Assembly (NCBI GenBank): GCA_023248495.1
Contig: JAHFEK010000002.1
Location: forward strand, 26,733 to 90,732
Length of the DNA: 64,000 nucleotides
Reading direction: 5' to 3'
Source: Nitrospinales bacterium
GTDB lineage: Bacteria; Nitrospinota_A; UBA7883; JACRGQ01
The notes under the pieces are model-generated. The model had not been told where the DNA came from and searched no databases. It worked only from the letters and a program-made list of their open reading frames with translations. The position numbers and the translations under genes were made by a program. Each line of letters opens with the position of its first letter. Within the stretch, counting starts at the first letter, position 1. This document shows, one piece after another, positions 1-64,000 of the stretch.

Positions 1-324
1 CACGCCGGTGAGCCAGTACTTTTTCCGACCTCCCTGGTAATCCTTCCGAAAATAGCCGGTGAAAAAATGGACGAAGATGGCGACTCCCATAAAGAAGGCG
101 CCATAGCGGTGGATATTACGGGTCAACGCCCCCAAAAACGCCTCATTGTTGAAGTACTGGACTGTTTTGTAGGTTTCTTTTAGCGATGGCTCGTAGTAAA
201 AGATCATATAAAGGCCCGTGAACAACTGGCCCAAGAGCAAAATGAACGCCAATCCGCCGAAATAGTGGCGGACATGTATCTTACCGGGTTTTATCCTGTT
301 CCAAAAACCTGTTTTTTTATGCAT
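1..324 (-). CDS. cytochrome b N-terminal (b6-type) domain, partial (runs off window start)
   Basis: Not in the ORF track because it is open at the edge. Hand translation of the reverse strand from ATG 324-322 gives MHKKTGFWNRIKPGKIHVRHYFGGLAFILLLGQLFTGLYMIFYYEP...NIHRYGAFFMGVAIFVHFFTGYFRKDYQGGRKKYWLTGV (108 codons, no stop). Helix-B bis-His spacing is H-x13-H. It resembles the complete cyt b6-like ORF at 59467-60099. Confidence 0.7.
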   Translation of the reverse strand, partial: MHKKTGFWNRIKPGKIHVRHYFGGLAFILLLGQLFTGLYMIFYYEPSLKETYKTVQYFNNEAFLGALTRNIHRYGAFFMGVAIFVHFFTGYFRKDYQGGRKKYWLTGV

Positions 325-602
325 TCGCCACCCGCCTATACCAATAACAGATTGCAATACAGCACGTTACACCGTTAAGCCGCAAACCTTTTCGTCCAGA
401 CAGCCAAAATGACAGCCGCCATACGATTCAAGCACTCTACTATTGAACCAGAAAACGGCTATTGGTTTCGCAATAAAATAAATATTGGGCTGGTTTTCAT
501 TCCACCCAAACGCGAAACTAAAATGGAATAATAGCCGCTGTGACTTTTGGGGTCAATTTTATTCCGCTTTATTGTAAACAAGCCGGGTTTAACGGAGGGA
601 GA

Positions 603-1079
603 TTACGCGGAGATGTTTACGAGATCGCCTTTGGCGTAGGTGGATTGCTGTTTTTCGGTTTGCGGGCCGCTGCCGTAGCTGCCGCTTGCGGGGCGGGAGG
701 ATTGTGCCGCGTTGGCAGCCGCATCCTGTTTCGCGCTTGTGGCGCTGCCGGTTTTGGAGGCCTGATCCGATTGACGGGTGGAAGCGCTCCGGTTGTTGGC
801 ATCGCCATTGCCGTTGTTCTCTTCCCGGTTGCGGGGGGCGCTGGGGGGCCGAACCACGCCGGCGTTGACCGCTGCAGCGAGTTGTTTGTAGTTTATGCCG
901 CCGGCCTGTTCGCTTCTGCGCGTCCCCGAGGTTTCGCCGCCGCTATCGCTATCACCGTCGTTATCGGAACCGCCGCCCGTATTTTTCGTTTTGTTGTTGG
1001 AGGTATTCGGCTTGGCGGCTTTTTGGGCCATCCTCTGCTGCTGCATGATGATGCCGCTGCGTCCGCCGGTAATCTTCAC
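603..1079 (-). CDS. hypothetical low-complexity (G/S/N/A/Q-rich) protein
   Basis: GTG start at 1079-1077 with GGGAGG 5 nt upstream on the reverse strand. Same orientation as all neighbours. No recognisable domain. It competes with antisense ORF 540-1142. Confidence 0.35.
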   Translation of the reverse strand: MKITGGRSGIIMQQQRMAQKAAKPNTSNNKTKNTGGGSDNDGDSDSGGETSGTRRSEQAGGINYKQLAAAVNAGVVRPPSAPRNREENNGNGDANNRSASTRQSDQASKTGSATSAKQDAAANAAQSSRPASGSYGSGPQTEKQQSTYAKGDLVNISA

Positions 1080-1188
1080 TCGTTCCTCCCGTGGCCGATA
1101 TTGGCCAACGTGTCGTTATCGGAAGGAATAGGGAAAACTTAAGCCCGGATTCGGGTGACTACTCAATAAATCCCGTTCATGAAAAGCG

Positions 1189-2997
1189 TTATTGGCGGGT
1201 TGCCCGCAGGATGATCCAGTATACGGATGCGGCGAGAAGGGCCAGCCAGGCGGTCAGCGACACCACGTTGGCGAGGCGTTGCCGTGTTGACATCCTGAAG
1301 TCAAAATCCCTGTATGCGGCAAAGAGCGAGGCTTTTTCCTTTTCATCCGCTTTGAAATGATCGCCGGGGGAGCAGCCGTTCTCGCCGGGGAAAACAAAGC
1401 ACGCGGGATTTTTCAGGTTCAGCGTGCCATCGGCCACATCCGCGACCGGGCCGAGGTGCAACGTTTTATAGGGGAACGTCTCCAACACGTAGCCGAACAC
1501 CGGCTCGTAACAAAGAAACGAGGATTTGCCGTACGCAAGAAAATCGTTCCTGCCCATGGCGCGAACGGGAACGCCATTGGCAACGAACGCGGCAAGCCCA
1601 TGTATGTTTGGCGGAGAACCGCTTTTCAAGGCGGCGCGGTAAGCGTTGGTTATCGTTTGTGGATTGTAGGGCTGATCGTGATAATAGCCCCTATCGGTAT
1701 ACATTGTTATGCCCACCACCGCCGCGATGCAGGCAAGGGCCGCCGCCGTTTTCACCGCGCCGGGTTTGAACAGCTTTTCAAGGCTCATTGCGGCGAGCAG
1801 CGCGAAGAGCGGGATATACACGGCCAGCCACCGGAGGTTGCTGCTGCTATTTTTAATAACCGGCACCAGCTTCAGAAATGCATGCCATTCCGGAGAGAAA
1901 ACATTGAGCGCGAGGGGAACAATCATCACCAATAATAACGCCGCCGCGGCAAAGATCGCCCGTCCGCCAATATTCGCCAACCGCCGGATGTTTTTCAGGC
2001 CCGCCACGCCGCCGGCGGCGACAAGGATGGCTGGGATCCATGTGATACCGAAATCAAACTCATGCATTCCATACGTCCACTTGGGGGAAAAAAACCTTCC
2101 CGATCCGGGCAATGACGCGGAATCGCCGAAAAGCGCATCAAAAAGGAACCGCGGCATATCCGCGATATTTGGCACTCCCGGCAATTGATACAAATCGCGG
2201 GGGAAAAAGTGCATGAATGACACAACGGCGGCGATTTTGGCGGCGGCAAGCAGCAGGCAAAACGCCGCGGAAGCGGCGAACGCGGCGGCAAAACCGGAGA
2301 AGCTGAAATCCGCATCGTGAAGCATGGCCAACAGCGCGATGCCCAGGATCGCCAGAAACATGATGAGCAGCAGCACGAAACCGCCAGAATACAACGTATA
2401 GGCAAAACATGCCGCCGCGCCCGACACCATGGCCGCCGCCCGGAGGGAACGGAGGGAATCCATCCTCATCAACATAAAAGCGCACAGCGGCAACAACATG
2501 AATGGATGTTTTGTGATGTGTCCCATAATCATGCCCACGGCATAAAAACCGTTAAACAAAAAAACCGCCGCCCCGAATAATGCCGCCGGTTTGCCGCACC
2601 TAAACGCGGATCGCAACAGAAGATACGCGCCGGCGAAACCCGCCGCCCCGAAGAAAAGGATACTCAGCCGCGCGGCATCAAGCGGGGCGAGAAAAAGCAT
2701 TAACAATTGAGGCAGGGTGAAATACATATCCTGCGGGTTGGGAAACTTGGGCAATCCGCCACAGAACGCGGGGGAGAACCACGGGATATGGAAATACCCT
2801 TCTGTTAGTGAACTGTAATACCCATCGAGCAAATTGGGAAACACGTACTGCCAATCAAGCCCTAACAGGCCGTTTTTATTGGGAAAGAACGCCCAAATGT
2901 ATCTGGCATACAAAGCCAGAAGGATACAAGCCGCCACGGCCTCCCAAGGAACCATCAAGGAAAACGTCTTGGCCCGTTCCTTTAATGATGATGGCAT
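1189..2997 (-). CDS. large polytopic membrane protein with C-terminal soluble domain (function unknown; GT-C-like glycosyltransferase is only a guess)
   Basis: 602-aa ORF. About 12 or more hydrophobic helices are followed by a ~150-aa hydrophilic region and a final TM. No catalytic motif recognised. Confidence 0.6.
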   Translation of the reverse strand: MPSSLKERAKTFSLMVPWEAVAACILLALYARYIWAFFPNKNGLLGLDWQYVFPNLLDGYYSSLTEGYFHIPWFSPAFCGGLPKFPNPQDMYFTLPQLLMLFLAPLDAARLSILFFGAAGFAGAYLLLRSAFRCGKPAALFGAAVFLFNGFYAVGMIMGHITKHPFMLLPLCAFMLMRMDSLRSLRAAAMVSGAAACFAYTLYSGGFVLLLIMFLAILGIALLAMLHDADFSFSGFAAAFAASAAFCLLLAAAKIAAVVSFMHFFPRDLYQLPGVPNIADMPRFLFDALFGDSASLPGSGRFFSPKWTYGMHEFDFGITWIPAILVAAGGVAGLKNIRRLANIGGRAIFAAAALLLVMIVPLALNVFSPEWHAFLKLVPVIKNSSSNLRWLAVYIPLFALLAAMSLEKLFKPGAVKTAAALACIAAVVGITMYTDRGYYHDQPYNPQTITNAYRAALKSGSPPNIHGLAAFVANGVPVRAMGRNDFLAYGKSSFLCYEPVFGYVLETFPYKTLHLGPVADVADGTLNLKNPACFVFPGENGCSPGDHFKADEKEKASLFAAYRDFDFRMSTRQRLANVVSLTAWLALLAASVYWIILRATRQ

Positions 2998-3037
2998 TTC
3001 GCCAGTGCCCCTTAAAAAACGCCGCGTTTCATCCCCC

Positions 3038-3114
3038 TGTCATCCTGAGCAAAGCGAAGTATCTTTTTCCCTTCTCCTTCCAGAAAGGGATTCTTCGCCG
3101 TGCTCAGAATGTCA
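3038..3114. repeat. long imperfect inverted repeat / hairpin in the ppiD-like to membrane-protein spacer
   Basis: CTGAGCA (3045-3051) pairs with TGCTCAG (3101-3107). GCGAAG (3054-3059) pairs with CTTCGC (3093-3098). There are flanking extra pairs. Confidence 0.6.
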
Positions 3115-3152
3115 GCACAATGGCACGGGGTTTTTCAACGCCCGCAGGGGTA

Positions 3153-4595
3153 CTAAAGCGCCTTTTCCTCGATTTTAATAATGCCCTTTTTTGAGGCTTC
3201 ATCGCGCAGGGCGTTCTGCCAGGACATAACCGCCTCCTGCCGCTTGCGGGATCGCAGGTCTTCGCTTATCTTTACCCGCTTATCGCCGTACTCGGCCATT
3301 GCCGGTTGTTTACGTTCCATCACTTGCACCACCACAAAGCCGGTATCCGTCGGTACCCGGCCCGCCGCCTTTTCCTTTAGGCCGAAGGCGATGTTGACCG
3401 CCCCGCCAGCAAGACCTTCCACCTTGTCCCCGCGCTTGAACGGCTTCGCCTCGACGACCTTTGCGCCGCCCGCCACGGCGGTGATGGCCTCGCCATTATT
3501 AAGCCGTTCCACCGCTTTCGATGCGGCTTCGGCGGCGCGCCGCAAACTTTCTTCCTTCACATACGCGGCCTCAACCTCTTTGCGCACCTCGTCCAATTTG
3601 GGCGCGCGGGAGGGAATGATTTTCGTAACCTTGAGAATGCAGGCGGAGTTCGCCAGTTGCACCGGCCCGGTCAATTCCCCCTCTTTGGCCCCAAAAATCC
3701 GGCTTAACAGCTTCCCGGCATCCGGATTGTTGTTGGTCATTTCTCCGGCCACCGGGCTCCACTCTTCGTAGCGCAACCCGTTAGCCGCCGCCTGCGCCTT
3801 GAGATCCTTGCCGCTGGCGTCGTTCATTATTGCGAAAAGTTTCTTCTTCGCGGCGTCGCCATCTTTGCCTTGCGCGGCATCCGCGTGGATCAGTTGCACG
3901 GTGCGCTGTTCGGGCCGTATAAACCGTGAGGCGTTAGCGGTAAAATACGCATCCAAAGCTTTGTCGGCGCCCCGGAGCGAATCGGCGGTGAACACCAAGG
4001 GAATCACTTCGAAATACCGCGCCTTGACCTCCTCGTTTTCCCGCATGAAGGCGTCCAACACTTCCTGATCGGTCAGCTGCACCGAGTCGGTGACGACCTG
4101 CGCCACCTTGCGGATCATAAGATCCTGCTTCAGCATTTTTTCATATTCGCGCGGAGCCAGGTTATTACCGCGCAATGCGGCAAAATAAACATCGCGGTCG
4201 AAATGCCCGTCGCGCTGGAACGCGGGGGTGATTTCGATATCGCGCCGTATTTCTTCATCGCTCACTACCATGCCCGCGTCCTTGGCCGCCTTAAGCTGAA
4301 GTTTTTCCATGACCAGAGCGTCCAAAGCAGACCGCTCCAAATTCATTTGCTTTATCATGTCCCGCGTCAGCGAGGCGCCGGCCATTTCCTGAAGGCGGCG
4401 GAGCATATTCTCGTAATAGCGGCGGTATTCGACGTGGGAAATGCTGTAGTTCCCCACCTTGGCCACGGGGCGCTCGCCTTTTTCCTTGCCATATCCCCAC
4501 ACCAGCCCCATGGTGCCCACGAACGCCAGTACCAAGGTCCAAAGCACCAATTTCACCAGCCATTTAGTCCCATGTCCACGCAAAAACGTTAGCAT
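3153..4595 (-). CDS. PpiD/SurA-family periplasmic chaperone (peptidyl-prolyl isomerase-like)
   Basis: N-terminus MLTFLRGHGTKWLVKLVLWTLVLAFVG (PpiD-type anchor) is followed by a long helical chaperone region. It lies next to cpoB/pal. Confidence 0.6.
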   Translation of the reverse strand: MLTFLRGHGTKWLVKLVLWTLVLAFVGTMGLVWGYGKEKGERPVAKVGNYSISHVEYRRYYENMLRRLQEMAGASLTRDMIKQMNLERSALDALVMEKLQLKAAKDAGMVVSDEEIRRDIEITPAFQRDGHFDRDVYFAALRGNNLAPREYEKMLKQDLMIRKVAQVVTDSVQLTDQEVLDAFMRENEEVKARYFEVIPLVFTADSLRGADKALDAYFTANASRFIRPEQRTVQLIHADAAQGKDGDAAKKKLFAIMNDASGKDLKAQAAANGLRYEEWSPVAGEMTNNNPDAGKLLSRIFGAKEGELTGPVQLANSACILKVTKIIPSRAPKLDEVRKEVEAAYVKEESLRRAAEAASKAVERLNNGEAITAVAGGAKVVEAKPFKRGDKVEGLAGGAVNIAFGLKEKAAGRVPTDTGFVVVQVMERKQPAMAEYGDKRVKISEDLRSRKRQEAVMSWQNALRDEASKKGIIKIEEKAL

Positions 4596-4611
4596 CCTCT
4601 TCCCTTACTCC

Positions 4612-5673
4612 CTAGTTGCCGGATTCATCCAGCGTTTTCAATTTGTCTTCCACCATCGCCGCCTCATACGAGGTCGGGTAATTATCCACTATTTTCCGAA
4701 ATAATTCCCGCGCTTTATCACGATCTCCCTCTTTTTCCGCGATCTCGGCGGCGCGCCACAAGGCGGTGGCCGCCTTGGCGCCGCGCGGAAAGTTTTTCAC
4801 CGTGTCGCCAAACGCCGCCAAGGCCTCTTTAAGTTTCCCCTGATTCGCCAAGGCTTCCGCCGTCCAATACTGCGCGTTGGCGGACAGGTCGGTATTGGGA
4901 AAACGCCGTACATACTCGGCGAACTCCGCCTCGGCCGCGGCGAAATCCCCCTTCAGATAATCCATATAACCGCCGCCATACAATTCGTCGGCGCTCCTGC
5001 CCGAAGGCGCCGCCGGCGCGGCTGCGGGCGTTTCCTTCTTGGCCTCCGCCTTCACGGGCGCGGCTTTCTTCGCGGGGGGAGCGGCCGGCGCCGCCGTCTT
5101 TTTCTTCTGTTTCACGACCGCCGCGTGTATCTCCGCCACATCGGTTCTGGTCCGCTCCAACAGCGCCGTCATATCGCGGCGCAACGCTTCTGATTTCAGT
5201 TGCTGGTTCATGCCGGTATCGACGAATGTAAGATACAGTTCGCGCAACCGCTCATCCTGCTTCGCCAACCGCCCGTCCAGTTTTTTGAGCATGTGCTGCG
5301 TTTCCTCGGTGCCGCCGCCCAAACCGTTAATCTTCCGGTCGATGGCATCGAGATCCGCCTTGATGTCGGCCTGATTACGCACGAATACCTGGAACCGCTC
5401 TTCCGTCGATTTCTGCCAACGCTCGAACGTTTCCTGTTTGTGCAGCACGTCGCCAAGGGACGAGGACAACTCGCTTTTCGATTCGGTGGCTTTGCTGGCC
5501 AAGACATCCACCTTGGATTCAACCTTTTTGAGGGTGGAGGACATCTCGGTTTTCGATTCTGTGGCCTTGGTGGCCATCACGTCCACCTTGGTTTCGACCT
5601 GCTTTATATCGCTTTGCGTGGCGCACGCGGAGAAAACCGCCACGGCCAATGGAATGACGAACGAACGCTTCAT
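4612..5673 (-). CDS. cpoB: Tol-Pal system protein CpoB/YbgF (coiled coil + C-terminal TPR)
   Basis: The C-terminus ...YLKGDFAAAEAEFAEYVRRFPNTDLSANAQYWTAEALANQGKLKEALAAFGDTVKNFP... is typical of YbgF TPR. The N-terminus is coiled coil. It sits directly downstream of pal. Confidence 0.8.
   Translation of the reverse strand: MKRSFVIPLAVAVFSACATQSDIKQVETKVDVMATKATESKTEMSSTLKKVESKVDVLASKATESKSELSSSLGDVLHKQETFERWQKSTEERFQVFVRNQADIKADLDAIDRKINGLGGGTEETQHMLKKLDGRLAKQDERLRELYLTFVDTGMNQQLKSEALRRDMTALLERTRTDVAEIHAAVVKQKKKTAAPAAPPAKKAAPVKAEAKKETPAAAPAAPSGRSADELYGGGYMDYLKGDFAAAEAEFAEYVRRFPNTDLSANAQYWTAEALANQGKLKEALAAFGDTVKNFPRGAKAATALWRAAEIAEKEGDRDKARELFRKIVDNYPTSYEAAMVEDKLKTLDESGN
5449..5598. repeat. 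2 x 75-bp in-frame tandem repeat inside cpoB
   Basis: Protein residues 26-50 VETKVDVMATKATESKTEMSSTLKK and 51-75 VESKVDVLASKATESKSELSSSLGD. Confidence 0.8.
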
Positions 5674-5691
5674 GACACCCGTTTAACAAAT

Positions 5692-5724
5692 GGGAGCCGT
5701 GCGACGGCTCCCCATATCGCGATC
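5692..5724. repeat. 33-nt hairpin-forming intergenic element, copy A (REP-like)
   Basis: GGGAGCCGTgcgaCGGCTCCCCaTATCGCGATC lies between pal and cpoB. 27/33 nt are identical to copy B at 52978-53010. Confidence 0.7.
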
Positions 5725-5745
5725 ACCGCGGATAACTATGGCCGC

Positions 5746-6378
5746 TCACTCCTGCGAGAATTGCACGCGCCGGTTCTGCGACCACGCCTTCTCATCATGG
5801 CCGTTCACCGCGGGCCGCTCTTCACCATAGCTAATGGTATAAAGCTGCCCCTCTTTCACTCCCAGGGAAACAAGAAACGTCTTGACGGCCATTGCCCGGC
5901 GCTCACCTAGCGCCAGATTGTACTCCTCCGTGCCCCGCTCGTCGCAATGCCCTTCCACCACGACTTTGGCGTCGGCATGATCTTTCAGGCTGGCCGCATT
6001 GCGCTCCAGCGGCGCGCGATAGGCTTGGCCGATTTCATATTTGTCGAAGTCGAAGTAGACCTTCTCCAATTTTTCAGGGGCCAGCGCGGCGGCGACGGCG
6101 GCCTTAGACGCTTCTTCCAGTTTCACTTTATCCAGTTCGGCCCGTTTTTGGCGCGCGGCTTCTTCATCCTGTTGGCGTTTCATATCTTGGGCGGCCGGTT
6201 GCACTTCCACCGTTCCCTGCGCCATCGGTTGCGTGGCTGCCGGGGCGGCCTTGGATTCCGGCGCCTTTTTTGATTCGGGACCCGAAGCTGACTTTTCGTC
6301 GGAGGCACATGCGCCCATCCCAATCGCTAACGCCGCGGCCAAAAACGTGGTGAAAATTACATTCGATCTTTTTTTCAT
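5746..6378 (-). CDS. pal: peptidoglycan-associated lipoprotein Pal (OmpA-like domain)
   Basis: Lipobox AIGMGAC. OmpA-C motif ...VYFDFDKYEI...VVVEGHCDERGTEEYNLALGERRA... Confidence 0.9.
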   Translation of the reverse strand: MKKRSNVIFTTFLAAALAIGMGACASDEKSASGPESKKAPESKAAPAATQPMAQGTVEVQPAAQDMKRQQDEEAARQKRAELDKVKLEEASKAAVAAALAPEKLEKVYFDFDKYEIGQAYRAPLERNAASLKDHADAKVVVEGHCDERGTEEYNLALGERRAMAVKTFLVSLGVKEGQLYTISYGEERPAVNGHDEKAWSQNRRVQFSQE

Positions 6379-6515
6379 AAACCAAAACCCCCTTTATATG
6401 TGGGTAAACACTTCTTTTCCTTGAGAATACTGTTCATAAGAATATCAAATTCCGGTAATCCCTTCAACCTATAAATCGGAATTGTTTTGTCTCGCCGGTA
6501 TGGTAGCATTAGACA

Positions 6516-7490
6516 ATGGCAATCAAAGAAGCGGCGGAATTCCTCAGGAATAACGACAATTTCCTGCTTACCTCGCACGTCAACCCGGACGGCGACGGCA
6601 TCGGCAGCATTTTGGGGATGGCCGGGCTGCTCCGCCAGCTCGGCAAAAGCTTCCACGTGATCTGCGCCGATCCGCCGCAGGATAAACTTGGCTTCCTGCA
6701 CGCCTACAACATTATCGAGACCTTCAATGAAGCGATGAAGGGTAAACACTCCTTCGGCGCCGCTATCATTATCGATGTGCCGCACATGGATCGCATCGGC
6801 GCGACGGTATCGCTGCTGAAAAAAGACGCTAAATTACTGGTGATCGACCATCATATAAGCTGCGAGAATTTTGGAACGGTAAACCTTGTGCTCCCCGAAG
6901 CGGCCGCCAGCGCCGAGATCGTCGCAATGCTCTACGATGCCTTGGGCAAAACATTTGACGCCAATAGCGCCGAAGCGCTGTACGTCGGCTTATGCATTGA
7001 TACCGGACGCTTCCGCTTCAGCAACGTCACCCCAGCCGTCTTCAAGCTGGCGGCCCGCCTGGTCGAGGCCGGAGCCGCGCCGGACATTCTGTCCGACCTC
7101 CTTTACTACAACGATCCCATCGAAACAAAAATCGGGCTTGCCAAAGTCATTGAATCCATCGAACTGCACGACGGGGGCAAAACAGCCACCGCCTGGCTTG
7201 ATTACAACTTCATGAACTCCGAAATCGGAAAAAAAATGGACGATGAAGGATTCGTCAACCAGCCGCTCGCCATCAAGGGGGTGGAAAACGCCTTCCTGAT
7301 ACGCGAAAAGGAAAAAGGGAAACTCCGGATCAGCCTGCGAAGCCGCACCGACGACGTGGACATGAACAAGTTGGCGGAAAAATTCGGCGGCGGCGGTCAT
7401 GCCCGCGCCAGTGGTTGCCGCATGGACGGAGTCTCCATCGACGAAGCCAAAAAACTGCTGCTTGCCGCGTTGAACGACGCAAAGAAATAG
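6516..7490 (+). CDS. nrnA: DHH-family phosphoesterase NrnA (oligoribonuclease / pAp phosphatase)
   Basis: Motifs HVNPDGDGIGS, VIDHH and GGGHARASG (DHH + DHHA1). Confidence 0.85.
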   Translation: MAIKEAAEFLRNNDNFLLTSHVNPDGDGIGSILGMAGLLRQLGKSFHVICADPPQDKLGFLHAYNIIETFNEAMKGKHSFGAAIIIDVPHMDRIGATVSLLKKDAKLLVIDHHISCENFGTVNLVLPEAAASAEIVAMLYDALGKTFDANSAEALYVGLCIDTGRFRFSNVTPAVFKLAARLVEAGAAPDILSDLLYYNDPIETKIGLAKVIESIELHDGGKTATAWLDYNFMNSEIGKKMDDEGFVNQPLAIKGVENAFLIREKEKGKLRISLRSRTDDVDMNKLAEKFGGGGHARASGCRMDGVSIDEAKKLLLAALNDAKK

Positions 7491-7571
7491 CCGCTCCGTC
7501 CTTCTTGCCCGACCCAGCTTGAAGCCCCGCCGAATTGGGAATACAATAATCACATATAGGAGTAACAAATC

Positions 7572-7982
7572 ATGAAAATCATGAAGTTTTTATTGGGCAT
7601 CATGCTGCTTGTAACGGTAAATGCTTACGGCGAAGAAAGGCCGGTAAAACGCGTCGAAGTTCCAATCGGCGAGGATGGCGTTCAGAGGGTGGAAATCATT
7701 GGCGGCGGCTACTATTTCGATCCGAACCATATCGTGGTGAAAAACAATGTCCCCGTCGAACTGGTTCTCACCAAGGAAGCCGGATTCACCCCGCACAACA
7801 TCATCATCAAAGCGCCGGATGCGGGGATAAATGTAAACATCGACATGGATACGAAACCGGCCAGCGTTAAATTCACGCCAACCAAGCCGGGAAAATACGC
7901 CATTGAGTGCGATAAGCGGTTTCTCTTTTTTGCGAGCCACAAGGAGAAGGGCATGGTCGGCGTTCTTGAAGTAATCGAGTAG
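7572..7982 (+). CDS. secreted small cupredoxin-like protein
   Basis: Signal peptide MKIMKFLLGIMLLVTVNAYG. Candidate type-1 Cu ligands are H (FTPHN) ... C-x9-H-x4-M (ECDKRFLFFASHKEKGM). Confidence 0.6.
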   Translation: MKIMKFLLGIMLLVTVNAYGEERPVKRVEVPIGEDGVQRVEIIGGGYYFDPNHIVVKNNVPVELVLTKEAGFTPHNIIIKAPDAGINVNIDMDTKPASVKFTPTKPGKYAIECDKRFLFFASHKEKGMVGVLEVIE

Positions 7983-8002
7983 CGCCGGACACCGCGGCCG
8001 CG

Positions 8003-8431
8003 ATGGGCAGCCACCAGACCATTCTCTTGCTGAAATATGCGCATGGCGGCTACAGCCTTCTGCTGTTGTGCGCCTTCTGCTATCAGGGATGGAACGGACT
8101 AAGGGTGAAAAAAGCCCGGCTGAAAATGACCGCTCCCCGGCCAGCCGCCGCCAAGGCGCATCGAGAGTGGGGACGAGCCTTGGCGGTTTTATGCCCTGTC
8201 GGATTTCTGGGGGGGCTTTCAACCGCTTTGCTGGATAAGGGGGCGCTGGAATATCCACTCCATCTTTTGACCGGACTGACGCTCATGGCGTTTCTCGCCG
8301 CCGCTTACGGCGCTTCCCGCAAGATCAAAGGCGAGACGCCGCTCCAAAGGAAGGCTCATGCCGTGTTGGGAATGATCGTGCTCTGCCTATATGCCATTCA
8401 GGCGTTTATCGGGATCGGCGTGCTGATGTAG
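8003..8431 (+). CDS. small integral membrane protein (about 4 TM)
   Basis: 142-aa hydrophobic ORF 20 nt downstream of the cupredoxin gene. No motif recognised. Confidence 0.5.
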   Translation: MGSHQTILLLKYAHGGYSLLLLCAFCYQGWNGLRVKKARLKMTAPRPAAAKAHREWGRALAVLCPVGFLGGLSTALLDKGALEYPLHLLTGLTLMAFLAAAYGASRKIKGETPLQRKAHAVLGMIVLCLYAIQAFIGIGVLM

Positions 8432-8451
8432 CCTGCGGGGAACAGCGCGCG

Positions 8452-9897
8452 CTACTTTTTCTTCCCTTCAAACCATTTCGTCACTTTCAGGAAGTCCGTG
8501 AGGTTCGACAGAAAACGGAGCCAACTGTCGGGCGACCGCCAGATCATGGTGACGTAATCGAAGAGGACGTAAAAACGCTCGAAGTGCCTTCGGTAGAACT
8601 CGTTGAACCGTTCGTCCAGCCGCTCCTCGGTGAATCCGTTGGCGACGAAGACGACGTTGGTGCAATTCATCAGCTCCCAATCTTCATTGAACGTCCCGTA
8701 CTTCCGGATATCGGCGTAAAGGGGCGAGCCGGGGAACGGCGTGAATTTGGCCACGTTCATGTCGTCCAGCCGCAGACTCATCGCGTAGTCGATGGATTTG
8801 TCGATGGACGCTTCCGTCTCGCCGGGCAGGCCAATCATAAATAACCCTTTCACCCGTATACCCGCTTTGTGTATCAGCGCGACTTTTTCGCGGATCATTT
8901 CAAGATCGCAATTCGACCGGTGTTTTTTCAGCAGTTCAGGATCGCCGGTTTCGATGCCGAGGCTTATCATCCAGCATCCCGCCTTTTTCATCAACGTCAA
9001 CATTTCCATGTCCACATGCTCGGAGCGGGCGGCGCAGTTGAAGGTAATGCCGATGCGGCTTTCAATAAGGAGATTGCAGAATTCCACCACACGCTTGCGC
9101 TGAAGCGTGAATAGATCGTCGTAATAATTGATGTGGCGCACGCCGTAATTTTTGTTGAGATGCTCCACCAGCTTGAACATGTAGCCCGCCGAGTTGCCCC
9201 GAAAGCCGCGCCCGAAAACCGACCGGTCGCAATAAGAGCAACTGTAGGGACAGCCGCGGCTGGACACCACGCTCACGTTCGGCGTAAGGGGATAGTTGAA
9301 TATCGGCAATTTATACGCTTTCGGGAAACCTTCCAGCTTGTGATACGCGGGAAAGGGAAGCTCGTCAAGGTTTTCCATCTGGCAGTGTTGTCCGCCGCCG
9401 GAGAATACGATGTTGCCGCCGTCGCGATACAGCAGCGCCGGCACTTCGTTCAGCGACGTGTATTTTTCATCCATCAGGGCCAGCAGCGGCAGCTCCCCCT
9501 CGCCCACTACCGCATAATCGATAATGGGGTAATCCCTCAAAAGAACTTCGCGAAAGGCCGTGATATGCACACCGCCAAAAATAATTTTAATGCGGGGATT
9601 AATCCCCCGTATCAATGTTGCTATGCGGACGCCATCTTTAAAGCTCGACGTGGTGGTGGTTATCCCAACAAAATCGGGCGGATCGCGCCGCACGCTGTCG
9701 AGTATCCGGTCATCTTGCCCCGGAAAGGCGTAGCAATCGTAAATGGACGCCTGATGCCCGTGTTGCTCCACCCATGCGGCAAGGCTGCACAAGCCTATCG
9801 GCGGCATGATGTTGGCGATCCGGGCCATATCCGATTTACCGGGTTGCCAATTGACCCCCAGCGGGTGGATAAAGAGTATCTTCTTTCCCGTTTTCAT
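8452..9897 (-). CDS. B12-binding-domain radical SAM enzyme (class B)
   Basis: N-terminal Rossmann-like B12 domain (KILFIHPL...GITTTTSS...IIFGGVH) followed by SSRGCPYSCSYCD (CxxxCxxC). Confidence 0.85.
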   Translation of the reverse strand: MKTGKKILFIHPLGVNWQPGKSDMARIANIMPPIGLCSLAAWVEQHGHQASIYDCYAFPGQDDRILDSVRRDPPDFVGITTTTSSFKDGVRIATLIRGINPRIKIIFGGVHITAFREVLLRDYPIIDYAVVGEGELPLLALMDEKYTSLNEVPALLYRDGGNIVFSGGGQHCQMENLDELPFPAYHKLEGFPKAYKLPIFNYPLTPNVSVVSSRGCPYSCSYCDRSVFGRGFRGNSAGYMFKLVEHLNKNYGVRHINYYDDLFTLQRKRVVEFCNLLIESRIGITFNCAARSEHVDMEMLTLMKKAGCWMISLGIETGDPELLKKHRSNCDLEMIREKVALIHKAGIRVKGLFMIGLPGETEASIDKSIDYAMSLRLDDMNVAKFTPFPGSPLYADIRKYGTFNEDWELMNCTNVVFVANGFTEERLDERFNEFYRRHFERFYVLFDYVTMIWRSPDSWLRFLSNLTDFLKVTKWFEGKKK

Positions 9898-9922
9898 TTC
9901 AGCCGGTTTTCCTTGTGCGGCA

Positions 9923-11137
9923 TTATCCCTTGGCCTTCATTGTTTGCCATGCCCATAATACCGGAAAACAAAGAGCCATTGCCGCGATGCCGGTAAGCGC
10001 GCCCATGATGGGAAATCCAAGAAGCCAACTTTCGATAAAACGGTTGGCGAGATTCAGCGCGGACTCATGAAACATGGCCGTCATATCGGCGTAGGTGATC
10101 CACGAACCGTTCAGAATCCTCCACCCCAACTGAATGCTGCCGATGATGACAAACGGGCCGGTGATGGGATTGGAAATATTCGTGCCGATGACGATGGCCA
10201 GTTTGTTGAGGCTGTATCGGGAAGCAATGGCCAGGCCGATAGGCATGTGCGCGCCGAAAAAGGGGCTGCACCCGATTAATATACCCAGCGCCAGCGAGAA
10301 AGAGGCATTGAGGGGGCTTGAGCGCTCGCGCAGAAAAGCGTACCCCATGGCCTTGAGCATATTCCACGTGCCGGCCACCGGGGCCTCATCGGCAGAGGGC
10401 GCGGTTTCCATCCCGCGCGGCAAGCCAAACAGCGTGTCCAGCGTTTCAATGGCGAATCCCTTATCGCGCAGCCCCTGTATCAACGCGGGAAGATGCTCCT
10501 CCACCGCCGCGCCGTGGGCCTCGTTGGTGATGTAATGCCCCGCCACGTTTATCTTGGCGTCGTGTAAAAGAAACACGTCGCCGTTCCGTGCGTCCCCCAC
10601 CAGTTTGCGCACCTTTTCTTTTGTTAGTATCCCCCCTCCGCCGTCCACCGCCCAACGCGTCCAGCCGACGAACGCGAGACCCAACTGCCAGCCGACCAGC
10701 GCCTGCGGAGGCGTTTTGATGCCGACCGGCGGGCCATAGAACCGGGGAAAGTACCCGGTGATTTTTTGCAGGGAATTGCCGCCCGCCACAATCGATTTTC
10801 GCACGGTGTGCGGCATCCAATAAAAAACGCGCCATGAATGTTCATAGGTGTGGTTGGCGACCAGGTGGCCTTCCCGGTGCATACGCGCCACCAGTCCGGG
10901 ATTCGCCTCGGCGAAACGGCCGATGCAAAAAAAATTGGCCTTTGCATCATGCCGCTTGAGGATATCGAGCACCTGCGGCGTATAGCGGGGATCGGGGCTG
11001 TCGTCGAACCGCAAGGCGACCTGTTTTTTCCTGGGGTCGCCCCGGTACCAAGTCTTGATAAGAATGGAACTGTTGCGGTACATGATGGCCCACAAAAAAA
11101 CGGCGCATACCATCGCCACACCGGCTATCGTCACCAC
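9923..11137 (-). CDS. polysaccharide deacetylase (NodB-type) fused to DUF2062-like membrane domain
   Basis: NodB motifs RFDDSPDP...ANHTYEH. The C-terminal ...ALGILIGCSPFFGAHMPIGLAIA...IGTNISNPITGPF... resembles DUF2062. Confidence 0.7.
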   Translation of the reverse strand: MVTIAGVAMVCAVFLWAIMYRNSSILIKTWYRGDPRKKQVALRFDDSPDPRYTPQVLDILKRHDAKANFFCIGRFAEANPGLVARMHREGHLVANHTYEHSWRVFYWMPHTVRKSIVAGGNSLQKITGYFPRFYGPPVGIKTPPQALVGWQLGLAFVGWTRWAVDGGGGILTKEKVRKLVGDARNGDVFLLHDAKINVAGHYITNEAHGAAVEEHLPALIQGLRDKGFAIETLDTLFGLPRGMETAPSADEAPVAGTWNMLKAMGYAFLRERSSPLNASFSLALGILIGCSPFFGAHMPIGLAIASRYSLNKLAIVIGTNISNPITGPFVIIGSIQLGWRILNGSWITYADMTAMFHESALNLANRFIESWLLGFPIMGALTGIAAMALCFPVLWAWQTMKAKG

Positions 11138-11174
11138 GCGTCCTGTTTCCCTATTCCAGGATCATCGGCCGGCG

Positions 11175-12758
11175 CTACTGTACATGAAGCGGGTTAAGCG
11201 GCCGCGGCTTGAGGCATTGCGCCTGCGCCTCCGCCGATTGCAGCAGCGCCACAACCTTCTCGATATCTTCGAACAGCGGACGATCCTCCTTCAAGACGGG
11301 CGAGACATCCCTCAGCAGATCGTGAAATTTCCGGAAATCCTCTCCCATCAGGTGGGGATCGTTCCGCAAATCGGCAGCCTGCACCAAAGCCATCGCTTCG
11401 ATTGCCAGCAGTTTCCAAAGAATAGGCAACGTCTTCCGCGTCATCTTGGCGGCTATCGTTCCCATGCTTACGACATCCTGATTGTTTGCGTTGGTGGGAA
11501 TGGTCTGAATGGAAGCGGGGGTCGCCAGAATGCGGGCCTCCGCCGCCAGCGAGGTCGCCAGAAGCTGGCAGCCCATCATGCCGGAATTCAGCCCCACCGG
11601 GCCGCCCGCCAACAGCGGCGGCAGCCCCATGCTGTAGCGCCAGTTCATCAAACGCTCGGTTTGCCGTTCGGAAAGCAAAGCCATTTTCACCAAGCCAAGC
11701 CGCAGATAATCGCTCACCATCGCGACGTGCTGGCCGTAAAAATTTCCGCCATGAATGACCGTTTGTGAGTCGGGGAAAATTAGGGGATTGTCGGTTGACG
11801 CGTTCAACTCGCGCATCACGATCTGCTCCACATGCCAATACGCATCCTGAAACGCCCCCAATATTTGCGGAGTACAGCGTAGCGAGTATGGATCCTGAAT
11901 CTCGGTGCCCGGTTCCACCGGCTTGTGGTGGGTGCCCCAGTGGTGCTCATCTATCTCTTTCCGGTATTCGGGATGCGACCGGAGGTATTCCGTAATCATG
12001 GCGGCCGAGGCGTTTTGCCCGCGATGACCGCGCGCCTTGTGCAGTTGCTCGCACAGCACTTCCGGCTCGCCCCAGAGCGTCTGAAACAGGCACGATGTAA
12101 GAAACTCCATCCAGCCGAGAATTTGGGAGGACTCCACCGTCGCCAACGCCATCAAGCCCGTCATGACGGAGGTGCCGTTGACGAGGGCCAACCCCTCTTT
12201 GCATTGCAGCACAACCGGGGCAAGCCCGCTGTCTTTCAGCGCCGCCGTGGCCGCCACCCTTTTGCCATCAAACTGCACGTTGCCGAGACCTATCAACATG
12301 CGTCCCATGTGGGCCAGCGGCACCAGATCGCCGCTTGCGCCAACGGAACCCTCGCTTGGTATTTCCGGCAGGATGTTGCGGTTAAGCGCGTTAAGCAGCA
12401 GATCGACCACCTCTTCCCGGATGCCAGAAAATCCGCGGATAAGCGCGTTGGCGCGGGAAATCATTATCGCCCGCGTTTCCACCGGTGAAAAAAGCTCTCC
12501 CTGCCCCACGGAAAGGTGATGCAAAAGATTGATCTGATGTTGCTCTTGATCTTCTTCGGAAACGCGGCTTGCGCTCAACGGGCCAAAGCCGGTATTAATG
12601 CCGTAGACCGCCCGCGGCTCGCGCGCGATTTTCTCCACCAGTTCCCGGCTTCTCTTCATTGCTACACGGGAATCGGCGTCTATGCCGCACGGCACGCCGC
12701 GCACAGCCGAATCCCACACGCCGTAAATACTAAGTGTATGCCCGTCCAGTTTAATCAC
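11175..12758 (-). CDS. MIO-dependent aromatic amino-acid ammonia-lyase (HAL/TAL family; TAL-like switch residues)
   Basis: MIO triad in GSVGASGDLVPLAHM. N-terminal YGINTGFG. The selectivity-switch region reads NLLHHLSVGQG (His-Leu). Confidence 0.85.
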   Translation of the reverse strand: MIKLDGHTLSIYGVWDSAVRGVPCGIDADSRVAMKRSRELVEKIAREPRAVYGINTGFGPLSASRVSEEDQEQHQINLLHHLSVGQGELFSPVETRAIMISRANALIRGFSGIREEVVDLLLNALNRNILPEIPSEGSVGASGDLVPLAHMGRMLIGLGNVQFDGKRVAATAALKDSGLAPVVLQCKEGLALVNGTSVMTGLMALATVESSQILGWMEFLTSCLFQTLWGEPEVLCEQLHKARGHRGQNASAAMITEYLRSHPEYRKEIDEHHWGTHHKPVEPGTEIQDPYSLRCTPQILGAFQDAYWHVEQIVMRELNASTDNPLIFPDSQTVIHGGNFYGQHVAMVSDYLRLGLVKMALLSERQTERLMNWRYSMGLPPLLAGGPVGLNSGMMGCQLLATSLAAEARILATPASIQTIPTNANNQDVVSMGTIAAKMTRKTLPILWKLLAIEAMALVQAADLRNDPHLMGEDFRKFHDLLRDVSPVLKEDRPLFEDIEKVVALLQSAEAQAQCLKPRPLNPLHVQ

Positions 12759-12810
12759 TACGACTCCCTATGCATGTAACCTTGATTAACATCATCGAAT
12801 CATTAGAAAA

Positions 12811-12830
12811 TTGGCAAACGCTGATGCCAA
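12811..12830. promoter_or_regulatory. perfect palindrome TTGGCA-N8-TGCCAA upstream of the ammonia-lyase gene (candidate operator)
   Basis: It lies in the only sizeable gap (179 bp) within the cluster, about 55-70 nt upstream of the start at 12758. As a -24/-12 element the spacing is GG-N11-GC, one nt too long. Confidence 0.3.
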
Positions 12831-12937
12831 CGCCAACGATAAATTACTCCGCAGGAATATACCCCAAAACGGCGTCCGGCGGTAAAAAAACACCTCGCTG
12901 TCATGCGCGGGATTACATTTCGGCCTTCCCATCACAC

Positions 12938-15439
12938 TCAAGAATTATGCCTTTCCGCGTTGCCGCCAAGCGGGATTATCAAGAACACGGCCACCAAGCC
13001 AAACGTAACGCCCAGCAGCGATGTTATGCCTATCGAATGAAGGGCCGGATGGCGCGCGAAGGCAAGTGAGCCCAAGCCAAAAATGGTGGAGAGGGCCGAC
13101 AGCGTTATGGCGCCGCTCATATTGGCGAGATAGGCGCCACCTTCAATATCCACACGCTCGCATGCCTCCAACAAAAAAACGGCATAATCGCTCACCACGC
13201 CAAAGATGAGAAAAATAACAATGATGGAATTCATGATATCTATGTTTATTCCCAGCAGACCCATCATGCCAAACGTCCAGAACAGGCAGACAAAAAGGGG
13301 AACCATCAGCTTAACCAGCTTCGGGCCGCTCTTCTTTGCATAGAACCAAACGGCGATGGTGACGAATAAAAGAATAATTCCTCCCAGCCGCGCCATCTCG
13401 GCCTGAATAATGGTGACGATATGTTTCACAAACGACTTGCCATTGGTCACCATGGCGGAAGGAACCGTCTTTTCCAAAATAGCGATGACGGCTGGAGTGT
13501 CGCTGTCATCGGCCATTTTTAAGTTCGTCAATATCATCACCCCATCGGGCTTAACGGAAATCTGGTTGGCGGCAATCATCTTCAGGAATCCGGCGTTGAA
13601 TGCCTCCAGCGTAAGCGGCGGCATGGAGCCGGGAAAGGCGTCCAACGCTGGCATCACCACACGCGGCTGAATCCGCAGTTCTGCGCAAACCCCTTCCACA
13701 TCCTGCCTCAGCTTCACAAGCCTTTCCGGCGACCAGAAATCAGCCCACCTGCGCCTGTTGGCCTCCTGCGTGGCCTTGCCGGGGAACAGAAGCGCGATGG
13801 AGTTGTTGCCCGTTATCCGCCCCTCTTTCTGTAAAACGGCGGTTTTGGCGAACAGTATTTCGTTTTTTTCAAGCGCATCGTCCATGTCCTTGCCCAGAAC
13901 GACCGCAGAGCTGTCATCCAACGCCGCGCCGAACGATTTCATCACTATGTCCCAATCCCTTTTGGTGCCGGGCATCGCTCCGTTAAGTTTCTGCACATCC
14001 CCTTCTATTTTCAGCCGGGTCACGCCGAACAAAGCCACAAATGAAATAGCGGCAACAATTATCAGCAGGATATTTTGCCGCGTGGCCGCCAGTTTAAAAA
14101 AGGGCGGAAAAATGGTTTTCAGATTTAAAACCGGGCCGCCCTTTTGGGCTGGCGCCGGTTTGGGTATCAACAGCGGCAGAACCAGCAGGGCAAGGGAAAA
14201 AGCCCCAATGATCCCCAACGCCGCGAAAAGTCCCAACTGCCGGTAACCGGGAAGCACGGATAATTGCAGCGTCATGAACGCCAGAAGCGTGGTGGCGGCA
14301 TTAAATATCATCGGCCGTGATACTCTGTCCGTGATGCGCACGATGGCGCCCCTGTCGGCTTTTTCCGGGGGAATTTGATCCGCGTGAAACAAAACGTAAA
14401 TCCCAAAATCGACCACCAACCCTATCAACATCGCGCCGCATCCGAATGATATGGCCGATACGCCCGGAGAGATAAGAATGACCATGCCGCTGGCGAAGAT
14501 GCCGCCGAAAAAAGCCGGCAGCAAGGTGAGAACGGCCATCACGACGGGGCGGCGGTAGACCATGAGCGTCATGAGAATGATGGCGATGGATGAAATGCTA
14601 AGGGTTTTTACTATATCCCCCTTGATCATATCCGCATTGTCCAAGGCGAACCGGTGACTGCCTAGATAGGCGATGTGCAACCGCCCGGGTGACACGGCTT
14701 CGGCCTCCTTGGCGGCGGCGTCCGTAAAATCCACCAATTCCTTGGCATAAACGGAATCCGTTCCGGGCCGCGCGGGCTGAGCAAGAATAAGGATGTGCTC
14801 CATATCGCCGCTAAACACCCGGCCTTCGGCCATCCGAACCTGCCCGCCCATCGATTTGAACTTTTCCAGCTTCTTCATGAGAATCGCATCCATAGCCAAC
14901 GGATCGCGGTAAAAAGCCTGAGCAATAAACGGAGCCGGCGATTCGGCGAGCAGTTTTTTCCATCCCTCAAATGTTTGCCTGATCGATTCCTTGGCAAGCT
15001 TTCCTTCCAGCTCCGCACGATCCTCTTCGGTGAACAGGCTTGCCCGGCGTTCGCGGAGGGAATCGAGCGCGGCGGTGACATCGTCAACATCCCACCGGTA
15101 CTGAATTTCCCTAAAGTGGTTTGATGCGGACATCTTCGACACCATCGTATCGGCCGCCTTTATCAACTCGTCGCGGGAGGGATGCCCGCTTCCGTTTTCC
15201 GGCCCGACGTCGATGATCATGTATTCAAGGCGGTTGAAATTGGCTAAAACGGTTTTATATTTTTTCACCACGGCGTCCCCCGAAGGGACGAGATCCATAA
15301 CGTCCTCCCGCAGCCTTATCCCGGATGCCACGTACGAAAGAATGGCCGCGGCAAGAACAAAACCGGCGATGACCGGAATTTTTCGCCGGAAGAGCATTTG
15401 AAAAAATGCCGTCCCGTAGCCGCCCTTGTCCTCCGCCAT
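12938..15439 (-). CDS. RND/MMPL-family exporter
   Basis: 833 aa with two 6-TM bundles, each preceded by a large soluble loop. This is the exporter type found in aryl-polyene clusters. Confidence 0.75.
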   Translation of the reverse strand: MAEDKGGYGTAFFQMLFRRKIPVIAGFVLAAAILSYVASGIRLREDVMDLVPSGDAVVKKYKTVLANFNRLEYMIIDVGPENGSGHPSRDELIKAADTMVSKMSASNHFREIQYRWDVDDVTAALDSLRERRASLFTEEDRAELEGKLAKESIRQTFEGWKKLLAESPAPFIAQAFYRDPLAMDAILMKKLEKFKSMGGQVRMAEGRVFSGDMEHILILAQPARPGTDSVYAKELVDFTDAAAKEAEAVSPGRLHIAYLGSHRFALDNADMIKGDIVKTLSISSIAIILMTLMVYRRPVVMAVLTLLPAFFGGIFASGMVILISPGVSAISFGCGAMLIGLVVDFGIYVLFHADQIPPEKADRGAIVRITDRVSRPMIFNAATTLLAFMTLQLSVLPGYRQLGLFAALGIIGAFSLALLVLPLLIPKPAPAQKGGPVLNLKTIFPPFFKLAATRQNILLIIVAAISFVALFGVTRLKIEGDVQKLNGAMPGTKRDWDIVMKSFGAALDDSSAVVLGKDMDDALEKNEILFAKTAVLQKEGRITGNNSIALLFPGKATQEANRRRWADFWSPERLVKLRQDVEGVCAELRIQPRVVMPALDAFPGSMPPLTLEAFNAGFLKMIAANQISVKPDGVMILTNLKMADDSDTPAVIAILEKTVPSAMVTNGKSFVKHIVTIIQAEMARLGGIILLFVTIAVWFYAKKSGPKLVKLMVPLFVCLFWTFGMMGLLGINIDIMNSIIVIFLIFGVVSDYAVFLLEACERVDIEGGAYLANMSGAITLSALSTIFGLGSLAFARHPALHSIGITSLLGVTFGLVAVFLIIPLGGNAERHNS

Positions 15440-16146
15440 TATTGATCCTTGTCCGGAGACGGCAATAACCGCGCATCACCCGGCGTCACGTCTATTTTCA
15501 GCAGATCAATCCGCAACTGATACCCGTAACATCTGTTATTCACCACTATCCGCGATGGAAGCGGTTTTTCCCAACCGCGAAAAACCCGGTAGCCGGAATA
15601 AACCGCTTCACGCACCGGCGTTCCGTTTTCAACTTCCAGGGAGGACGCCAGAAAGCCGTCATCCGCAAAAACGAATTCGGATACGCCATTTCGGCCCTTG
15701 AGAATAAGACTGAGCCCGCCTTCCCGCCGCGAGGCAACATAGGAACCCTCAGGCTTCACCATAAACAGGTGTCGGACATCCCCCATTACACCGTCTAAAA
15801 GCGGGCCGGAAGGCATACCCGCGGGCTTTGACAAAATCTCACGCTTGCCATCCTGCTCGGCGAAATCGAACACCCTTCCCCCCATATCCCCAAAAGCCAT
15901 TGCGCGGTACCCGCCGTCTCTCTTTGCCGCGAGATAACCGATGAAATCATATTCCTTACCATTGATGGACAGAATAATGCGCTGTGAAATCCTGAACTCC
16001 GCCGGATATGGCGCAACCAGCGCGGCCATGCGAGCCTGTTCAACATCGGTGTTTTGCGCCGGGGGTTGAATTACATAACGGGGCGAGACGCAACCAAGGT
16101 CGGCAAGAATGAAAACGCAAAGGGCGGCGGCTATCGCGGCTCTCAT
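15439..16146 (-). CDS. lipoprotein (DUF3261-like, APE-cluster associated; tentative)
   Basis: Lipobox ILADLGC. Located between the LolA-like and MMPL genes with 1-4 nt overlaps. Confidence 0.5.
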   Translation of the reverse strand: MRAAIAAALCVFILADLGCVSPRYVIQPPAQNTDVEQARMAALVAPYPAEFRISQRIILSINGKEYDFIGYLAAKRDGGYRAMAFGDMGGRVFDFAEQDGKREILSKPAGMPSGPLLDGVMGDVRHLFMVKPEGSYVASRREGGLSLILKGRNGVSEFVFADDGFLASSLEVENGTPVREAVYSGYRVFRGWEKPLPSRIVVNNRCYGYQLRIDLLKIDVTPGDARLLPSPDKDQ

Positions 16147-16835
16147 TTGCCGGTGACGGCGGGGAGCAGCGGGTGGGCCAAGTCAAATATGCCGCGATCC
16201 AGCGTGCCGTTCTGCTCCTCGGCCAGAAACCGTATTTCAATATAATCGTCATGCGGCTCGTGAATGACGATCTTTGTCACATGATTCGTATTCCGGTCAA
16301 TTGAAAGCTCCATATCTTTAATCACTTTTGCAAGGCCGGCCGAAAGGGGCTTCAGGACGAGACGGCGGTCATTCCCCGGAATCACTGTAATGCCGTACAC
16401 CTTGTGAACTTTTTCGAAGTCGCCGTGCATGATGGCGAGAATCTGGTTTAACACTTCTTGCAGGACATCCTCCATTCCCAATTTCATCCGGACGTAGGCC
16501 CCATTTTCCCGGTTGAACTTCGCCACATACCCGCCGTTGAAAATAAGGATGGAGGAGAACGGCTCCGTGATTTCCCACCTCAGCTTGCCGGGCATCTCGA
16601 AATAAAAAATGCCCCGCGAACTCAGCACATCCAAGAAAATCGCGAGATGACGTTCCTGCGTAAACTCCGCTTTCAGCGTTTTGACCGATTGAAGGCTGGC
16701 GGTGATTTCCTTGATTACCTCGTCGACGCCGGGATTGACCGGATTCTTTGCGCCGCCCCCTGCGGCATGTGACATGGAACCGCCCAAGCAAAATAACGCC
16801 ACGGTAAAAATAATGGAGACAACCATTTTCTTCAT
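16143..16835 (-). CDS. LolA-like outer-membrane lipoprotein carrier protein
   Basis: Signal peptide. ...LQSVKTLKAEFTQERHLAIFLDVLSSRGIFYFEMPGKLRWE... matches the LolA pattern. Confidence 0.7.
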   Translation of the reverse strand: MKKMVVSIIFTVALFCLGGSMSHAAGGGAKNPVNPGVDEVIKEITASLQSVKTLKAEFTQERHLAIFLDVLSSRGIFYFEMPGKLRWEITEPFSSILIFNGGYVAKFNRENGAYVRMKLGMEDVLQEVLNQILAIMHGDFEKVHKVYGITVIPGNDRRLVLKPLSAGLAKVIKDMELSIDRNTNHVTKIVIHEPHDDYIEIRFLAEEQNGTLDRGIFDLAHPLLPAVTGK

Positions 16836-16845
16836 GGCGGTATCC

Positions 16846-17931
16846 CTATTGTTTTGAACCGGATACCGGGCGCCGGCCTTCCAGCGTTATGATGGAGCAG
16901 CTTCCGCCCACGCCGAACCCCACGCAATCTATCCCGGCATCGGCGGCGATAGGCGTGGCGGTTCTCTCGTCCTCCAACCGGTACACGATTCCATCGCGCA
17001 ACGAAAGAGCCGCAAAGGCCACATCAAAACCATTCCCTGCCGGCATTCCCCCATAGAGTGATGCATAGGCCACGACGCTCTTTTTCAAGCTTAGTATTGG
17101 CCGGTAATACTCCGCGGTCTCGCGAATGCCATTGGCCGCGATAAACACCTGTTCGTGGGGCAAGTCGGCCGCCGCGTCGAATCTGCCCACCGTGGCGGCG
17201 GTCAATCGGCAATAACTCCCATCCACGTCTCCCTTGCCCAAAAGGAAGGTAATGAAACCTTCACCAGGAACATGCGAACACCGGTCAAGGGATAACGGCC
17301 GCATCACGCCCGAACAACCGCCACGATTTAACGCCGCCGTCGAATACCCCCTCAAAGGGCAAAATTCGTCCCCCATGCCAGCCAGCACGTAATCCACCTG
17401 CCCCCCATGCAGCCAACCCATCGCCGTGGCAAGAACGGAGTGGGCTGTTTGCTCAAAAGATGTGACCGTTAAACAGGGGCCGTTGATTTTAAGCGCAATT
17501 GTCGCCTGTGCCGCCAACGCGTTATGCACTGAATTGGCAAAAAGAGTTGGGGACGCGAGCTTGTCGCCGTGATCGATCAAACTGTCAAGAAAACCGAATG
17601 TGGTTTGCATCGGGCCGTATCCGCTCCCGAACACGATACCGATCCGCGCCCTGTCCTCCAAAACCAAACCACCATCCTCGATGGCCAGAAACGATGCCAG
17701 AAGCGACATTTGACTCAAGCGATCCATTCGCCGAAGCGCGTTGCGCGGCAGAAACCGCTCAAGGCCGTTGATGGATGCGGTATATGCGTTGACCGCCGTC
17801 TCGCCAAAAACCGTGTCATATTTATGCGTCTCAATGAGCGGCGCAACACTTCCGGCAAGACCGGCCTTGAGGGATTCTACGCCACACCCAAGGGCGGACA
17901 CCGAACCAATACCCAGGATGGCGCAGCTCAT
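16846..17931 (-). CDS. beta-ketoacyl synthase-like protein lacking active-site Cys (chain-length-factor-like partner)
   Basis: KS fold, but GPCLTVTSFEQTAHSV aligns to GPAMTVANACSSGTDA of the adjacent KS, so Cys becomes Glu. 4-nt overlap with the upstream KS. Confidence 0.7.
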   Translation of the reverse strand: MSCAILGIGSVSALGCGVESLKAGLAGSVAPLIETHKYDTVFGETAVNAYTASINGLERFLPRNALRRMDRLSQMSLLASFLAIEDGGLVLEDRARIGIVFGSGYGPMQTTFGFLDSLIDHGDKLASPTLFANSVHNALAAQATIALKINGPCLTVTSFEQTAHSVLATAMGWLHGGQVDYVLAGMGDEFCPLRGYSTAALNRGGCSGVMRPLSLDRCSHVPGEGFITFLLGKGDVDGSYCRLTAATVGRFDAAADLPHEQVFIAANGIRETAEYYRPILSLKKSVVAYASLYGGMPAGNGFDVAFAALSLRDGIVYRLEDERTATPIAADAGIDCVGFGVGGSCSIITLEGRRPVSGSKQ

Positions 17932-19115
17932 GCGGACGGCATCCCCACCACCAACACGGCATTGTTGCCGCCGAATGCCAGCGAATTGGATATCGCCGTT
18001 GTTCCAGCGACGGGTGTGTTTTCGACCGTTGGCGTGATCACGCCCTCCCCTTCCTCAAATCCCAAGGTTGCAGGCACTCTCCGATCCATAAGGCCTTTCA
18101 CGGTGAATACCGCCTCGATAGCCCCCGCCGCGCCCAGCGTGTGGCCGGTATACGATTTGGTCGATACCACCGGTATGCGGGCTGGAAAAAGATCGGCGAT
18201 CACCTTTCCTTCCACTTTGTCATTGTCCACCGTCGATGTGCCATGGGCATTGATGAAGGCGACTTCGCCGAACGCCACACCGGCTTCCGCCAAAGCCATC
18301 TTCATGGCCCGCCGCAGACCCAGTCCTTCGGGGTGCGGGGCGGTTGGATGATACGCATCGGCGCTGCTGCCATACCCGTTGATGAAGGCAAGCGCCCGCG
18401 CGCCCCGGTTGCGGGCCGATTCATGATCTTCGATGATAAGGATGCCCGCCCCTTCGCCCAGGTTAAGCCCTTTTCTGTTGCGGTCAAAAGGACGGCACGG
18501 CTCTTGAGACGTTATCATAAGGCACGTAAATCCTATGTAGGTGGTGCGGCAGAGTTCATCGCTCCCGCCCGCGATAACGATATCGCACAGGCCGGTCTCT
18601 ATCCAATGTTTTGCGATACCCACGGCATCCGTGCCGGATGAGCACGCGTTGGCGACCGTCATCGCGGGGCCGCCGCATCCGAATAAACCGGCCAGATGCA
18701 AGGCCGGATTGTTTGCATGAAATCTTGTGACCGGCGAGACGTCCGGCTTTTGACTCAACCGGTACTCCCGGCAAAACTGTTCGTTGTTCAACGTACAGCC
18801 GACAGTAGTGCCCACGATCACGCCAACCCGCGCGGCTTTAAGGGCGGCCGCGTCCAGCCCGGCCTGCGCGAGAGCCTCCCGCGCGGCTTGGATGGCCAGC
18901 AGCGTGGTTCGCGTCGCGTTGCGCCCTTCGCCTTCCCCGGTGAAATCGGAAAATATTTCAAATACCGGGCTTATTTTTTCAATATCCGTCCGCACGAGCA
19001 CGGGCGGCGCGGGATTGCGCTCGCCGGCATAAAGCGACCGCATCGTTTCTTCCACGGTGGATCCGGCGGCGCATATGCACCCGAGCCCTGTAACCGCCGC
19101 GCGCCTTTTTTTCAT
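17928..19115 (-). CDS. beta-ketoacyl-ACP synthase (KAS I/II type)
   Basis: ANACSSG (Cys), INAHGTSTVDND and YTGHTLGAAG catalytic motifs. Confidence 0.9.
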   Translation of the reverse strand: MKKRRAAVTGLGCICAAGSTVEETMRSLYAGERNPAPPVLVRTDIEKISPVFEIFSDFTGEGEGRNATRTTLLAIQAAREALAQAGLDAAALKAARVGVIVGTTVGCTLNNEQFCREYRLSQKPDVSPVTRFHANNPALHLAGLFGCGGPAMTVANACSSGTDAVGIAKHWIETGLCDIVIAGGSDELCRTTYIGFTCLMITSQEPCRPFDRNRKGLNLGEGAGILIIEDHESARNRGARALAFINGYGSSADAYHPTAPHPEGLGLRRAMKMALAEAGVAFGEVAFINAHGTSTVDNDKVEGKVIADLFPARIPVVSTKSYTGHTLGAAGAIEAVFTVKGLMDRRVPATLGFEEGEGVITPTVENTPVAGTTAISNSLAFGGNNAVLVVGMPSA

Positions 19116-19369
19116 TTCCGGTCTTGTTGCGCCCTGATGTAGTTGGCTAACGAGCGAACCGAAGCAAAAACCTCTTTTGACTGCTCCAGGTCTTTCGTCT
19201 CTATCTTATAGTGCCTTTGAAGAAGCACCACGAGCTCCACGGCGTCCAATGAATCAAGGCCGAGGCCTTCACCAAAAAGAGGTTGATCGTCATTGATGTC
19301 TTCCGCTTTAATATCCACCAGCTTGAGTTCGGCAATGATCAATGATTTGAGTTCATTCTCTAAAGACAA
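19112..19369 (-). CDS. acyl carrier protein
   Basis: 85 aa with GLGLDSLDAVELV (phosphopantetheine Ser). Confidence 0.9.
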   Translation of the reverse strand: MSLENELKSLIIAELKLVDIKAEDINDDQPLFGEGLGLDSLDAVELVVLLQRHYKIETKDLEQSKEVFASVRSLANYIRAQQDRK

Positions 19370-19370
19370 T

Positions 19371-20324
19371 TCACACCCCTTCCTTATCGCGCATTGTTAC
19401 TTTGTACTTGCTGTCGGTTTTCCAAAAATCAAAGAAGTTAAACCACATATACGGGTATTTTTCAACGTATTCCTCAAGGCAGGCGACGTACCGCCCCATG
19501 AGCGCCTTCACCGCCGCTTCACGGGGCATTTGCGTCCAATCCTCTTCCCCGCTAATACATCTGGCCTCGACGCTGAAAGACAACGCGCCGGTTCTAACTG
19601 TCAATAAAACCACCAGATTTGCGCCCGTGGCGGCGACAAGGTAATACGGCATCATTGGAAAAGGGGCCTTTTCCCCTAAAAACTCCATTTCAATTGTTTT
19701 TGCCCCAAAAGCCCTGTCACCCATAATGGCAACCACTTCGCCCGCGTTAAGCGCATTGGTAGCCTCCACCATTCCCCCCAGGAAACCGCCGGGCGGAATG
19801 AAATGAAACCGGTCGCGCTGACCCGCCAAGTCGAAGAAATGCCGCCCCTCGATCCCCGCAAGGTTAAACAATAGATGCACCCTTTTTTCTATACGGTTCA
19901 TATTCGCCATGGCCGCCTGCCAATTCCCCGCGTGCGTGGTGAGCAAAACAATGCCGCGCTTTTCTTTTGAAAGACGCTGCAACACTTCGCCCCCGCGCAC
20001 ATCAATCGTGAAACGCTCCTTTTTCAAGATGCCCATGGCAGCTTGGTCTATAAGCACTTTGCCAAACTGGTATATATAATACGCGGTGGTCATGAAAAGG
20101 CGTACTCCGCCCAAGCCGGGAAATCGATGCCGAAGGTAGAAGGAGGCCGAAAGCCTCGCGCCCGTCCTCAACAATAGATAGTATGGCACAATGAACGCCA
20201 GTAGCAAATACGCGGGTATGGGCCCCAAGGCGCGAATCAACAAATGAAATATCGCGAACCCGGCCCTGTTGCCGTAATTGGGAGGGTTGGGGGCGTTGGC
20301 CATGGAGTCGGAACTAACCGACAT
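19371..20324 (-). CDS. LpxL/HtrB-family (lysophospholipid/lipid A-type) acyltransferase
   Basis: General family resemblance and the position typical of APE clusters. The ORF track starts at a TTG at 20399 (86-nt overlap with GT2). ATG at 20324 gives an 11-nt overlap and is preferred. The start is uncertain. Confidence 0.6.
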   Translation of the reverse strand: MSVSSDSMANAPNPPNYGNRAGFAIFHLLIRALGPIPAYLLLAFIVPYYLLLRTGARLSASFYLRHRFPGLGGVRLFMTTAYYIYQFGKVLIDQAAMGILKKERFTIDVRGGEVLQRLSKEKRGIVLLTTHAGNWQAAMANMNRIEKRVHLLFNLAGIEGRHFFDLAGQRDRFHFIPPGGFLGGMVEATNALNAGEVVAIMGDRAFGAKTIEMEFLGEKAPFPMMPYYLVAATGANLVVLLTVRTGALSFSVEARCISGEEDWTQMPREAAVKALMGRYVACLEEYVEKYPYMWFNFFDFWKTDSKYKVTMRDKEGV

Positions 20325-21072
20325 GACGCTCTTCGCCCCGTGGGACGATAAGGCCCTTGTTCTCCCGGCAAAAAAGCGCTTTATGCGGCCAAGGAACAAG
20401 AGTCCTTATAACGAGCCGTGTGTAGGCCCTCGAAATGCGGAGATTATCCATAAACGGATCGAAATGGGAGCCCTTTCTCGTCTCGTCTGAATAATGCACC
20501 GAAATGGGAATGGACGTTAAACCAACTCCCGCCCAGGCGCTCCGGACAAGTATCTCCACTTCAAAATCATATTTCCTGCCGAAACAAACGACTTTCCTCA
20601 AAGCGGCCACCGGATATCCCCTAAATCCGCTTTGACTGTCGCGCACGCTCCACCCGCAGGTTATCCATAACCACATGTTGGACCATTTCCGGCCAAAGCG
20701 GCTTGATAAAGGTACCGTTTCCTTGAATTGCCGGTCGCCGATAACGATGGAAAGGGGGTCCTTCATTATCATTTCAACAAAACCGGGGATGTCGGCCGGA
20801 TCGTGTTGGCCATCGGCATCGATGGTTATAAGATGAGTGAATCCGTTTGCTTCCGCCCAGCCGGCGCCGGCAAGGATCGCGGCGCCCTTGCCTTTGTTGG
20901 CCGGGAAGTCCACGCGCGCGACCGCCAGCCCTTCCAATGTTTCAGGGCCTCCATCCGTGGCTCCATCATTGACGACAAGAACCGGGAGGCCGGATACAAT
21001 GGCTTTTTCAGCCACTGCCCGCAACGTCCCCCGGTTATTGAATGTGGGAATGACAACGGCGATCTTAATCAT
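20314..21072 (-). CDS. family-2 glycosyltransferase
   Basis: MIKIAVVIPTFNNRGTL...VLVVNDGATDG...IDADGQH (GT-A DxD region). The start was moved to the ATG at 21072, which abuts the upstream stop. Confidence 0.8.
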   Translation of the reverse strand: MIKIAVVIPTFNNRGTLRAVAEKAIVSGLPVLVVNDGATDGGPETLEGLAVARVDFPANKGKGAAILAGAGWAEANGFTHLITIDADGQHDPADIPGFVEMIMKDPLSIVIGDRQFKETVPLSSRFGRKWSNMWLWITCGWSVRDSQSGFRGYPVAALRKVVCFGRKYDFEVEILVRSAWAGVGLTSIPISVHYSDETRKGSHFDPFMDNLRISRAYTRLVIRTLVPWPHKALFCRENKGLIVPRGEERHVG

Positions 21073-22436
21073 CACGCGCGCTTTCTGGAGTAAGAACTCC
21101 TTTGACCAAGGAGCAGATCCCATACCGGGCCACGATACCCCATTTTATGAAATGATTTGGCCCTCTCCGATTCACGATCCATTGGATATATCCTGTCGAT
21201 GCGGCGGCCGAAAGACTGGGCAATCGCCTGATCCAGATATTCGGCGGTAACATTCGCCGAGAAATAGAAGAAAGGCTCCAACAGATCGTCCGTGGGGGAA
21301 ACTACCCCTTCCTTGACGGCGCGCAAATATATCGGCGTGCCGGGAATGACACGTACCCCGGTCGCGGCGAAAACGACGCAATTTTCAAGGCGGGCGATAT
21401 TTGCCAGTCCTTCTTGCACCGTCTCCGGCGTTTCACCAGGTCCGCCAAACACGATAAAATGAGCGCAGTATATCCCCGCCGAACTGAAAAGCTTGTTGCT
21501 CTCCTCGACGTCCGCCCATGAAAAACTTTTATCCATCCCCTTGAGGGTGGGATTCGACGCGCAATCCGTCCCCCATTCCACGGCTTTCAGCCCGGAACGT
21601 TTCAGCAGCTGAACATCCCCTTCGTTGAATTTTCCCGGCTTAAAATAGGCCATCCACGGCACGGCGATCCCGCGCCTGACAAGTTCTTCGGTTATCTCAA
21701 GATATTTTCCGCCCGGATCGTTATAAACGGAATCCGCGATAAAATAATAATCAACGTTGTATTTTTCAATCAACATTTGAATTTCGTCCGCCACATCGGT
21801 GGCCGGCCGGTAGCGGTAGCTTTTCCCCTCCAAATTCGGGTAGGTGCAATAGGCGCATTTAAACGGGCAGCCGCGCTTGGTCTGTACGTTTATCATGCCG
21901 CCGCTTTTCAGATAAAAAGCCATGTAGCCCGCATTGCGCTCCGTAATGGCCACCTCATTCCCCCGCAGCGGCACATTGATGCTCAACACTTTTTCCCGCG
22001 GAACGCGGCCGGCAACCAGGTCTTCAATCAGATCGGGGAACACAACCTCTCCCTCGCCGGCGATTCCGTAATCGGCGCCGGTCCGTTCCAGTAAAATATC
22101 GGGAAAAAGGGAATAACCCGGCCCGCCCAAAACTATGGGGCTGGGGGATGATGCGCGTATGGCTTTTACAATGGTCGTGCAAAACTGGGTATATGAGATC
22201 GTGTTGCCGGAATTGCAGTTGTCGATATTGCGCATGGAAATGCCGATGACATCCGGCGCAAAAGCCTTAACCGCGTCCATCAAGCGCTCAATGGATTCCC
22301 CTTCCGCGAGGAAGTCGAACTCCAGCGTTTCGTGGCCGCGCCGCCTTACATCGTGAGCCACCATGGCCATTCCCAACGGATACACGGGATATGGTTCCAC
22401 CGTGATGTTGGATGAAACCATAAGGACTTTAGCCAT
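21072..22436 (-). CDS. B12-binding-domain radical SAM enzyme (class B)
   Basis: N-terminal B12-like domain (KVLMVSSN...VIGISMRN...VLGGPG) and TKRGCPFKCAYCTY. Confidence 0.85.
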   Translation of the reverse strand: MAKVLMVSSNITVEPYPVYPLGMAMVAHDVRRRGHETLEFDFLAEGESIERLMDAVKAFAPDVIGISMRNIDNCNSGNTISYTQFCTTIVKAIRASSPSPIVLGGPGYSLFPDILLERTGADYGIAGEGEVVFPDLIEDLVAGRVPREKVLSINVPLRGNEVAITERNAGYMAFYLKSGGMINVQTKRGCPFKCAYCTYPNLEGKSYRYRPATDVADEIQMLIEKYNVDYYFIADSVYNDPGGKYLEITEELVRRGIAVPWMAYFKPGKFNEGDVQLLKRSGLKAVEWGTDCASNPTLKGMDKSFSWADVEESNKLFSSAGIYCAHFIVFGGPGETPETVQEGLANIARLENCVVFAATGVRVIPGTPIYLRAVKEGVVSPTDDLLEPFFYFSANVTAEYLDQAIAQSFGRRIDRIYPMDRESERAKSFHKMGYRGPVWDLLLGQRSSYSRKRA

Positions 22437-22438
22437 TG

Positions 22439-23722
22439 TTAACGGACAACTCCCGAACCGGCCTGATCCGGCCGCAAGCGGCGGACATAACCCTCGGCGG
22501 CAAGCGGTGATTGATACGTGCCGTCGGCTATCTCGCGGCGGATGACCTTCATGAACAGATCGCCCATTTTAAGTTCCTGATTTCTTTCTTTGTAGAAAGT
22601 ATCCCAGGCGTAATAATACATATCCTGCAACTCCGCCGGGGTCATCTTTTTAGGTTGAAAGGCCACCTTGTCGCATGTGTAGTTGGCCCAGTTGTTGTTT
22701 AGTATCCGGCCTTGCTTTTCCAGTTGCGCCCGCAATGGGGTATGCAGGTAGGGCGTCAGAATGGTGAACTCGGCGAGATCCAGTTTCACCTCCAGCAGAA
22801 AATCGACCAGCCGCTTGATATAATCCGCGTCCTGATCGTCGGTTCCCAGAAGAATCGTCCCTTCCACCCCGATCCCATTATCATGCAACCGCTTTATTCT
22901 GTTGCGAATATGGTCGGACGTATCGAACACCGCCTGATAGACGTACCAAGCCCCAGACTTATAGGCCAAATCGAGCAGCTTGTCGTTATCCTCGATGGGA
23001 TGACTGACCCACTTCTTTTTCAGGGGGATCATCGCCGTAAAAAGCTCCTCTTCCCATTTCGCATTTTGCGCAAGGGAATTATCAACGATGAACAACCGGT
23101 TGTTGTCTATGGATTCAATCTCTTCCACCACCTTGGCGATGGGGCGCGGCCGGAAGACCCTTCCGCCGAGAAAAGGAGCCGCGCAGGGGAAACATTTAAA
23201 TTTGCAGCCACGCGAGGCGTGAACCAAATCAAGCATTTTTACCCCGCGATGAACATACCGTTCGCGGTTCAATATGCCGCGGCGGGCGGTGCCCACCAGC
23301 TCGATGGGAGGGCTGTCCCCGCTAAAATCATACTCGGGCCGCAACTGCCCTTTCTTCAAATCCTCAAGAACTTTTTCCATCCGCCCTTCGGCTTCCCCGA
23401 TAAAAACGCTGTCAACATGCCGGCCCATTTCCTCGCTGTGCAGAGCGGTGGAGATTCCCCCGGCGATCACTTTGACGCCACGGCTCCTGAAATGGTCGGC
23501 AAGCGCAAAGGCGCGGGGAAGTTGCGCCGTAAGCATAACGGAAAGAGCCACCACGTCAGGTGTATCGTCGAGATTCACTTCATCCACGTTCTCGTCGGTG
23601 AATTGAACATCGACCCAAGATGGCAAAGTGGCCGCGAATACGACCGGCCCGTGGGGCGGCAAATTGAAATGCGTCTGCCTTTCGAGCTTACGCCACTTGG
23701 GATAAATTAGTTTCATTTTCAT
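22439..23722 (-). CDS. B12-binding-domain radical SAM enzyme (class B)
   Basis: N-terminal B12-like domain (VVALSVML...VIAGGIS) and ASRGCKFKCFPCAAP (CxxxCxxC). Confidence 0.8.
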   Translation of the reverse strand: MKMKLIYPKWRKLERQTHFNLPPHGPVVFAATLPSWVDVQFTDENVDEVNLDDTPDVVALSVMLTAQLPRAFALADHFRSRGVKVIAGGISTALHSEEMGRHVDSVFIGEAEGRMEKVLEDLKKGQLRPEYDFSGDSPPIELVGTARRGILNRERYVHRGVKMLDLVHASRGCKFKCFPCAAPFLGGRVFRPRPIAKVVEEIESIDNNRLFIVDNSLAQNAKWEEELFTAMIPLKKKWVSHPIEDNDKLLDLAYKSGAWYVYQAVFDTSDHIRNRIKRLHDNGIGVEGTILLGTDDQDADYIKRLVDFLLEVKLDLAEFTILTPYLHTPLRAQLEKQGRILNNNWANYTCDKVAFQPKKMTPAELQDMYYYAWDTFYKERNQELKMGDLFMKVIRREIADGTYQSPLAAEGYVRRLRPDQAGSGVVR

Positions 23723-23725
23723 GGA

Positions 23726-24421
23726 TTAAGTCTCCGCTGGCGTGAAAAGGTTCTCTAAAGAAGGTATCGCATTGTTTTCATAGCTTAATATGCCCTTCTC
23801 GTATCTTATTCTAGAGGCGTAGGGTAGCACACGGCTTGGATTAGGGTCAAGCAACACAAATATGGATCCACTGATCTTATGTCCATTCTCAGACATATCC
23901 GGCGGGGGGCTGTCTATCCAACCGGCCAGCATCTTTGACGCCTTTCCCGACGCAAGCATCGATACCGCGTTATTGAGCGCAAAACTCCCCAACCCTCCCT
24001 GGTTACCCACGCAAAAAGTCGGCCCGGTAAGCCGGAATAAAACGGCACATTCTCCTAACACGATAACCGGCAAGGTGTATGAAAAAAGGTTGGGACTGGA
24101 AAGGGTGCCGCCCTGATCAAGCGTCGTTTGATAATATGCCATATCGGTCTCCAATACATCGTATGTAGTGGATACCACCATCCCAACCGGTTCGGTAAAT
24201 CCCTCTTCATGACCGGCATCCTTTAAAGTAAGCGCCACCGCCGCGCATCCCAGCGTGGTGAAGCGGTCAAATCGTCCATACCGTGAATGGGGGCGGGTGA
24301 ACACCTCTTTGGCAGGTGGGATAATCGCGGGGCCGGGCACAATCAGGGGTTTCCGCCCCTCGCTCAACCGGCCATGCCCCCCCGCGGATACCCATGCCCC
24401 GCCGGTAATCCAAATATCCAT
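23726..24421 (-). CDS. short KS-like protein without catalytic Cys/His (CLF-like partner)
   Basis: 231 aa covering the N-terminal thiolase half only. The aligned active-site position reads GPTFCVGNQGG (no Cys at the nucleophile position). It abuts the upstream KS stop. Confidence 0.6.
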   Translation of the reverse strand: MDIWITGGAWVSAGGHGRLSEGRKPLIVPGPAIIPPAKEVFTRPHSRYGRFDRFTTLGCAAVALTLKDAGHEEGFTEPVGMVVSTTYDVLETDMAYYQTTLDQGGTLSSPNLFSYTLPVIVLGECAVLFRLTGPTFCVGNQGGLGSFALNNAVSMLASGKASKMLAGWIDSPPPDMSENGHKISGSIFVLLDPNPSRVLPYASRIRYEKGILSYENNAIPSLENLFTPAET

Positions 24422-25540
24422 CTACGCCCTTTCAAACATGAGGGCGGCGTTGCAGCCGCCGAATCCGGAGTTTGATTTCAATATATTGTTTCCGGGAAAC
24501 GGCTGTTCGGCGCCGCGCGCTCTTCCCACGGCCCTCTCTTCCGGATTAATCAGCCCCGCTGTCGGAGGCGCTATCCCCTCATTCATGGCGCGGACCGCTA
24601 TGGCGGTCTCTACCGCTCCCGCGGGTCCCAAGGTATGCCCTATGCTTCCCTTCACGGAAAACAACGGAAAGCGCCGGGAACCGAATACCGACTCAAGGGC
24701 GGTAAGCTCCATGGCATCGTTATATGGCGTGCCGGTTCCGTGGGGACAAAAGGCTTCCACCGCGTCAGGTGAAATGCCCGCCTGTCCGAGGGCCGAATTG
24801 ATGGCGCTAATCAGGCCGCTGCCATTTTTCGCCGGGCCGGTGATATGGTTTGCATCGTTGGCTATGCCCCACCCGGTCAATTTCGCCAGCGGCCCGCTGC
24901 CCAGTCTTTTAGCTATTTGCGGATCGGTCAACAGCACCGCCGCCGCGCCATCGCCTAAGCAAAGGCCATCCCGCGCCGCGTCAAAGGGGCGGCATTTGCC
25001 CGGCGAAAGTCCGCGCAGGGCGGAAAATCCGGTAAAAGTGAATCGGCTAACGGTATCGGCGCCGCACACCAGCACACTGGAACATTCCCCATCGGCGATC
25101 ATCCTCGCGCCGATCGCCATTCCCACGGTCGATGAAGTGCAGGCGGCATTGACCTCCCACCCCTCATTCGCTAGCCCCAAACGGCGCGAAACCCACTGGC
25201 GATAATGATTGGGCAAAAAGAGATCCATCCCCCCTCCGCCCCCGGCCTTGCTTTCGACGTGCTGCGCATCACCCTTAATACCGGTCCAGATAACCCGCGT
25301 ATCGTTGGGGATGGGCTTAAGTTGCTCCAACGCCATCGCCATGAGGGCGCAGACAATATTTTCCCCGCCGGGCGCCAGTCCCTCAACGCACGCGCCATCG
25401 TGAAATTCCAACCGGTCTGTTTGAAATCGCGTAATGGGACGCACGGCGGAAACGCCTGCCCGAAGCGCCGTCCAAGTGGCATCAACGGAACCTCCCAACG
25501 CCGTAACGATGGCGGCATCCATCACGAAAACCTCATTCAT
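24422..25540 (-). CDS. beta-ketoacyl-ACP synthase
   Basis: NAACTSS, CPHGTGTPYND and GSIGHTLGPAG motifs. The start was moved to MNEVFVMD (25540), just after the upstream stop at 25533. Confidence 0.85.
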   Translation of the reverse strand: MNEVFVMDAAIVTALGGSVDATWTALRAGVSAVRPITRFQTDRLEFHDGACVEGLAPGGENIVCALMAMALEQLKPIPNDTRVIWTGIKGDAQHVESKAGGGGGMDLFLPNHYRQWVSRRLGLANEGWEVNAACTSSTVGMAIGARMIADGECSSVLVCGADTVSRFTFTGFSALRGLSPGKCRPFDAARDGLCLGDGAAAVLLTDPQIAKRLGSGPLAKLTGWGIANDANHITGPAKNGSGLISAINSALGQAGISPDAVEAFCPHGTGTPYNDAMELTALESVFGSRRFPLFSVKGSIGHTLGPAGAVETAIAVRAMNEGIAPPTAGLINPEERAVGRARGAEQPFPGNNILKSNSGFGGCNAALMFERA

Positions 25541-26009
25541 GAAAACGGTTTTCCTTCCATCGCGCGCAGAAATCCTCCACAAAAGGGGGCCGGGCCAGCA
25601 ACAGATCATGTTCATGATTCACCAGAAGCTGCACGGTGTAACCGGTTGCGGCAATGCGCCCCCCCGCCGCGGTAATTTTATACTGAAAATTCATCCGGAC
25701 CGCTTCCGTCCAATGCAATGAAGCGGTAATGGTAAACTCCTCGCCGAATATGAGGGGGCTGTGATAATCGATGTGCATCTGGACCACAGGGGCCAGAAAT
25801 TTTTCCCTGTGCATTTCCAAATATCCCATGCCGAACTTCTCGCCGAAGGCCATCCGCCCGTCTTCCATATAGCTGGGATACCGTCCGTGCCACACGATTG
25901 CCAACGCATCCACCTCTTCAAAACGGACTTTCCGTTTTATTTCCGCCACCAAGGGGGACGGGTCGCCGGGGTTATGGGGAAAATAATCCGGATTGGCGCG
26001 TCTACTCAT
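25533..26009 (-). CDS. hotdog-fold acyl-CoA/ACP thioesterase (4HBT/YbgC-like)
   Basis: ...VRFEEVDALAIVWHGRYPSYMEDGRMAF... The start was moved to MSRRANPD (26009), giving an 8-nt overlap with the upstream gene. Confidence 0.7.
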   Translation of the reverse strand: MSRRANPDYFPHNPGDPSPLVAEIKRKVRFEEVDALAIVWHGRYPSYMEDGRMAFGEKFGMGYLEMHREKFLAPVVQMHIDYHSPLIFGEEFTITASLHWTEAVRMNFQYKITAAGGRIAATGYTVQLLVNHEHDLLLARPPFVEDFCARWKENRFHE

Positions 26010-26895
26010 TGTCCGCTGATTCCTTAATTGCCGAAAAGTCGAAGGTGGCGGCGGTTTTTCCTTCCGAGGATAATTGGGCGCGCACCGCATACGCACCGCC
26101 GGCCTCTTTAACGCTTACCGTCACCTTGATCGCATCTCCCGGTAAGACCAGCTTGGTAAACTTCGCGAACGCCAAACCGGATAACAGCAGTGGAGCGCCA
26201 CACACGGCCTCGCTCACCGCCTTTGACATGGCAACCATAACTATCCCCGGCAGAATGGGATTGCCGGGAAAATGGCCGTCAAAACCAGGAAAATCCTTTT
26301 GAAAACAAAACTCCCCCGTGGCGGTTCCGGCTTCCACCGAGACTCCCGCAATCTTCAGGTTATCTAAAATATGGCCGAACATTACACCCCGTTCCGGATG
26401 GGCCGCCGAACCGGCGAGCTTCTTTTCAACGGAAGCCGTTGCTGCCGGGATAGCGGCGCTTTCGGCTATGTAAAACTTCAGCTTTCCCGAAGCCAAACAC
26501 TTTCCGCCAACATACACATCCCCCTCGGCCACGACCACATTATTCATCTCCAGCAGTTTGCGCATTTTCAACTGCAGGGTATCGCCAATGACGGCGCGGC
26601 CCTTTATGGAAAAATCATTAACACCCACCAGATATCCGGTTCTAACAATGCCATCCCCCGTTGTCTTCGCGTTAAAACCTTCGGAGGCAGCGGTCAGTTG
26701 GGCGAGGCATTCCACGAAACAGACGCCGTCAAGCTTGCCCTTTGAATCTAAAAACGGATTGTTGGCTGCAATAACCGATACGCCCGCCGCGTTCTCAGGT
26801 GTGGATTCGCGCAATTCGCCGATAAGAAGCATCGCCCTACGGTGAGGCACAAGCCCCACGGCGTTCGCCGGCAGATGCAATCTTTCACTTATCAT
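26002..26895 (-). CDS. double-hotdog beta-hydroxyacyl-ACP dehydratase (FabA/FabZ-like)
   Basis: The second half carries FDGHFPGNPILPGIVMV (FabZ His motif). The first half is a second hotdog repeat. Confidence 0.75.
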   Translation of the reverse strand: MISERLHLPANAVGLVPHRRAMLLIGELRESTPENAAGVSVIAANNPFLDSKGKLDGVCFVECLAQLTAASEGFNAKTTGDGIVRTGYLVGVNDFSIKGRAVIGDTLQLKMRKLLEMNNVVVAEGDVYVGGKCLASGKLKFYIAESAAIPAATASVEKKLAGSAAHPERGVMFGHILDNLKIAGVSVEAGTATGEFCFQKDFPGFDGHFPGNPILPGIVMVAMSKAVSEAVCGAPLLLSGLAFAKFTKLVLPGDAIKVTVSVKEAGGAYAVRAQLSSEGKTAATFDFSAIKESADNE

Positions 26896-26926
26896 TTTCT
26901 CACTCCTGATTTCCGTTTTTTCGAGT

Positions 26927-27487
26927 TTACCGGAGAAATGTAATCCCCACCAGCAATTTACTGGAATTCAAGGGTACATTGGGCGACGCCGCGCCGGCAT
27001 TTGATATGTGATGAAACCGGTATTCCACGATTAAATGGTAATCCTTGTCCGTTTTGAATGCCACTCCCATCCCCGTCTGATAATTCCCGTTCAGGCGCGA
27101 TCCCATGCCTGGAATATCCGCGGCGATGTAAACAGGGCCGCCGCCCAGAAAGATGTACGGTTCATACTCATCGAACGAGGAAAAAAAATACGAGGCAAGG
27201 AAGTTCACCGCTATCATCGGCGGAACATCGGCCGCAAGGAAACTGGCCGGAAGCTCCACCAGCAAATCGTGACGGCCCTTATACCAAGAAGCGCCCATAT
27301 CGTCCACAAGAACCCGCTCATATCTCAACACGATATCGCCCGTTTCAACATGTTCGCGCGTTAAACCCATCCCCACATGCGTAGCGCCATACCCGCCCAG
27401 AACCGACCAGGACGAATCGTCCGCGCGCGCGGGCCCGGCCACACACAGACAGATGAGTGCCGCACACGCCACACGATGAAATAACAT
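26927..27487 (-). CDS. outer-membrane beta-barrel acyloxyacyl hydrolase (PagL-like lipid deacylase)
   Basis: Signal peptide, alternating beta-strand pattern, C-terminal FHHISNAG (PagL-type H-x-S-N) and terminal aromatic ...GITFLR. Confidence 0.6.
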   Translation of the reverse strand: MLFHRVACAALICLCVAGPARADDSSWSVLGGYGATHVGMGLTREHVETGDIVLRYERVLVDDMGASWYKGRHDLLVELPASFLAADVPPMIAVNFLASYFFSSFDEYEPYIFLGGGPVYIAADIPGMGSRLNGNYQTGMGVAFKTDKDYHLIVEYRFHHISNAGAASPNVPLNSSKLLVGITFLR

Positions 27488-27490
27488 CCG

Positions 27491-28840
27491 TTACTGCCGT
27501 CTTAAATCAAAAAATGTGATTTTCTTCCGTTTCCCGGGGGGAAGCGTTTTGCCCAGATATTCTTCCTCTGTAATGAAAATGATTTCCGGCACAACACGGG
27601 CGCGCGCCCGCAAGCAATCCGATATCGCTTCCACGGAAAGCGAAGGATCGGTAACGGCAACATAAAGAAAAATGTTGTCGTTCCCGTCTTCCTTCTTCGT
27701 TGCCTCCACATAGGCGCCAGCCACTCCATCCACCCCTTCCGCCGCCGAAATCAGGAACGAGGGAAACACGGTGGTTCCCTTCACTTTCAGCATATGATTT
27801 TTTCTTCCAAGCACTGGCCCCAGCCGCGGAGTGCGTCTTCCGCATTCGCACTGGCCAATAATCATAAAGGAGATATCCCCGGTTCTGAACCGGATGAGGG
27901 GCATTCCCGTAACGCCCAGCGGAGTTACCACCAGTTCCCCCGTGTGGCCGTGCGGCACCGGCATGCCATGGCCGTCCACAATTTCCGCCACAACCAGTTC
28001 GGGGCGCAAATGCCCCCCCTGCCGCTCATGGCAATCGCAAAAGGCCGTCGCCATTTCGGTTGAGGCGTAGGTGGAATAAATGGCGGACCCCCACATTTCT
28101 TCCAGCTGCCGGACGGCGGGCAACAAGGCCATATCCTGGCCGCGGATGCTTTCGCCTATCGCCACCAGTTTGCGAACGCCGACGCTTTTTGGATCATCGC
28201 CGTTCTCGATGGCATATTGCCCGATTTTCCGTATCAGGGAAGGAACGCCGACGATTACCGTGGCCCCGCACCCCTTTAACAAATGCCAGTGCTGCGCCGC
28301 GCTGCCCGCGCCCGCCCGCACCATGCGCGCTCCGACCTTCAGTCCGCCCATGTAATAAGCTAGCCCGGCCATAAAACAGCGGTCGAGAGCGGCGCAAATA
28401 ATCACCGTGTCGGCGGCGCCGATGCCCATCATCCCGAATGCAGCTTCTTCGTTATATGCGAGCCGCGATAAGTCCGATGAGGTTTGCAGAAGCGCGTTCG
28501 GCGTATCCCCGGTGGTGGCCGAGGTGAGACATACATCGGCTATCTCTTCGGGAGAGCAGGCTAAAAAATCATTATTCCGGAGGGTAAGGTCATCCTTCGT
28601 GGTGCAGGGAATTTTCAACAGATCGGCCACGCCGCGTATCGAATGCGGATCAATCCCTTCCCGCGCGAACAACTCGCGGTAAAAGGGAGACCGCTGAGCG
28701 GTATATCGCAGATGTCCGGTCAAGAGCCTGTCTTGCGCGGCGGCAATTTTTTCATACCCCTCAAATTCCAGTCCCGCATACTCTTTCGCGGGAAAATCGG
28801 CAAGCAGGGACTGTCCGCGATGGCCGGCGTTAGTGCTCAT
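27491..28840 (-). CDS. PaaK/F390-synthetase-like adenylate-forming aryl-acid ligase
   Basis: 449 aa. The TSATTGD-type P-loop (LTSATTGDTPN), YASTE and a short C-terminal lid are typical of the phenylacetate-CoA ligase family. Confidence 0.7.
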   Translation of the reverse strand: MSTNAGHRGQSLLADFPAKEYAGLEFEGYEKIAAAQDRLLTGHLRYTAQRSPFYRELFAREGIDPHSIRGVADLLKIPCTTKDDLTLRNNDFLACSPEEIADVCLTSATTGDTPNALLQTSSDLSRLAYNEEAAFGMMGIGAADTVIICAALDRCFMAGLAYYMGGLKVGARMVRAGAGSAAQHWHLLKGCGATVIVGVPSLIRKIGQYAIENGDDPKSVGVRKLVAIGESIRGQDMALLPAVRQLEEMWGSAIYSTYASTEMATAFCDCHERQGGHLRPELVVAEIVDGHGMPVPHGHTGELVVTPLGVTGMPLIRFRTGDISFMIIGQCECGRRTPRLGPVLGRKNHMLKVKGTTVFPSFLISAAEGVDGVAGAYVEATKKEDGNDNIFLYVAVTDPSLSVEAISDCLRARARVVPEIIFITEEEYLGKTLPPGKRKKITFFDLRRQ

Positions 28841-29570
28841 TCAGGTGTTCCTTAATCAGAGCCTCCACATGCCGTTTCAATTTCAGCGCCCGTTTTTCGG
28901 GGGGAAACGCCGCGGGATACACGGGGGGAAGTATTGTTATGACGATGACCGCGGGCCGGAACATATGATCCTTCATGGACTGAAATGTTTCCGTACCCGT
29001 GAGACAAACCGGAATTACCGGAATATTATATTCAACCGCCGTCAGGAACGCCCCGGAACGGAATAGTTGCAGCTTTCCGGTGCGCGACCTGTGTCCTTCG
29101 GGAAAAAAGAGAAACGAAACGCCCCGGCGGAACAACTCGGCGCCCGCCCCGGCTAAAAAATAGTTTATATCCGATTTTTCCATGTCGAGATACCCGGCGC
29201 GCCTCATAAACCACCCCAACCCCCAAATCCTGAAAGGCCATGAACGGACAAACACCGTGGTATTCGAAGTGGTAAAAAACGGGCTGAAAAACATATCGGA
29301 GGTGGAGCGATGGTTGGCGACAATGACGGCCGAGCCGTTCCGGGGTAAATTTTCAGCGCCCGTACACCGTATTCGCACCAGTGGCCAAGAGCACTTTACA
29401 AGAAAAAAGCCGTATAAGCGGTTGGTGCAGCGGATGGCGTCGTCAATCCGGTAATTTTTTTTCCGCGAAAGGTAGAACATGATAAGCGGATACGCGGCCA
29501 CATACAGGCCGCTGAGAAAAAGAATGTACGCTAAATACACCCCGCTTAATAAAAACCGCAATGCCTTCAT
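28830..29570 (-). CDS. 1-acyl-sn-glycerol-3-phosphate acyltransferase (PlsC family)
   Basis: N-terminal TM, HX4D motif VANHRSTSD and FPEGHRS motif. Confidence 0.8.
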   Translation of the reverse strand: MKALRFLLSGVYLAYILFLSGLYVAAYPLIMFYLSRKKNYRIDDAIRCTNRLYGFFLVKCSWPLVRIRCTGAENLPRNGSAVIVANHRSTSDMFFSPFFTTSNTTVFVRSWPFRIWGLGWFMRRAGYLDMEKSDINYFLAGAGAELFRRGVSFLFFPEGHRSRTGKLQLFRSGAFLTAVEYNIPVIPVCLTGTETFQSMKDHMFRPAVIVITILPPVYPAAFPPEKRALKLKRHVEALIKEHLNEH

Positions 29571-29590
29571 ACAATGGCGGGGCCGAAGTC

Positions 29591-29878
29591 CTACTTCGGC
29601 TCGCCCTGCATCGCCTTCTGCTTTTCCATGATGAATTCATGGATATCTTTGAGCTGGCGGATGGCGCGTATTTTCTCCTCATCCAGATTCCTGACAACCT
29701 TGAAGCTGAACTCGCGCTCCAGCGCCACCACAAGATCGACGCTATCAAGACTATCAAGCCCCAATTCATCGTACAACGACGCAGTGGGCACAAGAATTTC
29801 CTCTTTCAGTTCGAACTCCTCGACCATGATTTTTTTTACCCGTTCCGCTATTTCCTGTTCAGTCATTATCCGCTCCAT
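29591..29878 (-). CDS. acyl carrier protein
   Basis: ELGLDSLDSVDLVVALE. The start may be MTEQEI at 29866. Confidence 0.9.
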   Translation of the reverse strand: MERIMTEQEIAERVKKIMVEEFELKEEILVPTASLYDELGLDSLDSVDLVVALEREFSFKVVRNLDEEKIRAIRQLKDIHEFIMEKQKAMQGEPK

Positions 29879-31112
29879 ACCGTTTAATTATTATCACGGA
29901 GTTAATGCCGCCGAACGCGAAGCTGTTCTTGGCAAACGCATTAATCCGGCACTTTCGTAACTCGGTGACATGGTCAATGTCTTCACATCCTTCACCGGGG
30001 GTCTTCAAATTCAACGTGGGAATGAGTATACCGTCATTCATCATTTTAAACGATGCTGAAAGTTCCAGCACTCCGCTGGCGCCCAAGGTGTGCCCCATAT
30101 GGCCCTTTAGGCTGCTGACCGCCGGTCTTCCGCCGCCGAATACCTCATGAATGGCTTGAGCTTCCGCCGCGTCACCTAAAAGAGTGCCGGTGGCGTGGGC
30201 GCTGATGTAATCAACTTTTTCCGGGGCCATATGCGCGCTGGCCAAAGCCTCGCGCATACACTGGGCGATTGAGGCGCTGTGCGGCTGCGCCAAATGCGAG
30301 CCGTCCGAAGAGGTCGAAAATCCGGCAACCTCCGCGAGGATCGACGCTCCCCGCGCGAGCGCGGATTCTTCGGATTCCAGCACCACGCACCCTGCCCCTT
30401 CACCGCACACGGTTCCATCACGGTCCCGGTCAAAGGGCCGCGGGGTTTCATTGGGAGTGCCGTTATACCGGCACGAGGTGGCATTCAGCAGATCGAACGA
30501 GCCGCATACGATGGCGTTCAATTCATCGGCCCCTCCGCAAAGCATCATGTCCTGAATGCCATACTTGATGGCTTCATACCCCATGCCAATGGCTTGGGCG
30601 GATGACGAGCAGGCGGCGTCGGGCGAAATAACCCGGCCCCGGATATTCAGAAAATGCGCGATGTTCGCGGCGCATGTATGGCTCATAACCTGAAAGAACC
30701 CCCCGGAAGAAACATTCTTCACGAAAGCGCCCTCGAAATACTCCTTGAAGTATGCGGTGAGCGACGCGGCGCTGCCGGTGGTGGAGGAAAAACTGACGCC
30801 GGTTCTTCCATTGGAGAACACGGCATGGGGAATGCCCGCGCCCGCTATCGCCTCTTTGGCGGCAAAAACCGCCATGAGGGCGGTGGGGCCCATGGTGCGG
30901 CGATACTGCCGGGGTATCTCCTGCGAAGGCAACCGCTCTTTGAGCGGCGCGCCGACCCAGCAATTAAGCCCTTTGACCTCGTTTTCCCACTGTTCTTTTA
31001 GCGAAACCACCGCGGATGATCCGGCATAGAGGGCGTCCATCATCCGTGGAAATCCGATGCCAAAAGGGGAAACGGCGCCCACGCCGGTTATGACGACTTT
31101 TACTGACGCCAC
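29859..31112 (-). CDS. beta-ketoacyl-ACP synthase II-like
   Basis: DAACSSS, SAHATGT and GHMGHTLGASG motifs. Confidence 0.9.
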   Translation of the reverse strand: MASVKVVITGVGAVSPFGIGFPRMMDALYAGSSAVVSLKEQWENEVKGLNCWVGAPLKERLPSQEIPRQYRRTMGPTALMAVFAAKEAIAGAGIPHAVFSNGRTGVSFSSTTGSAASLTAYFKEYFEGAFVKNVSSGGFFQVMSHTCAANIAHFLNIRGRVISPDAACSSSAQAIGMGYEAIKYGIQDMMLCGGADELNAIVCGSFDLLNATSCRYNGTPNETPRPFDRDRDGTVCGEGAGCVVLESEESALARGASILAEVAGFSTSSDGSHLAQPHSASIAQCMREALASAHMAPEKVDYISAHATGTLLGDAAEAQAIHEVFGGGRPAVSSLKGHMGHTLGASGVLELSASFKMMNDGILIPTLNLKTPGEGCEDIDHVTELRKCRINAFAKNSFAFGGINSVIIIKRYGADND

Positions 31113-32566
31113 TGTTTCACCTCATTCCAGACGGTTTCCAAACCAATAATATTCGCCGCGGTCACAACGCCAGACACGGCCCCCCCCATGATTCCCGGCA
31201 TCAAGATACTTTGGCCGGCCAAATAAAAGCCGCGTATCGAGGTCATCGAGTTGAGCTTTATCTGGTTCACCGAATGCTTCACGCCATACATGGAGCCACC
31301 CGGTGTTCCGGTATATCTCTCATAGGTATGAGGGGTAGCGCTATCGGCAACCCGTATTTTGCCGCGCATTTCAGGATAGCACTCTAAAAGACGCTCAACG
31401 GTATTCGCCGTCTCCATCTCCTTATATTCAACATATTCGCTGGCACGGCGCGAAGTGCCGTATAATTCCTTGGAAATCGGGCTGTTAGGAGATTCTTTTA
31501 AGACACAGAGTCCCTTTTTCCTGCTTCCGTGGCTCATCGAACCGGCCATCATGATAGCCAAAATGGAATTATGTGTCAATGCTTCGGGGTGGCGCATCCG
31601 GTAAAAATTGGCGTCATTCAGCCGCGCGGGAACATCGTCAACCTCAAGGTACGTGGCGAAAGCGGCCTCGGTGTTTTCAAGTCCCCGCAACCGCGAAAGA
31701 AATGCCGGGCGCACCGCGCCCCCCGGCAACAGATCCACCAATAATCCCGGGTGGATGGTGCTGATGCAACTGCCGCATTCCAGCATCTCGCCATTACCTA
31801 GCTTCACGCCCGTTATCGTGCGGTTGTTATCTACCTCGATCCCCGCCACCGGGGAGCCGCAGAACATGACCACCCCTTCCTGATCCAACCTATGCAAAAA
31901 GGCGTCGACCAGTTCATCCCCTCCGTTTGCCAGCGTTTGCGATGACCGGTAAAAGGATCCCATTATCAGCGCGTGAATATAGAAGGGAACTTCATTCCCC
32001 GGCACCCCGTATAAAAACTGGCCGTATTGGCCCAGAAGTTCCTTCAGGTTTTTCTCCGCTCCCAATCCGTCCAGAAACGAATCCAGGCTTTCATCGATCA
32101 TGTGTTGATTGTTGCTGAAATCACGGTAATCAAGGTCGAAACTCAAAAAAGGGGTCAATGACATTATGGCATTGACCTTTTCGATGTAACCGCGCACGGC
32201 TTTTTCACTTTGCGGAAAAGCGGCGCGCAGCGCATCTTCCACCCTGTCCAGGCCAACGGGAATGGACACTTCCATATCGCCCATCCGCAGAATGTCGAAC
32301 CCGTCGGCGTTCATCGGTACCGGCCGGATGCTATCCCCCATGCGGAGATACCGGAATATCACCGACAGAGCGCCCCCCGGCTCGAAACCGCCGGAGTAAT
32401 GAAACCCCGGATCGCACCAAACACCGCCGCGCCTGAACCGCCGCAGCAACGGGGCGGCGAACCGGTTTTTCTCAACGATAGCTACCCGTTGTCCTCGTTG
32501 CGCCAAAACAAGGGCGGCGGTCAACCCGGTTATCCCGGAACCGATGACGACCGTATCGTATTTCAA
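31100..32566 (-). CDS. FAD-dependent oxidoreductase, phytoene desaturase (CrtI)-like
   Basis: N-terminal dinucleotide fold YDTVVIGSGITGLTAALVLAQRG...VAIVEK. Length and C-terminal GxxxPG pattern resemble the CrtI/amine-oxidase family. No halogenase WxWxIP motif. Confidence 0.7.
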   Translation of the reverse strand: MKYDTVVIGSGITGLTAALVLAQRGQRVAIVEKNRFAAPLLRRFRRGGVWCDPGFHYSGGFEPGGALSVIFRYLRMGDSIRPVPMNADGFDILRMGDMEVSIPVGLDRVEDALRAAFPQSEKAVRGYIEKVNAIMSLTPFLSFDLDYRDFSNNQHMIDESLDSFLDGLGAEKNLKELLGQYGQFLYGVPGNEVPFYIHALIMGSFYRSSQTLANGGDELVDAFLHRLDQEGVVMFCGSPVAGIEVDNNRTITGVKLGNGEMLECGSCISTIHPGLLVDLLPGGAVRPAFLSRLRGLENTEAAFATYLEVDDVPARLNDANFYRMRHPEALTHNSILAIMMAGSMSHGSRKKGLCVLKESPNSPISKELYGTSRRASEYVEYKEMETANTVERLLECYPEMRGKIRVADSATPHTYERYTGTPGGSMYGVKHSVNQIKLNSMTSIRGFYLAGQSILMPGIMGGAVSGVVTAANIIGLETVWNEVKQWRQ

Positions 32567-33780
32567 GGGGCGGTGCCGATAAGAAGGCAGGAATTTGTGC
32601 CGCCGAACCCGGCCGAATTGCAGAGGATGACGCGCGGTTTCTCGTCAATGGTCTCGGCCGCGATATTAAGGGGGGCCGCTCCTTCCTCCTGCCGCTTGAA
32701 ATTGATGTTCGGCGCTATGAAACCGCCCTGCCCCATGATGACGGAATACACCACCTGCGCGGCGCCAGCCATCCACATCTCGTGGCCGGTCATGGATTTT
32801 GTCGAAGAAACCCACGGTTTCGCGCTGCCAAAAACGTGGTTGATGGCCAACGCCTCGGCGGCGTCGCCAATCGGAGTGGACGTGGCGTGGGCACAAACAT
32901 AATCGGCTTTTTCCGGCGATAGCCGGGCCAGCTGAAAACACTCGTTCATGCACCGTTCCAATCCCTCGCCCGATGGCACCGACAGCTTGTACCCGTCCGA
33001 GCTGAAGGAATAGGCCAGAATCTCGCCAAGGATGTTGGCGCCCCGAGCTTTGGCCAAATCATACCGTTCCAAAGCAACCATCGCCGCCCCGCCGCTCGGC
33101 ACGAGGCCATCGCGCCCGCTGTCAAATGGCCGGGGCGCGCCCGCCGGGTCATTCTCTCGCAGTGAAAAAGCGTTGGTGGCGTCGAAGCTGCACACCGATT
33201 CCCACGTAATTTCCTGAACGCCTCCGCAAATCATCCGGTCCTGCCGCCCCAGCGCAATCAAATCGCTGGCTTGACCGATCGCGTGGCCGCCGCTGGCGCA
33301 TGCGCCGCTGAGAGTCCACGATGCGCCCTTGTTACCCAACAATGTGTTCAGGTTCATCGACACGGTGGAATTCAACGCCTGAAAAACAAGGCCACCCCCT
33401 ATGGCGAGGGTGCTTTTTTCACGGAGGGTTATCTCGACCTGTTGATAATTCGCCACAACCGTGGAATCGTTGCCGACGATGCACCCCGTTCGTTCGCTTT
33501 GAACCAGCGGCGCATCCCAGCCGGCGGTTTCCAACGCCTCGATTACCGCCGCATAGGCGTGCAAACCGAATTCAGACATGGAACGGCACTTCTTGCGGTC
33601 AAGTTTTGGCGGCACGAAATCGGTGATGCGGCCGGTCAGGGCACTCCGGAATCCCAAGCCTTTCCGGACGGGATCAATACCAACCCCCGACCGTCCCCTC
33701 TGAAGGGAATCCTGTACCTTCTCCACGCCGGTGCCCAGCGTGGAAACGACACCGATCCCGGTTATGGCGACTCTATGCAT
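32563..33780 (-). CDS. beta-ketoacyl-ACP synthase
   Basis: SGACASGG, CAHATSTPIGD and SMTGHEMWMAG motifs. Confidence 0.9.
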   Translation of the reverse strand: MHRVAITGIGVVSTLGTGVEKVQDSLQRGRSGVGIDPVRKGLGFRSALTGRITDFVPPKLDRKKCRSMSEFGLHAYAAVIEALETAGWDAPLVQSERTGCIVGNDSTVVANYQQVEITLREKSTLAIGGGLVFQALNSTVSMNLNTLLGNKGASWTLSGACASGGHAIGQASDLIALGRQDRMICGGVQEITWESVCSFDATNAFSLRENDPAGAPRPFDSGRDGLVPSGGAAMVALERYDLAKARGANILGEILAYSFSSDGYKLSVPSGEGLERCMNECFQLARLSPEKADYVCAHATSTPIGDAAEALAINHVFGSAKPWVSSTKSMTGHEMWMAGAAQVVYSVIMGQGGFIAPNINFKRQEEGAAPLNIAAETIDEKPRVILCNSAGFGGTNSCLLIGTAP

Positions 33781-33880
33781 ATTTCCCCATACCGCTTTCT
33801 TCCGCTTTTCGACATCGCCTGATCACCTTACGAAATGCCCGCGCCGCGAACGAACCGGGCGCATGCTTGGCGTGCGCAAA

Positions 33881-34624
33881 CTACATGTATAGGCCGCCAT
33901 TAACGGATATTGTATGCCCCACGATATAGGACGCCGCATCGGAGCAGAGGAACTCCACCACGGCGGCCACTTCATCCGGCTTGCCAAAACGGCCCGCGGG
34001 TATTGAGGGCAAAATCTTTTCCAATGGCAGGTCTTTCGTCATGTCGGTCTCGATAAAACCCGGTGCGACACAATTGACAATAACCCCCCGCTTGCACACC
34101 TCGGCCGCCAACGACTTGGTGGCGCCGATCAAGCCGGCCTTGGCCGCCGCGTAATTGGTCTGGCCGGCGAGGCCGCTTTGCCCCGCCGTGGACGCGATAT
34201 TGATGATGCGCCCGGACCGTCTCTTCATCATTCCCATCAATACCGAACGGGTAACCAGATAAAAACCGGTGAGGTTGACATTTATGACGCCTTCCCATTC
34301 CTCACGGGTCATCCACATCATAAGGGTGTCTTTGTTGTGCCCCGCGTTGTTCACCAACACGTCCGGGATGGCTGCGGCTAGCAGCGGTTCCAAGGCATCG
34401 GCGACGCCTTTTTCATTGCCGACATCAAACGGGAGGAGTACGCACTTCCTTCCCAGCTTTTGGATAACCTCCTGAACCTCTTTCGCGGCGGCGTGGTTGC
34501 TGTGATAGTTGGCCCAGATGTCATATCCGGCTTTCGCGAGGCGGATGGCGACAGCGGCCCCCAATCCCCGGCTTGCCCCTGTTACCAAGGCAATTTTGGG
34601 GGCGGATTCTTTTGTCGAGGCCAT
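33881..34624 (-). CDS. 3-oxoacyl-ACP reductase (SDR, FabG-like); first gene of the cluster
   Basis: LVTGASRGLGAAV, NNAG and YAAAKAG (YxxxK) motifs. Confidence 0.9.
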   Translation of the reverse strand: MASTKESAPKIALVTGASRGLGAAVAIRLAKAGYDIWANYHSNHAAAKEVQEVIQKLGRKCVLLPFDVGNEKGVADALEPLLAAAIPDVLVNNAGHNKDTLMMWMTREEWEGVINVNLTGFYLVTRSVLMGMMKRRSGRIINIASTAGQSGLAGQTNYAAAKAGLIGATKSLAAEVCKRGVIVNCVAPGFIETDMTKDLPLEKILPSIPAGRFGKPDEVAAVVEFLCSDAASYIVGHTISVNGGLYM

Positions 34625-34956
34625 ATTTTATTTTTCCATCCTTATTGATTCCGTGCGGATTGTATTATTTATACAAATGCAAGTCAATGTGAGGGAGGGG
34701 CAAGGGATAAAATATTGTTTATCTGCAACAAACAAAAACCTTTAGCCTCACCATGCGGTGCTTCGTTCCAGACGGCCCCGGCAACACAAAAAAAGCCGTT
34801 TTTTCCATTTCGTGGGAAAAATCCGGCCAATTTCCTCATTGTATAGCAGGAAATAACCGGCACCGGAATGCCGAGGAAGGCAACAGGGCACTTCCCCGCC
34901 TTCTCCGTCCCATCAATTTTTGCCAACCGGAATAGCGCCGCGTCTTTTTTTATTCC

Positions 34957-34986
34957 TTTACAAAATCAGGGCGTTCATGATAGATT
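34957..34986 (+). promoter_or_regulatory. candidate sigma-70 promoter for rpsO-pnp
   Basis: TTTACA (34957-34962), then 18 nt, then TAGATT (34981-34986), about 53 nt upstream of the rpsO ATG. Weak -10. Confidence 0.25.
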
Positions 34987-35038
34987 TTTGGGCTGAAATA
35001 AAAAAGTTTAACAAAGAAAGAGCGAGAGAAATAGCACT

Positions 35039-35308
35039 ATGCCACAAACAAAAGAAAAGAAGACCCAGATCATAGAAACCTACAAGAAAAGCGAGAAAGA
35101 CTGCGGATCGCCTGAAGTGCAAGTGGCGCTTTTAAGCGAGCGGATCAGCTACCTCACCAAACACTTTGAAACACATAAGAAAGATAATCACTCCCGGCGC
35201 TCCCTGCTGCGAATGGTAAATCACCGCCGCAGATTGCTTGATTACCTCAAGCGCATTGAAGTGGGCCGCTACAAAACCATCATCGAATCGTTGGGTCTGC
35301 GCAAGTAA
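35039..35308 (+). CDS. rpsO: 30S ribosomal protein S15
   Basis: 89 aa with ...[42 protein letters not shown]... Confidence 0.95.
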
Positions 35309-35424
35309 GCGCGGATCCTTCGTTAAATTCCGGCCGGCTAGCCATGAATCGGGTTGTTCCATGTGCAGTACCGCGGCCGATCCTGCCATCGTGGCTTTTC
35401 GTAATACTTAGGAGAATCTGAACC

Positions 35425-37533
35425 ATGGCCGCTACCAGAGTAGAAGTTGAAATCGGCGGAAAAATAATCGCCATCGAATCCGGCGAAATCGCCCGCCAAG
35501 CCGGCGGATCCGTCATGGTCTATTGCGGCGAATCCATCGTTTTCGGCGCCGCCACCTCCGCGGCTTCCCCCAAAGAAGGGCAGGACTGGTTCCCCCTCAG
35601 CATGGACTACCGCGAAAAATTCTACGCCTCCGGTAAAATCCCCGGAAGCTTTGCCCGCCGCGAAGCGCGCCCATCGGAACGGGAAATCCTCACCTCGCGC
35701 CTGGCCGACCGGCCCATCCGCCCGCTCTTCCCGGACGGCTTCATGAACGACACGCAGGTATTCACCTACGCCCTTTCCTATGATGGCATAAATGAATGCG
35801 ACGTTTTGTCGATCCTCGCCTCCTCCGCATCGCTGTTTGTTTCCAACGTCCCGTTCCACGGCCCGGTCGGAGCCGTTCGGATGGGCTACATCGACGGCGT
35901 TCTGGTGGTTAATCCCACCGCCGAAGAACGCAAAAAATCCCTGATGGATATCGTGGTCGCCGGTACCGACGATTCGATCACCATGGTTGAAGGGGAATCC
36001 AAGGAAATATCCGAAGAGCTCCTCATTCAGGCTCTTGAAGTGGCGCATACCGCCATCCATAAACTGTGCGCGGCGCAAAAAGAGCTGGCCGCCAAGGTGG
36101 GCCGCCCGAAAATGGCTTTCACCGCCGCTGACCGCGATAACGAATGGCACGAGAAAATCCGCTCGCACCGCGCCGATATTAAGGCCGTCATCTGCATAAA
36201 AGATAAGCATGCCCGCATTGAAGCCATGGCCGCCGTTAAAAAGACGATCATTGAAACCTACATTACCCCCGAGAACAAGGCAACGGCGGGCAAGATAATA
36301 AAAGGCGCGTACGACGACGTGGAGCAACAAGTGCTTCGCGAAATGATCCTTAACGAAGGATTGCGCGCCGACGGCCGCACCCTTACCGAGGTTCGCCCGA
36401 TCACCATCCGCACCGGCGTGTTGCCGCGCGCGCACGGCTCGGCGCTCTTCACCCGCGGCGAAACCCAGGTGGTCGTCGCCATCACGCTCGGCACCGGCCA
36501 GGATGAACAACTTATCGATAACATCGAGGGCAAAAGCCACAAAAACTACATGTACCACTACAACTTCCCCCCCTTCTCGGTGGGCGAAACAAAGGGCGCG
36601 CCCGGACCGGGCCGCCGCGAAATCGGTCACGGCGCATTGGCCGAGCGCGCGCTCCAGTGGACGCTGCCGGACGCCAAAGAATTTCCTTACACTCTCCGCA
36701 TCGTTTCCGAGGTCATGGAATCCAACGGTTCCTCCTCGATGGCATCCGTCTGCGGCGGCTCACTGGCGCTTATGGACGGCGGCGTGAAGATCAAGGCTCC
36801 GATAGCCGGCGTGGCAATGGGCCTGGTCGCCGAAGGGGATAAGTTCGCTATCCTCACCGACATCCTCGGCATCGAAGACGCGCTGGGCGACATGGACTTC
36901 AAGGTGGCCGGTTCCCGCAAGGGCATCACCGCCATCCAGATGGACATCAAGCTCACCGGCATCAAGATCGAAATCATGAAACAGGCGTTGATGCAGGCTC
37001 TCAAAGGCCGTCTCCATATCCTCGACCAGATGGAAGCCGCCATGCCGAACGTCGCCCCGGACATCTCGAAGTACGCGCCGCGCATGATCATCATGAAGGT
37101 GCCGAACGACATGATCGGCGCCATCATCGGACCGGGCGGGAAAAACATCCGCGCCATCACGGAAGCGACCAAAACCCAAATCGACATCGAAGACGACGGC
37201 AGCGTGAAAATATTCGCCGCCAACAGCATCGACGCCGAAAAGGCCAAGTCGTTCATTGAAACCATCATTGAGCCGGCCACCATTGGCAAGCTCTACTTCG
37301 GCAAGGTTACCCGCATCGTCGATTTCGGCGCGTTCGTGGAAATCGCCCCCGGCACCGAAGGGCTGGTGCATATCTCCCACTGCTCCGATAAACGCATCAA
37401 TAGCGTCTCGGAAGTGATGGCTGAAGGGGATCAGATTTGGGTAAAGGTGATCGACGTCGATCCCCGCACCCGGAAAATCCGCCTGAGCCACAAAGAAGCG
37501 GTGGCGGATCGCGGCGAACAGCCGAAGCGTTAA
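35425..37533 (+). CDS. pnp: polyribonucleotide nucleotidyltransferase (PNPase)
   Basis: 702 aa with two RNase PH domains, then KH (GPGGKNIRAI) and S1 (GKVTRIVDFGAFVEI) domains. Classical rpsO-pnp arrangement. Confidence 0.95.
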   Translation: MAATRVEVEIGGKIIAIESGEIARQAGGSVMVYCGESIVFGAATSAASPKEGQDWFPLSMDYREKFYASGKIPGSFARREARPSEREILTSRLADRPIRPLFPDGFMNDTQVFTYALSYDGINECDVLSILASSASLFVSNVPFHGPVGAVRMGYIDGVLVVNPTAEERKKSLMDIVVAGTDDSITMVEGESKEISEELLIQALEVAHTAIHKLCAAQKELAAKVGRPKMAFTAADRDNEWHEKIRSHRADIKAVICIKDKHARIEAMAAVKKTIIETYITPENKATAGKIIKGAYDDVEQQVLREMILNEGLRADGRTLTEVRPITIRTGVLPRAHGSALFTRGETQVVVAITLGTGQDEQLIDNIEGKSHKNYMYHYNFPPFSVGETKGAPGPGRREIGHGALAERALQWTLPDAKEFPYTLRIVSEVMESNGSSSMASVCGGSLALMDGGVKIKAPIAGVAMGLVAEGDKFAILTDILGIEDALGDMDFKVAGSRKGITAIQMDIKLTGIKIEIMKQALMQALKGRLHILDQMEAAMPNVAPDISKYAPRMIIMKVPNDMIGAIIGPGGKNIRAITEATKTQIDIEDDGSVKIFAANSIDAEKAKSFIETIIEPATIGKLYFGKVTRIVDFGAFVEIAPGTEGLVHISHCSDKRINSVSEVMAEGDQIWVKVIDVDPRTRKIRLSHKEAVADRGEQPKR

Positions 37534-37545
37534 CCTGCTTTACCG

Positions 37546-37575
37546 GCCCCGCCCTCTCCGGGCGGGGCTTTTTTT
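37546..37575 (+). terminator. rho-independent terminator of pnp
   Basis: Perfect 9-bp GC stem GCCCCGCCC-tctcc-GGGCGGGGC followed by T7. Confidence 0.85.
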
Positions 37576-37693
37576 ACCCCTCACTTCTCATCCTTGGCTT
37601 GAGCCGACATGACAAAACAGAGCCGCACCCATTAAAGCAAAGCTGACGGATTTGGAATAATGCACATCAACGCCGTGTATAATCCGGGTTACT

Positions 37694-38080
37694 ATGAGTG
37701 AGGACATGTTCGAACGCCTTGTTGCCGAAGCGGTGACGGCTTTGCCCGCTCAAATGCGGAGGGAAATGAAAAATGTGGCGATCATCATTGAACAAAAACC
37801 ACGAAGGAAGAAATTACGGGAAGTCGGCATCAGGCTGCATGAGACGCTGCTGGGCCTGTATGAGGGCATCCCGCTAATCCAACGGGATTCCGGCTATTCG
37901 GGCGTGTTGCCGGATAAAATCACCATCTTCAAAGAACCAATCGAGGAACTTTCCGGAGGAAATCCGGAAAAGCTCGCCGACCTCGTGCGAGAAGTGGTAT
38001 GGCATGAAATCGGCCACCATTTCGGGTTAAGCGATCCCGAGCTTCGTCACCTCGAGAAAGAGCGAAAAAAAAATAAATAG
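37694..38080 (+). CDS. small zincin-like metallopeptidase-family protein
   Basis: 128 aa with C-terminal WHEIGHHFG (HExxH). Confidence 0.65.
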   Translation: MSEDMFERLVAEAVTALPAQMRREMKNVAIIIEQKPRRKKLREVGIRLHETLLGLYEGIPLIQRDSGYSGVLPDKITIFKEPIEELSGGNPEKLADLVREVVWHEIGHHFGLSDPELRHLEKERKKNK

Positions 38081-38094
38081 AAATGACCCGTTGC

Positions 38095-39132
38095 TCAGCC
38101 AATGGGGAATTCCAAAACGACCGTCGTGCCAACGCCGTTTTTGGATTCAATATCGACTGTCCCGTTGTGGCTTTTCATAATGCTGCGCACGATTGAAAGC
38201 CCCAGCCCCGTCCCCTGCCGTTTGGTGGTGAAAAAGGGATCGAAAACGAACTGTAGGTTTTCGCCGCTAATACCGTCGCCGTGATCCAACACTGCTATTC
38301 GGGCGCGACTATTCGGAGATTCGATAAGCGAAGTGGTAATTTCCACCACGCCCCCTTTTTTGGATGCCTGAACGGCGTTCAGGAAGATATTCAAAAGCGC
38401 CTGCTGGATTTTCACTTTATCGATGGAAACCATCGGCATATTAGCCGCGAAGTCCTTGACAACGGATATTTCCGTCTCCAGACATTGCGGCTCCACCATC
38501 GCCAAGGTATCCTCGATGGCCGTGTGGAGGTTCTGCCGCCCCACTTTCAGGGGCATCGGCTTTGCATAATCGATAAACTCGGTGACGATCTTTTCCAGGT
38601 TTGCCACCCCCTCGTTGGCAATCTCGAAATGCGCCTGTTCATCCGGCCGCAGCTTGAGTATTTTTCCGAGAATGGCGAGATTCATCTTGATGGAAGAAAG
38701 CGGATTGCGGATTTCGTGCGCGATGCCGGTCGCCAGCCGCCCCAGCGAGGCAAGCCGTTCCTCATGTTTAAGCTTTTCCTGAAGGGCATGCGTTTCGGTG
38801 ACCTCATGGATAATCCCCATGACGCCGATAATCCTGTTTCGGTGATCGTGAAACGGCGAGGAGCTGACCACAACCCGGTGCAGAACGCCCCGCTTGTCCT
38901 CTATGACCATCTCGAACTTCCGCTTGATGCCAAGCTCCGACGGCTCGCTTATCCGGTTCCCCATATGCTTTACATTCAGAATCTCAAGCATCGGCATTCC
39001 CAGCAACTCGTCCTTATCGTACCCCCATTCGGTGATTTTGCCGTTGATATAGGTGATACGCCCATCCACATCGGCCGCAAGAATTAAATCGCTGGCGTTG
39101 TCCAAAAGACGTTTGTAAAAATGATGGTTCAT
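38095..39132 (-). CDS. cytoplasmic PAS-domain sensor histidine kinase
   Basis: PAS region (LILAADVDGRITYIN...), H-box AHEIRNPLSSI and a HATPase with DHGDGI / GTGLGLSI. No TM segments. The start was moved to MNHHFYK (ATG 39132-39130), overlapping the upstream stop. Confidence 0.85.
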   Translation of the reverse strand: MNHHFYKRLLDNASDLILAADVDGRITYINGKITEWGYDKDELLGMPMLEILNVKHMGNRISEPSELGIKRKFEMVIEDKRGVLHRVVVSSSPFHDHRNRIIGVMGIIHEVTETHALQEKLKHEERLASLGRLATGIAHEIRNPLSSIKMNLAILGKILKLRPDEQAHFEIANEGVANLEKIVTEFIDYAKPMPLKVGRQNLHTAIEDTLAMVEPQCLETEISVVKDFAANMPMVSIDKVKIQQALLNIFLNAVQASKKGGVVEITTSLIESPNSRARIAVLDHGDGISGENLQFVFDPFFTTKRQGTGLGLSIVRSIMKSHNGTVDIESKNGVGTTVVLEFPIG

Positions 39133-42029
39133 CGCGCCGCCGGAAAAAGCATATTTTCGATGAAGTAGGCGATGAATTCCGGATGATTCGCGAGATTCAG
39201 GTATTTCGCTTTGGCGGGAATGGCCTTGGCTTCTATTCTGGCGTTGCGGGAAAGCAACGCGATTCTCGCCCCGACCCCGGCGGAGTTCTTTATGAACCGG
39301 ACTTTCGCCCACGGAAAATCCGGTATCATCCCGATCATTTTCGCGTTTTCGACATTGACCGAGACGCCAAAGGTGCCGGACAAATAAATATTGCGAATAT
39401 CCTCCGGCCGTATTTGCGCCTCTTTTATGAGCAAATCGATAGCGGTACGAATGGCCGATTTTGCTTTCTGTATCTCCTCAATATCTTTGCCTGAAACGGT
39501 GATGGGCTTGAAAATTGCCGTCTTCTGTTTGGCAACCACGATATAGTGTCCGTTCTTGATGCTCGGGTTCTCCGCTTCGCGTAAAAATCTTCCCCGGTGG
39601 CCAATCAGCTTGTGACGGACAAGCTCGGAAATAACATCAATGACGGACGAACCGCACAATCCCAACGGCACGGAACCGCCGATAGTTTTAAAAACGAACG
39701 TGCCGCCTTCCATTTTCATCGAGCTGATAATCCCATTTCTCACCATGTGGCCGTGCGTCAGGCTAGGCCCCTCGAACGCCGGCCCCGCCGCTACGGACGT
39801 GCAGAACAACTTCGACTTGTTCCCCAGGATCACCTCGCCGTTCGTGCCAATATCCACAAACAGGGAAACATCCTCTTTTTTGTGCATCGAGGTGGCAAGC
39901 ACGCCGGAAACCGCATCGGCTCCCACGAATCCACCGATGCTGGGCAATATCTCCACTCTGCATTTCGGATGGACGGAGAAACCGGCGGGAGGTTGAAAGT
40001 CTACCGCAGTCATGGAAATCCATCCCGTTACCGTAGGAATAAAAGGGGATTGGGTGAGCATCTCCGGATTGAGTCCAAGCAGCAGATGGATGATCACCGG
40101 GTTGCCCACAATGACCATATCGTAAATTTGGTTATTGGGCAGCGAGTGGCTTTGGTGGAAAGTGGAGATAAGATAATTTATCCCCTCCATGAGGCTCCGT
40201 TGCAAGGAACCGAGCAAAGAGGGATCATTGATCACGCTGGTGCTTCTGGATATGATGTCTTGCCCCCACCGGTTCTGCGTGTTTTCGGTGGAGCCCACAC
40301 AAACCATTTTCCCATCCCGCAGATCATGCGCATACGCGGAGATCGTGGTGGTTCCAATATCAACCGCGAGGCCGTATATCTTTTCTGAAGCGGTAAAATC
40401 CAAAACCTCTTTCCTGTTCACGTCCAGCACGGCGAACAGTTGCGTCCTCACCTCTCGCGCCATTGATACAAACCGGCCCAAGACATCGGGGTCTATCCGG
40501 AAGTCCGGGTACTTCCGCCGCAACCACTCTTCGCAGGAAAGTTGCGCCGGCCATGACATCAGGGACACTTCCCCCATCGGCTCAATAACGATGGAACGGG
40601 AAAAACCGTATGAGGCGATCTCATCCTCCACAGACGGCTGTATCAACCCCTCCGCGGCGGCCGTGGAACTGGAAAGTATCCTGCTGAAATAAGGGATGTA
40701 AATTTCCATCTCCTCATCCACCCGTATATAACACGCCAAGCGTTCATGCGACGTTCCGTCCCGGCTTTGGAGCTGGATGAACTCGGCCCCTGACGGGGAA
40801 GTCACCGAACCCCGCTTCAGCTTGACCAAACACTTCCCGCACGAACCACTGCGCGTGCAATAGCTGGTCACCTGAACGCCGGATTCATTTATGGCATCCA
40901 GCAGGATGGATCCCGTTTTTACATATATTTTCTTTTTGTGCGGGAAAATTGAAACCGCCCGCGCCCCTTTGAAATGGTTGTTCACTTTTTCAAAATATGT
41001 TTTCTCATCTTCGGCGGCCCGCACGAGCGCTTTGATGTTTTCCGCGGCCGCATACAGGGGAATCTCGCAGCCGCTCCCTAAAATAAAGCGCTCCCGCACC
41101 CGCGCGGCCTTAAACAACCGGCGAGCTTCGGCATAAATCTCATCTGGATTCGATTCGAGAAAAAGAATCGGTTTCACGTTCCCGTTAATGGCGGTAATCC
41201 CCGAATACTCCATCGCCGCTTCAATCGGAACGACATAATCAACCGTGGTAATATCCGCCCCGGCATAGCTTATGATCGCGGTGTTATTCTGAAGCGGGCC
41301 CGCGACGGAATACCATGTGAATTTTTCGGGAAAGGCCTGTTTCAAACGGGCGAAAATGGAACCAACGGATGCTTCCACGAATTGCCGGTAGACTTTTGCC
41401 GGCAGCACCGATGGCGAAGACGTGGGATCCGACATAATTAAAATATCCGCCCCTTCAGCGGCAAGGGCGGACATCCATATGAAGCATAGTTCGGCGCAAT
41501 AATCCAGAATCTCGCGGAAGCGGTCGGGCTCATCCACGATCATATAAAGCATTTTTTCAATATCCATGATCCGCGAGGCTATCGTCATCGGGCCGCTGGC
41601 GCCCGCCACGACCGGAATACGCCCCCCCATTTTCTTTTTCAGGATGCGCACCGCGGCCAGCATTTCAGGCATCCGCCCGCTTTTACGTGGATCCGGAAGG
41701 GAGAGCTTTTTGAAATCCGCCGGATTTTGAAGAACCGGTTCCTTCACAAAGGGATAATTGTCAGCCGGGTAAACGATTCCGCATCCAACCGCTTCCGGCT
41801 CCACGCACAGATCCGTAACGGCGAAGACGGCATCGTGGCCGATCATCTTCTGCGCTTCGATCTGGCATTTGGCCATAACTTCGCCGGAACGAACGTAGTT
41901 GCGCGGCGTCTCGCCGATAAGTGTGGCGGCTACGCCGAACAATTCGGGGATAACGGGAGGATGGTCAGTCTCCAAGAATTTCAATAGGGAAAAAACGCGC
42001 TCGGTGGAATTCATGGTTGCTCTCTGCAT
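39129..42029 (-). CDS. triple fusion: UroD/MtaA-like (MT2-type) domain + 2Fe-2S ferredoxin + RACo-type ASKHA ATPase (reductive activator of corrinoid proteins)
   Basis: Residues 1-~345 have the UroD-family TIM-barrel pattern. The middle has YCTRSGSCGKC...C (2Fe-2S). The C-terminal half has LAVDIGTTTISAY and FVDIGTNGEVILG (ASKHA phosphate-1/2 motifs, as in RACo/DUF4445). Confidence 0.75.
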   Translation of the reverse strand: MQRATMNSTERVFSLLKFLETDHPPVIPELFGVAATLIGETPRNYVRSGEVMAKCQIEAQKMIGHDAVFAVTDLCVEPEAVGCGIVYPADNYPFVKEPVLQNPADFKKLSLPDPRKSGRMPEMLAAVRILKKKMGGRIPVVAGASGPMTIASRIMDIEKMLYMIVDEPDRFREILDYCAELCFIWMSALAAEGADILIMSDPTSSPSVLPAKVYRQFVEASVGSIFARLKQAFPEKFTWYSVAGPLQNNTAIISYAGADITTVDYVVPIEAAMEYSGITAINGNVKPILFLESNPDEIYAEARRLFKAARVRERFILGSGCEIPLYAAAENIKALVRAAEDEKTYFEKVNNHFKGARAVSIFPHKKKIYVKTGSILLDAINESGVQVTSYCTRSGSCGKCLVKLKRGSVTSPSGAEFIQLQSRDGTSHERLACYIRVDEEMEIYIPYFSRILSSSTAAAEGLIQPSVEDEIASYGFSRSIVIEPMGEVSLMSWPAQLSCEEWLRRKYPDFRIDPDVLGRFVSMAREVRTQLFAVLDVNRKEVLDFTASEKIYGLAVDIGTTTISAYAHDLRDGKMVCVGSTENTQNRWGQDIISRSTSVINDPSLLGSLQRSLMEGINYLISTFHQSHSLPNNQIYDMVIVGNPVIIHLLLGLNPEMLTQSPFIPTVTGWISMTAVDFQPPAGFSVHPKCRVEILPSIGGFVGADAVSGVLATSMHKKEDVSLFVDIGTNGEVILGNKSKLFCTSVAAGPAFEGPSLTHGHMVRNGIISSMKMEGGTFVFKTIGGSVPLGLCGSSVIDVISELVRHKLIGHRGRFLREAENPSIKNGHYIVVAKQKTAIFKPITVSGKDIEEIQKAKSAIRTAIDLLIKEAQIRPEDIRNIYLSGTFGVSVNVENAKMIGMIPDFPWAKVRFIKNSAGVGARIALLSRNARIEAKAIPAKAKYLNLANHPEFIAYFIENMLFPAAR

Positions 42030-42037
42030 GCTGTAGA

Positions 42038-42700
42038 TCAGGTTATTTTACAAAGGTAATCAAGTCCGTCAAAAGCGTCGTAGGCAAGGTAATCAAGCCG
42101 CAGCGTCTCCGCCGTGCTTTGCTGAACGGCGGAACCGCCCCCGATAACCTTGATATGGCCCAATCCCTGCGCGGCCAATGCCGGCTTTATCATCTTTATC
42201 TTAGGAAGACACACGCTCATAAGGCTGGAAACCCCCACAAAATCCGCACGCTCTTTGCCCGCGGCGGTGATGAAACCTTCCACCGGAACATCCTTTCCCA
42301 AATTTATCACCCTGAGGTTGTTAAAGCGGCACAGCGTGGCCACCACATGCTTCCCCAAGTCGTGCACGTCCCCCTGGATAGTTCCGATAACGATTGTTTT
42401 TCGTTGGAGCGTTCCGGCGGCACGCTCATGATTCTCGGCAACGCTGTCCAATTGCTGTTTCAGCTTAATCGCCACGCATTCGTCCACCACCTCGGTCATC
42501 GCACGGCAGGCAAGCAATACATCCAGAAGCTGGAAGTTTTCTATCGTGCATTTGTTGCGGAGGATGGCGACCCCTTTGGCGACGGCATCAACTATCTGTT
42601 CGACGGTGTATGATTCAGCAAGAAGCTTTTCAGCGCAAAGCACTGCTTCCCTGTTCTCGCCATGTTGGACTAAAAGAGCAAGATCCATCAGCGGATCCAT
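42038..42700 (-). CDS. corrinoid (cobalamin-binding) protein, MtaC/MtbC-like
   Basis: An N-terminal helical cap plus a Rossmann domain with the DxHxxG motif in GTIQGDVHDLGKHVV and VGVSSLM. Confidence 0.85.
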   Translation of the reverse strand: MDPLMDLALLVQHGENREAVLCAEKLLAESYTVEQIVDAVAKGVAILRNKCTIENFQLLDVLLACRAMTEVVDECVAIKLKQQLDSVAENHERAAGTLQRKTIVIGTIQGDVHDLGKHVVATLCRFNNLRVINLGKDVPVEGFITAAGKERADFVGVSSLMSVCLPKIKMIKPALAAQGLGHIKVIGGGSAVQQSTAETLRLDYLAYDAFDGLDYLCKIT

Positions 42701-42725
42701 TGATACCCCCCTGGCCGCGGCGGCA

Positions 42726-44156
42726 TCAATCGTCCTGGAGATATTGATGTAAGGAGACTATCCCGTATTTTTTTATTTTTCTATCGAGACGGGGGCGCGT
42801 AATTCCGAGTATCCGGCATGTTTCGCCCTTGTGCCATTTCGTGTGATTCAGCGTTTTGGCGATCTGTTCCTTCTCAACCTCATTCAGGGAAACCGGCCGG
42901 TAACCGTTCTTCGGCGTGACCACGGGGGCATCGATATTCACCTCCGGCGTCAGTTCCTCAGCCCCTGTTTTCTCTTTGTGGGCCGCCATGAAGTGTTTGA
43001 GAAATATCCGGTCGCCGCGCGACATAATGACCGTGTGCGTGATGGCATTCTCAAGCTGGCGGACATTGCCCGGCCATTGCCGGTTCATTAGCCAATTGAG
43101 GGCCTCGCGGGAAACATATTTTATGCCGCGATCCGTTTCCAGCCCTTTTTTCGCGATAAAATAAAGCGCCAAAAGCGGAATATCCTCAACCCTCTCCCGC
43201 AGCGGGGGAATATGTATGTTGATCACCTTTATGCGGTAATAGAGGTCGTCCCTGAACTTTCCTTCGCGAACCATCTGCTCAAGATTTTTATTGGTGGCGT
43301 ACAGTATGCGGCAGTTGGCTTTTATTTTCGTCTTCCCCCCCACCTGCTCGAACTCGCGCTCCTGCAATACGCGCAGGATTTTCGCCTGAAGGCCAAAACT
43401 CATTTCGGAAATTTCATCAAGAAATATGGTTCCGTCCCCGGCCAGGGCGAACTTGCCCTCCTTGGCGTTAATGGCGCCGGTAAACGCTCCTTTGACGTGC
43501 CCGAACAACTCTGATTCAAGCAAAGTATCCACGATGGCTGAACAGTTGATGGAAATAAAAGGCGCCGAGGCATTTTTGCTGGAAAGATGGATTGCCTTGG
43601 CAACCAATTCCTTGCCGGTGCCGCTTTCTCCGGTTATAAGAACGGGGGATTTGCTCATGGAGACCATCCCCACCATCTTGAAAACCTCTTTCATAAGCTG
43701 GCCCTTGCCAACGAAGACGGTATCGGTGCTATCCAGCGGCGGTACGGAAACAAGCGATTCGTCGTTCGCCTTGAGGCTGGAGAAAAAATCCTCCGCTTTC
43801 GCCACGGCATTGTCCAGCTCCTGTATGTCTATCGGCTTGTGGATGTACTCGCCAACGCCGTTCTGCACCGCTTTGACGGTTGATTCCATATCCGGATATG
43901 CGGTGATTATGATGGAATAGTAGTTCTTTCCGGTCTTACTGAGCTCCTTGAGTATTTCCACGCCATCCGTATCGGGTAGCCGTAGATCAAGGATAACGAT
44001 AGCTGAATCCAGCTGCTCGAGTTTTTCCAATCCCTCTTTGGCGAAGTTCGCGGTGATGACCTGCATGCCCTGAGATTCAAAATGCAATTGAAGGGTTTTG
44101 CGGATCGCCTTGTCATCGTCGATGATAACTATCGGTTGAGGAGACACCCCGCCCAT
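42726..44156 (-). CDS. sigma-54-dependent response regulator (REC + AAA+ + Fis-type HTH)
   Basis: REC (IVIIDDD...ILDLRLPD), GESGTGKE Walker A, the GAFTGA sigma-54 contact loop and a C-terminal HTH. ATG at 44156 has GGAG 8 nt upstream. The ORF-track GTG at 44192 is less likely. Confidence 0.9.
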   Translation of the reverse strand: MGGVSPQPIVIIDDDKAIRKTLQLHFESQGMQVITANFAKEGLEKLEQLDSAIVILDLRLPDTDGVEILKELSKTGKNYYSIIITAYPDMESTVKAVQNGVGEYIHKPIDIQELDNAVAKAEDFFSSLKANDESLVSVPPLDSTDTVFVGKGQLMKEVFKMVGMVSMSKSPVLITGESGTGKELVAKAIHLSSKNASAPFISINCSAIVDTLLESELFGHVKGAFTGAINAKEGKFALAGDGTIFLDEISEMSFGLQAKILRVLQEREFEQVGGKTKIKANCRILYATNKNLEQMVREGKFRDDLYYRIKVINIHIPPLRERVEDIPLLALYFIAKKGLETDRGIKYVSREALNWLMNRQWPGNVRQLENAITHTVIMSRGDRIFLKHFMAAHKEKTGAEELTPEVNIDAPVVTPKNGYRPVSLNEVEKEQIAKTLNHTKWHKGETCRILGITRPRLDRKIKKYGIVSLHQYLQDD

Positions 44157-44322
44157 CCCCCGAACTCCAACAATCTCTTCCACAACGATCACCCTCTAAA
44201 TAGACCGCCATATCCGTCACCCTAGACTTTCCGGACAGGCTCTTGATATCAGCGATTTTAAATTATGCGCTCCAGCGGTTAGAGAAGCCGCATAACTTAT
44301 AACCCGTTGATTGCGCTACTAT

Positions 44323-44439
44323 TTACCTAGTAAAAACATGCCAGACAATATACAGCGTTACCACCATGTTCGCAAACACGCCAAAATGAATCATCCAATC
44401 CAACATGGTGAAGTTCTTAAGAAAAGACCGCATTCCCAT
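44323..44439 (-). CDS. possible 38-aa single-TM small protein (below ORF-track cutoff)
   Basis: Hand translation gives MGMRSFLKNFTMLDWMIHFGVFANMVVTLYIVWHVFTR. GAAGGGG lies 8 nt upstream of the ATG. It sits in an AT-rich spacer and is unverified. Confidence 0.25.
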   Translation of the reverse strand: MGMRSFLKNFTMLDWMIHFGVFANMVVTLYIVWHVFTR

Positions 44440-44580
44440 TTTCAATACCCCTTCATAAAAGTCCGATATTATAATGTTTTGTTCAAATTCAAATTGTATA
44501 CAATTATATCATAGAATCGTTCCTCGTATTATCTGTAATGATGGCGAGGAAGTGCCGACCTGATGATAGGAATTATTCAT

Positions 44581-44613
44581 AAAAAAAAGGGCGGTGAGTG
44601 ATGCTCACCGCCC
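44581..44613 (-). terminator. rho-independent terminator ending the cytochrome/bd-like operon
   Basis: Reverse strand reads GGGCGGTGAG-catca-CTCACCGCCC followed by T8, 58 nt after the stop at 44671. Confidence 0.85.
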
Positions 44614-44670
44614 CGTAAAGCCACCGCCTTACAGCGATAACCCTTAGTACCTTTAAATAAGGCTAGGTCC

Positions 44671-45054
44671 TTATTTTGCGGCGCCCGTGCACTTGCACAT
44701 TTTGCGAAGGTGGGCAACGATGTCCTTAATTTCCGCAGCAGTCAAATTGTGTTTCCAAGCCGGCATCTGGGTGGATTTGCCGACCGCCGAACCGCCTTCA
44801 GTAATGGCAAGAGCGACGTTGGCATCGGAAAGCTCGCCCATCGCCTTTGCATCAGAGTGGTTCCTAGGGGCAACCGCCAGATACGGTGCGTTGATCCCTT
44901 TGCCCGTACCGGCGGTGCCGTGGCACTGAACGCAGTACAAGCTATAGTTATCAGCGGCGGTTTCCGCCGAAGCCGAACCAACCATGCCGGCCGCCAAGAA
45001 GAGTGCCGCCGCGAACATCGCCGCGGAGAACTTCGAAATTACTATCGTTTTCAT
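44671..45054 (-). CDS. monoheme class-I c-type cytochrome
   Basis: Signal peptide, CVQCHG and a distal Met region STQMPAW. Confidence 0.85.
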   Translation of the reverse strand: MKTIVISKFSAAMFAAALFLAAGMVGSASAETAADNYSLYCVQCHGTAGTGKGINAPYLAVAPRNHSDAKAMGELSDANVALAITEGGSAVGKSTQMPAWKHNLTAAEIKDIVAHLRKMCKCTGAAK

Positions 45055-45068
45055 CTATGTCCCCCTCC

Positions 45069-45731
45069 TTATTTCAACGACGCGATGTAGTTCACAACAA
45101 GCTGCATGGACGCGTCATCAAGATCGCGCTTGCCCATCCATACCTTCGGATCCCAGTACTGCGGATCTTGCACGAAGGAGTAAACCCAATCCGGGTTCAA
45201 CCGTTTGCCGATTCCTTCCCACGTCGGGCAGGACAAGCCGCCGTTGCCTTCGATGGAGTGGCAACCGTTGCAGGCTTCGGTTTTGATGATAAGCATCTTG
45301 GCCTTTGCCTTGGAGAATTCGCCGATCTTCGCGACACCGGTCTTCATCTTGGCGTCCTTGAGGGTCATAAGGTAATCGGCGGCCGCGGCGGCGTCACCGG
45401 CGCTCAGCTTGGAAGCGCATTTCGCCGGAGCAGCCACGGTATCGGTATCGCCAGTGGTCTTGATGTTGTTGGAGTACACCGTGCCCGCGGGGCGGATGAC
45501 GGTCGGGTTCTGCAGGAATCCCACCAGCCAATCTTTGTTGAACTTGCTGCCCGCGTAGAACAGATCGGGCGCTTTCCGCGCCTTCACTTCCGCTATGGTC
45601 TTCACCGCCGGACCCGCCAATTTGTGGCAGCTGCCACACGGTTTAACGATGGCCGCCCCATCCGCCGCAAACGCGGACGGAACCGCCAGCAGGAGCGCTA
45701 ATGCAAATACGGTAATGCCTCTTTTTATCAT
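45069..45731 (-). CDS. diheme c-type cytochrome
   Basis: Signal peptide, CGSCHK and CNGCHS. Confidence 0.85.
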   Translation of the reverse strand: MIKRGITVFALALLLAVPSAFAADGAAIVKPCGSCHKLAGPAVKTIAEVKARKAPDLFYAGSKFNKDWLVGFLQNPTVIRPAGTVYSNNIKTTGDTDTVAAPAKCASKLSAGDAAAAADYLMTLKDAKMKTGVAKIGEFSKAKAKMLIIKTEACNGCHSIEGNGGLSCPTWEGIGKRLNPDWVYSFVQDPQYWDPKVWMGKRDLDDASMQLVVNYIASLK

Positions 45732-45765
45732 GTCCCCTATCCTTTCTGGTTAAAAAATCAACCTG

Positions 45766-47322
45766 TTACTTTCTATTTTTCTTAAGATACGCCGCTGCCG
45801 CCAACTGGCCGCCCGCAAGCAATACCAACACCAACAACGGAACCAAATACACTTCTTTGCCGGTAGGCGGTTGCAGCAACAGCCACGCCCAAGAGGTCAT
45901 GGTGTGCTTGGAACCCTTTTCACCGTTGGAGCCATCCCAGTTAGCGAACGCAATCGGGATAAACCGGCCCACTTCAAATTGGGTGTCCTTGTCCTTGTTG
46001 GCGGTCACAAGCTTCCGCTTCATCATAACTTTCCAGGTACCATCTTTGTACGTACCGGAAGAGGTAAAGCCGGCGGCAGCCGCATCACCCGGCGTTCGTT
46101 TGCCCGAACCCGAGTAGATCATCGTCATGCCAGCGGCCGGAGCGGTGGTCGTGCCAGAATTCCACGCCATCATGGCAACCGGATGGGCCGCATCGCCGTG
46201 GCCGAAATAAGGCTTTTCCGAACCGCTGGGAATAACAACCGGCGTCTGGATCGCAACCTGGTCGGGGGAAATTGTATCCCACGCAATCAGTTCCGCTGTC
46301 GGATCGCCTGGGATACTCTTGGTGCGGTCATCCCACTCGAGCAAGAACGCGATTTCCTTGTCGTTATACAGCGCCTTCACCTTGATGAGATCGTTTGCCG
46401 GGGTAAAGAAGCGCTCCGGCTGGATAATCTGGGGAGCCAGGAAATACGCGGTGCTTGCCGTTTCGTTCCAGACGGCGTCGTTTTCGTCCTTCGGCATTAC
46501 GTCGCGCTGAAAACCTTTCACGACGGTCTGACCGTCAACCGTTTTGCTGGTCGGCTCGGCGAGGGACATGACGTAATTGACCACGTGCCAGCGGTCTTCC
46601 ACCGACAGCTTGCCGCTAGAGGTGGTATCAGCCGCAAATGACGGCATCGGCGTGTTCGGAATGCCGTTTGACACGCGGGCGAAAATGTCTTCGGCAGTAT
46701 ACCCGCCGCGGAAAGTCCACGGTTTGGTCAGATTTCTCGGCCAGACACGGATACCGCTGTCTTCTTTGAGCTTTTTCGTCAGGTCGCCTTTGCCGACCTG
46801 GCCATGACACTCAAAGCACTTTGCGGTCTGGAACGCCTTCTTGCCCAATTCGATGCTTTCCGCCGAGCTCTTTATCTTCTTGCTCACGTCGATCTGGGGC
46901 GGATTCGCGGTTTTGCCAAACATGTCGGTAAGCGACTTGACGTAGGCAACAACGTCCCACCGATCCTGCTCGGTCAGGATGTCATTCCAGGCCGGCATAC
47001 CGGTACCCGGCATACCGTTGGTGATGACCTTAAACAGGTCCTCATCGCGCGGAATTTCTACTTTCGGGTCGCTGGATTTGTACTTGTACATACCAAGCGT
47101 AAAGTCACGCGGCGGAGGAATCAGGAAAGTGGTGGCAGGCCCGTCGGCCGCCCCTTTTTTACCATGACACCACCAGCAGCGCTTCTGGTAGATCGCTTCG
47201 CCTTTTTTTGCGTCGCCGGCGGCAAATGCCTCGGGCGCGGCGAAAATGGTGACTACGGCGAAGAGCGTAGCCATCGCCAAGCCAGTTTTTCTTACGTTCT
47301 TAAATAAAGACATGGTAGTCAT
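45766..47322 (-). CDS. diheme cytochrome c fused to an EB_dh/DOMON-like (NxrC/EbdC gamma-subunit-like) heme-binding domain
   Basis: CWWCHG and CFECHG in the N-terminal half. The C-terminal ...VKALYNDKEIAFLLEWDDRT...DQVAIQ...IAFANWDGSNGEKGSKHTMTSW fits the EB_dh pattern. C-terminal TM anchor. Confidence 0.6.
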   Translation of the reverse strand: MTTMSLFKNVRKTGLAMATLFAVVTIFAAPEAFAAGDAKKGEAIYQKRCWWCHGKKGAADGPATTFLIPPPRDFTLGMYKYKSSDPKVEIPRDEDLFKVITNGMPGTGMPAWNDILTEQDRWDVVAYVKSLTDMFGKTANPPQIDVSKKIKSSAESIELGKKAFQTAKCFECHGQVGKGDLTKKLKEDSGIRVWPRNLTKPWTFRGGYTAEDIFARVSNGIPNTPMPSFAADTTSSGKLSVEDRWHVVNYVMSLAEPTSKTVDGQTVVKGFQRDVMPKDENDAVWNETASTAYFLAPQIIQPERFFTPANDLIKVKALYNDKEIAFLLEWDDRTKSIPGDPTAELIAWDTISPDQVAIQTPVVIPSGSEKPYFGHGDAAHPVAMMAWNSGTTTAPAAGMTMIYSGSGKRTPGDAAAAGFTSSGTYKDGTWKVMMKRKLVTANKDKDTQFEVGRFIPIAFANWDGSNGEKGSKHTMTSWAWLLLQPPTGKEVYLVPLLVLVLLAGGQLAAAAYLKKNRK

Positions 47323-47329
47323 TTCTCCC

Positions 47330-48109
47330 CTATTTCTTCTCTGCGACAGTCGCGGTTACGCGCGGCTTATTCCCGCTCTGTTCGTAGATGAACATTACCG
47401 CTTTCCATGCTTCCTCCTCGGAAATCATGGTGTGCCACACCGGCATGGCGGTCGCCCACGGCGCACCTTCGCCCGGCAGACCGGGACCACCCGTGCCAAT
47501 GCGCCAGAACACGAAGGACTCGGTCAACATCGCAATGGTGCCAACGTCAACAAAGTTCGCGGGAATCGGGTTGAACGCCTGATAGAAGTGGCCCTTACCG
47601 TCCTGCTTGTCGCCATGGCAATAGAAGCAGTTCTTGTAATAGACAATTCCGCCCTCTTCCACGTTCTTGGCGAAATTCGCCTTGTCTTCGCGTAAAGGAT
47701 TCTTGAGCGTCTGTAATTCAAACGTCTTACCCCACATGTTAGCCGAGGAAGGCGGCGCCGGATGAACCGACCGCAATTCGACGGGCGCTTCAAAAGACGG
47801 CTTCACATATTGGTAAGAAACCCAGCAGCCAAGGAGACTCACAGCGGAGATGGCGCACAGGCGAAGTGTCGCCTTGGACGGATTACTGTACAGATCCACA
47901 ATCGGCCCAACAAGGCCATTGTACCCTTCATCGCTAAACGTGCTGGCCAGAAATGCGCCCGCGATGATGAAGAAGAGGTACATTTTCATAACGGCCGTCG
48001 GAACCACCGGCCATGTGCCGGGATGGGACAACGAACCCAAAAATGGAACGCCTATCTTTATGAGGAGATAGGCTACAAAAACGCCAATTATCGGTTTTAA
48101 AAAATGCAT
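47330..48109 (-). CDS. membrane-bound (3 TM) monoheme cytochrome c
   Basis: N-terminal hydrophobic helices plus CFYCHG. Confidence 0.8.
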   Translation of the reverse strand: MHFLKPIIGVFVAYLLIKIGVPFLGSLSHPGTWPVVPTAVMKMYLFFIIAGAFLASTFSDEGYNGLVGPIVDLYSNPSKATLRLCAISAVSLLGCWVSYQYVKPSFEAPVELRSVHPAPPSSANMWGKTFELQTLKNPLREDKANFAKNVEEGGIVYYKNCFYCHGDKQDGKGHFYQAFNPIPANFVDVGTIAMLTESFVFWRIGTGGPGLPGEGAPWATAMPVWHTMISEEEAWKAVMFIYEQSGNKPRVTATVAEKK

Positions 48110-48127
48110 CTTTCTACCCTCGTCTCC

Positions 48128-48994
48128 CTATTTCTTCCCAAGCAACGCGTTGACAATCAGGTTCATCTCTGACATCGTGATCTTCTCGGCAAAATCACTG
48201 GGCATCATGTCGGGCTCAAATCCCTTAACCACATACGCATTCGGAGTCGAAATCGACTCGATGATGTAAGCTTGTCCGCTCATACCGGGCTTCCTGGAAC
48301 CAGCCTCTTTGGCCAACTTTGTCAGGTTGGGTCCCATATCTCCACCTTCGGCGATACCCGGAACCACATGGCATGTAACGCAACCATACTTGTTGAAGGC
48401 CTCTTCGGCGGTTGTTGCCGGTTTGGGCGCGGCTGCGGCTTCAGCGCCACCTGCCGGTGCCGCCGGTGCAGCGCCAGTCGGGAGCGGAACAGTGACTTCC
48501 ACACCGCCCGATTTCTGCAAATAAGAAATAACGGCGTTGATCTCAACATCGGAAAGGCCGATGGCCCCCTTGTTGATCTGCGGCATCGGACTTACGGTAT
48601 CGTTCGTACCCGGTTTGCCGAAGCCAGCGACAACGTAGGTCGACGGTTCCATCATTGATTCGCGGATGTACTCTTCGCCGGTCTTTGCTTTGCCCTTGTA
48701 GCGAGGGTCTTTTATCCGCTCGGAAGACCTTGGGCCAACCGCGTCAAGAACCGGTGCGCGACCGCCGACCGGGCTGTGACAAAGTGTGCAGGTTCCCTTG
48801 CCGTGGAATATCTTATCGCCCATCGCGACAAACTGGTCTTTGGTCATCGCGCCGGTGATCTTTTCTTCAACCGGAGGCGCTTCCGGAATAACCAGCGGTA
48901 TCCCAAATTTAGCATAGCCCGCGAAGGCCAACATTATCAACAAGCCGTAAACCAGGATTTTACCCAGTTCTGAGTTACCTTTATTTCCTTCCAT
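48128..48994 (-). CDS. membrane-anchored diheme cytochrome c
   Basis: One N-terminal TM, CTLCHS and CVTCHV, with an A/P-rich linker between the domains. Confidence 0.85.
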   Translation of the reverse strand: MEGNKGNSELGKILVYGLLIMLAFAGYAKFGIPLVIPEAPPVEEKITGAMTKDQFVAMGDKIFHGKGTCTLCHSPVGGRAPVLDAVGPRSSERIKDPRYKGKAKTGEEYIRESMMEPSTYVVAGFGKPGTNDTVSPMPQINKGAIGLSDVEINAVISYLQKSGGVEVTVPLPTGAAPAAPAGGAEAAAAPKPATTAEEAFNKYGCVTCHVVPGIAEGGDMGPNLTKLAKEAGSRKPGMSGQAYIIESISTPNAYVVKGFEPDMMPSDFAEKITMSEMNLIVNALLGKK

Positions 48995-49003
48995 TTTTTC
49001 CTC

Positions 49004-50932
49004 TTAATGCTCCCCTGAAGAACCTTTTTTGGCTGCCAACATCGGCATCCAGAACATGAAAAGGACAAGGGCGATGAATACACAGACGATTACTGTAACC
49101 ACAGCCGCGGCGTAGGGCAACGTCGGCGTGAATGCGCCGGGCGAATTATCCCTGAACACCGTGTAAACGTGCCAGTGCTGGCGAATGGCCGACCGGACGT
49201 ACCCCATAAGACCCATCAACCAGGTAAAGCCGATGGTCAATGTGAAAAGGGCATACTGCGAACGAACCGGCATATTTCCCCATTTGGTTTCGCCCAGTTC
49301 TTCACTCTTATTGAAGATTTTGCCATCCATTATGAAGGAGGCAACGATAACAATGAGGGTGGTGGTAACCTGTGGAACGGAAAGACCGATACGGACGCTG
49401 GCTGGCAGATAGTAACTGTAAATACCAAGCGCCAGAATGTTGCACAAACCGGCAACGTAAAGACCAATCTGGACGGAAGTGCCGTTTTGGGCCCAAAATC
49501 CGTCACCGAGCGCCTTCTTATTGCTGCGGTTGTAAATCTGGAAGCTGAGGAACGTTAGCACGATAAGGAAGTTAACCGCCGTGTTCTTCGCGGCCATAAC
49601 CCCAAGTTTACCGAGCAACGGATGGTGAGCGCCGCCGATCTGGGTCAGTTCCGTCGAGCTCATAACCAGCGTGTGCGGGGTAAGCCATGCGAGGAACATC
49701 GTCACGATAACAATAGCGATCGGCTTGATCATAAAGCTGTACCGGTGCGAACCGTTCGAACGCGCCAAGCAGCACCAGAGGTAGTAGTTGGCGGAAAGGA
49801 ATATCGCGCCGATAAGCACCGCCTGAAGAATGAACAACCACGCGAAGGCGCCGCCCATGAGGGTGATGCCCATCTGCTGCGAATAGTCGTAAATTTCCTT
49901 GGTGAGCCAGTAACCGGCGAACGGCAACGGAAGAAGACCGATGATCGCGATGAAGAACGAGGTGTACCCCATCCAGTCATAGTGGGCCTTTTCCTGCGGC
50001 GTTTTCGCCATGAGGAACTTGTATCCCGCATACGCCGCGGTCAGCGAACCGCCATAGGCGATGTTCGCGACAAAGCGGTGGATGTTGATCGGGTTCCAAA
50101 GGTGTCCGTTGATGGCCGCCCAGACATTACCCTGGAATACGCCAGAATCATCCAATCCCGAAGGGGCCATCATGAACGATGCCCACGAGTTGGAAACCAT
50201 CATAAGGAACACGCCGGCCAAGTTTAGGCCCAAGCCCAAACCGATGTGGACGATCTTGGAGTTCCCATCGGACATCTTGTCCCACCCGTAGTAGTAGGTG
50301 TACAAAAAGAAGCTTTCCGCGAAAAACGCGAGAGCGTAAAAAATCATCACCTTGCCGAAAATACCCGTCATGTAAGTCATAAATTGGGGATAGAAAACAA
50401 CCAAAGCGATGGAAAGGAGACCTCCGAAGCTCGCGGCAAGCGAGAACCCGGTCATGGCCACCTTCATGAACTCGTGCGCCATATCATCATACCGCTTGTC
50501 CTTGGTGACAACGCCGGTGATCTCGATGAGCCACACGAAGATCGGAACCGCGAGAACGAACGCACCAAAGAAAAGGTGCAACTGGGCGATGAACCAGACG
50601 GTTAAGCGGCTGTTAAAGCCTTTGACGACCGGGTAGTCTTTCTCTTCCAGTTTCGGAGGCGGTTGAGGAGCCCATTCCGCGGGACCCTTCTTCTCCTCTT
50701 TTTTAGCTTCAGCCGCAGGGGCTGCCGCCGGGGCCGCTTCGTTAGCCCAGGCTTTTTGGGCCAAGACCGCATTGGCGGCGGACTTCAGCACCGGCTGGCT
50801 GATGTCCATATAATCGAACGAAAGCGCCGGGATTGCAAGCAGCAGGGCCAAGGCCGCGCCAAACCTGTAAACCCCAGTGCTACATTGAGATAACACTTTC
50901 TTGACATGTGAAAACATAAACCTAACCTTCAT
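49004..50932 (-). CDS. cytochrome bd subunit I (CydA)-like 'bd-like' oxidase membrane subunit
   Basis: Segments align by eye to E. coli CydA. QLHLFFGAFVLAVPIF...IEITG matches MYHFLFVPLTLG...METVY. FFAESFFLYTYYYGWDK...LNLAGVFLMMVSNSWASFMMAP matches FFLESTFVGLFFFGWDR...SNLSALWILVANGWMQNP. RSAIRQHWHVY matches EYGRQPWAI. Extra C-terminal TMs are present. The preferred start is ATG 50932 (AGGGGA upstream); the ORF track extends to 51055. Confidence 0.8.
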   Translation of the reverse strand: MKVRFMFSHVKKVLSQCSTGVYRFGAALALLLAIPALSFDYMDISQPVLKSAANAVLAQKAWANEAAPAAAPAAEAKKEEKKGPAEWAPQPPPKLEEKDYPVVKGFNSRLTVWFIAQLHLFFGAFVLAVPIFVWLIEITGVVTKDKRYDDMAHEFMKVAMTGFSLAASFGGLLSIALVVFYPQFMTYMTGIFGKVMIFYALAFFAESFFLYTYYYGWDKMSDGNSKIVHIGLGLGLNLAGVFLMMVSNSWASFMMAPSGLDDSGVFQGNVWAAINGHLWNPINIHRFVANIAYGGSLTAAYAGYKFLMAKTPQEKAHYDWMGYTSFFIAIIGLLPLPFAGYWLTKEIYDYSQQMGITLMGGAFAWLFILQAVLIGAIFLSANYYLWCCLARSNGSHRYSFMIKPIAIVIVTMFLAWLTPHTLVMSSTELTQIGGAHHPLLGKLGVMAAKNTAVNFLIVLTFLSFQIYNRSNKKALGDGFWAQNGTSVQIGLYVAGLCNILALGIYSYYLPASVRIGLSVPQVTTTLIVIVASFIMDGKIFNKSEELGETKWGNMPVRSQYALFTLTIGFTWLMGLMGYVRSAIRQHWHVYTVFRDNSPGAFTPTLPYAAAVVTVIVCVFIALVLFMFWMPMLAAKKGSSGEH

Positions 50933-51519
50933 TTTGTCCCCTAAGCCGTTAATATTCTTATTCCCCTTTAGGAAAGAGCGCCAAGCCCTGATAAGCCTGC
51001 AGAAAATAATCCACTGAAAAGAAAATAACCGCAAAAACCGCAAAGGCAGCAACAAACGTAAAAATCTTTTGGTTCAAACCATCCCCCTTTTTCAAGTTAG
51101 TACCAACTAGGTTGTTAAGAGCGCTTTCCCAATCAAAAAAACGCCGTTAAATAAATACTCTGCTAATTATTCGAAGTGTGCAAGCTGGGTTAAATCGAAA
51201 GCAACCTCCCACTTTTTCCTAACCATCCACAGCAATACTTTTGACATTCCCCCCCGGGAATGCCCCCACCTTGTTTGTGCAACACCGCTTTTGCAATTTA
51301 AAACGTGCCTTACTAAATACAAGAGCCATGCCGCAATTCGTGCAATATTAGCATAAGACCACCAAAAGCCAAGAAATATTTTCATCACTATAAAAATATT
51401 CGGCCAATGGGCGGTTTTACCCGGAAAGGTTAGTGGTTTCATGGGGCCAGCTTCCTAAATAACATGGCGAAAAAGCTTTGAAAAACCGAACCGCCTGTAC
51501 ACCACGTTAACATTGGTTG

Positions 51520-51532
51520 TAACAGGATGTTA
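51520..51532. promoter_or_regulatory. palindromic TAACA-GGA-TGTTA site (candidate operator), repeated in inverse at 51618-51628 and partly at 51634-51640
   Basis: TAACAGGATGTTA (51520-51532), TAACATCCTGT (51618-51628) and TAACAGG (51634-51640). All lie in the divergent region upstream of the ArsR-type gene. Confidence 0.3.
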
Positions 51533-51593
51533 AATACCCCCCCTTAAACGCCGGGATGCTGCGATTTTGCTTTCGTGCGGCACTTTCACCCAT

Positions 51594-51599
51594 TATAAT
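51594..51599 (+). promoter_or_regulatory. candidate -10 box (TATAAT) for the ArsR-rhodanese gene
   Basis: A perfect TATAAT 70 nt upstream of ATG 51669. The -35 is weak (TTTCGT at 17 nt). The TAACATCCTGT site lies just downstream. Confidence 0.3.
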
Positions 51600-51668
51600 G
51601 TCCGCAAGTTTTTACTGTAACATCCTGTGAAGGTAACAGGGAGGCGGGCATAATTTTATAAGGACAAA

Positions 51669-52340
51669 ATGACTAACCAAAGCCCCAAACAAATGCTCCT
51701 GGAGCAATTTGCCCGTATTGGAAAAGCGATTTCAAGCCCCACGCGGATCGAGATGCTGGAGTTCCTCGCACAAAACGAAAAAAACGTCGAGACTCTCGCG
51801 GCTATGACCAAGTCCACCGTTGCCAACACATCGCAACACTTGCAACAGCTCCGGCAGGTGGGCCTCGTCACCTCGCGCAAGGACGGGCAGCGGGTGTATT
51901 ACCGCCTTGCGGACGAAACGGCGGTTGAACTCATGATGCTCGTGCGGAAAATCGCGGAACGCAACATCGCGGAAGTCGAGCAATTGATAAACCTCTACCT
52001 CAAATCCAAAGACGCCTTTGAAGCGGTGCCGGCGGATGAACTGCTCGAACGGGTGAAAGCCGGCACGGTCATTATACTCGACGTGCGGCCGCCGGACGAA
52101 TATGCGGCGGGACACGTTCCCGGAGCCTTGAATGTGCCGTTCAAGGAACTTGAAAAGCACGTGCACAAACTGAATGCAAAGACGGAAGTAATCGCCTACT
52201 GCCGCGGACCGTACTGCCTGTTGGCGTACGACACGGTGGAAAAATTGCGCGAAAAAAACATCAAGGCCCATCGGTTGGAGGACGGATTCCCGGAATGGAA
52301 ACGCCGGGGGTTCCCGGTCGAAAAAGGGGAAAAAAAGTAA
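51669..52340 (+). CDS. ArsR/SmtB-family transcriptional regulator fused to a rhodanese domain
   Basis: wHTH ...RIEMLEFLAQNEKNVETLAAMTKSTVANTSQHLQQLRQVGLVTSRKDGQRVYYRL. Rhodanese ...ILDVRPPDEYAAGHVPGALNVP...AYCRGPYC (active-site Cys loop). Confidence 0.85.
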   Translation: MTNQSPKQMLLEQFARIGKAISSPTRIEMLEFLAQNEKNVETLAAMTKSTVANTSQHLQQLRQVGLVTSRKDGQRVYYRLADETAVELMMLVRKIAERNIAEVEQLINLYLKSKDAFEAVPADELLERVKAGTVIILDVRPPDEYAAGHVPGALNVPFKELEKHVHKLNAKTEVIAYCRGPYCLLAYDTVEKLREKNIKAHRLEDGFPEWKRRGFPVEKGEKK

Positions 52341-52496
52341 TATCACGCCCTTTACCTCGCTCTTGGGCACGGATTCATGGCGCCGCGGGAGAGCCATCCC
52401 TTATTCACCAAGGAGATTGTTTTGATGTTTAATCTTCCGCTTAATGGAATTTCATCCCCGCAGCATGAATAAAATGGGGCGTGCCGAAGAAATAAT

Positions 52497-52973
52497 ATGA
52501 GACAGCGATTACGCCGGCTGAACGATCAACGAAGAACCGCCAAGAAACACATGGAAAACAGGCTCACAATCCGCCTGTGGCTATTCTTCATCATCATGTC
52601 CACCCTTTTAATCATCGTCATCTGCCACGTTTTTGAAGGACACATAAGCGCTCTTTTGGCGGCCGGTGGTTTTGCGCTTGGCATCATTTTGGGATTTCTG
52701 GCGGGAAGGATGTTTATCATTTTTTGGCATCCCGAAACCGAGAAGGTTGTTTCGCGCCTGGATAAAGTCGGCATTGTCATTCTAGTGATGTATATCCTCC
52801 TTGCGGCCGGAAGAAGATGGTTTTTGGGACATTGGCTCCACGGGGCGGAATTGAATGCGTTCGGTCTCGCGATATTAACTGGATTGTTGTTGGGACGGTT
52901 GCTTTCAATGGCAATAAAAATAAAGAATATCTTGATAGCGGAAAATAAAATATTCGTTTCGCGGCACAAATAA
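52497..52973 (+). CDS. small integral membrane protein (4 TM)
   Basis: 158-aa hydrophobic ORF. The start could be MENRL at 52551. Confidence 0.5.
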   Translation: MRQRLRRLNDQRRTAKKHMENRLTIRLWLFFIIMSTLLIIVICHVFEGHISALLAAGGFALGIILGFLAGRMFIIFWHPETEKVVSRLDKVGIVILVMYILLAAGRRWFLGHWLHGAELNAFGLAILTGLLLGRLLSMAIKIKNILIAENKIFVSRHK

Positions 52974-52998
52974 AAAAGGGAGCCGTTTCAAGGCTCCC
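52972..52998 (-). terminator. rho-independent terminator of the NosZ-like/TPR gene block (part of REP-like copy B)
   Basis: Reverse strand reads GGGAGCC-ttgaaac-GGCTCCC followed by TTTTTTATTT, 44 nt after the stop at 53042. Confidence 0.6.
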
Positions 52999-53010
52999 CG
53001 TATCGCGATC
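52978..53010. repeat. 33-nt hairpin-forming intergenic element, copy B (REP-like)
   Basis: GGGAGCCGTttcaAGGCTCCCCgTATCGCGATC. See copy A at 5692-5724. Confidence 0.7.
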
Positions 53011-53041
53011 TTAAACGCCCGGCGGCATGGAAGCCGAAGGG

Positions 53042-53506
53042 TTACTTGCAAGCGTCCTTGTATCCCTTTGCGCAGGCATTGGAATAGTCTTCCTTGGCCT
53101 TTTTCATTTCGCCGTTTATCTCGTTTGCCTGCGCGCGGACATAATAGGCTTCACCAATATTGGGGTCCAGCTCTATGGCGCGGTTAAGATCCTTCAGGGC
53201 GGCGTCAATATCGCCCATATCCTTGGAGGCCTTGCCCCGGAGGGAATACGCGGCCGCGAATTTTGGGGATTCCTTTATCGCGTTGGTGGTCATCTCGATG
53301 ACCTTGGAATAATTCGCGCTCCCGTATGCCCTGCGCGCCTCGGTAAAATAATCGTCGGCCTTTCCGCCTTGGGCGGGGGCAGGGCCCTTCTTATCGCCAC
53401 CGCCTATGCTCATCCCGCCGAGACTGAACGCCGAAGCGCCCGAAGCGAGTGTCATAACCATCACAAGAATCAAGAGTACCGCTCTCATCTTTGCCCCCTT
53501 CTTCAC
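53042..53506 (-). CDS. secreted TPR-repeat protein
   Basis: Signal peptide plus TPR repeats (AAYSLRGKASKDMGDIDAALKDLNRAIELDPNIGEAYYVRAQA...). Confidence 0.7.
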   Translation of the reverse strand: MKKGAKMRAVLLILVMVMTLASGASAFSLGGMSIGGGDKKGPAPAQGGKADDYFTEARRAYGSANYSKVIEMTTNAIKESPKFAAAYSLRGKASKDMGDIDAALKDLNRAIELDPNIGEAYYVRAQANEINGEMKKAKEDYSNACAKGYKDACK

Positions 53507-53514
53507 AATCCTGT

Positions 53515-56394
53515 TTACGTAAGCTTGCCTAGCGCTTCAAGTATGGCCTTCCGCTCGCTTTCCGACGGATCAAGCGTTAGCGCATAATTATAATACTCTT
53601 TTGATTTGATTTCATTTTTTAACACAAAACCATAGAGCCCCGCAAGGTTTACCGCGGCCATCAAATATTGGGGATCCAGTTTAAGGGCCTCGAGGAATTC
53701 CCGTTCGGCTTCGTAGCTGCTTCCCAGGTTGGCGAAAAACATCCCCTTGAGAAAATGGGTCTGCATCCTGAAAAGCCCGCCGGTATCCATCCGCTCGGTA
53801 TCCATAAGCAATTGCATTCCCATTTCCGGCTGGTTTTTGGATAACGCGGCATACAGGGTGGCGATGTTAAGGGAAAGATGGGCGTAGCGGGCATCGGCGT
53901 TGTCGGAATTCATTTCAAGCGCGAGGCTAAAGTGCTTGGCCGCCGAGCCGATACGTCCGTCACTGAGTTCTATTTGGCCCCGCAGAAATTCCTCTTCGGA
54001 CCGGAAATAATTTTGGAATGTCTTTTCCTGGTCCGCCGATGCGAACACGGCTTTTGGCGGCACGCGGAATTTAAGGAGATTTTCAAGATTGCGCCCCTTG
54101 AGGGCGACGCCCGCCTCGTGTATGCGGGGCGCGGAAAACTCGATGTATGGACGGTCGTCGGTAACCGGCGTGACGCCCGCCGCGAACCGCCGTATCTGCC
54201 CCGCGTCCATCATGAAATTCGAAAGGAGTTGATGGACGTTCATAATACCGATCCCCTTCAGGCTTTCGGCGACCGCGCTTTTCGCCATCCCCTCCTGGAG
54301 CTTGGCGACATCCATGGGCATATCTCCATCCGCACCCACCATGATGGCATCCCATTTCGTGTACCACATCTGCGCGTTGGGAAAAACATCGATGAACGTA
54401 GCGACTAGCGCGCGGAAATCCTCCTCCGAGAGATGGTGCAACGGTATCCACTGCGAAACAATCCCCTTGTCGGCAAGCCTTTTTTTACACAGAAGATAAT
54501 ATTCCCTCGTATAAAGACTCACAATGCCGGCGTTGGAGGGAGGCGGAGGTTCGGAGGTTATCAGATCGTATTTTTCCCGCGTCGTCAGCAGGAAATTCCG
54601 CCCGTCTTCCTCCACCATGGAAAAAGAAGGGTTTTTCGCCACGTTAAAATTGGCCTCGGCGAACTTGTCCGCCGCGCCAAATACTTCGCGGGAGATATCG
54701 ACGGCGATGACCCGGTCAAGGCCGTGCGCGGCGGCGGTACCGGCGGTGCTGCCGGTTCCAAAACATACAACAAGCGCCTTCTTCGGCGAAGGATGCATCA
54801 GCAGCGGTATGTGGGCCTGCAGCCGTTCCAGCTGCAACGCCTCGCGGAACGCCCCGGCTATGGGATCGCCATTTATCCATATCCGGCTGACCGGTTTGCG
54901 GTTCGCCGAGAGATCGGAATCCACATACGATACCAACACGGTCGCGGAAGGCCCTTCCCGGTAATATTTCACCCGGCTGCCGGCTTCCAGCTTTTGAGCG
55001 CTCAGTGCAAAAGCGGGATCGCCAGCGGCAACAACACCGAAGGTTAACGCCAGCAAGCAAGCCGTCACGAAAACAACGCGCGAGCGCTCCTTCTTGTCCG
55101 AGGATTTGCCCTGAAGATAGCCACCGGCGATGATGGCCATCCACGACACCGCCACGATACCGAACCGTATCCCCATAAACGGAATAAGCAGGTACCCGGC
55201 GGCAAGTGAACCCAACACGCACCCGGCGATATTCATGGCGTAAAACCTGCCCACGGTGCCCCCCGTTTTTTCAGGCGTCGAAGAAATGGCCCCTAAGATA
55301 AGCGGAAAGCCGCCCCCCATCAGAAACGTGCAGGGAAATACTATTATCATGGAGAAAATGACCGCTTCAGCCATCGGATTGCCGCCCGGTATCACGGAAG
55401 CAAGAAAACCGCCGCCGGACGCCGCCACGCCCATCAGCTCGCGGTTGAAAAGAAGCCCCGCCAGCGAGACCAGCGCGAAGAGTCCGATGCCCATCTGAAA
55501 TCCGCCAAACAGAAACGCGCCGTTGCGCGGCGCCTTTTTCATCATACGGGCCGTTAACGCGCTCCCGGTGCCAATACCTAAAAGAAAAATCGCCAAAATC
55601 AGGGAAAATGCATAGGTCGTGTTGTTCAAAAGCAGGATGAACATTCTTGTCCAAAGGACTTCAAGGGCCATTGCGCAAAAGCCGGCAACGCCGAAAAGAA
55701 ACAGGATGGACCGGCGCGATACCATGAAGTCCTCCGCCGCCGGGGCCGCTTTCGCTTCTCCGGCGGAAACGGATACCCAGCCGGCCTCCGCCGCCAGCAG
55801 GAATGCTCCGATGCCGCATACCATGTTCATCGCCGCCCCAACCCTAAGGGTACCCGACAGACCGATATGCTCGATAAGCCAAAAACCCGCAAGAACACAT
55901 CCAACCACCGCGCCCAGCGTATTAACCGCATACAGGATACCCACGGATTTGCCGATACCCGGCTCGCGATGCGCAAGGTGGCGGCTTAACGCGGGAAGTG
56001 TGCCCCCCATCAATGCGGTCGGGATCAAAAGCGCCGATATCGCCAGAACAAAACGCAATACCATGACGTATAGAAGGTTTCCCCCGGCGCCCGGATGTAA
56101 TTGCACGTAGGCCTTTTCGAGGTGCTGAAGAATAAAGGGAAATAGAACCATATACACCGCAATGGCTAACTCAAGGGCGGCATAAAGCCGTATCGGCGCC
56201 GCGCCACGATCCAGTTTTTTCCCAAAGTATATCGCGCCGAAGCCAAGCCCTCCCATAAACGCGACCAAAACCGCGCTCACCGCGTAAATGCTTACGCCCA
56301 GCAAAAGGGTCAGCTCCCGCACCCAGACAATCTCGTAGATAAGACCGGCGGCGCCTGAAATGAAGAAAAGAATGAAAAGGAGAGCCCTTTTCAC
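53515..56394 (-). CDS. fused polytopic membrane domain / spermidine-synthase-like methyltransferase-fold domain / C-terminal TPR
   Basis: 959 aa. About 12-14 TM (MFS-like) come first. Then ...KKALVVCFGTGSTAG...VIAVDIS...YDLITSEPPPP (SpeE-like SAM-fold motifs), then TPR repeats. Confidence 0.7.
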   Translation of the reverse strand: MKRALLFILFFISGAAGLIYEIVWVRELTLLLGVSIYAVSAVLVAFMGGLGFGAIYFGKKLDRGAAPIRLYAALELAIAVYMVLFPFILQHLEKAYVQLHPGAGGNLLYVMVLRFVLAISALLIPTALMGGTLPALSRHLAHREPGIGKSVGILYAVNTLGAVVGCVLAGFWLIEHIGLSGTLRVGAAMNMVCGIGAFLLAAEAGWVSVSAGEAKAAPAAEDFMVSRRSILFLFGVAGFCAMALEVLWTRMFILLLNNTTYAFSLILAIFLLGIGTGSALTARMMKKAPRNGAFLFGGFQMGIGLFALVSLAGLLFNRELMGVAASGGGFLASVIPGGNPMAEAVIFSMIIVFPCTFLMGGGFPLILGAISSTPEKTGGTVGRFYAMNIAGCVLGSLAAGYLLIPFMGIRFGIVAVSWMAIIAGGYLQGKSSDKKERSRVVFVTACLLALTFGVVAAGDPAFALSAQKLEAGSRVKYYREGPSATVLVSYVDSDLSANRKPVSRIWINGDPIAGAFREALQLERLQAHIPLLMHPSPKKALVVCFGTGSTAGTAAAHGLDRVIAVDISREVFGAADKFAEANFNVAKNPSFSMVEEDGRNFLLTTREKYDLITSEPPPPSNAGIVSLYTREYYLLCKKRLADKGIVSQWIPLHHLSEEDFRALVATFIDVFPNAQMWYTKWDAIMVGADGDMPMDVAKLQEGMAKSAVAESLKGIGIMNVHQLLSNFMMDAGQIRRFAAGVTPVTDDRPYIEFSAPRIHEAGVALKGRNLENLLKFRVPPKAVFASADQEKTFQNYFRSEEEFLRGQIELSDGRIGSAAKHFSLALEMNSDNADARYAHLSLNIATLYAALSKNQPEMGMQLLMDTERMDTGGLFRMQTHFLKGMFFANLGSSYEAEREFLEALKLDPQYLMAAVNLAGLYGFVLKNEIKSKEYYNYALTLDPSESERKAILEALGKLT

Positions 56395-57497
56395 CTGAAT
56401 ATCTTCTCAGTGGTCTTTATTTTAACCCGCATCTTTTTTGATTCGTCAAGCAACGCTGCGGTGTCCAGCATGCCCAGCTTCCCGGTACCGGACTCGGTGA
56501 ACCAGACGCGCCCCTTAGTATCGATCGCCAGTGAATTTGGCTTCGATTCCCCTTCGGAAAGATCGAACATTTGCATCGTGGCGGTTTTTGTGTTGAAACG
56601 GAGCAAGCGGTTATCGGTATGTTGAACCATCCAAAGGTTATCCGACTGGTCCATCGCTATTTCACTGGTTCCCTTGTTTTTCGGCATATCGAAAGTCTCT
56701 TGCTTCGCGGTTTTAGGATCGAAACGCACAATCATGTTATCGACCATTTGAAGATACCAAATCATCCCCTTGGAATCGAACACCGTGCCGAGAGGAGACT
56801 TCATGGCGGGCGATATGCCCCATTCGCGAAACCTCTTCTTTTCGGGATCAAACATGGCGATCTTGTTGCCGCTGCGTTCGACAAACCACATATTACCCGA
56901 GCGATCCTCCGTCAAATCAAAACTGCTGCTGTTCGGGGTCGGGATAATGAACTTTTCGAATTTTTCGGTGCCGGGCCGGAAACGGATCAGCATGTCATTG
57001 TTCCAACCTAGCACCCAAATATCGCCGGTGCGCGCGGCATAAACGATGATCGGATCGACATTCTTGAAAGGAATAACGTATTCCTTGAATGTTTTTGTTT
57101 TTGGATCGAACTTGGATAACACGTTAACGTCCTGCTCAACCAACCATAGAATGCCGTTCTTGTCCGCGGTCATATCCATGGCGTGGCTTTTACCCGAGAG
57201 AATGGGATATTCCTTCATCACGCCGGATTTAGAATCAAAACTTACCAGCGCGTTGGCATTGAACTCGATAAACCAGACGGTGGCGTCCCCTGTGGTGGTA
57301 ACAGCGGTGGGATAGCTCTCCTTCTGCGGAATGTCGTACTCCGTTATCAACTCGCCGCCACGAGCCGCCGGAACAATGGCAACCGATACCATCAGGGCCA
57401 ACACGGTTGCCCTGAAGGAAGTCCCGCTAAAAAAACCGGCAATCCGTGAAAGAGGCCCACCTTGAAAAGCGCGGTTGGGAAATGTCGAAAACAACAT
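56391..57497 (-). CDS. secreted 7-bladed beta-propeller, Vgb (virginiamycin B lyase)/lactonase-like repeats
   Basis: Seven repeats of the form D..G.(I/L/M)W(F/L/V).E...N.(L/I)..FDP.T..F.E(Y/F).(I/L)P. No Cys-rich or heme motifs. Confidence 0.65.
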   Translation of the reverse strand: MLFSTFPNRAFQGGPLSRIAGFFSGTSFRATVLALMVSVAIVPAARGGELITEYDIPQKESYPTAVTTTGDATVWFIEFNANALVSFDSKSGVMKEYPILSGKSHAMDMTADKNGILWLVEQDVNVLSKFDPKTKTFKEYVIPFKNVDPIIVYAARTGDIWVLGWNNDMLIRFRPGTEKFEKFIIPTPNSSSFDLTEDRSGNMWFVERSGNKIAMFDPEKKRFREWGISPAMKSPLGTVFDSKGMIWYLQMVDNMIVRFDPKTAKQETFDMPKNKGTSEIAMDQSDNLWMVQHTDNRLLRFNTKTATMQMFDLSEGESKPNSLAIDTKGRVWFTESGTGKLGMLDTAALLDESKKMRVKIKTTEKIFR

Positions 57498-57517
57498 GCG
57501 AAGCTCTCTGTCCGGAT

Positions 57518-58750
57518 TTAGTGGGAGTGGCCGCTTGGCGCTTCATGAACATGGGGCATCGCTTTGCCTTTGGGCACCGATGAACGGATTAGCATCGATA
57601 TCTGATTAGCGCCCCTGTCGCTTTCGGTAAACCACACGTCCCCTTTCGAATCGACGGACAGGCTCATCGGTTGCGCGCCCATCGAGGGAAGGTCGAAGGA
57701 GGCGAAACTTACGGACTTCTGGTCAAAATAACCGATAGCGTTCATCATGCTGTCAATGTACCAAATATACCCGTCTTTAGCCGCGGTTATGGCCTGGGGA
57801 GCGGTATTGTAGCCCGGGGGATCGGTCAGCCCAAACATTCCTTTGTCGGTATAAAGAACGCCGATCTGCTTGGAGCGCAATAAGCAAAACCACAGCATCC
57901 CTTCTTTGCCGAACTGCATCTTCCCCGGCTGCGACTTCACGGCGGGAATCGGGAATTTCTTATACTTTTTGGTTTCCGGCTCATACCTGCCGATATAGTT
58001 CTCGCTAACCTCGCTGAGCCATACAACGCCCGCCGTATCCACCGCTATCCCCATTAACTGGCTTCCGGCCGGAAGCGGAATTTCCGCTATGGTCTTCTTA
58101 GCCACGTCAAGGACGCCGAATTTCGACCCGTTTTTTTCCACAAACCATATCCGCCCGCGCGGATCTTCAGCCAAATCATACGGCTGGGCATTTTTGGTCG
58201 GCATGAGGAACTCGGTCATTTCCTCGGTGACCGGATCGAACCGGACGACGCTGTTGCCCAGATGCATCACAAACCAAACGATATCGTTTTTTCCAACAAT
58301 TACGTTGCCGGGACTGCCGACACTGTACACGTTAAAGGCTTTGTCCGGCGATGTCCGGTTTTTCGAATCGTATTTCCAGTCTGATTCCGGCAATCCTTCG
58401 GTGGAGGGAATCCGGTATTCCTTGAATTCCCCTTTCGAGGGATCTAACCTCACCAAGGAATTGGCGCTCATCAAGGTGCACCATATGTTGTCTTTTGAAT
58501 CAACCGCGATGCCGTAAGGTGTGGCATAACGGGCAGGCACCGGATACTGAACGATGCGCACATCGCCCTTAACCTCTTTCGGCGCGACGATGGTAACTTT
58601 TGGCTTTACTTTTACGCCTAAACCCGTTGGCGCGCCCGCAGCGTCACCAACCGAGACAAAGGCCAGTACCAACACCAGCCCCGCTACAGTCAAGATTGAT
58701 CGAGGTGTAAACGTCCGCCGGGAAATGCTACCAGGTGAACGTAGGTTCAT
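57518..58750 (-). CDS. Tat-targeted 7-bladed Vgb/lactonase-like beta-propeller with His-rich C-terminal tail
   Basis: N-terminus ...GSISRRTFTPRSILTVAGLVLVLAF (S-R-R-x-F twin-arginine motif). Same repeat family as 56391-57497. The C-terminus ends ...AMPHVHEAPSGHSH. Confidence 0.65.
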   Translation of the reverse strand: MNLRSPGSISRRTFTPRSILTVAGLVLVLAFVSVGDAAGAPTGLGVKVKPKVTIVAPKEVKGDVRIVQYPVPARYATPYGIAVDSKDNIWCTLMSANSLVRLDPSKGEFKEYRIPSTEGLPESDWKYDSKNRTSPDKAFNVYSVGSPGNVIVGKNDIVWFVMHLGNSVVRFDPVTEEMTEFLMPTKNAQPYDLAEDPRGRIWFVEKNGSKFGVLDVAKKTIAEIPLPAGSQLMGIAVDTAGVVWLSEVSENYIGRYEPETKKYKKFPIPAVKSQPGKMQFGKEGMLWFCLLRSKQIGVLYTDKGMFGLTDPPGYNTAPQAITAAKDGYIWYIDSMMNAIGYFDQKSVSFASFDLPSMGAQPMSLSVDSKGDVWFTESDRGANQISMLIRSSVPKGKAMPHVHEAPSGHSH

Positions 58751-59441
58751 ACATATGCCTCATCTGCCAATTTGCATCCTTGTAGCCCTGTACTTCGCTT
58801 TGGCCGGAATTCCCGCCTGATCCGGCTTCGGCCTCTATTTTTCCGGCCCGATACTTGCCAACCCCGATTTGCAACGCGCGTTCCGTCGCATAATACTTCG
58901 CGACATTCGCGGGAGGAATGGCCATTCTTGGCCCCATCGAGGCGTTGTGGCACGAATCGCAACCAAGGATTTTTGCCTGATGACCGCTCCTATAAACCCC
59001 GACAAGTATGACAAAAGCGAATATCAACGCCGGCAATGCATAGATGACGCTTCTTGCAAGCCCCTGCATCCCCCGCGCTTTTTCAATGATGTTTTTAAGC
59101 CCCGGGATGCGGTCAAACGGCACCCTATGCATCGACGGCAGGAAAATAAAAAACACCAACGTTACAATCGGAATGACCGGCATTAGAACAAGATATTTTT
59201 TTAAGCTGCCGCCAAAATACCAAAATCCCTGCCAAAAAAGCAGAAATATCCATTCAGGCCCGGGAATGTTCTCACCTTCGTCCGGCATCGGGACTTGGTC
59301 AGGGGCCAAAAACGGCACGGGATATTTGATCGACAAAAATACCATAACCGCCACCAAAGCGGTCATAAGGATCGAAAGGATCAAAAGGTACGTGGGCCAC
59401 CAGAATAATCCTTTTTTCTTAGCGATGTTTGTAATGCTCAT
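58728..59441 (-). CDS. cytochrome b C-terminal part (subunit IV/PetD-like) fused to a monoheme c domain
   Basis: The Qo-site motif PEWY appears as GPEWIFLLFW. Three TM, then CDSCHN. ATG 59441 is preceded by GGGGGAG 7 nt upstream. Confidence 0.75.
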   Translation of the reverse strand: MSITNIAKKKGLFWWPTYLLILSILMTALVAVMVFLSIKYPVPFLAPDQVPMPDEGENIPGPEWIFLLFWQGFWYFGGSLKKYLVLMPVIPIVTLVFFIFLPSMHRVPFDRIPGLKNIIEKARGMQGLARSVIYALPALIFAFVILVGVYRSGHQAKILGCDSCHNASMGPRMAIPPANVAKYYATERALQIGVGKYRAGKIEAEAGSGGNSGQSEVQGYKDANWQMRHMYEPTFTW

Positions 59442-59466
59442 GGCTGGACTCCCCCTATTTGCCGAA

Positions 59467-60099
59467 TCATACTTTTTTGGCCAATCCAAGCCGTCTCGTC
59501 AAAATGATATGAACGAAAAGAACGGCGAAAAACAGTATCGGCAACATTATGATATGCACCGCGAAATTGCGACCAAGCGTGAATGAACTCAAAATGAGAT
59601 CTTTAACCGATCCGCCAACAAGCGGAATCAACTCAAGCCAGTCGGCCCAGATAATCAGTTCCCAATAACTTCTCCAGTCCCACGGCGCGATAATGCCGGA
59701 GATCAGAAAAAGAAAGAAAATCAGCCCCAAGACAAGCCCGGTGAACCAATTTAATTCGCGCGGATTTTTATACGCTTTCCTTCCCATGGTGTGAAACACA
59801 TGCAACATGACAAAAAGAGCGCCAAACGTAGCACTCCACCGGTGAAGGCTTCGCATGATGGCTCCCAGATTCGACAACTGACACATATCCCGAATGCTCT
59901 GGTGCGCAAGATTCGGTTCCGGAACATAGTACATGACCATGTAAAAGCCGGTTAAAAACTGAATACCGACACAGCCGATAGTCAGGCCGCTGAAGAAGTG
60001 CCATATGGTGGCGCTTTCAGAAAGCTCAAATGCAATATGATTGTTATAAAATTGAACAATCCCAAGGCGCTCGTCAATCCATCCAATAATTTTTTTCAT
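59467..60099 (-). CDS. cytochrome b6-type N-terminal subunit (PetB-like)
   Basis: Four TM. The bis-His pairs are LHRWSATFGALFVMLH (H-x13-H) and VHIIMLPILFFAVLFVH (H-x14-H, b6-type spacing). Confidence 0.85.
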   Translation of the reverse strand: MKKIIGWIDERLGIVQFYNNHIAFELSESATIWHFFSGLTIGCVGIQFLTGFYMVMYYVPEPNLAHQSIRDMCQLSNLGAIMRSLHRWSATFGALFVMLHVFHTMGRKAYKNPRELNWFTGLVLGLIFFLFLISGIIAPWDWRSYWELIIWADWLELIPLVGGSVKDLILSSFTLGRNFAVHIIMLPILFFAVLFVHIILTRRLGLAKKV

Positions 60100-60107
60100 G
60101 ATTAGCC

Positions 60108-60608
60108 TTATTTAGTTGCCAGTTCCGTGCCATTTGCGTCTTGTGGAGCCTTGATGAACGCTGTCTCATCAATTGTCTCCGCATTGAAATCTATCTGCCA
60201 TTCATTGCTTGTCTTATCAAGGATGAGATTCAATTGGCTTGTCGTCTTGAAACTGTCCTCAAATTTTGACGGAGCGGATACTTCCAGTTTTACCACCGCG
60301 ACCCAGTCGCCATTTTTGTTTGGCTCTTTCGGAAGAAGCGACTGAAGCACTTTTATCTTTGCTTGGGATGTCCCGTAATTTTCCGTCCATTTTCTGAATG
60401 AATCGATATTCATGACGCCATATTTTGTCGATACCATTTTATATGCTTCCTGGTTCGCGAGGCGTCCGCCATCAGCCAGCAGCTTGAAAAATCGGCTGGC
60501 GACTTCCTCGGGCTTGGCATCAGGAAACTTCGCCTGAGCTTTTGTGCAAGCGGAAAATACGCCGAATGCGAGAAATAAACAGATAAAAGCTCTCATGACA
60601 CGCTTCAT
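60108..60608 (-). CDS. lipoprotein of unknown function (NTF2/SnoaL-like fold guessed)
   Basis: Lipobox-like GVFSAC. No Rieske (CxH..CxxH) or Met-rich Cu motifs. Confidence 0.5.
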   Translation of the reverse strand: MKRVMRAFICLFLAFGVFSACTKAQAKFPDAKPEEVASRFFKLLADGGRLANQEAYKMVSTKYGVMNIDSFRKWTENYGTSQAKIKVLQSLLPKEPNKNGDWVAVVKLEVSAPSKFEDSFKTTSQLNLILDKTSNEWQIDFNAETIDETAFIKAPQDANGTELATK

Positions 60609-60677
60609 AACTTAAACGATCCCCCGATTATTCAACGATGCCAACGCATATTACATCGTAAAAGCAATGTTCCGCAA

Positions 60678-60711
60678 CAAAAATAAAGGGGCCGGTTTTT
60701 CAACCGGCCCC
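60678..60711 (-). terminator. rho-independent terminator/attenuator after the NosZ-like gene
   Basis: Reverse strand reads GGGGCCGGTT-gaaa-AACCGGCCCC followed by TTTATTTTTG, 41 nt after the stop at 60752. Confidence 0.75.
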
Positions 60712-60751
60712 TCTTTGTACCGCCAATCAGGCAGAAGGAAAAACCAACCAG

Positions 60752-62554
60752 TTAGATAACCGGTTCGCTGCCTTCATTCAACTTGTTCATCAGCTTGTTG
60801 GTGCCGACGATGAATTGGCGCTCGCCTGGAGCCAACATGGTATCCTGTTTGGACATTTCGTCGTAATCGCCGACGCCCATGGAGGCCTTGCCGCCTGGGG
60901 GATCAACGAAGAACGTGCCGCGCATTTCAAGGTGCAGCGGTCCACAGAACTGCTGGCAGTAGTATTCGAATTCGCCAGCCTTATCAGCAACGAATTCGTC
61001 AACAGCGGACATACCGCGAACGGCGAATATCATCGTTCGCGGACCGTAATAGCCAGCGGCCGTGAAGCCCATGGTGACGTCCGGGTTCTTTGTAAGACCG
61101 GCCGCCTTGTCTATATTGGTATAGATAATGCGAACTTTCGCGCCCTTGGGGACGTGGATGAAGCGGGGCACGTAGCCGTAGGAGAATCCTTTGACTCTCA
61201 CAACGTATACGTCACCTTCCTTCGTCACGCCGGGTTTGCCGTCGTCACGGGGAATCCAGGTGCGGACGCTGTCAGCCGTATGTGTCGGCTCGAGCTGCGA
61301 ATGCACGTTCGCGGGGAGACCGGGCCGACCCGTCGCGCCAAAGCTGACGTGGTAGTCGCCGAGGTCATAGCCCTTTTCGAACAGATCTTCACCTTTGCCG
61401 GTATTCCATCTCTGGATGTACGTGGCAAATATCTGGCGCCCTTCGTGCGGCTCGCCGTCAACCGGCGCCAACTTAACGGATTTACCGTAGGTCGGGCTGG
61501 TTTCGTCGATATCCTGTTCCTCGAAGTTAACGGCAAAGATGATGCCGGTCGGGGTAAACAGGCCGGTGGAGAACTTGTTCTGGGACATATAGTAAGCATC
61601 GTCCGGGGCGATCGAGTTGTGACCGCAGCGGTAGTGGATCGGGAATTCGTCAACCAACTGCATGCGCATCACGTCGGTCTTCGAAGTGGAGTCCGACACG
61701 AAGCAGGAGTTGTAGACGTATTTACCGAGCGAGTCAAACTGGTTGTGCAGGGGACCGGCGCCTACCGGGATAACCTTGCGCACGCGCAGTTGATCCACGT
61801 CGATGATGGAAATCGTGGCGGAAAGCTTGTCGCAGACGGAAACCATGCGGCCCGTGGGGCTGACGTTGGTGCCGTGCGGGTTTTTGCCGACCGGGATTTC
61901 CTTGATCAGCTTGAACGGATCCTGGCTGAACACCATGACCGCCGAGTGATAGTAGTTACCCGAGAAGACGTATCTGCCGTCTTTGCTGGTATCCGGATAG
62001 TCCGGTGCGCTGGGGGCCGGCGGTATATCAAGAACCGTCGTCGCGCCATCGGAAAGCCGCAGTTTCAGCATTTTGCCGGTGAGTTCGCCCGTGGCAAACA
62101 GGTATTTGCCGTTCGGGGAGAGCGCCGCGCTGTGGTGAATGCCGAACGGTTTCGGCAAAGCGAAAATCCGCTCCACCCAGCCGGTCTGCAAGTTCACTTC
62201 ATCAATCGTGTCCGAGCCCTTGTCGGAAACATACAGGTACTTGCCATCGGGCGTACCGTTGTTGTTACCCGCGTTGGAGCCGGAGAACGGGAAATTGTGC
62301 ATGTCGGTACCGCACTTGATGTGGCGGTACGTCTTCATGGAAGGAATACCGATGACGCCGATCGCGCCGTCAGTGCCGCCTGCATCATACAGGATGGCGT
62401 AGTCGCGCAACGGATAGTCGCTATCCTGGGGCGCGATGACGTGCCAGTCACGCGCATCTTTATCCGTAAGGATAACTTTTTTTGCTTCCGCGGGCAGGTT
62501 AAGAGCAACCAGCGCGACGGAAAGAGTCAATAAAGAAAATAGCTTTTTTTTCAA
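60752..62554 (-). CDS. nosZ: divergent nitrous-oxide-reductase (NosZ)-like protein: Sec signal + compact beta-propeller + CuA cupredoxin
   Basis: NosZ signature strings occur in the canonical order: IHH, VGAGPLHNQFD, HYRCGH, DGEPHE, YTNID....DVTMGF and FVADKAGEFEYYCQQFCGPLHLEM. The last contains the CuA C-x3-C-x3-H-x2-M motif, nt 60923-60958. Confidence 0.75.
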   Translation of the reverse strand: MKKKLFSLLTLSVALVALNLPAEAKKVILTDKDARDWHVIAPQDSDYPLRDYAILYDAGGTDGAIGVIGIPSMKTYRHIKCGTDMHNFPFSGSNAGNNNGTPDGKYLYVSDKGSDTIDEVNLQTGWVERIFALPKPFGIHHSAALSPNGKYLFATGELTGKMLKLRLSDGATTVLDIPPAPSAPDYPDTSKDGRYVFSGNYYHSAVMVFSQDPFKLIKEIPVGKNPHGTNVSPTGRMVSVCDKLSATISIIDVDQLRVRKVIPVGAGPLHNQFDSLGKYVYNSCFVSDSTSKTDVMRMQLVDEFPIHYRCGHNSIAPDDAYYMSQNKFSTGLFTPTGIIFAVNFEEQDIDETSPTYGKSVKLAPVDGEPHEGRQIFATYIQRWNTGKGEDLFEKGYDLGDYHVSFGATGRPGLPANVHSQLEPTHTADSVRTWIPRDDGKPGVTKEGDVYVVRVKGFSYGYVPRFIHVPKGAKVRIIYTNIDKAAGLTKNPDVTMGFTAAGYYGPRTMIFAVRGMSAVDEFVADKAGEFEYYCQQFCGPLHLEMRGTFFVDPPGGKASMGVGDYDEMSKQDTMLAPGERQFIVGTNKLMNKLNEGSEPVI

Positions 62555-62572
62555 GAGTTACCACCCCCTCCG

Positions 62573-62989
62573 TTATTTTTCGTGCTTGTAATAAACGCCG
62601 GCCTTGGCGTCTGCGTCAAGCCGTTTAATCAAGTAGCTGTTGGCATCAAGAATGACGATCCTTCTGGCCACGTAGTCGTTGCCGGTCAGATTCCATCCGT
62701 ACACCGCGACGAGATCGCCAGCCTTCAACTCGGTAAACTTTTTGAAGACGCCCCTGTCGCCGGTCATCACGTATGCATCGGGATGCAACTTCATCGTGTA
62801 CTTCTTGCTATCCTTTTCAAATTTGGTAGCAATCGTAAGCTCACGATTTCCCAATTTCTCTATCGTGCCAATCTGCAAATTGTCTTTGTTGGTGGAACCG
62901 TTGCCCATTTCGGCAACCGCGTTCTGGGCCATAAAGACCATCGAGACCAGAGCAAACACGAAAGCAAAACCCATTGACTTTATTTTCAT
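62573..62989 (-). CDS. small secreted protein of unknown function, first gene of the NosZ-like unit
   Basis: Signal peptide MKIKSMGFAFVFALVSMVFMAQNAVA. 18 nt upstream of the NosZ-like gene. No motif recognised. Confidence 0.55.
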   Translation of the reverse strand: MKIKSMGFAFVFALVSMVFMAQNAVAEMGNGSTNKDNLQIGTIEKLGNRELTIATKFEKDSKKYTMKLHPDAYVMTGDRGVFKKFTELKAGDLVAVYGWNLTGNDYVARRIVILDANSYLIKRLDADAKAGVYYKHEK

Positions 62990-63303
62990 CTGCTATCACC
63001 CCCCCTATATTCCAAAAAAGTTAAATTAGAAAACTTTTAAACCCTCACCTTTTAATCGACGAGACGCCCTTTCGGACCGTCTCGTACGACACTGGCAAAA
63101 TATACCACAAGTACCCGCACCCAAATCAAGAAAATAATTGAGCACTCCAATTCCCGGATAATATAGGTGTTTTTAAAATCCGAATCAACCCCAATTTGAT
63201 GACGCGGAGGCGGGCAATTACCGCTAAAAATCGGGACATTTTACCCAAATGGGTCATAGACGCGCCCCACGCGGAAAATGGCCGGTCAAATCGCGCCTCA
63301 CGC

Positions 63304-64000
63304 TTACGGTTTTGCCCCCATTTTACCCATCATATTCGCAATGGCCTTTCGTGACATGAGCCGCGACATAAACGTAAAAATGTTATTCACCGCGCCCGAT
63401 ATAACCGTCGGCTTGCAACGGCATTTAAGCGCTTTTAACGCGGTATCCACCAGATGTTCGGGCGTCTCCGTCATCAGCTTCGGGGTCGCCGCCGTGCCGC
63501 CGCCCGAGTGTTCATTGAACTTTGTCGAGGTGATTCCCGGGCACAGCCCCATCACATACACCCCGCGCGGCTTCTGCTCGAACCACAACGACTCGGAAAA
63601 AGAGGTGACAAACGCCTTGGTGGCGGAATACAGCCCGATGATCGGCATCGGCATGAAGGCAAGCGCCGAGGAGACGTTTATCAACGCGTCCCCCTCGGTG
63701 GCCGTCTTCAGATAGGCGTGGGAGAGCTTCACCACCGTCTCGCAATTGAGCGTTAACACCTCGACATGCCTCTTCAGGGGAATATCGGTGAACGGGCCCA
63801 TGGCGGCTATTCCCGCGTTGTTTATCAAAAGATCAAAATGCGCGGCTGAAATGGCCTGCATGATTGCATCCTGTCCGGCCGCGGTTGTGAGGTCGGCTGC
63901 GATATACGAATGGCCGCCGCCTATCTCGGCCATCAACCGTTGAAGATTTTCTTCATTCCGGGCAACGGCGGTGACCTCGTAACCTTCGGCGGCCAACCGC
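63304..64000 (-). CDS. short-chain dehydrogenase/reductase (SDR), N-terminus beyond window end
   Basis: LINNAGI, SSALAF and YSATKAF (YxxxK) motifs. The TGxxxGxG motif is missing because the ORF runs off the window. Confidence 0.8.
   Translation of the reverse strand, partial: RLAAEGYEVTAVARNEENLQRLMAEIGGGHSYIAADLTTAAGQDAIMQAISAAHFDLLINNAGIAAMGPFTDIPLKRHVEVLTLNCETVVKLSHAYLKTATEGDALINVSSALAFMPMPIIGLYSATKAFVTSFSESLWFEQKPRGVYVMGLCPGITSTKFNEHSGGGTAATPKLMTETPEHLVDTALKALKCRCKPTVISGAVNNIFTFMSRLMSRKAIANMMGKMGAKP

Follow-up and report, generated by a model that had tools for sequence, protein, structure and literature searches.

Three radical SAM genes with B12-binding-type domains in an anaerobe aryl-polyene-type lipid cluster

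The type of cluster considered here was described in 2009, when Rattray et al. reported synteny of Kuenenia kuste3335-3352 with Desulfotalea psychrophila, Geobacter and Pelobacter, Deltaproteobacteria that have no ladderanes (PMC2649909). In Kuenenia stuttgartiensis, the set comprises two adjacent radical SAM (rSAM) genes and a third SAM enzyme, a phytoene-desaturase-like gene, several FabF-like ketosynthases (KS), two ACPs, FabG, FabZ-like dehydratases, a 'phenylacetyl-CoA ligase', a glycosyltransferase, a polysaccharide deacetylase and an MMPL-like membrane protein, as well as SAM methyltransferases besides the radical SAM genes (PMC4790861). Expression of kuste3342/3343 in E. coli was unsuccessful (PMC4790861). 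Two further points of reference are the aryl polyene (APE) cluster ApeA-ApeR of E. coli CFT073 (NC_004431 1143727-1158748) and the flexirubin genes of Bacteroidota.

The 64,000-nucleotide stretch analysed here (the window) carries a 26-kb cluster, 8452-34624, whose listed genes all lie on the minus strand and include three radical SAM genes, rSAM-A, rSAM-B and rSAM-C (Table 1). Every cluster gene was assigned by Pfam or NCBIfam. These domain searches agree with an earlier sequence-only reading that had placed KS, ACP, dehydratase and CrtI-like desaturase genes around the radical SAM genes; among the cluster ORFs they returned no enoyl reductase and, as that reading had also held, no class-I methyltransferase domain. 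A divergent PNPase gene at 35425 lies beyond the promoter-proximal end.

Table 1. Genes of the cluster, from the promoter-proximal to the distal end.
Feature	Position	Strand	Assignment
Ketoreductase (KR)	33881-34624	-	FlxB/ApeQ-like, 42% identity to ApeQ; promoter-proximal cluster end
KS1	32563-33780	-	
CrtI-like flavin amine oxidase	31100-32566	-	
KS2	29859-31112	-	ApeR-like, 39% identity
ACP1	29591-29866	-	
PlsC-type acyltransferase	28830-29570	-	
AMP-dependent ligase	27491-28840	-	FlxY-like
PagL-like protein	26927-27487	-	
Double dehydratase	26002-26895	-	fused, ApeI/ApeP-like
4HBT thioesterase	25533-26096	-	ApeK-like
KS3	24422-25615	-	ApeO-like ketosynthase
CLF-type KS-like protein	23726-24421	-	short, 231 aa; directly upstream of rSAM-B
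rSAM-B	22439-23722	-	427 aa; B12-domain/radical SAM architecture, outside curated families
rSAM-A	21072-22436	-	454 aa; NCBIfam TIGR04072 (rSAM_ladder_B12)
GT2 glycosyltransferase	ORF from 21123, within block 19112-21123	-	ApeJ match
LpxL-like acyltransferase	19371-20399	-	ApeJ match
ACP2	19112-19369	-	45% identity to ApeE
KS4	17928-19115	-	ApeO-like, 39% identity
KS4b	16846-17931	-	KS-like partner of KS4; Ketoacyl-synt_2
LolA-like protein	16143-16835	-	export module
235-aa protein	15439-16146	-	export module; no assigned identity
MMPL/HAE3 transporter	12938-15439	-	export module; ApeM-like
Aromatic amino-acid ammonia-lyase	11175-12758	-	HAL/TAL family
Polysaccharide deacetylase + DUF2062 protein	9923-11137	-	
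rSAM-C	8452-9897	-	481 aa; HpnJ/BchE/ApyD-like group; last cluster gene

Homologues of the E. coli APE proteins occur in the window at 22-45% identity, with ApeJ, a fusion in E. coli, represented by two separate genes (GT2 and the LpxL-like acyltransferase). In both clusters a KS has a short CLF-type partner, export is LolA-like, an acyl-AMP ligase and ApeI/ApeP-type dehydratases are present, and an enoyl reductase is missing. The clusters differ in that the E. coli one encodes ApeB, a SAM methyltransferase, and zero radical SAM enzymes, whereas the window lacks ApeB and encodes three radical SAM enzymes; the window additionally holds the ammonia-lyase, CrtI-like oxidase, PagL-like protein, deacetylase and two further KS genes. 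The best named families are flexirubin ones for the ketoreductase (FlxB, 310 bits, cutoff 340) and the ligase (FlxY, 432 bits, cutoff 520), and the ammonia-lyase strongly matches the tyrosine ammonia-lyase FlxA (424 bits, cutoff 700). A tyrosine-derived aryl starter is therefore implied.

The components listed above for Kuenenia are matched in the window, except that its SAM methyltransferases have no counterpart here. Loci of Geobacter and of Desulfobulbales show collinearity with the window, although the latter carry a SPASM-type radical SAM gene that the window lacks. Two sub-architectures found elsewhere are joined in the window: a KS3/CLF/thioesterase/ammonia-lyase/rSAM-C set and a CrtI/KS2/ACP/acyltransferase/ligase set. 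Metagenome relatives of the ligase, mostly from human gut, have a LolA-GT2-MMPL-acyltransferase-CrtI-ligase module, and none of 80 such loci contains a radical SAM gene.

An ORF check, Pfam and the cysteine positions agree with the earlier claim of three radical SAM genes here: each of the three ORFs combines a B12-binding-type domain at the N-terminus with a radical SAM core bearing CxxxCxxC, and in none of the family alignments do the three cluster cysteines vary. The adjacent pair had been called paralogue-like, which the alignments do not bear out. rSAM-A and rSAM-B share 32% identity over merely 112 aa, rSAM-A and rSAM-C 23% over 440 aa, and rSAM-B and rSAM-C 23% over 234 aa; the proteins represent three separate subfamilies without recent duplication.

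Synteny was assessed in 80 species genomes with rSAM-A. The gene just upstream of rSAM-A is rSAM-B in 53 of the 80 loci, the gene just downstream is rSAM-C in 28 of the 35 that possess it, and the order CLF-B-A-(C)-GT2-acyltransferase-ACP-KS is kept across phyla. The three genes therefore belong to an aryl-polyene-type cluster, as their description as embedded in a fatty-acid/polyene cluster had anticipated. No ApeB homologue was found in the window or in any of the 80 related loci, and class-I methyltransferases make up only 2 of 133 extra cluster ORFs. Up to four radical SAM genes occur in related clusters, SPASM type among them, and 55 of the 80 rSAM-A clusters have no ammonia-lyase within 10 kb.

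That the radical SAM genes might instead stem from an unrelated pathway, as mere neighbours of polyketide genes, had been named as a refuting outcome; conserved synteny contradicts it, and we regard it as highly improbable. In a few cases (L005, L009 and others) an rSAM-A homologue does stand alone, outside lipid clusters and among unrelated genes, and the ammonia-lyase/deacetylase/rSAM-C block, which may form a sub-operon, is set off from the genes before it by a 179-nt gap containing a weak hairpin. Against this stand the gene order shared across phyla, the identical arrangement on the metagenomic source contig and start and stop codons that overlap or nearly do so. rSAM-B is translationally coupled both to the CLF-like gene (3-nt gap) and to rSAM-A (2-nt gap), and rSAM-A overlaps GT2 by 1 nt; translation of GT2 probably begins in fact at the ATG at 21072, which shares TGATG with the rSAM-A stop.

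rSAM-A scores 52.8 bits for B12-binding (aa 15-136) and 45.2 bits for Radical_SAM, with cluster cysteines C190/C194/C197 (CPFKCAYC, 21846-21869). Its TIGR04072 score of 566 bits passes the curated cutoff of 360, and we infer orthology to kuste3342/3343 from this family model and the published synteny. Homologues number in the thousands, and members of the family are present in 592 or more species genomes, including Desulfobulbales, Geobacter, Cloacimonadales, Spirochaetota, Bacillota, Phycisphaerae and Nitrospirota. The sequence-only reading had heard an echo of ladderane gene sets "in content only"; the echo holds, but the restriction to content does not, given the family score and the synteny already published (PMC2649909). 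That the cluster yields ladderane (concatenated cyclobutane) lipids, its radical SAM enzymes catalysing ring formation, is nonetheless a disfavoured and very unlikely reading. The family name rSAM_ladder_B12 and the gene content parallel to kuste3335-3352 (PMC4790861, PMC2649909) speak for it. However, the family extends through many non-anammox phyla, and the genome closest to the window is a Nitrospiraceae MAG. Ladderanes are known from anammox bacteria only and Desulfotalea has the cluster without them (PMC2649909, PMC9902471), which argues against cyclobutane formation, and current work assigns ladderane synthesis to a different, anammox-exclusive cluster (PMC10139942).

The next NCBIfam models for rSAM-A are BzaD (197 bits, cutoff 450) and the TsrM family (113 bits, cutoff 500). 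Outside its own family, the closest solved relative is the tryptophan C2-methyltransferase TsrM (PDB 6WTE), to which both the Rossmann domain and the barrel align and against which the family profile scores 175 bits across both domains; BzaD, a predicted benzimidazole methylase, is the other closest named relative. BzaD and TsrM are both Csp2 methylases. The TsrM motif Gly65-x-Thr67-x-Arg69, whose Arg lies beneath the cobalamin, aligns with an invariant G65-x-S67-x-R69 in rSAM-A, which also retains the GG and GEGE motifs. Because of this kinship and these cobalamin motifs, the methylation role suggested earlier is the best-supported chemistry for rSAM-A as judged from sequence. Class-B enzymes also catalyse non-methylating reactions, as in BchE, HpnJ, OxsB and BzaE. 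In rSAM-A the GGE equivalent is D235-S236-V237, with Val237 at the position of TsrM Glu273, the unique-iron ligand that renders TsrM non-radical. The mechanism must therefore differ from that of TsrM, and binding of SAM on the cluster with 5'-deoxyadenosyl radical chemistry is expected. Furthermore, the substrate context of rSAM-A is a carrier-protein-bound polyketide rather than a free amino acid or base. Points that count against the overall interpretation favoured below include the ammonia-lyase-less clusters, the solitary rSAM-A genes and AprD4 as the nearest solved protein to rSAM-B and rSAM-C.

rSAM-B, which likewise has homologues in the thousands, carries cysteines C173/C177/C180 (CKFKCFPC, 23183-23206). 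Its conservation tops that of all cluster proteins in 48 of 52 loci, with a median of 64% identity across phyla. An AlphaFold model (pLDDT 88.6) has a Rossmann-plus-radical-SAM-barrel architecture; B12-binding scores 33.6 bits, barely over the cutoff of 32.1, and Radical_SAM 20 bits, under cutoff. The top fold match is AprD4 (PDB 6FD2; TM 0.76, 17-18% identity), a cobalamin-free radical SAM 1,2-diol dehydratase with an aminoglycoside substrate. AprD4 is also the top PDB sequence match of rSAM-C (92.6 bits), so that of the description of all three as class-B (B12-binding) enzymes the architecture stands while cobalamin use by rSAM-B and rSAM-C is questioned. One or both might thus be cobalamin-independent and catalyse a redox, dehydration or desaturation reaction of the chain or head group under anaerobic conditions, with rSAM-A the only one of the three to use cobalamin. 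We find this doubtful: the cobalamin-dependent MgmA, TsrM and CysS are the next fold matches of rSAM-B, rSAM-C scores 78.8 bits for B12-binding and keeps the GG and GEGE elements, and the motifs are diagnostic in neither direction.

In rSAM-C, Radical_SAM scores 86.2 bits and the cysteines are C216/C220/C223 (CPYSCSYC, 9229-9252). As had been noted, it lies at the distal cluster end here; there it adjoins the tyrosine ammonia-lyase-like/deacetylase block. This is not its usual place, and by comparison with the related loci its position here is a local rearrangement. In a set of 41 full-length loci, the presence of rSAM-C goes together with that of ammonia-lyase (p=0.008), of KS3 (p=0.0005) and of KS4b (p=0.002), values uncorrected for phylogeny. 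Its top NCBIfam models are HpnJ (185 bits) and BchE (172 bits), at about one third of their cutoffs and with every family cutoff missed by far, and no hopanoid or chlorophyll genes lie near rSAM-C here.

These two nearest named families are non-methylating, which favours a reading in which the radical SAM enzymes form C-C (or C-O) bonds rather than install methyls. They would cyclise or cross-link the polyene, acyl chain or aryl head into an anaerobe-specific cyclic or dimeric lipid, on the model of BchE, HpnJ, archaeal Tes/Grs and bacterial membrane-spanning-lipid synthases. The dehydratase match of rSAM-B, which has no methylase relative above noise, points the same way, as do the number and variety of radical SAM genes in related clusters, and the extreme conservation of rSAM-B suits a scaffold-forming step more than a decorative one. 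Reviews also list 'ladderane' radical SAM enzymes with unknown chemistry (PMC13459092, PMC12931638). We nevertheless consider bond formation unlikely, since methylases are the closest relatives of rSAM-A and share its cobalamin-site motifs, Desulfotalea with the shared cluster gave only acyclic lipids in the one lipid survey (PMC2649909), and C-methyltransferases occur in every class-B group that has a characterised member (PMC12931638).

Overall, with confidence a little short of even, we favour the three genes as integral, co-inherited parts of an anaerobe APE/flexirubin-family lipid-pigment cluster, with rSAM-A a putative cobalamin C-methylase and rSAM-B and rSAM-C predicted tailoring enzymes. 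From the gene identities, family membership, synteny and motifs observed above, we infer substrates, methylation and product as follows. The ammonia-lyase would supply a hydroxycinnamate starter that the FlxY-like ligase would load onto ACP, and KS/CLF pairs, the ketoreductase and the ApeI/ApeP-like dehydratases would elongate it to a polyene without enoyl reduction. rSAM-A, of the TsrM/BzaD lineage, would most likely C-methylate an sp2 carbon of the aryl head or polyene on ACP, by radical chemistry, unlike the non-radical TsrM, and might fill the role held in E. coli by ApeB, an argument from simple replacement that the SAM methyltransferases of the Kuenenia cluster weaken (PMC4790861). rSAM-B may catalyse a second, essential radical reaction on that intermediate or act jointly with rSAM-A, and rSAM-C may have an accessory role in the pathway branch of the ammonia-lyase and KS3. 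Attachment to a lipid anchor would fall to the thioesterase, acyltransferases, GT2 and deacetylase, and export of the product as an outer-membrane lipid pigment to LolA, MMPL and the PagL-like protein.

TIGR04072 membership and the published synteny (PMC2649909) mean that the cluster type is already known and catalogued, as a "ladderane-like" aryl-polyene type in the labels of genome-mining tools and NCBIfam, and it is widespread in anaerobic bacteria. The window does not imply a new kind of system; it holds a further example of a known, biochemically unsolved lipid-pigment cluster.

The three radical SAM genes (rSAM-A, rSAM-B and rSAM-C) are present on the minus strand at the positions that the sequence-only reading had given, and the ORF map places them in one long minus-strand gene run extending from ~34624 down to 8452. 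Past one end of this run lies a PNPase gene, and at the other end plus-strand genes converge. The gene content is that of an aryl-polyene (APE)-type cluster, with type II ketosynthase (KS) and chain-length-factor (CLF) pairs, discrete carrier proteins (ACPs), a ketoreductase (KR) and ApeI/ApeP-type dehydratases (PF22817/PF22818), but without an enoyl reductase. An acyl-AMP ligase (FlxY-like, 432 bits) and a predicted aryl-starter supply gene are also encoded, as is an anchoring and export module of GT2/acyltransferase, thioesterase, LolA-like and MMPL proteins. The ammonia-lyase matches its Pfam model with 524 bits and FlxA with 424 bits, scoring slightly higher on histidine ammonia-lyase models. 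Domain scans found neither an enoyl reductase nor a class-I methyltransferase among the cluster ORFs, the latter as the sequence-only reading had supposed.

Consensus promoter and terminator scans of the cluster gave counts near chance, so operon structure was judged by gene junctions instead. The CLF stop codon is 3 nt from the rSAM-B start, the rSAM-B stop is 2 nt from the rSAM-A start, and the probable start of GT2 shares bases with the rSAM-A stop (TGATG), all in agreement with gene calls on the metagenomic source contig. The sole long intergenic gap in the cluster may set off the ammonia-lyase, deacetylase and rSAM-C genes as a sub-operon.

Features of the cluster, of its surroundings in the window and of compared loci
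Feature	Position	Strand	Description
Cluster genes 1-6, in transcription order		-	FabG/FlxB-like ketoreductase, KS1, CrtI-like flavin oxidase, KS2, ACP1, PlsC-type acyltransferase
Cluster genes 7-10		-	FlxY-like acyl-AMP ligase, PagL-like protein, fused ApeI/ApeP-type double dehydratase, 4HBT thioesterase
Cluster genes 11-16		-	KS3, short CLF-type KS, rSAM-B, rSAM-A, GT2, LpxL-like acyltransferase
Cluster genes 17-22		-	ACP2, KS4, KS-like partner of KS4 (KS4b), LolA, 235-aa protein, MMPL transporter
Cluster genes 23-25		-	Aromatic ammonia-lyase, polysaccharide deacetylase-DUF2062 protein, rSAM-C
rSAM-A	21072-22436	-	CxxxCxxC at C190/C194/C197 (residues 190-197), [4Fe-4S] SAM-cleaving cluster motif
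rSAM-B	22439-23722	-	CxxxCxxC at C173/C177/C180 (residues 173-180), [4Fe-4S] SAM-cleaving cluster motif
rSAM-C	8452-9897	-	CxxxCxxC at C216/C220/C223 (residues 216-223), [4Fe-4S] SAM-cleaving cluster motif
GT2 and LpxL-like acyltransferase	19371-21123	-	Separate genes
235-aa ORF	15439-16146	-	Between LolA and MMPL; no Pfam/NCBIfam match
Intergenic gap	12759-12937		179 nt, between MMPL gene and ammonia-lyase gene
Hairpin	12831-12810	-	Weak, terminator-like, inside the 179-nt gap
PNPase	35425	+	Past one cluster border
602-aa ORF	1189-2997	-	No Pfam/NCBIfam match
966-aa fusion protein	39129-42029	-	URO-D/MtaA-like methyltransferase, 2Fe-2S ferredoxin, middle and C-terminal domains of RACo (reductive activator of corrinoid proteins)
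Cytochrome fusion	45766-47322	-	Di-haem cytochrome c fused to ethylbenzene-dehydrogenase-type haem domain
683-aa protein	49004-51055	-	Cytochrome bd subunit-I-like domain
959-aa protein	53515-56394	-	Spermine-synthase-like domain and TPR repeats
ApeJ, E. coli CFT073	L161:41212-42888		Fused counterpart of GT2 and LpxL-like acyltransferase
CbiG, a Geobacteraceae MAG	L022:7486-8634		Cobalamin biosynthesis; directly upstream of rSAM-B
SPASM-type radical SAM	L031:7124-8170		~349 aa; Desulfobulbales-type cluster
SPASM-type radical SAM	L042:7118-8164		~349 aa; Desulfobulbales-type cluster

Comparison with the APE cluster of E. coli CFT073 gave identities of 42% for KR and ApeQ, 39% for both KS2 and ApeR and KS4 and ApeO, and 45% for ACP2 and ApeE, with the thioesterase and MMPL protein matching ApeK and ApeM. 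The GT2 and LpxL-like genes both match the single ApeJ, a case of gene fusion or fission within the APE family, while the 235-aa ORF sits where E. coli has the DUF3261 protein ApeN, to which it has no detectable similarity. In contrast to the window, the E. coli cluster has no radical SAM genes, and next to its CLF gene it encodes a SAM methyltransferase, ApeB. A search with ApeB gave no match in the window, nor in the 80 best loci related by rSAM-A; this cluster type lacks ApeB-type methyltransferases. For KR, the ligase and (nearly) the lyase, the top-scoring named families are the flexirubin proteins FlxB, FlxY and FlxA, each with a score somewhat below cutoff. Ligase homologues of ~40% identity come mostly from human-gut metagenomes, in a module of LolA, GT2, MMPL, PlsC-type acyltransferase, CrtI-like oxidase and FlxY-like ligase, sometimes joined by a deacetylase-DUF2062 gene. 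None of 80 such ligase loci has a radical SAM gene, and KS is likewise absent within 10 kb; within the wider family, the radical SAM trio is therefore confined to a single branch. The metagenome scan with the ligase, aimed at otherwise identical clusters lacking the radical SAM genes, gave only these ~40%-identity relatives, too distant for such a comparison.

Relatives of rSAM-A occur in at least 592 species genomes (one genome per species), with hosts among Desulfobulbales, Geobacter/Desulfuromonadales, Phycisphaerae, Cloacimonadales, Calditrichota, Spirochaetota, Bacillota, Holophagae and Lentisphaerae. The 80 best loci were searched with 10-kb flanks by tblastn, using all cluster proteins of the window as queries. 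The closest genome among the matches listed, a Nitrospiraceae MAG, has a fully collinear cluster. rSAM-B was present in 55 of the 80 best loci and immediately upstream of rSAM-A in 53, and rSAM-C was present in 35, immediately downstream of rSAM-A in 28, the usual order being CLF - B - A - (C) - GT2 - acyltransferase - ACP - KS - KS-like. Such conserved synteny, together with near-zero or overlapping gene junctions, led us to reject the alternative that the radical SAM genes are mere unrelated neighbors, which is unlikely; as proposed from sequence alone, they are embedded in the cluster as conserved, co-located members of the APE family. rSAM-A also occurs alone in five or six loci (among them L003, L005, L009, L012 and L051, with 42-50% identity), and the two inspected have unrelated neighbors such as T9SS-tail proteins, a TonB receptor and a glycoside hydrolase. 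Genes resembling TIGR04072, the NCBIfam family of rSAM-A, can thus also lie outside lipid gene clusters. Plasmids gave no match to the rSAM-A/rSAM-B pair in a DNA similarity search.

A scan of related clusters for additional same-strand ORFs yielded 133, of which only 2 encode class-I methyltransferases. The commonest domain pair, found in 13 ORFs, was Radical_SAM with SPASM, representing a fourth radical SAM type that is absent from the window. This gene lies just upstream of rSAM-B in, for example, Desulforhopalus and Desulfosediminicola, and two of its 13 occurrences are listed in the Table.

The class-B architecture ascribed to the three proteins was recovered, with a B12-binding domain and the CxxxCxxC motif found in each. 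The N-terminal Rossmann-type cobalamin-binding domain (PF02310) scored 52.8 bits in rSAM-A and 78.8 bits in rSAM-C, with a marginal 33.6 bits in rSAM-B against a cutoff of 32.1. The radical SAM core was matched in rSAM-A and rSAM-C and fell below threshold in rSAM-B; the three cluster cysteines are invariant in the alignment of each family. Calling the adjacent genes "paralogue-like" was too strong, as rSAM-A and rSAM-B share 32% identity over 112 residues only. Identity to rSAM-C is 23% for both rSAM-A (440 residues) and rSAM-B (234 residues), and a recent duplication origin was rejected on the basis of these low pairwise values.

rSAM-A is a full-length member of TIGR04072 (rSAM_ladder_B12, lipid biosynthesis B12-binding/radical SAM protein), scoring 566 bits over model positions 1-442 of 443 against a cutoff of 360 that rSAM-B (47.9 bits) and rSAM-C (107.5 bits) both miss. 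Among the NCBIfam models, BzaD comes next at 197 bits, followed by the tryptophan 2-C-methyltransferase family at 113 bits. BzaD is a likely Csp2 methylase "reminiscent of TsrM" (2026 review), and the tryptophan C2-methyltransferase TsrM is also the closest solved structure to rSAM-A (101 bits with the single sequence; 175 bits with the family profile, across both domains). The downstream cobalamin-binding motif of TsrM, Gly65-x-Thr67-x-Arg69, aligns with G65-I-S67-M-R69 of rSAM-A, where G65 and R69 are invariant and S67 nearly invariant in the family alignment, and the GG and GE cobalamin-contact elements are also retained. The TsrM arginine lies beneath the cobalt and is thought to favor methyl transfer (PMC9204698). 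In TsrM, Glu273 of the GGE motif ligates the unique iron in the place of SAM, making the enzyme non-radical. rSAM-A differs at this position, with TsrM D271-S272-E273 aligning with D235-S236-V237 (family consensus TDSVFND). With TsrM-type cobalamin residues kept and Glu273 absent, the sequence of rSAM-A suggests a TsrM/BzaD-lineage cobalamin methylase whose cluster cleaves SAM in the normal way. Elsewhere in the window, the 966-aa fusion protein suggests corrinoid-dependent methyl-transfer metabolism in the host.

rSAM-B fits no curated NCBIfam family (best score 59.7 bits) and has no sequence match in the PDB. An AlphaFold model built from 30 homologues (pLDDT 88.6) comprises a Rossmann domain and a barrel, and among structures of class-B architecture it most resembles AprD4 (TM 0.76), followed by MgmA, TsrM and CysS. 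Homologues number in the thousands, the best 120 all being at least 64% identical and spanning Nitrospirota, Desulfobacterota, Planctomycetota, Lentisphaerota and Sumerlaeota. rSAM-B is the most conserved cluster protein in 48 of 52 loci, with a median identity across loci of 64%, compared with 55% for rSAM-C, 44% for rSAM-A and 27-55% for other cluster proteins. The CbiG gene beside rSAM-B in one Geobacteraceae MAG is an anecdotal cobalamin link and may instead mark the cluster border.

For rSAM-C, the best NCBIfam models are HpnJ, ApyD, BchE and a P-methyltransferase family, at 170-185 bits or about a third of their cutoffs, and the best PDB sequence match is AprD4. Because AprD4, the closest solved structure for both rSAM-B and rSAM-C, binds no cobalamin, cobalamin use by these two proteins is only putative. 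rSAM-C does lie at the distal end of the cluster, as the last gene in transcription order. In most loci that have it, it directly follows rSAM-A, and its place in the window is therefore a local rearrangement, one that sets it near the ammonia-lyase gene. Across 41 loci with full flanks, and with phylogeny ignored, the presence of rSAM-C is associated with that of the ammonia-lyase (p=0.008), KS3 (p=0.0005) and KS4b (p=0.002).

Overall, the APE-type setting stood and methylation is plausible. We propose that rSAM-A would methylate the carrier-bound aryl head or polyene at an sp2 carbon, that rSAM-B would catalyze a second, strongly constrained step or act as a partner of rSAM-A, and that rSAM-C would serve the ammonia-lyase/KS3 branch. 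Non-methylating C-C bond chemistry is a live rival, especially for rSAM-B and rSAM-C. In its most novel form, rSAM-B and rSAM-A, possibly with rSAM-C, would be a radical machine forging C-C bonds in the carrier-bound polyene or aryl polyene rather than methylases, which we consider improbable. If true, it would imply a structurally new class of cyclized or cross-linked outer-membrane lipids in anaerobes and would show out of what kind of chemistry the ladderane synthesis of anammox bacteria was developed.

The sequence-only reading had likened the genes to proposed ladderane sets "in content only". This part did not hold, for the likeness is real homology to a published cluster type, itself not linked to ladderane production. 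The same type was described by Rattray et al. 2009 (PMC2649909), who reported striking synteny between Kuenenia kuste3335-3352 and Desulfotalea psychrophila, and who also saw similar clusters in Geobacter and Pelobacter. Kuenenia and Desulfotalea share a radical SAM pair (Kuste3343/DP1855 and Kuste3342/DP1853), a phytoene-desaturase-like gene, a "phenylacetyl-CoA ligase" and an MMPL-like protein, and Desulfotalea has the cluster without ladderanes (PMC2649909). The Kuenenia list further includes a glycosyltransferase, a polysaccharide-deacetylase-like protein, two ACPs and a third SAM enzyme, kuste3338, and kuste3342/3343 were undetectable after expression in E. coli (PMC4790861). Present ladderane work centers on a different, anammox-exclusive cluster (PMC10139942), antiSMASH "ladderane" clusters of unknown function occur in many non-anammox phyla (PMC9902471), and reviews from 2022-2026 still class the "ladderane" enzymes as uncharacterized (PMC9204698, PMC12931638, PMC13459092). 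Published work puts the shared cluster in ladderane non-producers (PMC2649909, PMC9902471, PMC10139942).

For ladderane synthesis, an anammox Planctomycetes host together with the anammox-exclusive amxACP/amxFabZ cluster would be expected. Here, the closest genomes listed are Nitrospiraceae and "Proteobacteria" MAGs and the family spans many non-anammox phyla; ladderane synthesis by the window cluster is unlikely. Literature searches found nothing on TIGR04072 or its family name and nothing relevant on aryl polyenes with cobalamin or Geobacter, and the Pelobacter genome paper does not discuss the cluster. The polyunsaturated hydrocarbons of Desulfotalea may stem from Ole/Pfa genes rather than the APE-type cluster; the literature searched gave no paper linking them.

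The window is a clean, complete example of a known, biochemically uncharacterized cluster type and no new kind of system. In anaerobic bacteria and metagenomes, this type ranks among the commonest of the predicted "ladderane" or "arylpolyene" clusters. To our knowledge, no product or activity has been reported for any of its radical SAM enzymes. A 2026 review names ladderanes and the jawsamycin product as the sole fatty-acyl-type lipids for which radical SAM modification has even been suggested (PMC13459092). The window offers specific hypotheses, with rSAM-A as a candidate TsrM/BzaD-lineage methylase with a canonical radical site, rSAM-B as the most constrained protein and rSAM-C as tied to the ammonia-lyase branch. 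Elucidating a single cluster of this type would give thousands of proteins a function, reveal by what means strict anaerobes make or modify polyene lipids in the absence of oxygen, and establish whether these common genes relate to ladderanes at all.

Follow-up and report, generated by a model that had tools for sequence, protein, structure and literature searches.

The locus lies in a 64,000-nt stretch from a Nitrospinales bacterium (GCA_023248495.1 JAHFEK010000002.1:26733-90732), hereafter the window, within which all positions are counted. Four minus-strand genes follow one another in the order, with the motifs and at the spacing that an earlier note on this DNA had claimed, and translations and Pfam matches agree with its coordinates: an NtrC-type sigma-54-dependent response regulator (42726-44156), a methyltransferase-type corrinoid protein (42038-42700), a 966-aa fusion of a UroD domain to a RACo-type activase (39129-42029), and a soluble PAS-HisKA-HATPase_c histidine kinase (38095-39132). 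The regulator and corrinoid genes are separated by 25 nt (42701-42725) and the corrinoid and fusion genes by 8 nt (42030-42037), while a 4-nt ATGA overlap (39129-39132) couples the kinase translationally to the fusion; in relatives, the fusion stop and kinase start likewise overlap or lie at most 12 nt apart. A fifth conserved gene, absent from the earlier note, is a minus-strand ORF of 38 aa (44323-44439; MGMRSFLKNFTMLDWMIHFGVFANMVVTLYIVWHVFTR) with an RBS-like GAAGGGG ahead of its ATG. Going by its sequence, the product is predicted to be a hydrophobic membrane peptide with a single helix; its pattern, F[TS]xLDWxIHFG followed by a hydrophobic stretch, recurs on the same strand directly 5' of the regulator gene in at least 13 related loci (tblastn), and the operon probably begins with this ORF. 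The full order is small membrane peptide, response regulator, corrinoid protein, UroD-RACo fusion and PAS kinase. An intrinsic terminator on the same strand (44588-44614; an 11-bp stem, then a T run) divides this regulator operon from an upstream minus-strand operon of bd-like oxidase and c-type cytochrome genes (44671-51055), its probable target.

The two signalling proteins have the composition of an NtrC-type system. The regulator combines a receiver, an AAA+ domain with the GAFTGA motif in its translation, and a Fis-type HTH (Pfam: Response_reg, Sigma54_activat, AAA_lid_14 and HTH_8), and the kinase combines an H-box DHp with HATPase_c and has no membrane segment (Pfam). Their best NCBIfam matches are AtoC, NtrC and AtoS, with scores far under the equivalog cut-offs. 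The PAS domain of the kinase has a mean column identity of 68% and not one invariant His or Cys, so the kinase by itself is unlikely to sense through haem, an Fe-S cluster or a LOV-type cysteine.

The corrinoid protein matches the B12-binding family PF02310 with 69.5 bits and consists of a helical cap and a Rossmann B12-binding domain of the base-off/His-on type, with the motifs GDVHDLG (DxHxxG), SSLM and GGG. In the PDB it is closest to corrinoid proteins of the methyltransferase type (1y80, 4jgi, MttC and MtaC) and to MetH. Mercury methylation of the HgcAB type, as in Nitrospina, was also considered and rejected, since the protein is soluble and MtaC-type, unlike the HgcA type as judged from architecture and general knowledge. 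The earlier note had pointed to CarH, AerR and PpaA as precedents for cobalamin in sensing, and an explanation that takes this likeness literally would make the corrinoid protein a cobalamin photoreceptor (CarH/AerR-like or resembling the predicted bundles of photoglobin and B12-binding proteins) or, alternatively, have it sense B12 availability, with the fusion doing no more than regenerate the chromophore. Methyl- and adenosyl-cobalamin are photolabile, and the Wx9EH motif of the CarH cap holds AdoCbl; however, the protein scores as methyltransferase-type, with 29 bits on the CarH model against a cut-off of 400, and its first 95 residues, the cap, contain no Trp, so that the CarH motif is missing. 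B12-binding domains are proven light sensors with predicted two-component partners (PMC8717448), but no photoglobin or other chromophore domain was found by Pfam in the window or related loci, and the relatives come, by their sample names, from hydrothermal vent, groundwater, peat and sediment metagenomes, which are largely dark habitats. For sensing B12 availability, a Co(I)-generating ATPase would be needless, and an Rfam scan of the whole window gave no match and thus no cobalamin riboswitch. We consider this explanation extremely improbable, and the precedent only loose.

The N-terminal part of the fusion (40995-42029) is a TIM barrel whose earlier description as UroD-like was right at the level of the URO-D family (Pfam, residues 9-340); more exactly, NCBIfam and the fold make it a homologue of MtaA/CmuA-like methyltransferases. 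Its AF2 model (pLDDT 91) reaches TM-scores of 0.89-0.91 to MtaA (4ay7, the best match) and 0.82-0.85 to UroD. On the MtaA/MtbA/CmuA models TIGR01463 and NF004889 the barrel scores 152 bits, where the cut-offs are 235 and 244. It is most closely related to MtaA and belongs to a distinct subfamily. A true uroporphyrinogen decarboxylase was rejected (77 bits on the HemE model against a cut-off of 303, with the N-terminal Arg motif missing). The thiol-activating zinc site of MtaA, H-x-C...C, is missing from the barrel: W-x-x-x-x-G stands in place of the H-x-C ligands, so that two of the three are absent, and the third, a Cys, is kept (GSGC321E) within a retained GSGCE-x-P motif. At the H-x-C position fused members of the family have an invariant WYSVAG and unfused members W[YLMI][SHN][IVT][AT]G. 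As in the window's fusion, the barrel of CdmB is without the zinc site; CdmB has been characterised as an MT1 of the UroD fold that contains no zinc and does no more than steer a small substrate to Co(I) (PMC13222342).

The C-terminal part of the fusion (39129-40964) is, on sequence grounds, a full-length ATP-dependent reductive activase of the RACo type, with a [2Fe-2S] ferredoxin domain, a linker, a middle domain and an ASKHA ATPase domain. Fer2 (368-437), Raco_middle (552-718) and RACo_C_ter (721-964) all score over the Pfam cut-offs, and the last 611 aa align end to end with RACo 3zyy (E=7e-80, residues 6-608). At least 90% of sequences share the 2Fe-2S cysteines C391, C397, C400 and C433, and all have D557 of the DIGTTT motif; the AcsV model gives 371 bits against a cut-off of 800. 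The idea in the earlier note that the corrinoid protein would be reset by an ATP-dependent activator fits the window, where the activase is present, but not all relatives: RACo is the least conserved part of the module and is missing at the locus in six of them (L030, L035, L053, L092, L096 and L099), so that resetting by the activator is not universal and RACo is not integral everywhere.

Corrinoid protein, barrel and activase, three catalytic parts that all look intact, could form an ordinary corrinoid methyl-transfer system, catabolic or detoxifying, that brings along a two-component regulator. In that case the UroD domain would take a methyl group from a substrate and load it onto the corrinoid protein, an acceptor enzyme encoded elsewhere would complete the pathway, and the kinase would sense the substrate. 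Enzymes of the UroD family act as MT1 or MT2, and those of the MtsA type do both (PMC10418091, PMC13222342). The earlier statement that no MT1 is present was therefore imprecise, since the UroD domain is itself an MtaA-like homologue and UroD-fold MT1 enzymes exist; the missing part is a second methyltransferase. No annotated locus has one: pterin-binding, MttB and MtaB-type genes are absent from the 11 Pfam-annotated loci and from the 25 Pfam families most frequent in 289 flanking ORFs, which also include no recurrent transporter. Each locus has only one UroD-family domain, and a further UroD or corrinoid protein copy occurs in none of about 110 loci. Compared with a complete MT1-corrinoid protein-MT2 set plus activase, the loci thus supply the corrinoid protein and the activase but not two methyltransferases. 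No extra methyltransferase lies near the module in any of more than 100 related loci, so that the nearby gene which, by the earlier note, would have revealed an ordinary demethylase operon was not seen. The missing zinc site also speaks against methyl transfer, as do the fused-class hosts: to our knowledge, the Nitrospinota-type lineages are not known methylotrophs. On the other side, two-component genes are found in some catabolic clusters with corrinoid proteins, the mec cassette being a reported example (10.1101/2021.08.30.458270).

The signalling partners themselves weigh on this question. Synteny of response regulator, corrinoid protein, UroD-RACo fusion and PAS kinase, which the earlier note had reported from a single genome, extends to about 20 independent Nitrospinota-type loci, the order persisting from 87% down to 34% fusion identity, and the core module was found in more than 100 loci, a recurrence far beyond chance; all loci are from MAGs or metagenomes, and in most of them the genes were called by a purpose-made ORF script. 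In 81 of 82 loci the gene immediately upstream of UroD encodes a corrinoid protein, and a signalling protein is encoded directly downstream of the module in 65 of 69 (54 recognised by the script, 2 that the script had missed, 8 by Pfam, and 1 protein consisting solely of the shared N-terminal domain). In a second clade, which retains the corrinoid protein and fusion, the next gene encodes a PilJ-HAMP-PAS (hybrid) kinase and a sigma-54 regulator is absent. A much larger unfused family, with no fewer than 305 protein clusters and 519 or more metagenome matches (groundwater among the sample names), has the order corrinoid protein-UroD(-DUF1638)(-RACo) and then varied signalling proteins: GAF kinases with a sigma-54 regulator, kinases with a common unannotated N-terminal domain, HisKA_2/HWE kinases, and PAS/GAF-GGDEF cyclases. 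The module thus adjoins at least five unrelated signalling architectures, c-di-GMP cyclases among them. Parts of it are also joined by fusion, corrinoid protein to UroD in L116, UroD to RACo in the window, and Fer2 to kinase in L113. Two Brocadiaceae loci have the fusion and neither corrinoid protein nor kinase neighbours. Homology between the kinase PAS domain and the N-terminal domain of the unfused class was tried and rejected (hhalign probability 0.4%); the reader domains differ, being PAS here and, for the majority of unfused loci, an N-terminal domain unrelated to it, so there is no single conserved docking domain.

Across 17 loci, mean identity is 66-72% for the corrinoid protein and 71% for the DHp domain of the kinase, compared with 56% for UroD and 46-49% for RACo, so that the corrinoid protein and DHp are conserved beyond UroD or RACo, as expected of an interaction hub. 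This pattern and the variety of signalling partners point to a sensory input rather than to the methyltransferase operon simply carrying its own regulators that the earlier note had offered as its alternative, which they disfavour; GGDEF cyclases, for example, give no simple transcriptional control of an operon. Together with the sigma-54 promoters of relatives, which face respiratory operons and not methyltransferase genes, these observations leave a methyl-transfer system unlikely in our judgement.

Respiratory operons adjoin the module here and in relatives. In the window the upstream operon encodes a bd-like oxidase subunit (49004-51055) and five c-type cytochromes, one of them with an EB_dh domain (45766-47322; Pfam). 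The bd-like gene adjoins the module in 16 loci, and in other relatives the neighbours are nosZ, ACIII, or Rieske/cytochrome b. Sigma-54 -24/-12 elements lie 243-305 nt 5' of the bd-like gene in 6 loci at a score of at least 18, or in 7 with L012 (score 17), and for sites in 7 of 14 bd-like loci the binomial P is about 1e-11, given a background rate of 7e-5 per position. Near-consensus sigma-54 promoters also stand directly after the regulator gene, facing nosZ (L032, L099), Rieske/cytochrome b (L034) or ACIII (L035, L092, L096), and six of the seven GAF-kinase loci have a canonical -24/-12 site beside the regulator gene. As to sigma-54 promoters that the regulator might control, whose identification the earlier note had proposed, relatives have canonical sites and the window has non-canonical candidates: no canonical promoter (GG-N10-GC) was found upstream of its bd-like operon or its regulator operon, and two degenerate minus-strand elements (51292-51333) lie at the same distance from the bd-like gene as the canonical sites of relatives. 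These are AGGCACGTTTTAAATTGCA (51310-51292), whose spacer is 3 nt too long, and CGGCATGGCTCTTGTA (51333-51318), whose -12 element has GT instead of GC; being non-canonical, they are of uncertain function. Two further sigma-54 matches were rejected, one at 60117-60132, about 18 nt from the next start codon, and one at 46141-46156, inside a gene. When the regions upstream of 15 bd-like genes were compared for gapped inverted repeats and 8-mers that might mark a common enhancer (UAS), nothing conserved was found.

On its other side the fused class has a cluster of cytochrome biogenesis genes, likewise conserved, of the thiol-redox, CcmH and FGE-sulfatase-like kinds. Its place between this cluster and the bd-like/cytochrome c operon would suit a maturation or repair enzyme for respiratory complexes, acting, for example, by corrinoid-dependent (de)methylation of a cofactor, and expressed under common control with those complexes, with the kinase and regulator as neighbours for regulatory convenience only. 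What is strictly adjacent to the trio, however, is the signalling proteins, and the complex varies (bd-like, nosZ, ACIII, Rieske/cytochrome b or none); respiratory neighbours are altogether absent from most unfused loci, the largest unfused subgroup being flanked mostly by other signalling proteins, and the ATGA coupling joins the fusion to the kinase. A maturation role therefore seems very unlikely.

The comparative evidence suggests instead a B12-based sensor controlling respiratory genes, of which we found no published description in the literature searched. We think it fairly probable that the operon is an NtrC-type two-component system with the cobalamin-loaded corrinoid protein as its sensory input. 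The earlier note had likewise proposed a signalling device in which the PAS kinase reads the cobalt state of the corrinoid protein; comparative genomics favours this reading, which is partly supported overall. In such a system, the RACo half would reduce Co(II) to Co(I) with ATP and its [2Fe-2S] cluster, and the MtaA-like barrel would dock the corrinoid protein and select the small molecule that reaches the cobalt. An oxidant would then convert Co(I) to Co(II) and an alkyl donor would convert it to alkyl-Co(III). Since there is no second methyltransferase to pass a methyl group on, we propose that the cobalt and conformational state of the corrinoid protein is itself the product. The cytoplasmic kinase would read this state, most simply through direct contact with its PAS domain, and would set the phosphorylation of the sigma-54 activator and thereby the expression of neighbouring respiratory genes, presumably the cytochrome bd-like oxidase/cytochrome c operon in this lineage.

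A narrower version concerns the identity of the signal. In MetH and corrinoid methyltransferases, N2O or O2 oxidises the Co(I) supernucleophile to Co(II), which then has to be re-reduced (PMC13059711, PMC10960958). The corrinoid protein-UroD(-RACo) module might accordingly be a cob(I)alamin sensor of small oxidant gases, N2O, O2 or NO, which the barrel would admit to Co(I), an idea that we put forward tentatively and regard as doubtful. RACo would hold the cobalt as Co(I) at the cost of ATP, and the kinase or cyclase would respond to its oxidation to Co(II) by switching. For relatives, the result could be a dedicated N2O sensor that turns on nosZ and its electron-transport modules through sigma-54, and for this Nitrospinota-type genome it could be control of the operon for the cytochrome bd-like oxidase.

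Should the module prove to be a sensor, it would bring a new input principle to bacterial signalling, in which a methyltransferase-type corrinoid protein, its cobalt kept reactive by an ATP-driven activase, would report to c-di-GMP cyclases as well as kinases. Nor is it confined to one genome: nitrite oxidisers of the Nitrospinota type typically have the fused form, and the unfused form gave at least 519 matches in environmental metagenome contigs. Because the sigma-54-driven neighbours are terminal oxidases, N2O reductase, ACIII and Rieske/cytochrome b, the system may decide on respiratory rewiring, with consequences for marine nitrite oxidation where oxygen is low and for what induces N2O reduction. 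A concrete set of proteins is available for biochemical tests.

Corrinoid proteins of the type in this operon (DxHxxG, cap plus Rossmann fold) occur in MtaABC/RamA, OdmABCD, CdmBCA and the type 1 mlp clusters, and the module also shares with such systems a UroD-fold methyltransferase homologue, here nearest MtaA (TM 0.9), and a full RACo/RamA-type activase. Compared with these corrinoid methyltransferase systems, the module has one methyltransferase-like component, with no MT2 or acceptor enzyme in any locus; its UroD domain is fused to RACo and set inside a two-component operon; its hosts are not known methylotrophs; and it falls under the curated cut-offs of the MtaA/CmuA and AcsV families (152 against 235 and 371 against 800 bits). 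The mlp clusters contain several Mlp proteins and no kinases, and the words "histidine kinase", "two-component" and "sensor" appear nowhere in the text that describes them (Kountz & Balskus). NtrB/NtrC and AtoS/AtoC have the same regulator domains (REC, AAA+ with GAFTGA, HTH_8) and kinase domains (PAS-HisKA-HATPase), whereas here corrinoid genes lie between kinase and regulator and the predicted targets are respiratory operons. CarH, AerR, PpaA and the predicted photoglobin and B12-binding bundles (PMC8717448) are alike in tying a B12 domain, as carrier of a sensory cofactor, to transcription or two-component proteins, but they sense light by photolysis of the upper ligand and have neither a methyltransferase barrel nor a reductive activase; a stand-alone methyltransferase-type corrinoid protein with Co(I)-generating machinery points rather to redox or alkylation chemistry in the dark. 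The idea that an adjacently encoded non-kinase protein carries the ligand or state that a kinase reads is shared with LuxP-LuxQ, TorT-TorS and "trigger enzyme" sensors, although accessories of the LuxP/TorT type are periplasmic binding proteins and the one here is a cytoplasmic cofactor protein with ATP-driven redox maintenance. Finally, oxidation of the cobalt is damage in MetH and the corrinoid methyltransferases and may here be the signal: if the oxidant-gas reading is true, B12 would have found a new use in sensing, in which a chemistry of damage has become a signal with an ATP-driven reset.

The module comprises four minus-strand genes, and their positions and translations bear out the arrangement described in the earlier note, including gaps of 25 and 8 nt, a final ATGA overlap, GAFTGA in the regulator and DxHxxG in the corrinoid protein. 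The sigma-54 response regulator (42726-44156, minus strand; Pfam Response_reg, Sigma54_activat, AAA_lid_14, and HTH_8) precedes a 220-aa corrinoid protein (42038-42700, minus strand) whose B12-binding domain carries GDVHDLG, SSLM, and GGG and which by sequence resembles MetH and the corrinoid proteins of methyltransferases rather than CarH. Next is a 966-aa fusion (39129-42029, minus strand) with the Pfam domain order URO-D, Fer2, Raco_middle, RACo_C_ter, the last 611 residues of which align end to end with the reductive activator RACo (3zyy; E=7e-80). The last gene encodes a soluble PAS-HisKA-HATPase_c kinase (38095-39132, minus strand). The PAS domain of this kinase is highly conserved (68% column identity) and has no invariant histidine or cysteine across relatives that would point to its own haem, Fe-S, or LOV chemistry.

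The UroD-like domain of the fusion is a methyltransferase homologue. Its nearest NCBIfam models are MtaA/CmuA and the methylcobalamin:CoM methyltransferases, although it scores under their cut-offs, and MtaA (4ay7) is the best structural match for its AlphaFold model (pLDDT 91; TM 0.89-0.91), with true UroD behind (0.82-0.85). Compared with MtaA, two of the three zinc ligands are missing: WYSVAG, invariant across 20 fusion proteins, stands in place of the MtaA H-x-C, and only the third zinc cysteine is retained (GSGC321E). D73 aligns with the aspartate of the UroD 'SDIL' motif, which we take to be the catalytic Asp86 of human UroD. The earlier claim that no MT1 is present thus needs rewording: a second methyltransferase is indeed missing at the locus, but the UroD-like domain is itself a methyltransferase homologue, so it is not 'the MT1' that is absent. 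CdmB is a characterised MT1 of UroD fold without zinc, whose role is limited to steering a small substrate towards Co(I) (PMC13222342).

By sequence and model, then, the corrinoid protein and RACo appear intact, accompanied by an MtaA-like barrel that lacks the thiol-activating zinc site and by no recognisable onward methyltransferase within ~5-10 kb. We propose that the corrinoid protein would act as a signal carrier that RACo would bring to Co(I), that the barrel would dock this carrier and gate small-molecule access to it, and that the resulting cobalt and conformational state would be read by a partner, in the window the PAS kinase. An alkyl donor as the signal would fit a methyltransferase-like barrel that is universally present. 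Sensing of B12 availability alone would have no need for RACo, and light is an unlikely signal because the corrinoid protein is of the methyltransferase type, the CarH cap motif is missing, and the source habitats are dark.

The signalling reading favoured here gains from comparison with other genomes, for which the data come entirely from MAGs and metagenome contigs and the gene calls mostly from our own ORF and phmmer script. Of the 62 cluster representatives of the UroD-RACo fusion family, most come from Nitrospinota-labelled MAGs, and a scan of species-representative genomes found 24 loci with the fusion, all in MAGs labelled Nitrospinota, 'Nitrospirae', Brocadiaceae, Planctomycetota, or Deltaproteobacteria. 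The four-gene synteny, whose recurrence the earlier note had proposed to check, extends well beyond this genome: the order is kept in all Nitrospinota-type loci for which the sequence suffices, even where fusion identity has fallen to 34%, with tight coupling of the fusion stop to the kinase start. Averaged over 17 loci, identity to the window is highest for the kinase DHp (71%), the corrinoid protein (66-72%), and the regulator (65-69%), followed by the PAS (57%) and UroD (56%) domains and by RACo (46-49%, falling to 21-35% for its middle and C-terminal domains in one sub-clade). RACo has been lost from one fused-class locus, where a UroD-only gene (L030:1546-2583) precedes the kinase. In a second clade (L003, L006, L019, L020, L023) the corrinoid protein and fusion are kept, the genes that come next encode PilJ-HAMP-PAS kinases, a part of which are hybrid, and the locus has no sigma-54 regulator; in two Brocadiaceae loci the fusion has neither corrinoid protein nor kinase as neighbours. 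Among the loci from these anammox-family MAGs (L017, L029, L031), the fusion gene is frameshifted in L029, and in the assembly holding L017 the corrinoid protein homologue is found on a separate contig (L031), next to DUF1015, with SAM-cycle genes in that stretch as well. Eight relatives (L009, L010, L011, L014, L022, L025, L030, L037) share a conserved seven-gene convergent cluster after the kinase, encoding Redoxin/AhpC, FGE-sulfatase-like, CcmH, and several proteins without Pfam matches; the window has a Zincin_1 gene (37694-38080) and PNPase in its place.

The most distant corrinoid protein homologue led to an unfused form of the module (L032), with the gene order corrinoid protein, UroD, DUF1638, RACo, GAF kinase, sigma-54 regulator, and then nosZ. 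Its UroD has the same zinc-less signature as the window fusion and at least 305 cluster-level relatives, with at least 519 matches in metagenome contigs. Among 109 non-redundant loci annotated by script, UroD is immediately preceded by a corrinoid protein gene in 81 of the 82 with room, and UroD/RACo is immediately followed by a HisKA kinase in 54 of the 69 with room. Two of the 15 apparent exceptions are ORF-calling artefacts in which the kinase is in fact present, eight encode signalling proteins of other kinds (PAS/GAF-GGDEF, HisKA_2/HWE kinases, PAS-HATPase, and multi-PAS proteins truncated where the contig ends), and one encodes solely the N-terminal domain common to most unfused-class signalling proteins, bringing the count to 65 of 69. 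Adjacency of the module to signalling proteins, whose input architectures are of several unrelated types, is near-obligatory. Gene fusions also tie the parts together: corrinoid protein to UroD, followed by RACo and a hybrid kinase (L116:8001-9689), and a [2Fe-2S] ferredoxin domain, Fer2, to a kinase (L113:3880-5397). Within ~5-10 kb of the module, no second UroD or corrinoid protein copy was found in any of the 109 loci, and the most frequent Pfam families in a set of 289 flanking ORFs include no methyltransferase family. An MT1 gene near the module in relatives would have pointed to an ordinary demethylase operon; this absence, together with synteny beyond this genome, favours the signalling reading.

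The N-terminal domain of the unfused-class kinases and GGDEF cyclases, ~150 aa long and without a Pfam match, lies within residues ~1-165 of the protein encoded next after RACo (L045, L048, L056, L080, L098, L108, and ~40 other loci). It carries the motifs AQY..L..QQD, SGFL, FLP, and LLN.YLA.AGL, is unrelated to the PAS domain of the window kinase, and is a candidate reader of the corrinoid protein. The GAF domains of kinases paired with sigma-54 regulators (L032-L035, L053, L092, L096, L099) have recurrent cysteines, C..C...C.NR...SH.CIP, which hint at a metal or Fe-S site; RACo is missing from several of these loci.

Respiratory genes lie beside the module in the window and in a number of relatives. 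In the window, the operon upstream of the module on the same strand (44671-51055, minus strand) carries genes for a subunit of a cytochrome bd-like oxidase and for five cytochromes of the c type. One of these cytochromes (45766-47322, minus strand) has an EB_dh (NxrC/ethylbenzene dehydrogenase gamma-like) domain in addition to two cytochrome c domains. The bd-like gene adjoins the module in 16 fused-class loci, and the predominant products of fused-class flanking genes are thiol-redox proteins, cytochromes c, FGE-sulfatase-like proteins, bd-like oxidase, and CcmH. A GG-N10-GC sigma-54 element, called like all promoters here by consensus matching, lies 243-305 nt upstream of the bd-like ORF in six of these loci at a score of 18 or above (background rate 7e-5 per position) and in a seventh (L012) at 17. 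Upstream of the window's own bd-like gene there is no canonical element, only two degenerate candidates at the relatives' distance (51292-51333, minus strand): in one the spacer exceeds the canonical length by 3 nt, and the other reads GT at -12, a form also present in L010 (CGGCATGTTTTTTGTA). Within the GAF-kinase subgroup, a near-consensus sigma-54 promoter directly follows the regulator gene in 6 of 7 loci, predicted to face nosZ (L032, L099), an operon of Fer4/Pyr_redox, Rieske, cytochrome b, and multihaem cytochrome (L034), or one of receiver domain, cytochrome c7, and ACIII (L035, L092, L096). Since these predicted promoters face respiratory operons, sigma-54-linked members appear to control respiratory modules. 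Flanks in the largest unfused subgroup show no respiratory theme, the neighbours there being mostly further signalling proteins. An oxidant such as O2, N2O, or NO would fit as the signal, matching the respiratory outputs, and N2O is known to oxidise Co(I) corrinoids (PMC13059711, PMC10960958).

The region has several other features. A 38-aa hydrophobic ORF (44323-44439, minus strand), not listed in the earlier note and without family assignment, lies between a strong terminator (44588-44614, minus strand) and the regulator gene; its F[TS]xLDWxIHFG motif recurs directly upstream of the regulator in at least 13 related loci, and the peptide may be a membrane partner. The AT-rich region between terminator and small ORF contains a perfect 10-bp palindrome, TTGTATACAA (44491-44500, minus strand), which may be an operator. 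In seven relatives (L010, L016, L018, L021, L022, L024, L027) an additional kinase, a membrane protein, is encoded between the bd-like gene and the regulator; it is absent from the window and could feed the same regulator, and both of those scanned (L004/L024, L005/L016) have a Pfam dCache_1 sensor domain. Divergent from the bd-like oxidase operon is a gene whose product joins an ArsR-type HTH to a rhodanese domain (51669-52340, plus strand). Further minus-strand genes (53515-62554) encode two Vgb_lyase-like beta-propellers, another propeller of 600 aa that weakly resembles nos_propeller and cytochrome d1, a spermine-synthase-like/TPR protein of 959 aa, and a cytochrome b (59467-60099) whose start is only ~18 nt away from a sigma-54-like site (60117-60132).

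Every component of the module is from a known family, and both accessory-protein-dependent kinases and B12-based sensors exist. We found no description in the literature of the trio of corrinoid protein, methyltransferase, and activase as a two-component or c-di-GMP input. Nearest among published systems are the mlp clusters, which differ in having several methyltransferases and no kinases (PMC10418091), and the predicted photoglobin-B12 light-sensing bundles (PMC8717448). There is a substantial chance that the trio as an input represents a new sensory principle.

Follow-up and report, generated by a model that had tools for sequence, protein, structure and literature searches.

The DNA analysed here, referred to as the window, is a stretch of 64,000 nucleotides from a groundwater Nitrospinota genome (Nitrospinales bacterium, contig JAHFEK010000002.1). 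It encodes a CydA-like membrane protein together with five c-type cytochromes and without CydB, which raises the question of what enzyme such a gene set forms, and what it oxidizes and reduces. Nitrospira, like several abundant marine nitrite oxidisers, has no candidate terminal oxidase other than the bd-like (OR-N) complexes, whose function, once settled, would fill a gap in our picture of very-low-oxygen respiration in major nitrogen-cycle organisms. To our knowledge, no OR-N complex has ever been purified. To this existing question, the locus described here adds a demonstration of transcription as a unit in groundwater and a list of family-invariant residues.

Organization and transcription of the operon

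The operon consists of six co-directional open reading frames on the minus strand (44671–50932), designated A to F in the order of transcription. Gene A (49004–50932, 642 residues) has an ATG start codon with a GGGGA ribosome-binding site and encodes the CydA-like subunit, which is of OR-N2 type as judged from Pfam PF01654, sequence alignment and an AF2 model. It is followed by a membrane-anchored dihaem cytochrome c (gene B, 48128–48994, 288 residues; Pfam Cytochrom_C), a membrane monohaem cytochrome c (gene C, 47330–48109, 259 residues; Pfam Cytochrome_CBB3) and an exported fusion of a dihaem cytochrome c with an EB_dh domain (gene D, 45766–47322, 518 residues; two Pfam Cytochrom_C domains and EB_dh). 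The last two genes encode exported cytochromes c assigned as accessory carriers, one dihaem (gene E, 45069–45731, 220 residues; Pfam cytochrome c domains) and one monohaem (gene F, 44671–45054, 127 residues; Pfam Cytochrome_CBB3). The numbers of CxxCH motifs in A to F are 0, 2, 1, 2, 2 and 1, eight in all, and the intergenic gaps calculated from the ORF coordinates are 9, 18, 7, 34 and 14 nt. An intrinsic terminator at 44614–44588 of the minus strand, with an 11-bp stem (eight G-C pairs), a 5-nt loop and a run of seven T residues, marks the operon end. The original prediction of a CydA-like subunit with five c-type cytochromes, eight haems c, gaps of 7–34 nt and a strong terminator was confirmed.

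RNA contigs from two groundwater metatranscriptomes span 44704–50920, covering the six genes without their flanks, and no RNA contigs from the same two datasets were found over 38000–44100, 44346–44673 or 50963–52581. DNA depth, by contrast, is even; RNA depth, being taken from contigs, is a rough measure only. The six genes are transcribed as one unit in groundwater, and the operon is confirmed to be real, intact and actively transcribed. Its promoter must be located in the 736-bp divergent intergenic region (50933–51668), delimited by reading of the sequence, between gene A and a gene for an ArsR-rhodanese protein. A scan of this region gave only weak sigma-70-like matches and no sigma-54 -24/-12 element with correct spacing. 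The operon is flanked by this ArsR-rhodanese protein and by a sigma-54 response regulator, which are redox or sulfur-type regulators; the latter belongs to a linked response regulator/corrinoid sensor operon.

Fold and conserved residues of the CydA-like subunit

Gene A matches the Pfam family Cyt_bd_oxida_I (PF01654) with an E-value of 2.6e-23, over profile positions 2–240 of 418 only. For the NCBIfam CydA equivalog its score is 32 bits, against a cut-off of 968. The AF2 model has a pLDDT of 81.4 and a pTM of 0.80, and the top ten Foldseek matches in the PDB are all CydA chains (E-values 3e-8 to 9e-5). The CydA fold is shared with E. coli bd-I CydABX(H) (PDB codes 6RKO and 6RX4) at a Foldseek E-value of about 1e-7. 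The secondary structure of the model, read with the positive-inside rule, gives 14 transmembrane (TM) helices, an N-terminal anchor at residues 19–36 and 13 core helices, and gene A contains no CxxCH motif. Compared with the E. coli subunit, the protein has one additional N-terminal helix and two additional helices between the equivalents of TM7 and TM8. The quinol-binding Q-loop is absent, and in the model a surface helix and two TM helices occupy the equivalent stretch; the alignments end at Pfam profile position 240, or at E. coli CydA residue 196 to about 250, and the E. coli residues K252 and E257 have no counterpart.

The motifs FFAES, GWD and SNSW..P and an IRQHW sequence in place of GRQPW, which had been read by eye beforehand, are real and align to E. 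coli CydA. The haem ligands H19 and H186 are conserved as H119 and H285 (the latter in TM5), and the proton-path residues E107 and H126 as E206 and H229, such that gene A retains the active-site haem ligand, H119, and the inner section of the proton path from the cytoplasm. In contrast, E99 is replaced by Y199 and E445 by S581, the latter assigned because W587, six residues downstream, corresponds to W451 of the GRQPW motif. The E. coli residues F114 and F116 are replaced by a Tyr-x-Tyr pair, Y213 and Y215. All of these aligned residues (H119, Y199, E206, Y213/Y215, H229, H285, S581 and W587) are invariant in 88 family members, among which about 100 positions are at least 95% conserved. The candidate equivalent of M393 is M446, an invariant methionine where a later helix begins on the periplasmic side; this equivalence is based on motif and topology, and MAFFT placed M446 within the E. 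coli Q-loop. Of the CydA ligands originally proposed for scoring, H19, H186 and a methionine at a TM start are invariant, and the two glutamates are replaced. The loss of all haem ligands, named beforehand as an outcome that would speak against a redox enzyme, was not seen. Since E445, the ligand of the third haem, is replaced by an invariant serine, the haem complement may differ from that of bd.

Several other residues are invariant in the family without a counterpart in canonical bd. They include the stretch H317-Y-D-W-M321, where TM6 ends on the cytoplasmic side, two histidines of periplasmic loops (H437 and H588), and E346, E428, M573 and M576, besides S581 in the E445 position.

The cytochrome subunits

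Gene B has two haem c motifs, CTLCH (residue 69) and CVTCH (residue 205), preceded by one N-terminal membrane anchor (residues 18–36). Among 49 homologues, C69/C72/H73, M137, C205/C208/H209 and M264 each show conservation of at least 93%, and the gene directly follows A in nearly all relatives. Gene C has at least two N-terminal TM helices (segments 7–25 and 35–53) and a CFYCH motif at residue 161, with C161/C164/H165 and M222 conserved in 81 homologues. It is the conserved third gene of the cluster, and is fused to D in Gammaproteobacteria as a protein of about 810 residues with three CxxCH motifs.

Gene D combines two cytochrome c domains with an EbdC/NarC-type, haem-b-binding EB_dh domain (1.3e-20), and matches NCBIfam TIGR03477, the haem b subunit of the type II DMSO reductases, at 3.4e-26. 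In the PDB, residues 39–258 have a match in 6H5L chain B (1.1e-43) and the EB_dh part has one in 2IVF chain C; residues 493–511 form a C-terminal TM anchor. The haem c residues C49/C52/H53/M109 and C169/C172/H173/M226 are conserved in 71 homologues; no invariant candidates for the EB_dh haem-b ligands were found among the homologues. Gene A is always encoded together with B, C and D, three membrane-anchored haem proteins whose five haems c and EB_dh haem-b domain face the periplasm.

Of the accessory carriers, gene E has two motifs, CGSCH (residue 32) and CNGCH (residue 154), and gene F has one, CVQCH (residue 41; Pfam Cytochrome_CBB3 at 6.6e-9). F is always paired with E in relatives. The pair is located 3' of D only in the nearest Nitrospinota relatives (loci L002–L005 and L012); in other lineages it is found upstream of A or as part of a tandem paralogue set.

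Distribution, phylogeny and absence of cydB

More than 6300 homologues were found, and the A-B-C-D order is kept in nearly all of the 80 loci examined, from more than 10 phyla; the operon is therefore not a chance arrangement. A search for cydB (PF02322) gave no match in the whole genome, in 15 of 17 other carrier genomes, or within 9 kb of the locus in 80 relatives, in agreement with the predicted lack of CydB, and no CydX-like gene is present in the operon. In the phylogenetic tree, gene A belongs, with homologues from Nitrospira, proteobacteria and Nitrospinota, to a clade with good support, distinct from a clade of tandem paralogues, from a shorter type of Nitrospinota and from canonical CydA. 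The last is separated from the gene A family by a long branch with 100% support, so that placement within ordinary CydA clades, which had been considered beforehand, was not seen. With an HMM built for the family, no member scored below 390 bits and no canonical CydA above 77 bits. An anammox MAG carries the family in two tandem copies.

Haem-copper oxidase genes are found in 16 of 17 carrier genomes, the exception being a Nitrospira, which identifies the carriers as O2-respiring lineages. The genome studied here itself encodes an A-type haem-copper oxidase, as well as six cytochrome b (bc1/b6f-type) homologues and one NrfD-family protein.

Relation to known systems

Gene A matches the OR-N2 subfamily of the cytochrome bd superfamily by residue signature, helix count and operon context. 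The OR-N2 signature (H19 kept, E99 replaced by Y, E107 kept, Y/Y at 114/116, H126 and H186 kept, E445 replaced by S/A; Murali, Gennis and Hemp 2021, Supplementary Table 6) agrees with gene A at every listed position of the alignment to E. coli CydA. Both have 14 TM helices and lack a Q-loop and CxxCH motifs; both operons contain an EbdC (EB_dh) homologue besides several cytochromes c, lack CydB, and are usually without a second CydA-like gene. No family-defining difference was found; the E-F pair directly follows the core four genes here, giving eight haems c. This architecture of several cytochromes c with an EbdC homologue is already published, and the locus is an example of a known, biochemically untested enzyme. 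The original assignment to a bd-like subunit linked to cytochromes c, proposed as a terminal oxidase of Nitrospira/Nitrospina-type genomes, fits these data, as the nearest relatives of gene A are Nitrospinota MAGs. A 2024 report describes the OR-N type as conserved in most members of the Nitrospinota, and papers of 2024 and October 2026 still call the bd-like protein biochemically uncharacterised, in agreement with the original prediction.

OR-N2 is the TO_1 of Ca. Manganitrophus, also called 'bd-like oxidase clade I', and is expressed at the 98th percentile in the Mn-oxidising strain Mn1. Strong transcription is common to TO_1, described in Ca. Manganitrophus noduliformans and other Nitrospirota (bioRxiv 10.1101/2021.11.15.468770), and to the present operon, which stands out in this respect from the surrounding genes. 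The TO_1 host oxidises Mn, whereas the data examined gave no sign of Mn oxidation in the present host, and the locus here has three core cytochrome subunits and two accessory ones.

OR-C is likewise a Q-loop-less group of the bd superfamily thought to be fed by cytochrome c. However, its subunit I has about eight TM helices and its own CxxCH in a C-terminal haem c domain, and membership of gene A was rejected on the basis of its 14 helices and zero CxxCH motifs. Assignment to canonical quinol-oxidising cytochrome bd (CydAB) was also rejected, given the lack of cydB and of the Q-loop, the replacement of E99 and E445, and the equivalog score. In the cbb3 haem-copper oxidases (CcoNOQP), the catalytic subunit is fed by membrane-anchored mono- and dihaem cytochromes c, and the enzyme is associated with life at low O2. 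The analogy to the present locus is functional only, as the catalytic fold is unrelated and the locus has no demonstrated Cu site.

Proposed function and alternative explanations

We favour, as reasonably probable, an OR-N2-type bd-superfamily complex that reduces O2 with electrons from cytochrome c. Judged from sequence, cytochrome c:O2 oxidoreductase is the most likely function; the electron donor would be cytochrome c, in contrast to the quinol of E. coli bd-I. Conservation of the haem ligand and proton-path residues argues for O2 reduction. E and F would take electrons from periplasmic donors and hand them on to B, C and D, whose haems, the EB_dh haem b among them, would relay them to the low-spin haem b of A (H285/M446). 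Electrons would then move to the high-spin haem at H119, where O2 would be reduced to water with cytoplasmic protons delivered along the conserved Glu/His/Tyr path. Such proton uptake would generate a membrane potential by charge separation, as in canonical bd, with cytochrome c replacing quinol. Given the A-type haem-copper oxidase of this genome, the complex would be one of several terminal oxidases, probably that used at low O2, and O2 respiration need not depend on it here. The October 2026 literature describes high-affinity O2 respiration in Ca. Nitromaricola, which has no other known oxidase.

An exchange of electrons between the cytochrome c and quinone pools, similar to alternative complex III and including reverse flow, was raised by Luecker et al. 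(2013) for the bd-like proteins of Nitrospina, Nitrospira and Kuenenia, where a family member lies in the Kuenenia NXR cluster. We consider this unlikely. The two TM helices replacing the Q-loop could form a new quinone site, but every canonical quinol-binding element is missing from gene A, and the invariant proton-path residues and H19 ligand would be superfluous in a simple exchanger. The haem-copper oxidases of most carriers mean that a separate O2-reducing enzyme is usually at hand; however, organisms with no other oxidase still respire O2, and the cytochrome b homologues and NrfD-family protein leave no complex III function missing in this genome. The anammox carriers (Kuenenia and the MAG with tandem copies) are anaerobes, which counts against O2 reduction and is in keeping both with quinone exchange and with reduction of another small oxidant (NO, H2O2, an oxychlorine or a nitrogen oxide) at the H119 haem, in detoxification or anaerobic respiration. 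The latter, to which we assign a similarly low probability, is also suggested by the redox or sulfur-type regulators flanking the operon and by the reactivity of canonical bd with NO and H2O2; a 2024 paper raised the same question for OR-N. Yet no test run favoured a specific alternative substrate, the family is spread mostly among aerobes and microaerophiles with haem-copper oxidases, and it provides the sole candidate O2 reductase in Nitrospira and Ca. Nitromaricola.

Many database records name the relatives 'cytochrome ubiquinol oxidase subunit I', as would suit an ordinary quinol-oxidising bd with a missed CydB gene. This reading, or that of a decayed CydA without redox role, is already contradicted and hardly credible: PF02322 is absent as described above, the equivalog score is far below its cut-off, the family HMM separates members from canonical CydA, and canonical CydA lies across the long branch. 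Invariant ligands and transcription of the operon argue against decay.

Beyond the favoured cytochrome c:O2 oxidoreductase, a tentative and rather doubtful extension is that the invariant non-bd residues build an extra haem or copper site, which would make OR-N2 a mechanistically distinct, CydB-less, cytochrome c-driven reductase of O2 (or NO). In groundwater poor in oxygen, the six-gene Nitrospinota form with E-F might then provide the main expressed outlet for respiratory electrons, perhaps with the ArsR-rhodanese regulator and the linked sigma-54 response regulator/corrinoid sensor operon as switches. Cultured carriers of the family include Sedimenticola hydrogenitrophicus SN1189 and Aestuariirhabdus sp. 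LZHN29.

Organization of the operon

Six co-directional open reading frames, A to F, lie on the minus strand between nucleotides 44671 and 50932 (A, 49004–50932; B, 48128–48994; C, 47330–48109; D, 45766–47322; E, 45069–45731; F, 44671–45054) and encode proteins of 642, 288, 259, 518, 220 and 127 residues, respectively, with intergenic gaps of 9, 18, 7, 34 and 14 nt. Gene A begins with an ATG at 50932, preceded by a GGGGA ribosome-binding site 5 nt upstream, and a terminator, formed by an 11-bp stem and a T7 tail, is located at 44614–44588. Protein A contains no CxxCH motif and matches the Pfam family Cyt_bd_oxida_I (2.6e-23), with the match limited to profile positions 2–240 of 418. Proteins B to F carry two, one, two, two and one CxxCH motifs, eight in all; cytochrome c domains were detected with Pfam and NCBIfam in B, C, E and F, while D contains two such domains together with an EB_dh match (1.3e-20; TIGR03477 at 3.4e-26). 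A crude hydropathy scan placed membrane segments in all six proteins. The operon had originally been predicted as a CydA-like subunit with five cytochromes c, eight CxxCH motifs, gaps of 7–34 nt and a terminator, and every detail of this description proved correct.

No Met, Lys or His that could serve as an EB_dh haem-b ligand is invariant among homologues of D; the best candidates, K370, H375 and K472/H473, are conserved at 50–85%. The dihaem cytochrome c module of D (residues 39–258) matches PDB 6H5L chain B (1.1e-43). In a 2026 preprint, 6H5L is cited as a Kuenenia HAO structure, and on that citation its identification as an NO-binding cytochrome pair was ruled out. Chain B is the dihaem cytochrome partner in a Kuenenia HAO-type complex; the module common to both proteins implies that the same electron-transfer module is used in very different respiratory assemblies.

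Structure and conserved residues of subunit A

By sequence, protein A matches only CydA chains in the PDB, and these matches are confined to ~240 residues at the N-terminal end of the core. A model was generated with AlphaFold2 from 63 homologues (pLDDT 81.4, pTM 0.80) and compared with the PDB using Foldseek; the top ten hits are CydA chains and take in all bd oxidases of solved structure (E 3e-8 to 9e-5), with CydB chains ranked after them. From our reading of the model helices and the positive-inside rule, protein A is predicted to have 14 helices. The N-terminal anchor (residues 19–36) would be followed by a low-confidence Ala/Pro/Glu/Lys linker on the periplasmic side, helices 1–6 of the CydA core (108–333), a periplasmic surface helix (336–359), two helices at the place of the Q-loop (362–391 and 399–416), a conserved periplasmic loop (417–445), the TM7 equivalent (446–470), two further inserted helices (479–506 and 518–539) and the equivalents of TM8 and TM9 (556–582 and 605–638).

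Ligands were mapped by aligning E. coli K-12 CydA with the bd-like family using MAFFT and an HMM. H119, E206, H229 and H285 of A correspond to H19, E107, H126 and H186 of E. coli CydA; Y199 takes the place of E99, Y213 and Y215 those of F114 and F116, and W587 that of W451 (the W of GRQPW), from which S581 is assigned by register to the E445 position. The Q-loop residues K252 and E257 have no counterpart in A in the alignment to E. coli CydA. M446 is likely the equivalent of M393, based on the motif (G-V-M-A-A-K-N in A, R-I-M-V-A-C-G in E. coli), the topology and a published table; the alignment did not establish this pair, since MAFFT set M446 against M311 in the Q-loop and the HMM alignment stops short of the region.

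In 88 family sequences, drawn from more than ten phyla, none of the mapped residues varies. Two of the haem ligands named for checking in the original prediction, H19 and H186, are thus retained in all 88 sequences as H119 and H285, and E99 and E445 are replaced by Y199 and S581. Also invariant in this set, and without equivalent in E. coli CydA, are H317-Y-D-W-M321, E346, M359, E428, H437, K449, N450, M573, M576, R580, H588 and D595; the prediction had suggested looking for extra conserved histidines, and this list contains H317, H437 and H588.

Assignment to OR-N2 and distribution of the family

In the classification of Murali, Gennis and Hemp (bioRxiv 10.1101/2021.01.16.426971), the bd superfamily comprises qOR, OR-C and OR-N, and OR-N2 is described as a 14-helix CydA homologue without a quinol site. 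In their Supplementary Table 6, OR-N2 keeps H19, E107, H126 and H186, with E99 changed to Y, Y/Y at 114/116, E445 changed to S/A, and M/N near M393. Protein A reproduces this signature with a nearly constant offset, and the operon can be assigned to OR-N2 with high confidence. TO_1 of Ca. Manganitrophus, a bd-like clade I protein with two cytochromes c and a periplasmic cytochrome b (98th expression percentile), represents the same cluster. OR-N-type enzymes are reported to be conserved across most Nitrospinota, and experimental confirmation is lacking according to the authors (Kop et al. 2024); no structural work on the OR-N2 family was found in the literature. The operon therefore belongs to a family that has a name and is well described from genomes but is untested biochemically, and the signature, gene set and published family bear out its initial reading as a CydB-less bd-like subunit with cytochromes c, of a known but uncharacterised kind.

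More than 6300 proteins of the bd-like family were found at E <= 0.001 among the candidates scored, with identities of 45–95%. The closest relatives in species-representative genomes are from Nitrospinota MAGs (71–73% identity); the family also extends to Nitrospirota, several proteobacterial classes, Bacteroidota/Rhodothermota, Gemmatimonadota, Poribacteria, an anammox MAG and one archaeal bin. Family members score 390–900 bits against the family HMM, compared with 44–77 bits for canonical CydA. In a maximum-likelihood tree, protein A falls in a Nitrospinota subclade and canonical CydA lies across a very long branch with 100% support; placement within ordinary CydA clades, which would have spoken against the prediction, is not seen. 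PF01654 is matched in 27 of 33 sampled Nitrospinota genomes, and none of these matches covers the full canonical profile. A third, shorter bd-like type of 513–590 residues is present in other Nitrospinota genomes (L117, 647–2185; L118, 625–2394; L106, 775–2370). It keeps H19, Y, E107, H126, H186 and M446, has Glu at the E445 position and is missing H317, M321 and H437, and may be the NXR-cluster or an OR-N1-like form.

To survey gene order, the six window proteins were used as queries against the six-frame ORFs of 80 loci. The order A-B(2c)-C(1c)-D(2c + EB_dh) is conserved in almost every locus of sufficient length, with a C-D fusion (~810 residues, three CxxCH) in Gammaproteobacteria. Within this survey, the E-F pair is 3' of D only in the nearest Nitrospinota relatives; elsewhere it is 5' of A, or part of a tandem paralogous set A'B'C'D'EF followed by ABCD. 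Such tandem sets, the first directly preceding ABCD and E-F belonging to it rather than lying 3' of D as in the window's lineage, are present in L013, L058, L076, L080, L035, L017, L072 and L069; their A' proteins (~720–750 residues) retain all signature residues of A and group in a separate, well-supported clade.

The predicted absence of CydB also holds. This genome, 88% complete, has one PF01654 gene and no cydB by Pfam whole-genome search, and the same search found no cydB in 15 of 17 other carrier genomes. In the remaining two, cydB is paired with a canonical cydA away from the bd-like cluster. A phmmer search of the relatives' ORFs with E. coli CydB gave no match, but its sensitivity is low and the Pfam searches carry the weight.

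Electron transfer and substrate

Protein A combines a CydA fold with an invariant H19-type ligand, a TM5 His, a TM-start Met and the inner proton-path residues. It is obligatorily coupled genetically to three membrane-anchored periplasmic haem proteins, and has neither a quinol site nor CydB. Electrons would enter from the periplasm via cytochromes c, with E and F as putative mobile or peripheral carriers and B, C and D as a fixed wire ending at the EB_dh haem b; they would then pass to a low-spin haem b in A and on to a high-spin haem at H119, where O2 could be reduced with cytoplasmic protons.

The balance leans slightly towards O2 as the substrate, for which the support is circumstantial. 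Carriers are mostly O2 respirers, with haem-copper oxidase genes in 16 of 17 carrier genomes; the sole Nitrospira genome in that sample has none, and Ca. Nitromaricola respires O2 with an OR-N-type complex as its only candidate oxidase. Against O2 stand the presence of the family in anammox bacteria, the loss of the E445 ligand and the other oxidases of this genome (G000): an A-type cytochrome c oxidase (CoxA at 545 bits, with CoxB), a second divergent haem-copper oxidase with a CoxB-like partner, and a weak COX1-family gene adjoining haem O synthase. Luecker et al. (2013), who described a 14-helix bd-like protein in Nitrospina, Nitrospira and Kuenenia, raised the alternative of an ACIII-like complex rather than a terminal oxidase. 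This alternative is weakened because the genome encodes six cytochrome b (bc1/b6f-type) homologues and an NrfD-family protein, so that no quinol:cytochrome c step is missing; on the same grounds, OR-N2 was ruled out as the 'missing complex III'. The respiratory chain is unusually branched for a 2.6-Mb genome; the genes for these oxidases and cytochrome b homologues are on contigs C23, C57 and C36 (L082–L084) and C43, C52, C40 and C57. What OR-N2 does matters for nitrifier physiology, a question that this locus leaves unchanged; it adds evidence of in situ transcription, the residue list and pointers to cultured carriers, the candidates being Sedimenticola hydrogenitrophicus SN1189, Aestuariirhabdus sp. 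LZHN29, Nitrospira moscoviensis and Nitrospina gracilis.

Transcription in groundwater

Public groundwater runs, comprising a DNA run and two metatranscriptomes from the same study, were examined. The DNA run contains 96% of the sampled words of the stretch, and the metatranscriptomes contain 81% and 44%. RNA and DNA contigs were placed on window positions 38000–57000. RNA contigs span all six genes, from 44704 to 50920, compared with a single 156-nt piece over the response-regulator/corrinoid operon and no contigs from either metatranscriptome over the upstream intergenic region and the ArsR-rhodanese gene; DNA contigs covered the flanks at similar depth (~9x). Although contig depth is a crude measure from which transcript ends are not readable, the pattern shows in situ transcription of the operon at a level far above that of its neighbours. 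Elsewhere in the 19 kb examined, transcription was seen only at 53002–53588, where RNA contig X2 (depth ~6) covers a small TPR lipoprotein gene (53042–53506).

Genomic neighbourhood

A sigma-54 response regulator (NtrC/AtoC type) is located 3' of the oxidase genes, heading a minus-strand operon (38095–44439) with a B12-binding protein, a UroD/RACo fusion and a histidine kinase. The bd-like clusters of three relatives (L003, 1–6075; L004, 1–5101; L012, 2–6064) are likewise accompanied by this operon, which there is upstream and divergent rather than downstream as in the window. Conservation of the linkage despite rearrangement suggests a regulatory tie to the oxidase genes. A sigma-54 pattern search upstream of gene A gave fewer matches than in shuffled sequence, and no promoter was assigned; the best candidate (GGCACG-N7-TTGCA, ~51312–51294) was rejected, as its spacing is 3 nt too wide. 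An ArsR/SmtB regulator-rhodanese fusion (51669–52340, plus strand) is divergent from the oxidase operon, and adjoins the cluster in the same arrangement in L012 (6378–7043).

A 38-codon single-TM ORF (44323–44439, minus strand) lies beyond the oxidase terminator and is matched by tblastn in five other Nitrospinota loci (E 1e-6 to 3e-10). It was ruled out as a CydX-like subunit by its position past the terminator and by L004, where it stays with the response-regulator operon, which is there divergent from the oxidase genes. Its location immediately 5' of the response-regulator gene in L004 indicates that it is the first gene of the regulator operon.
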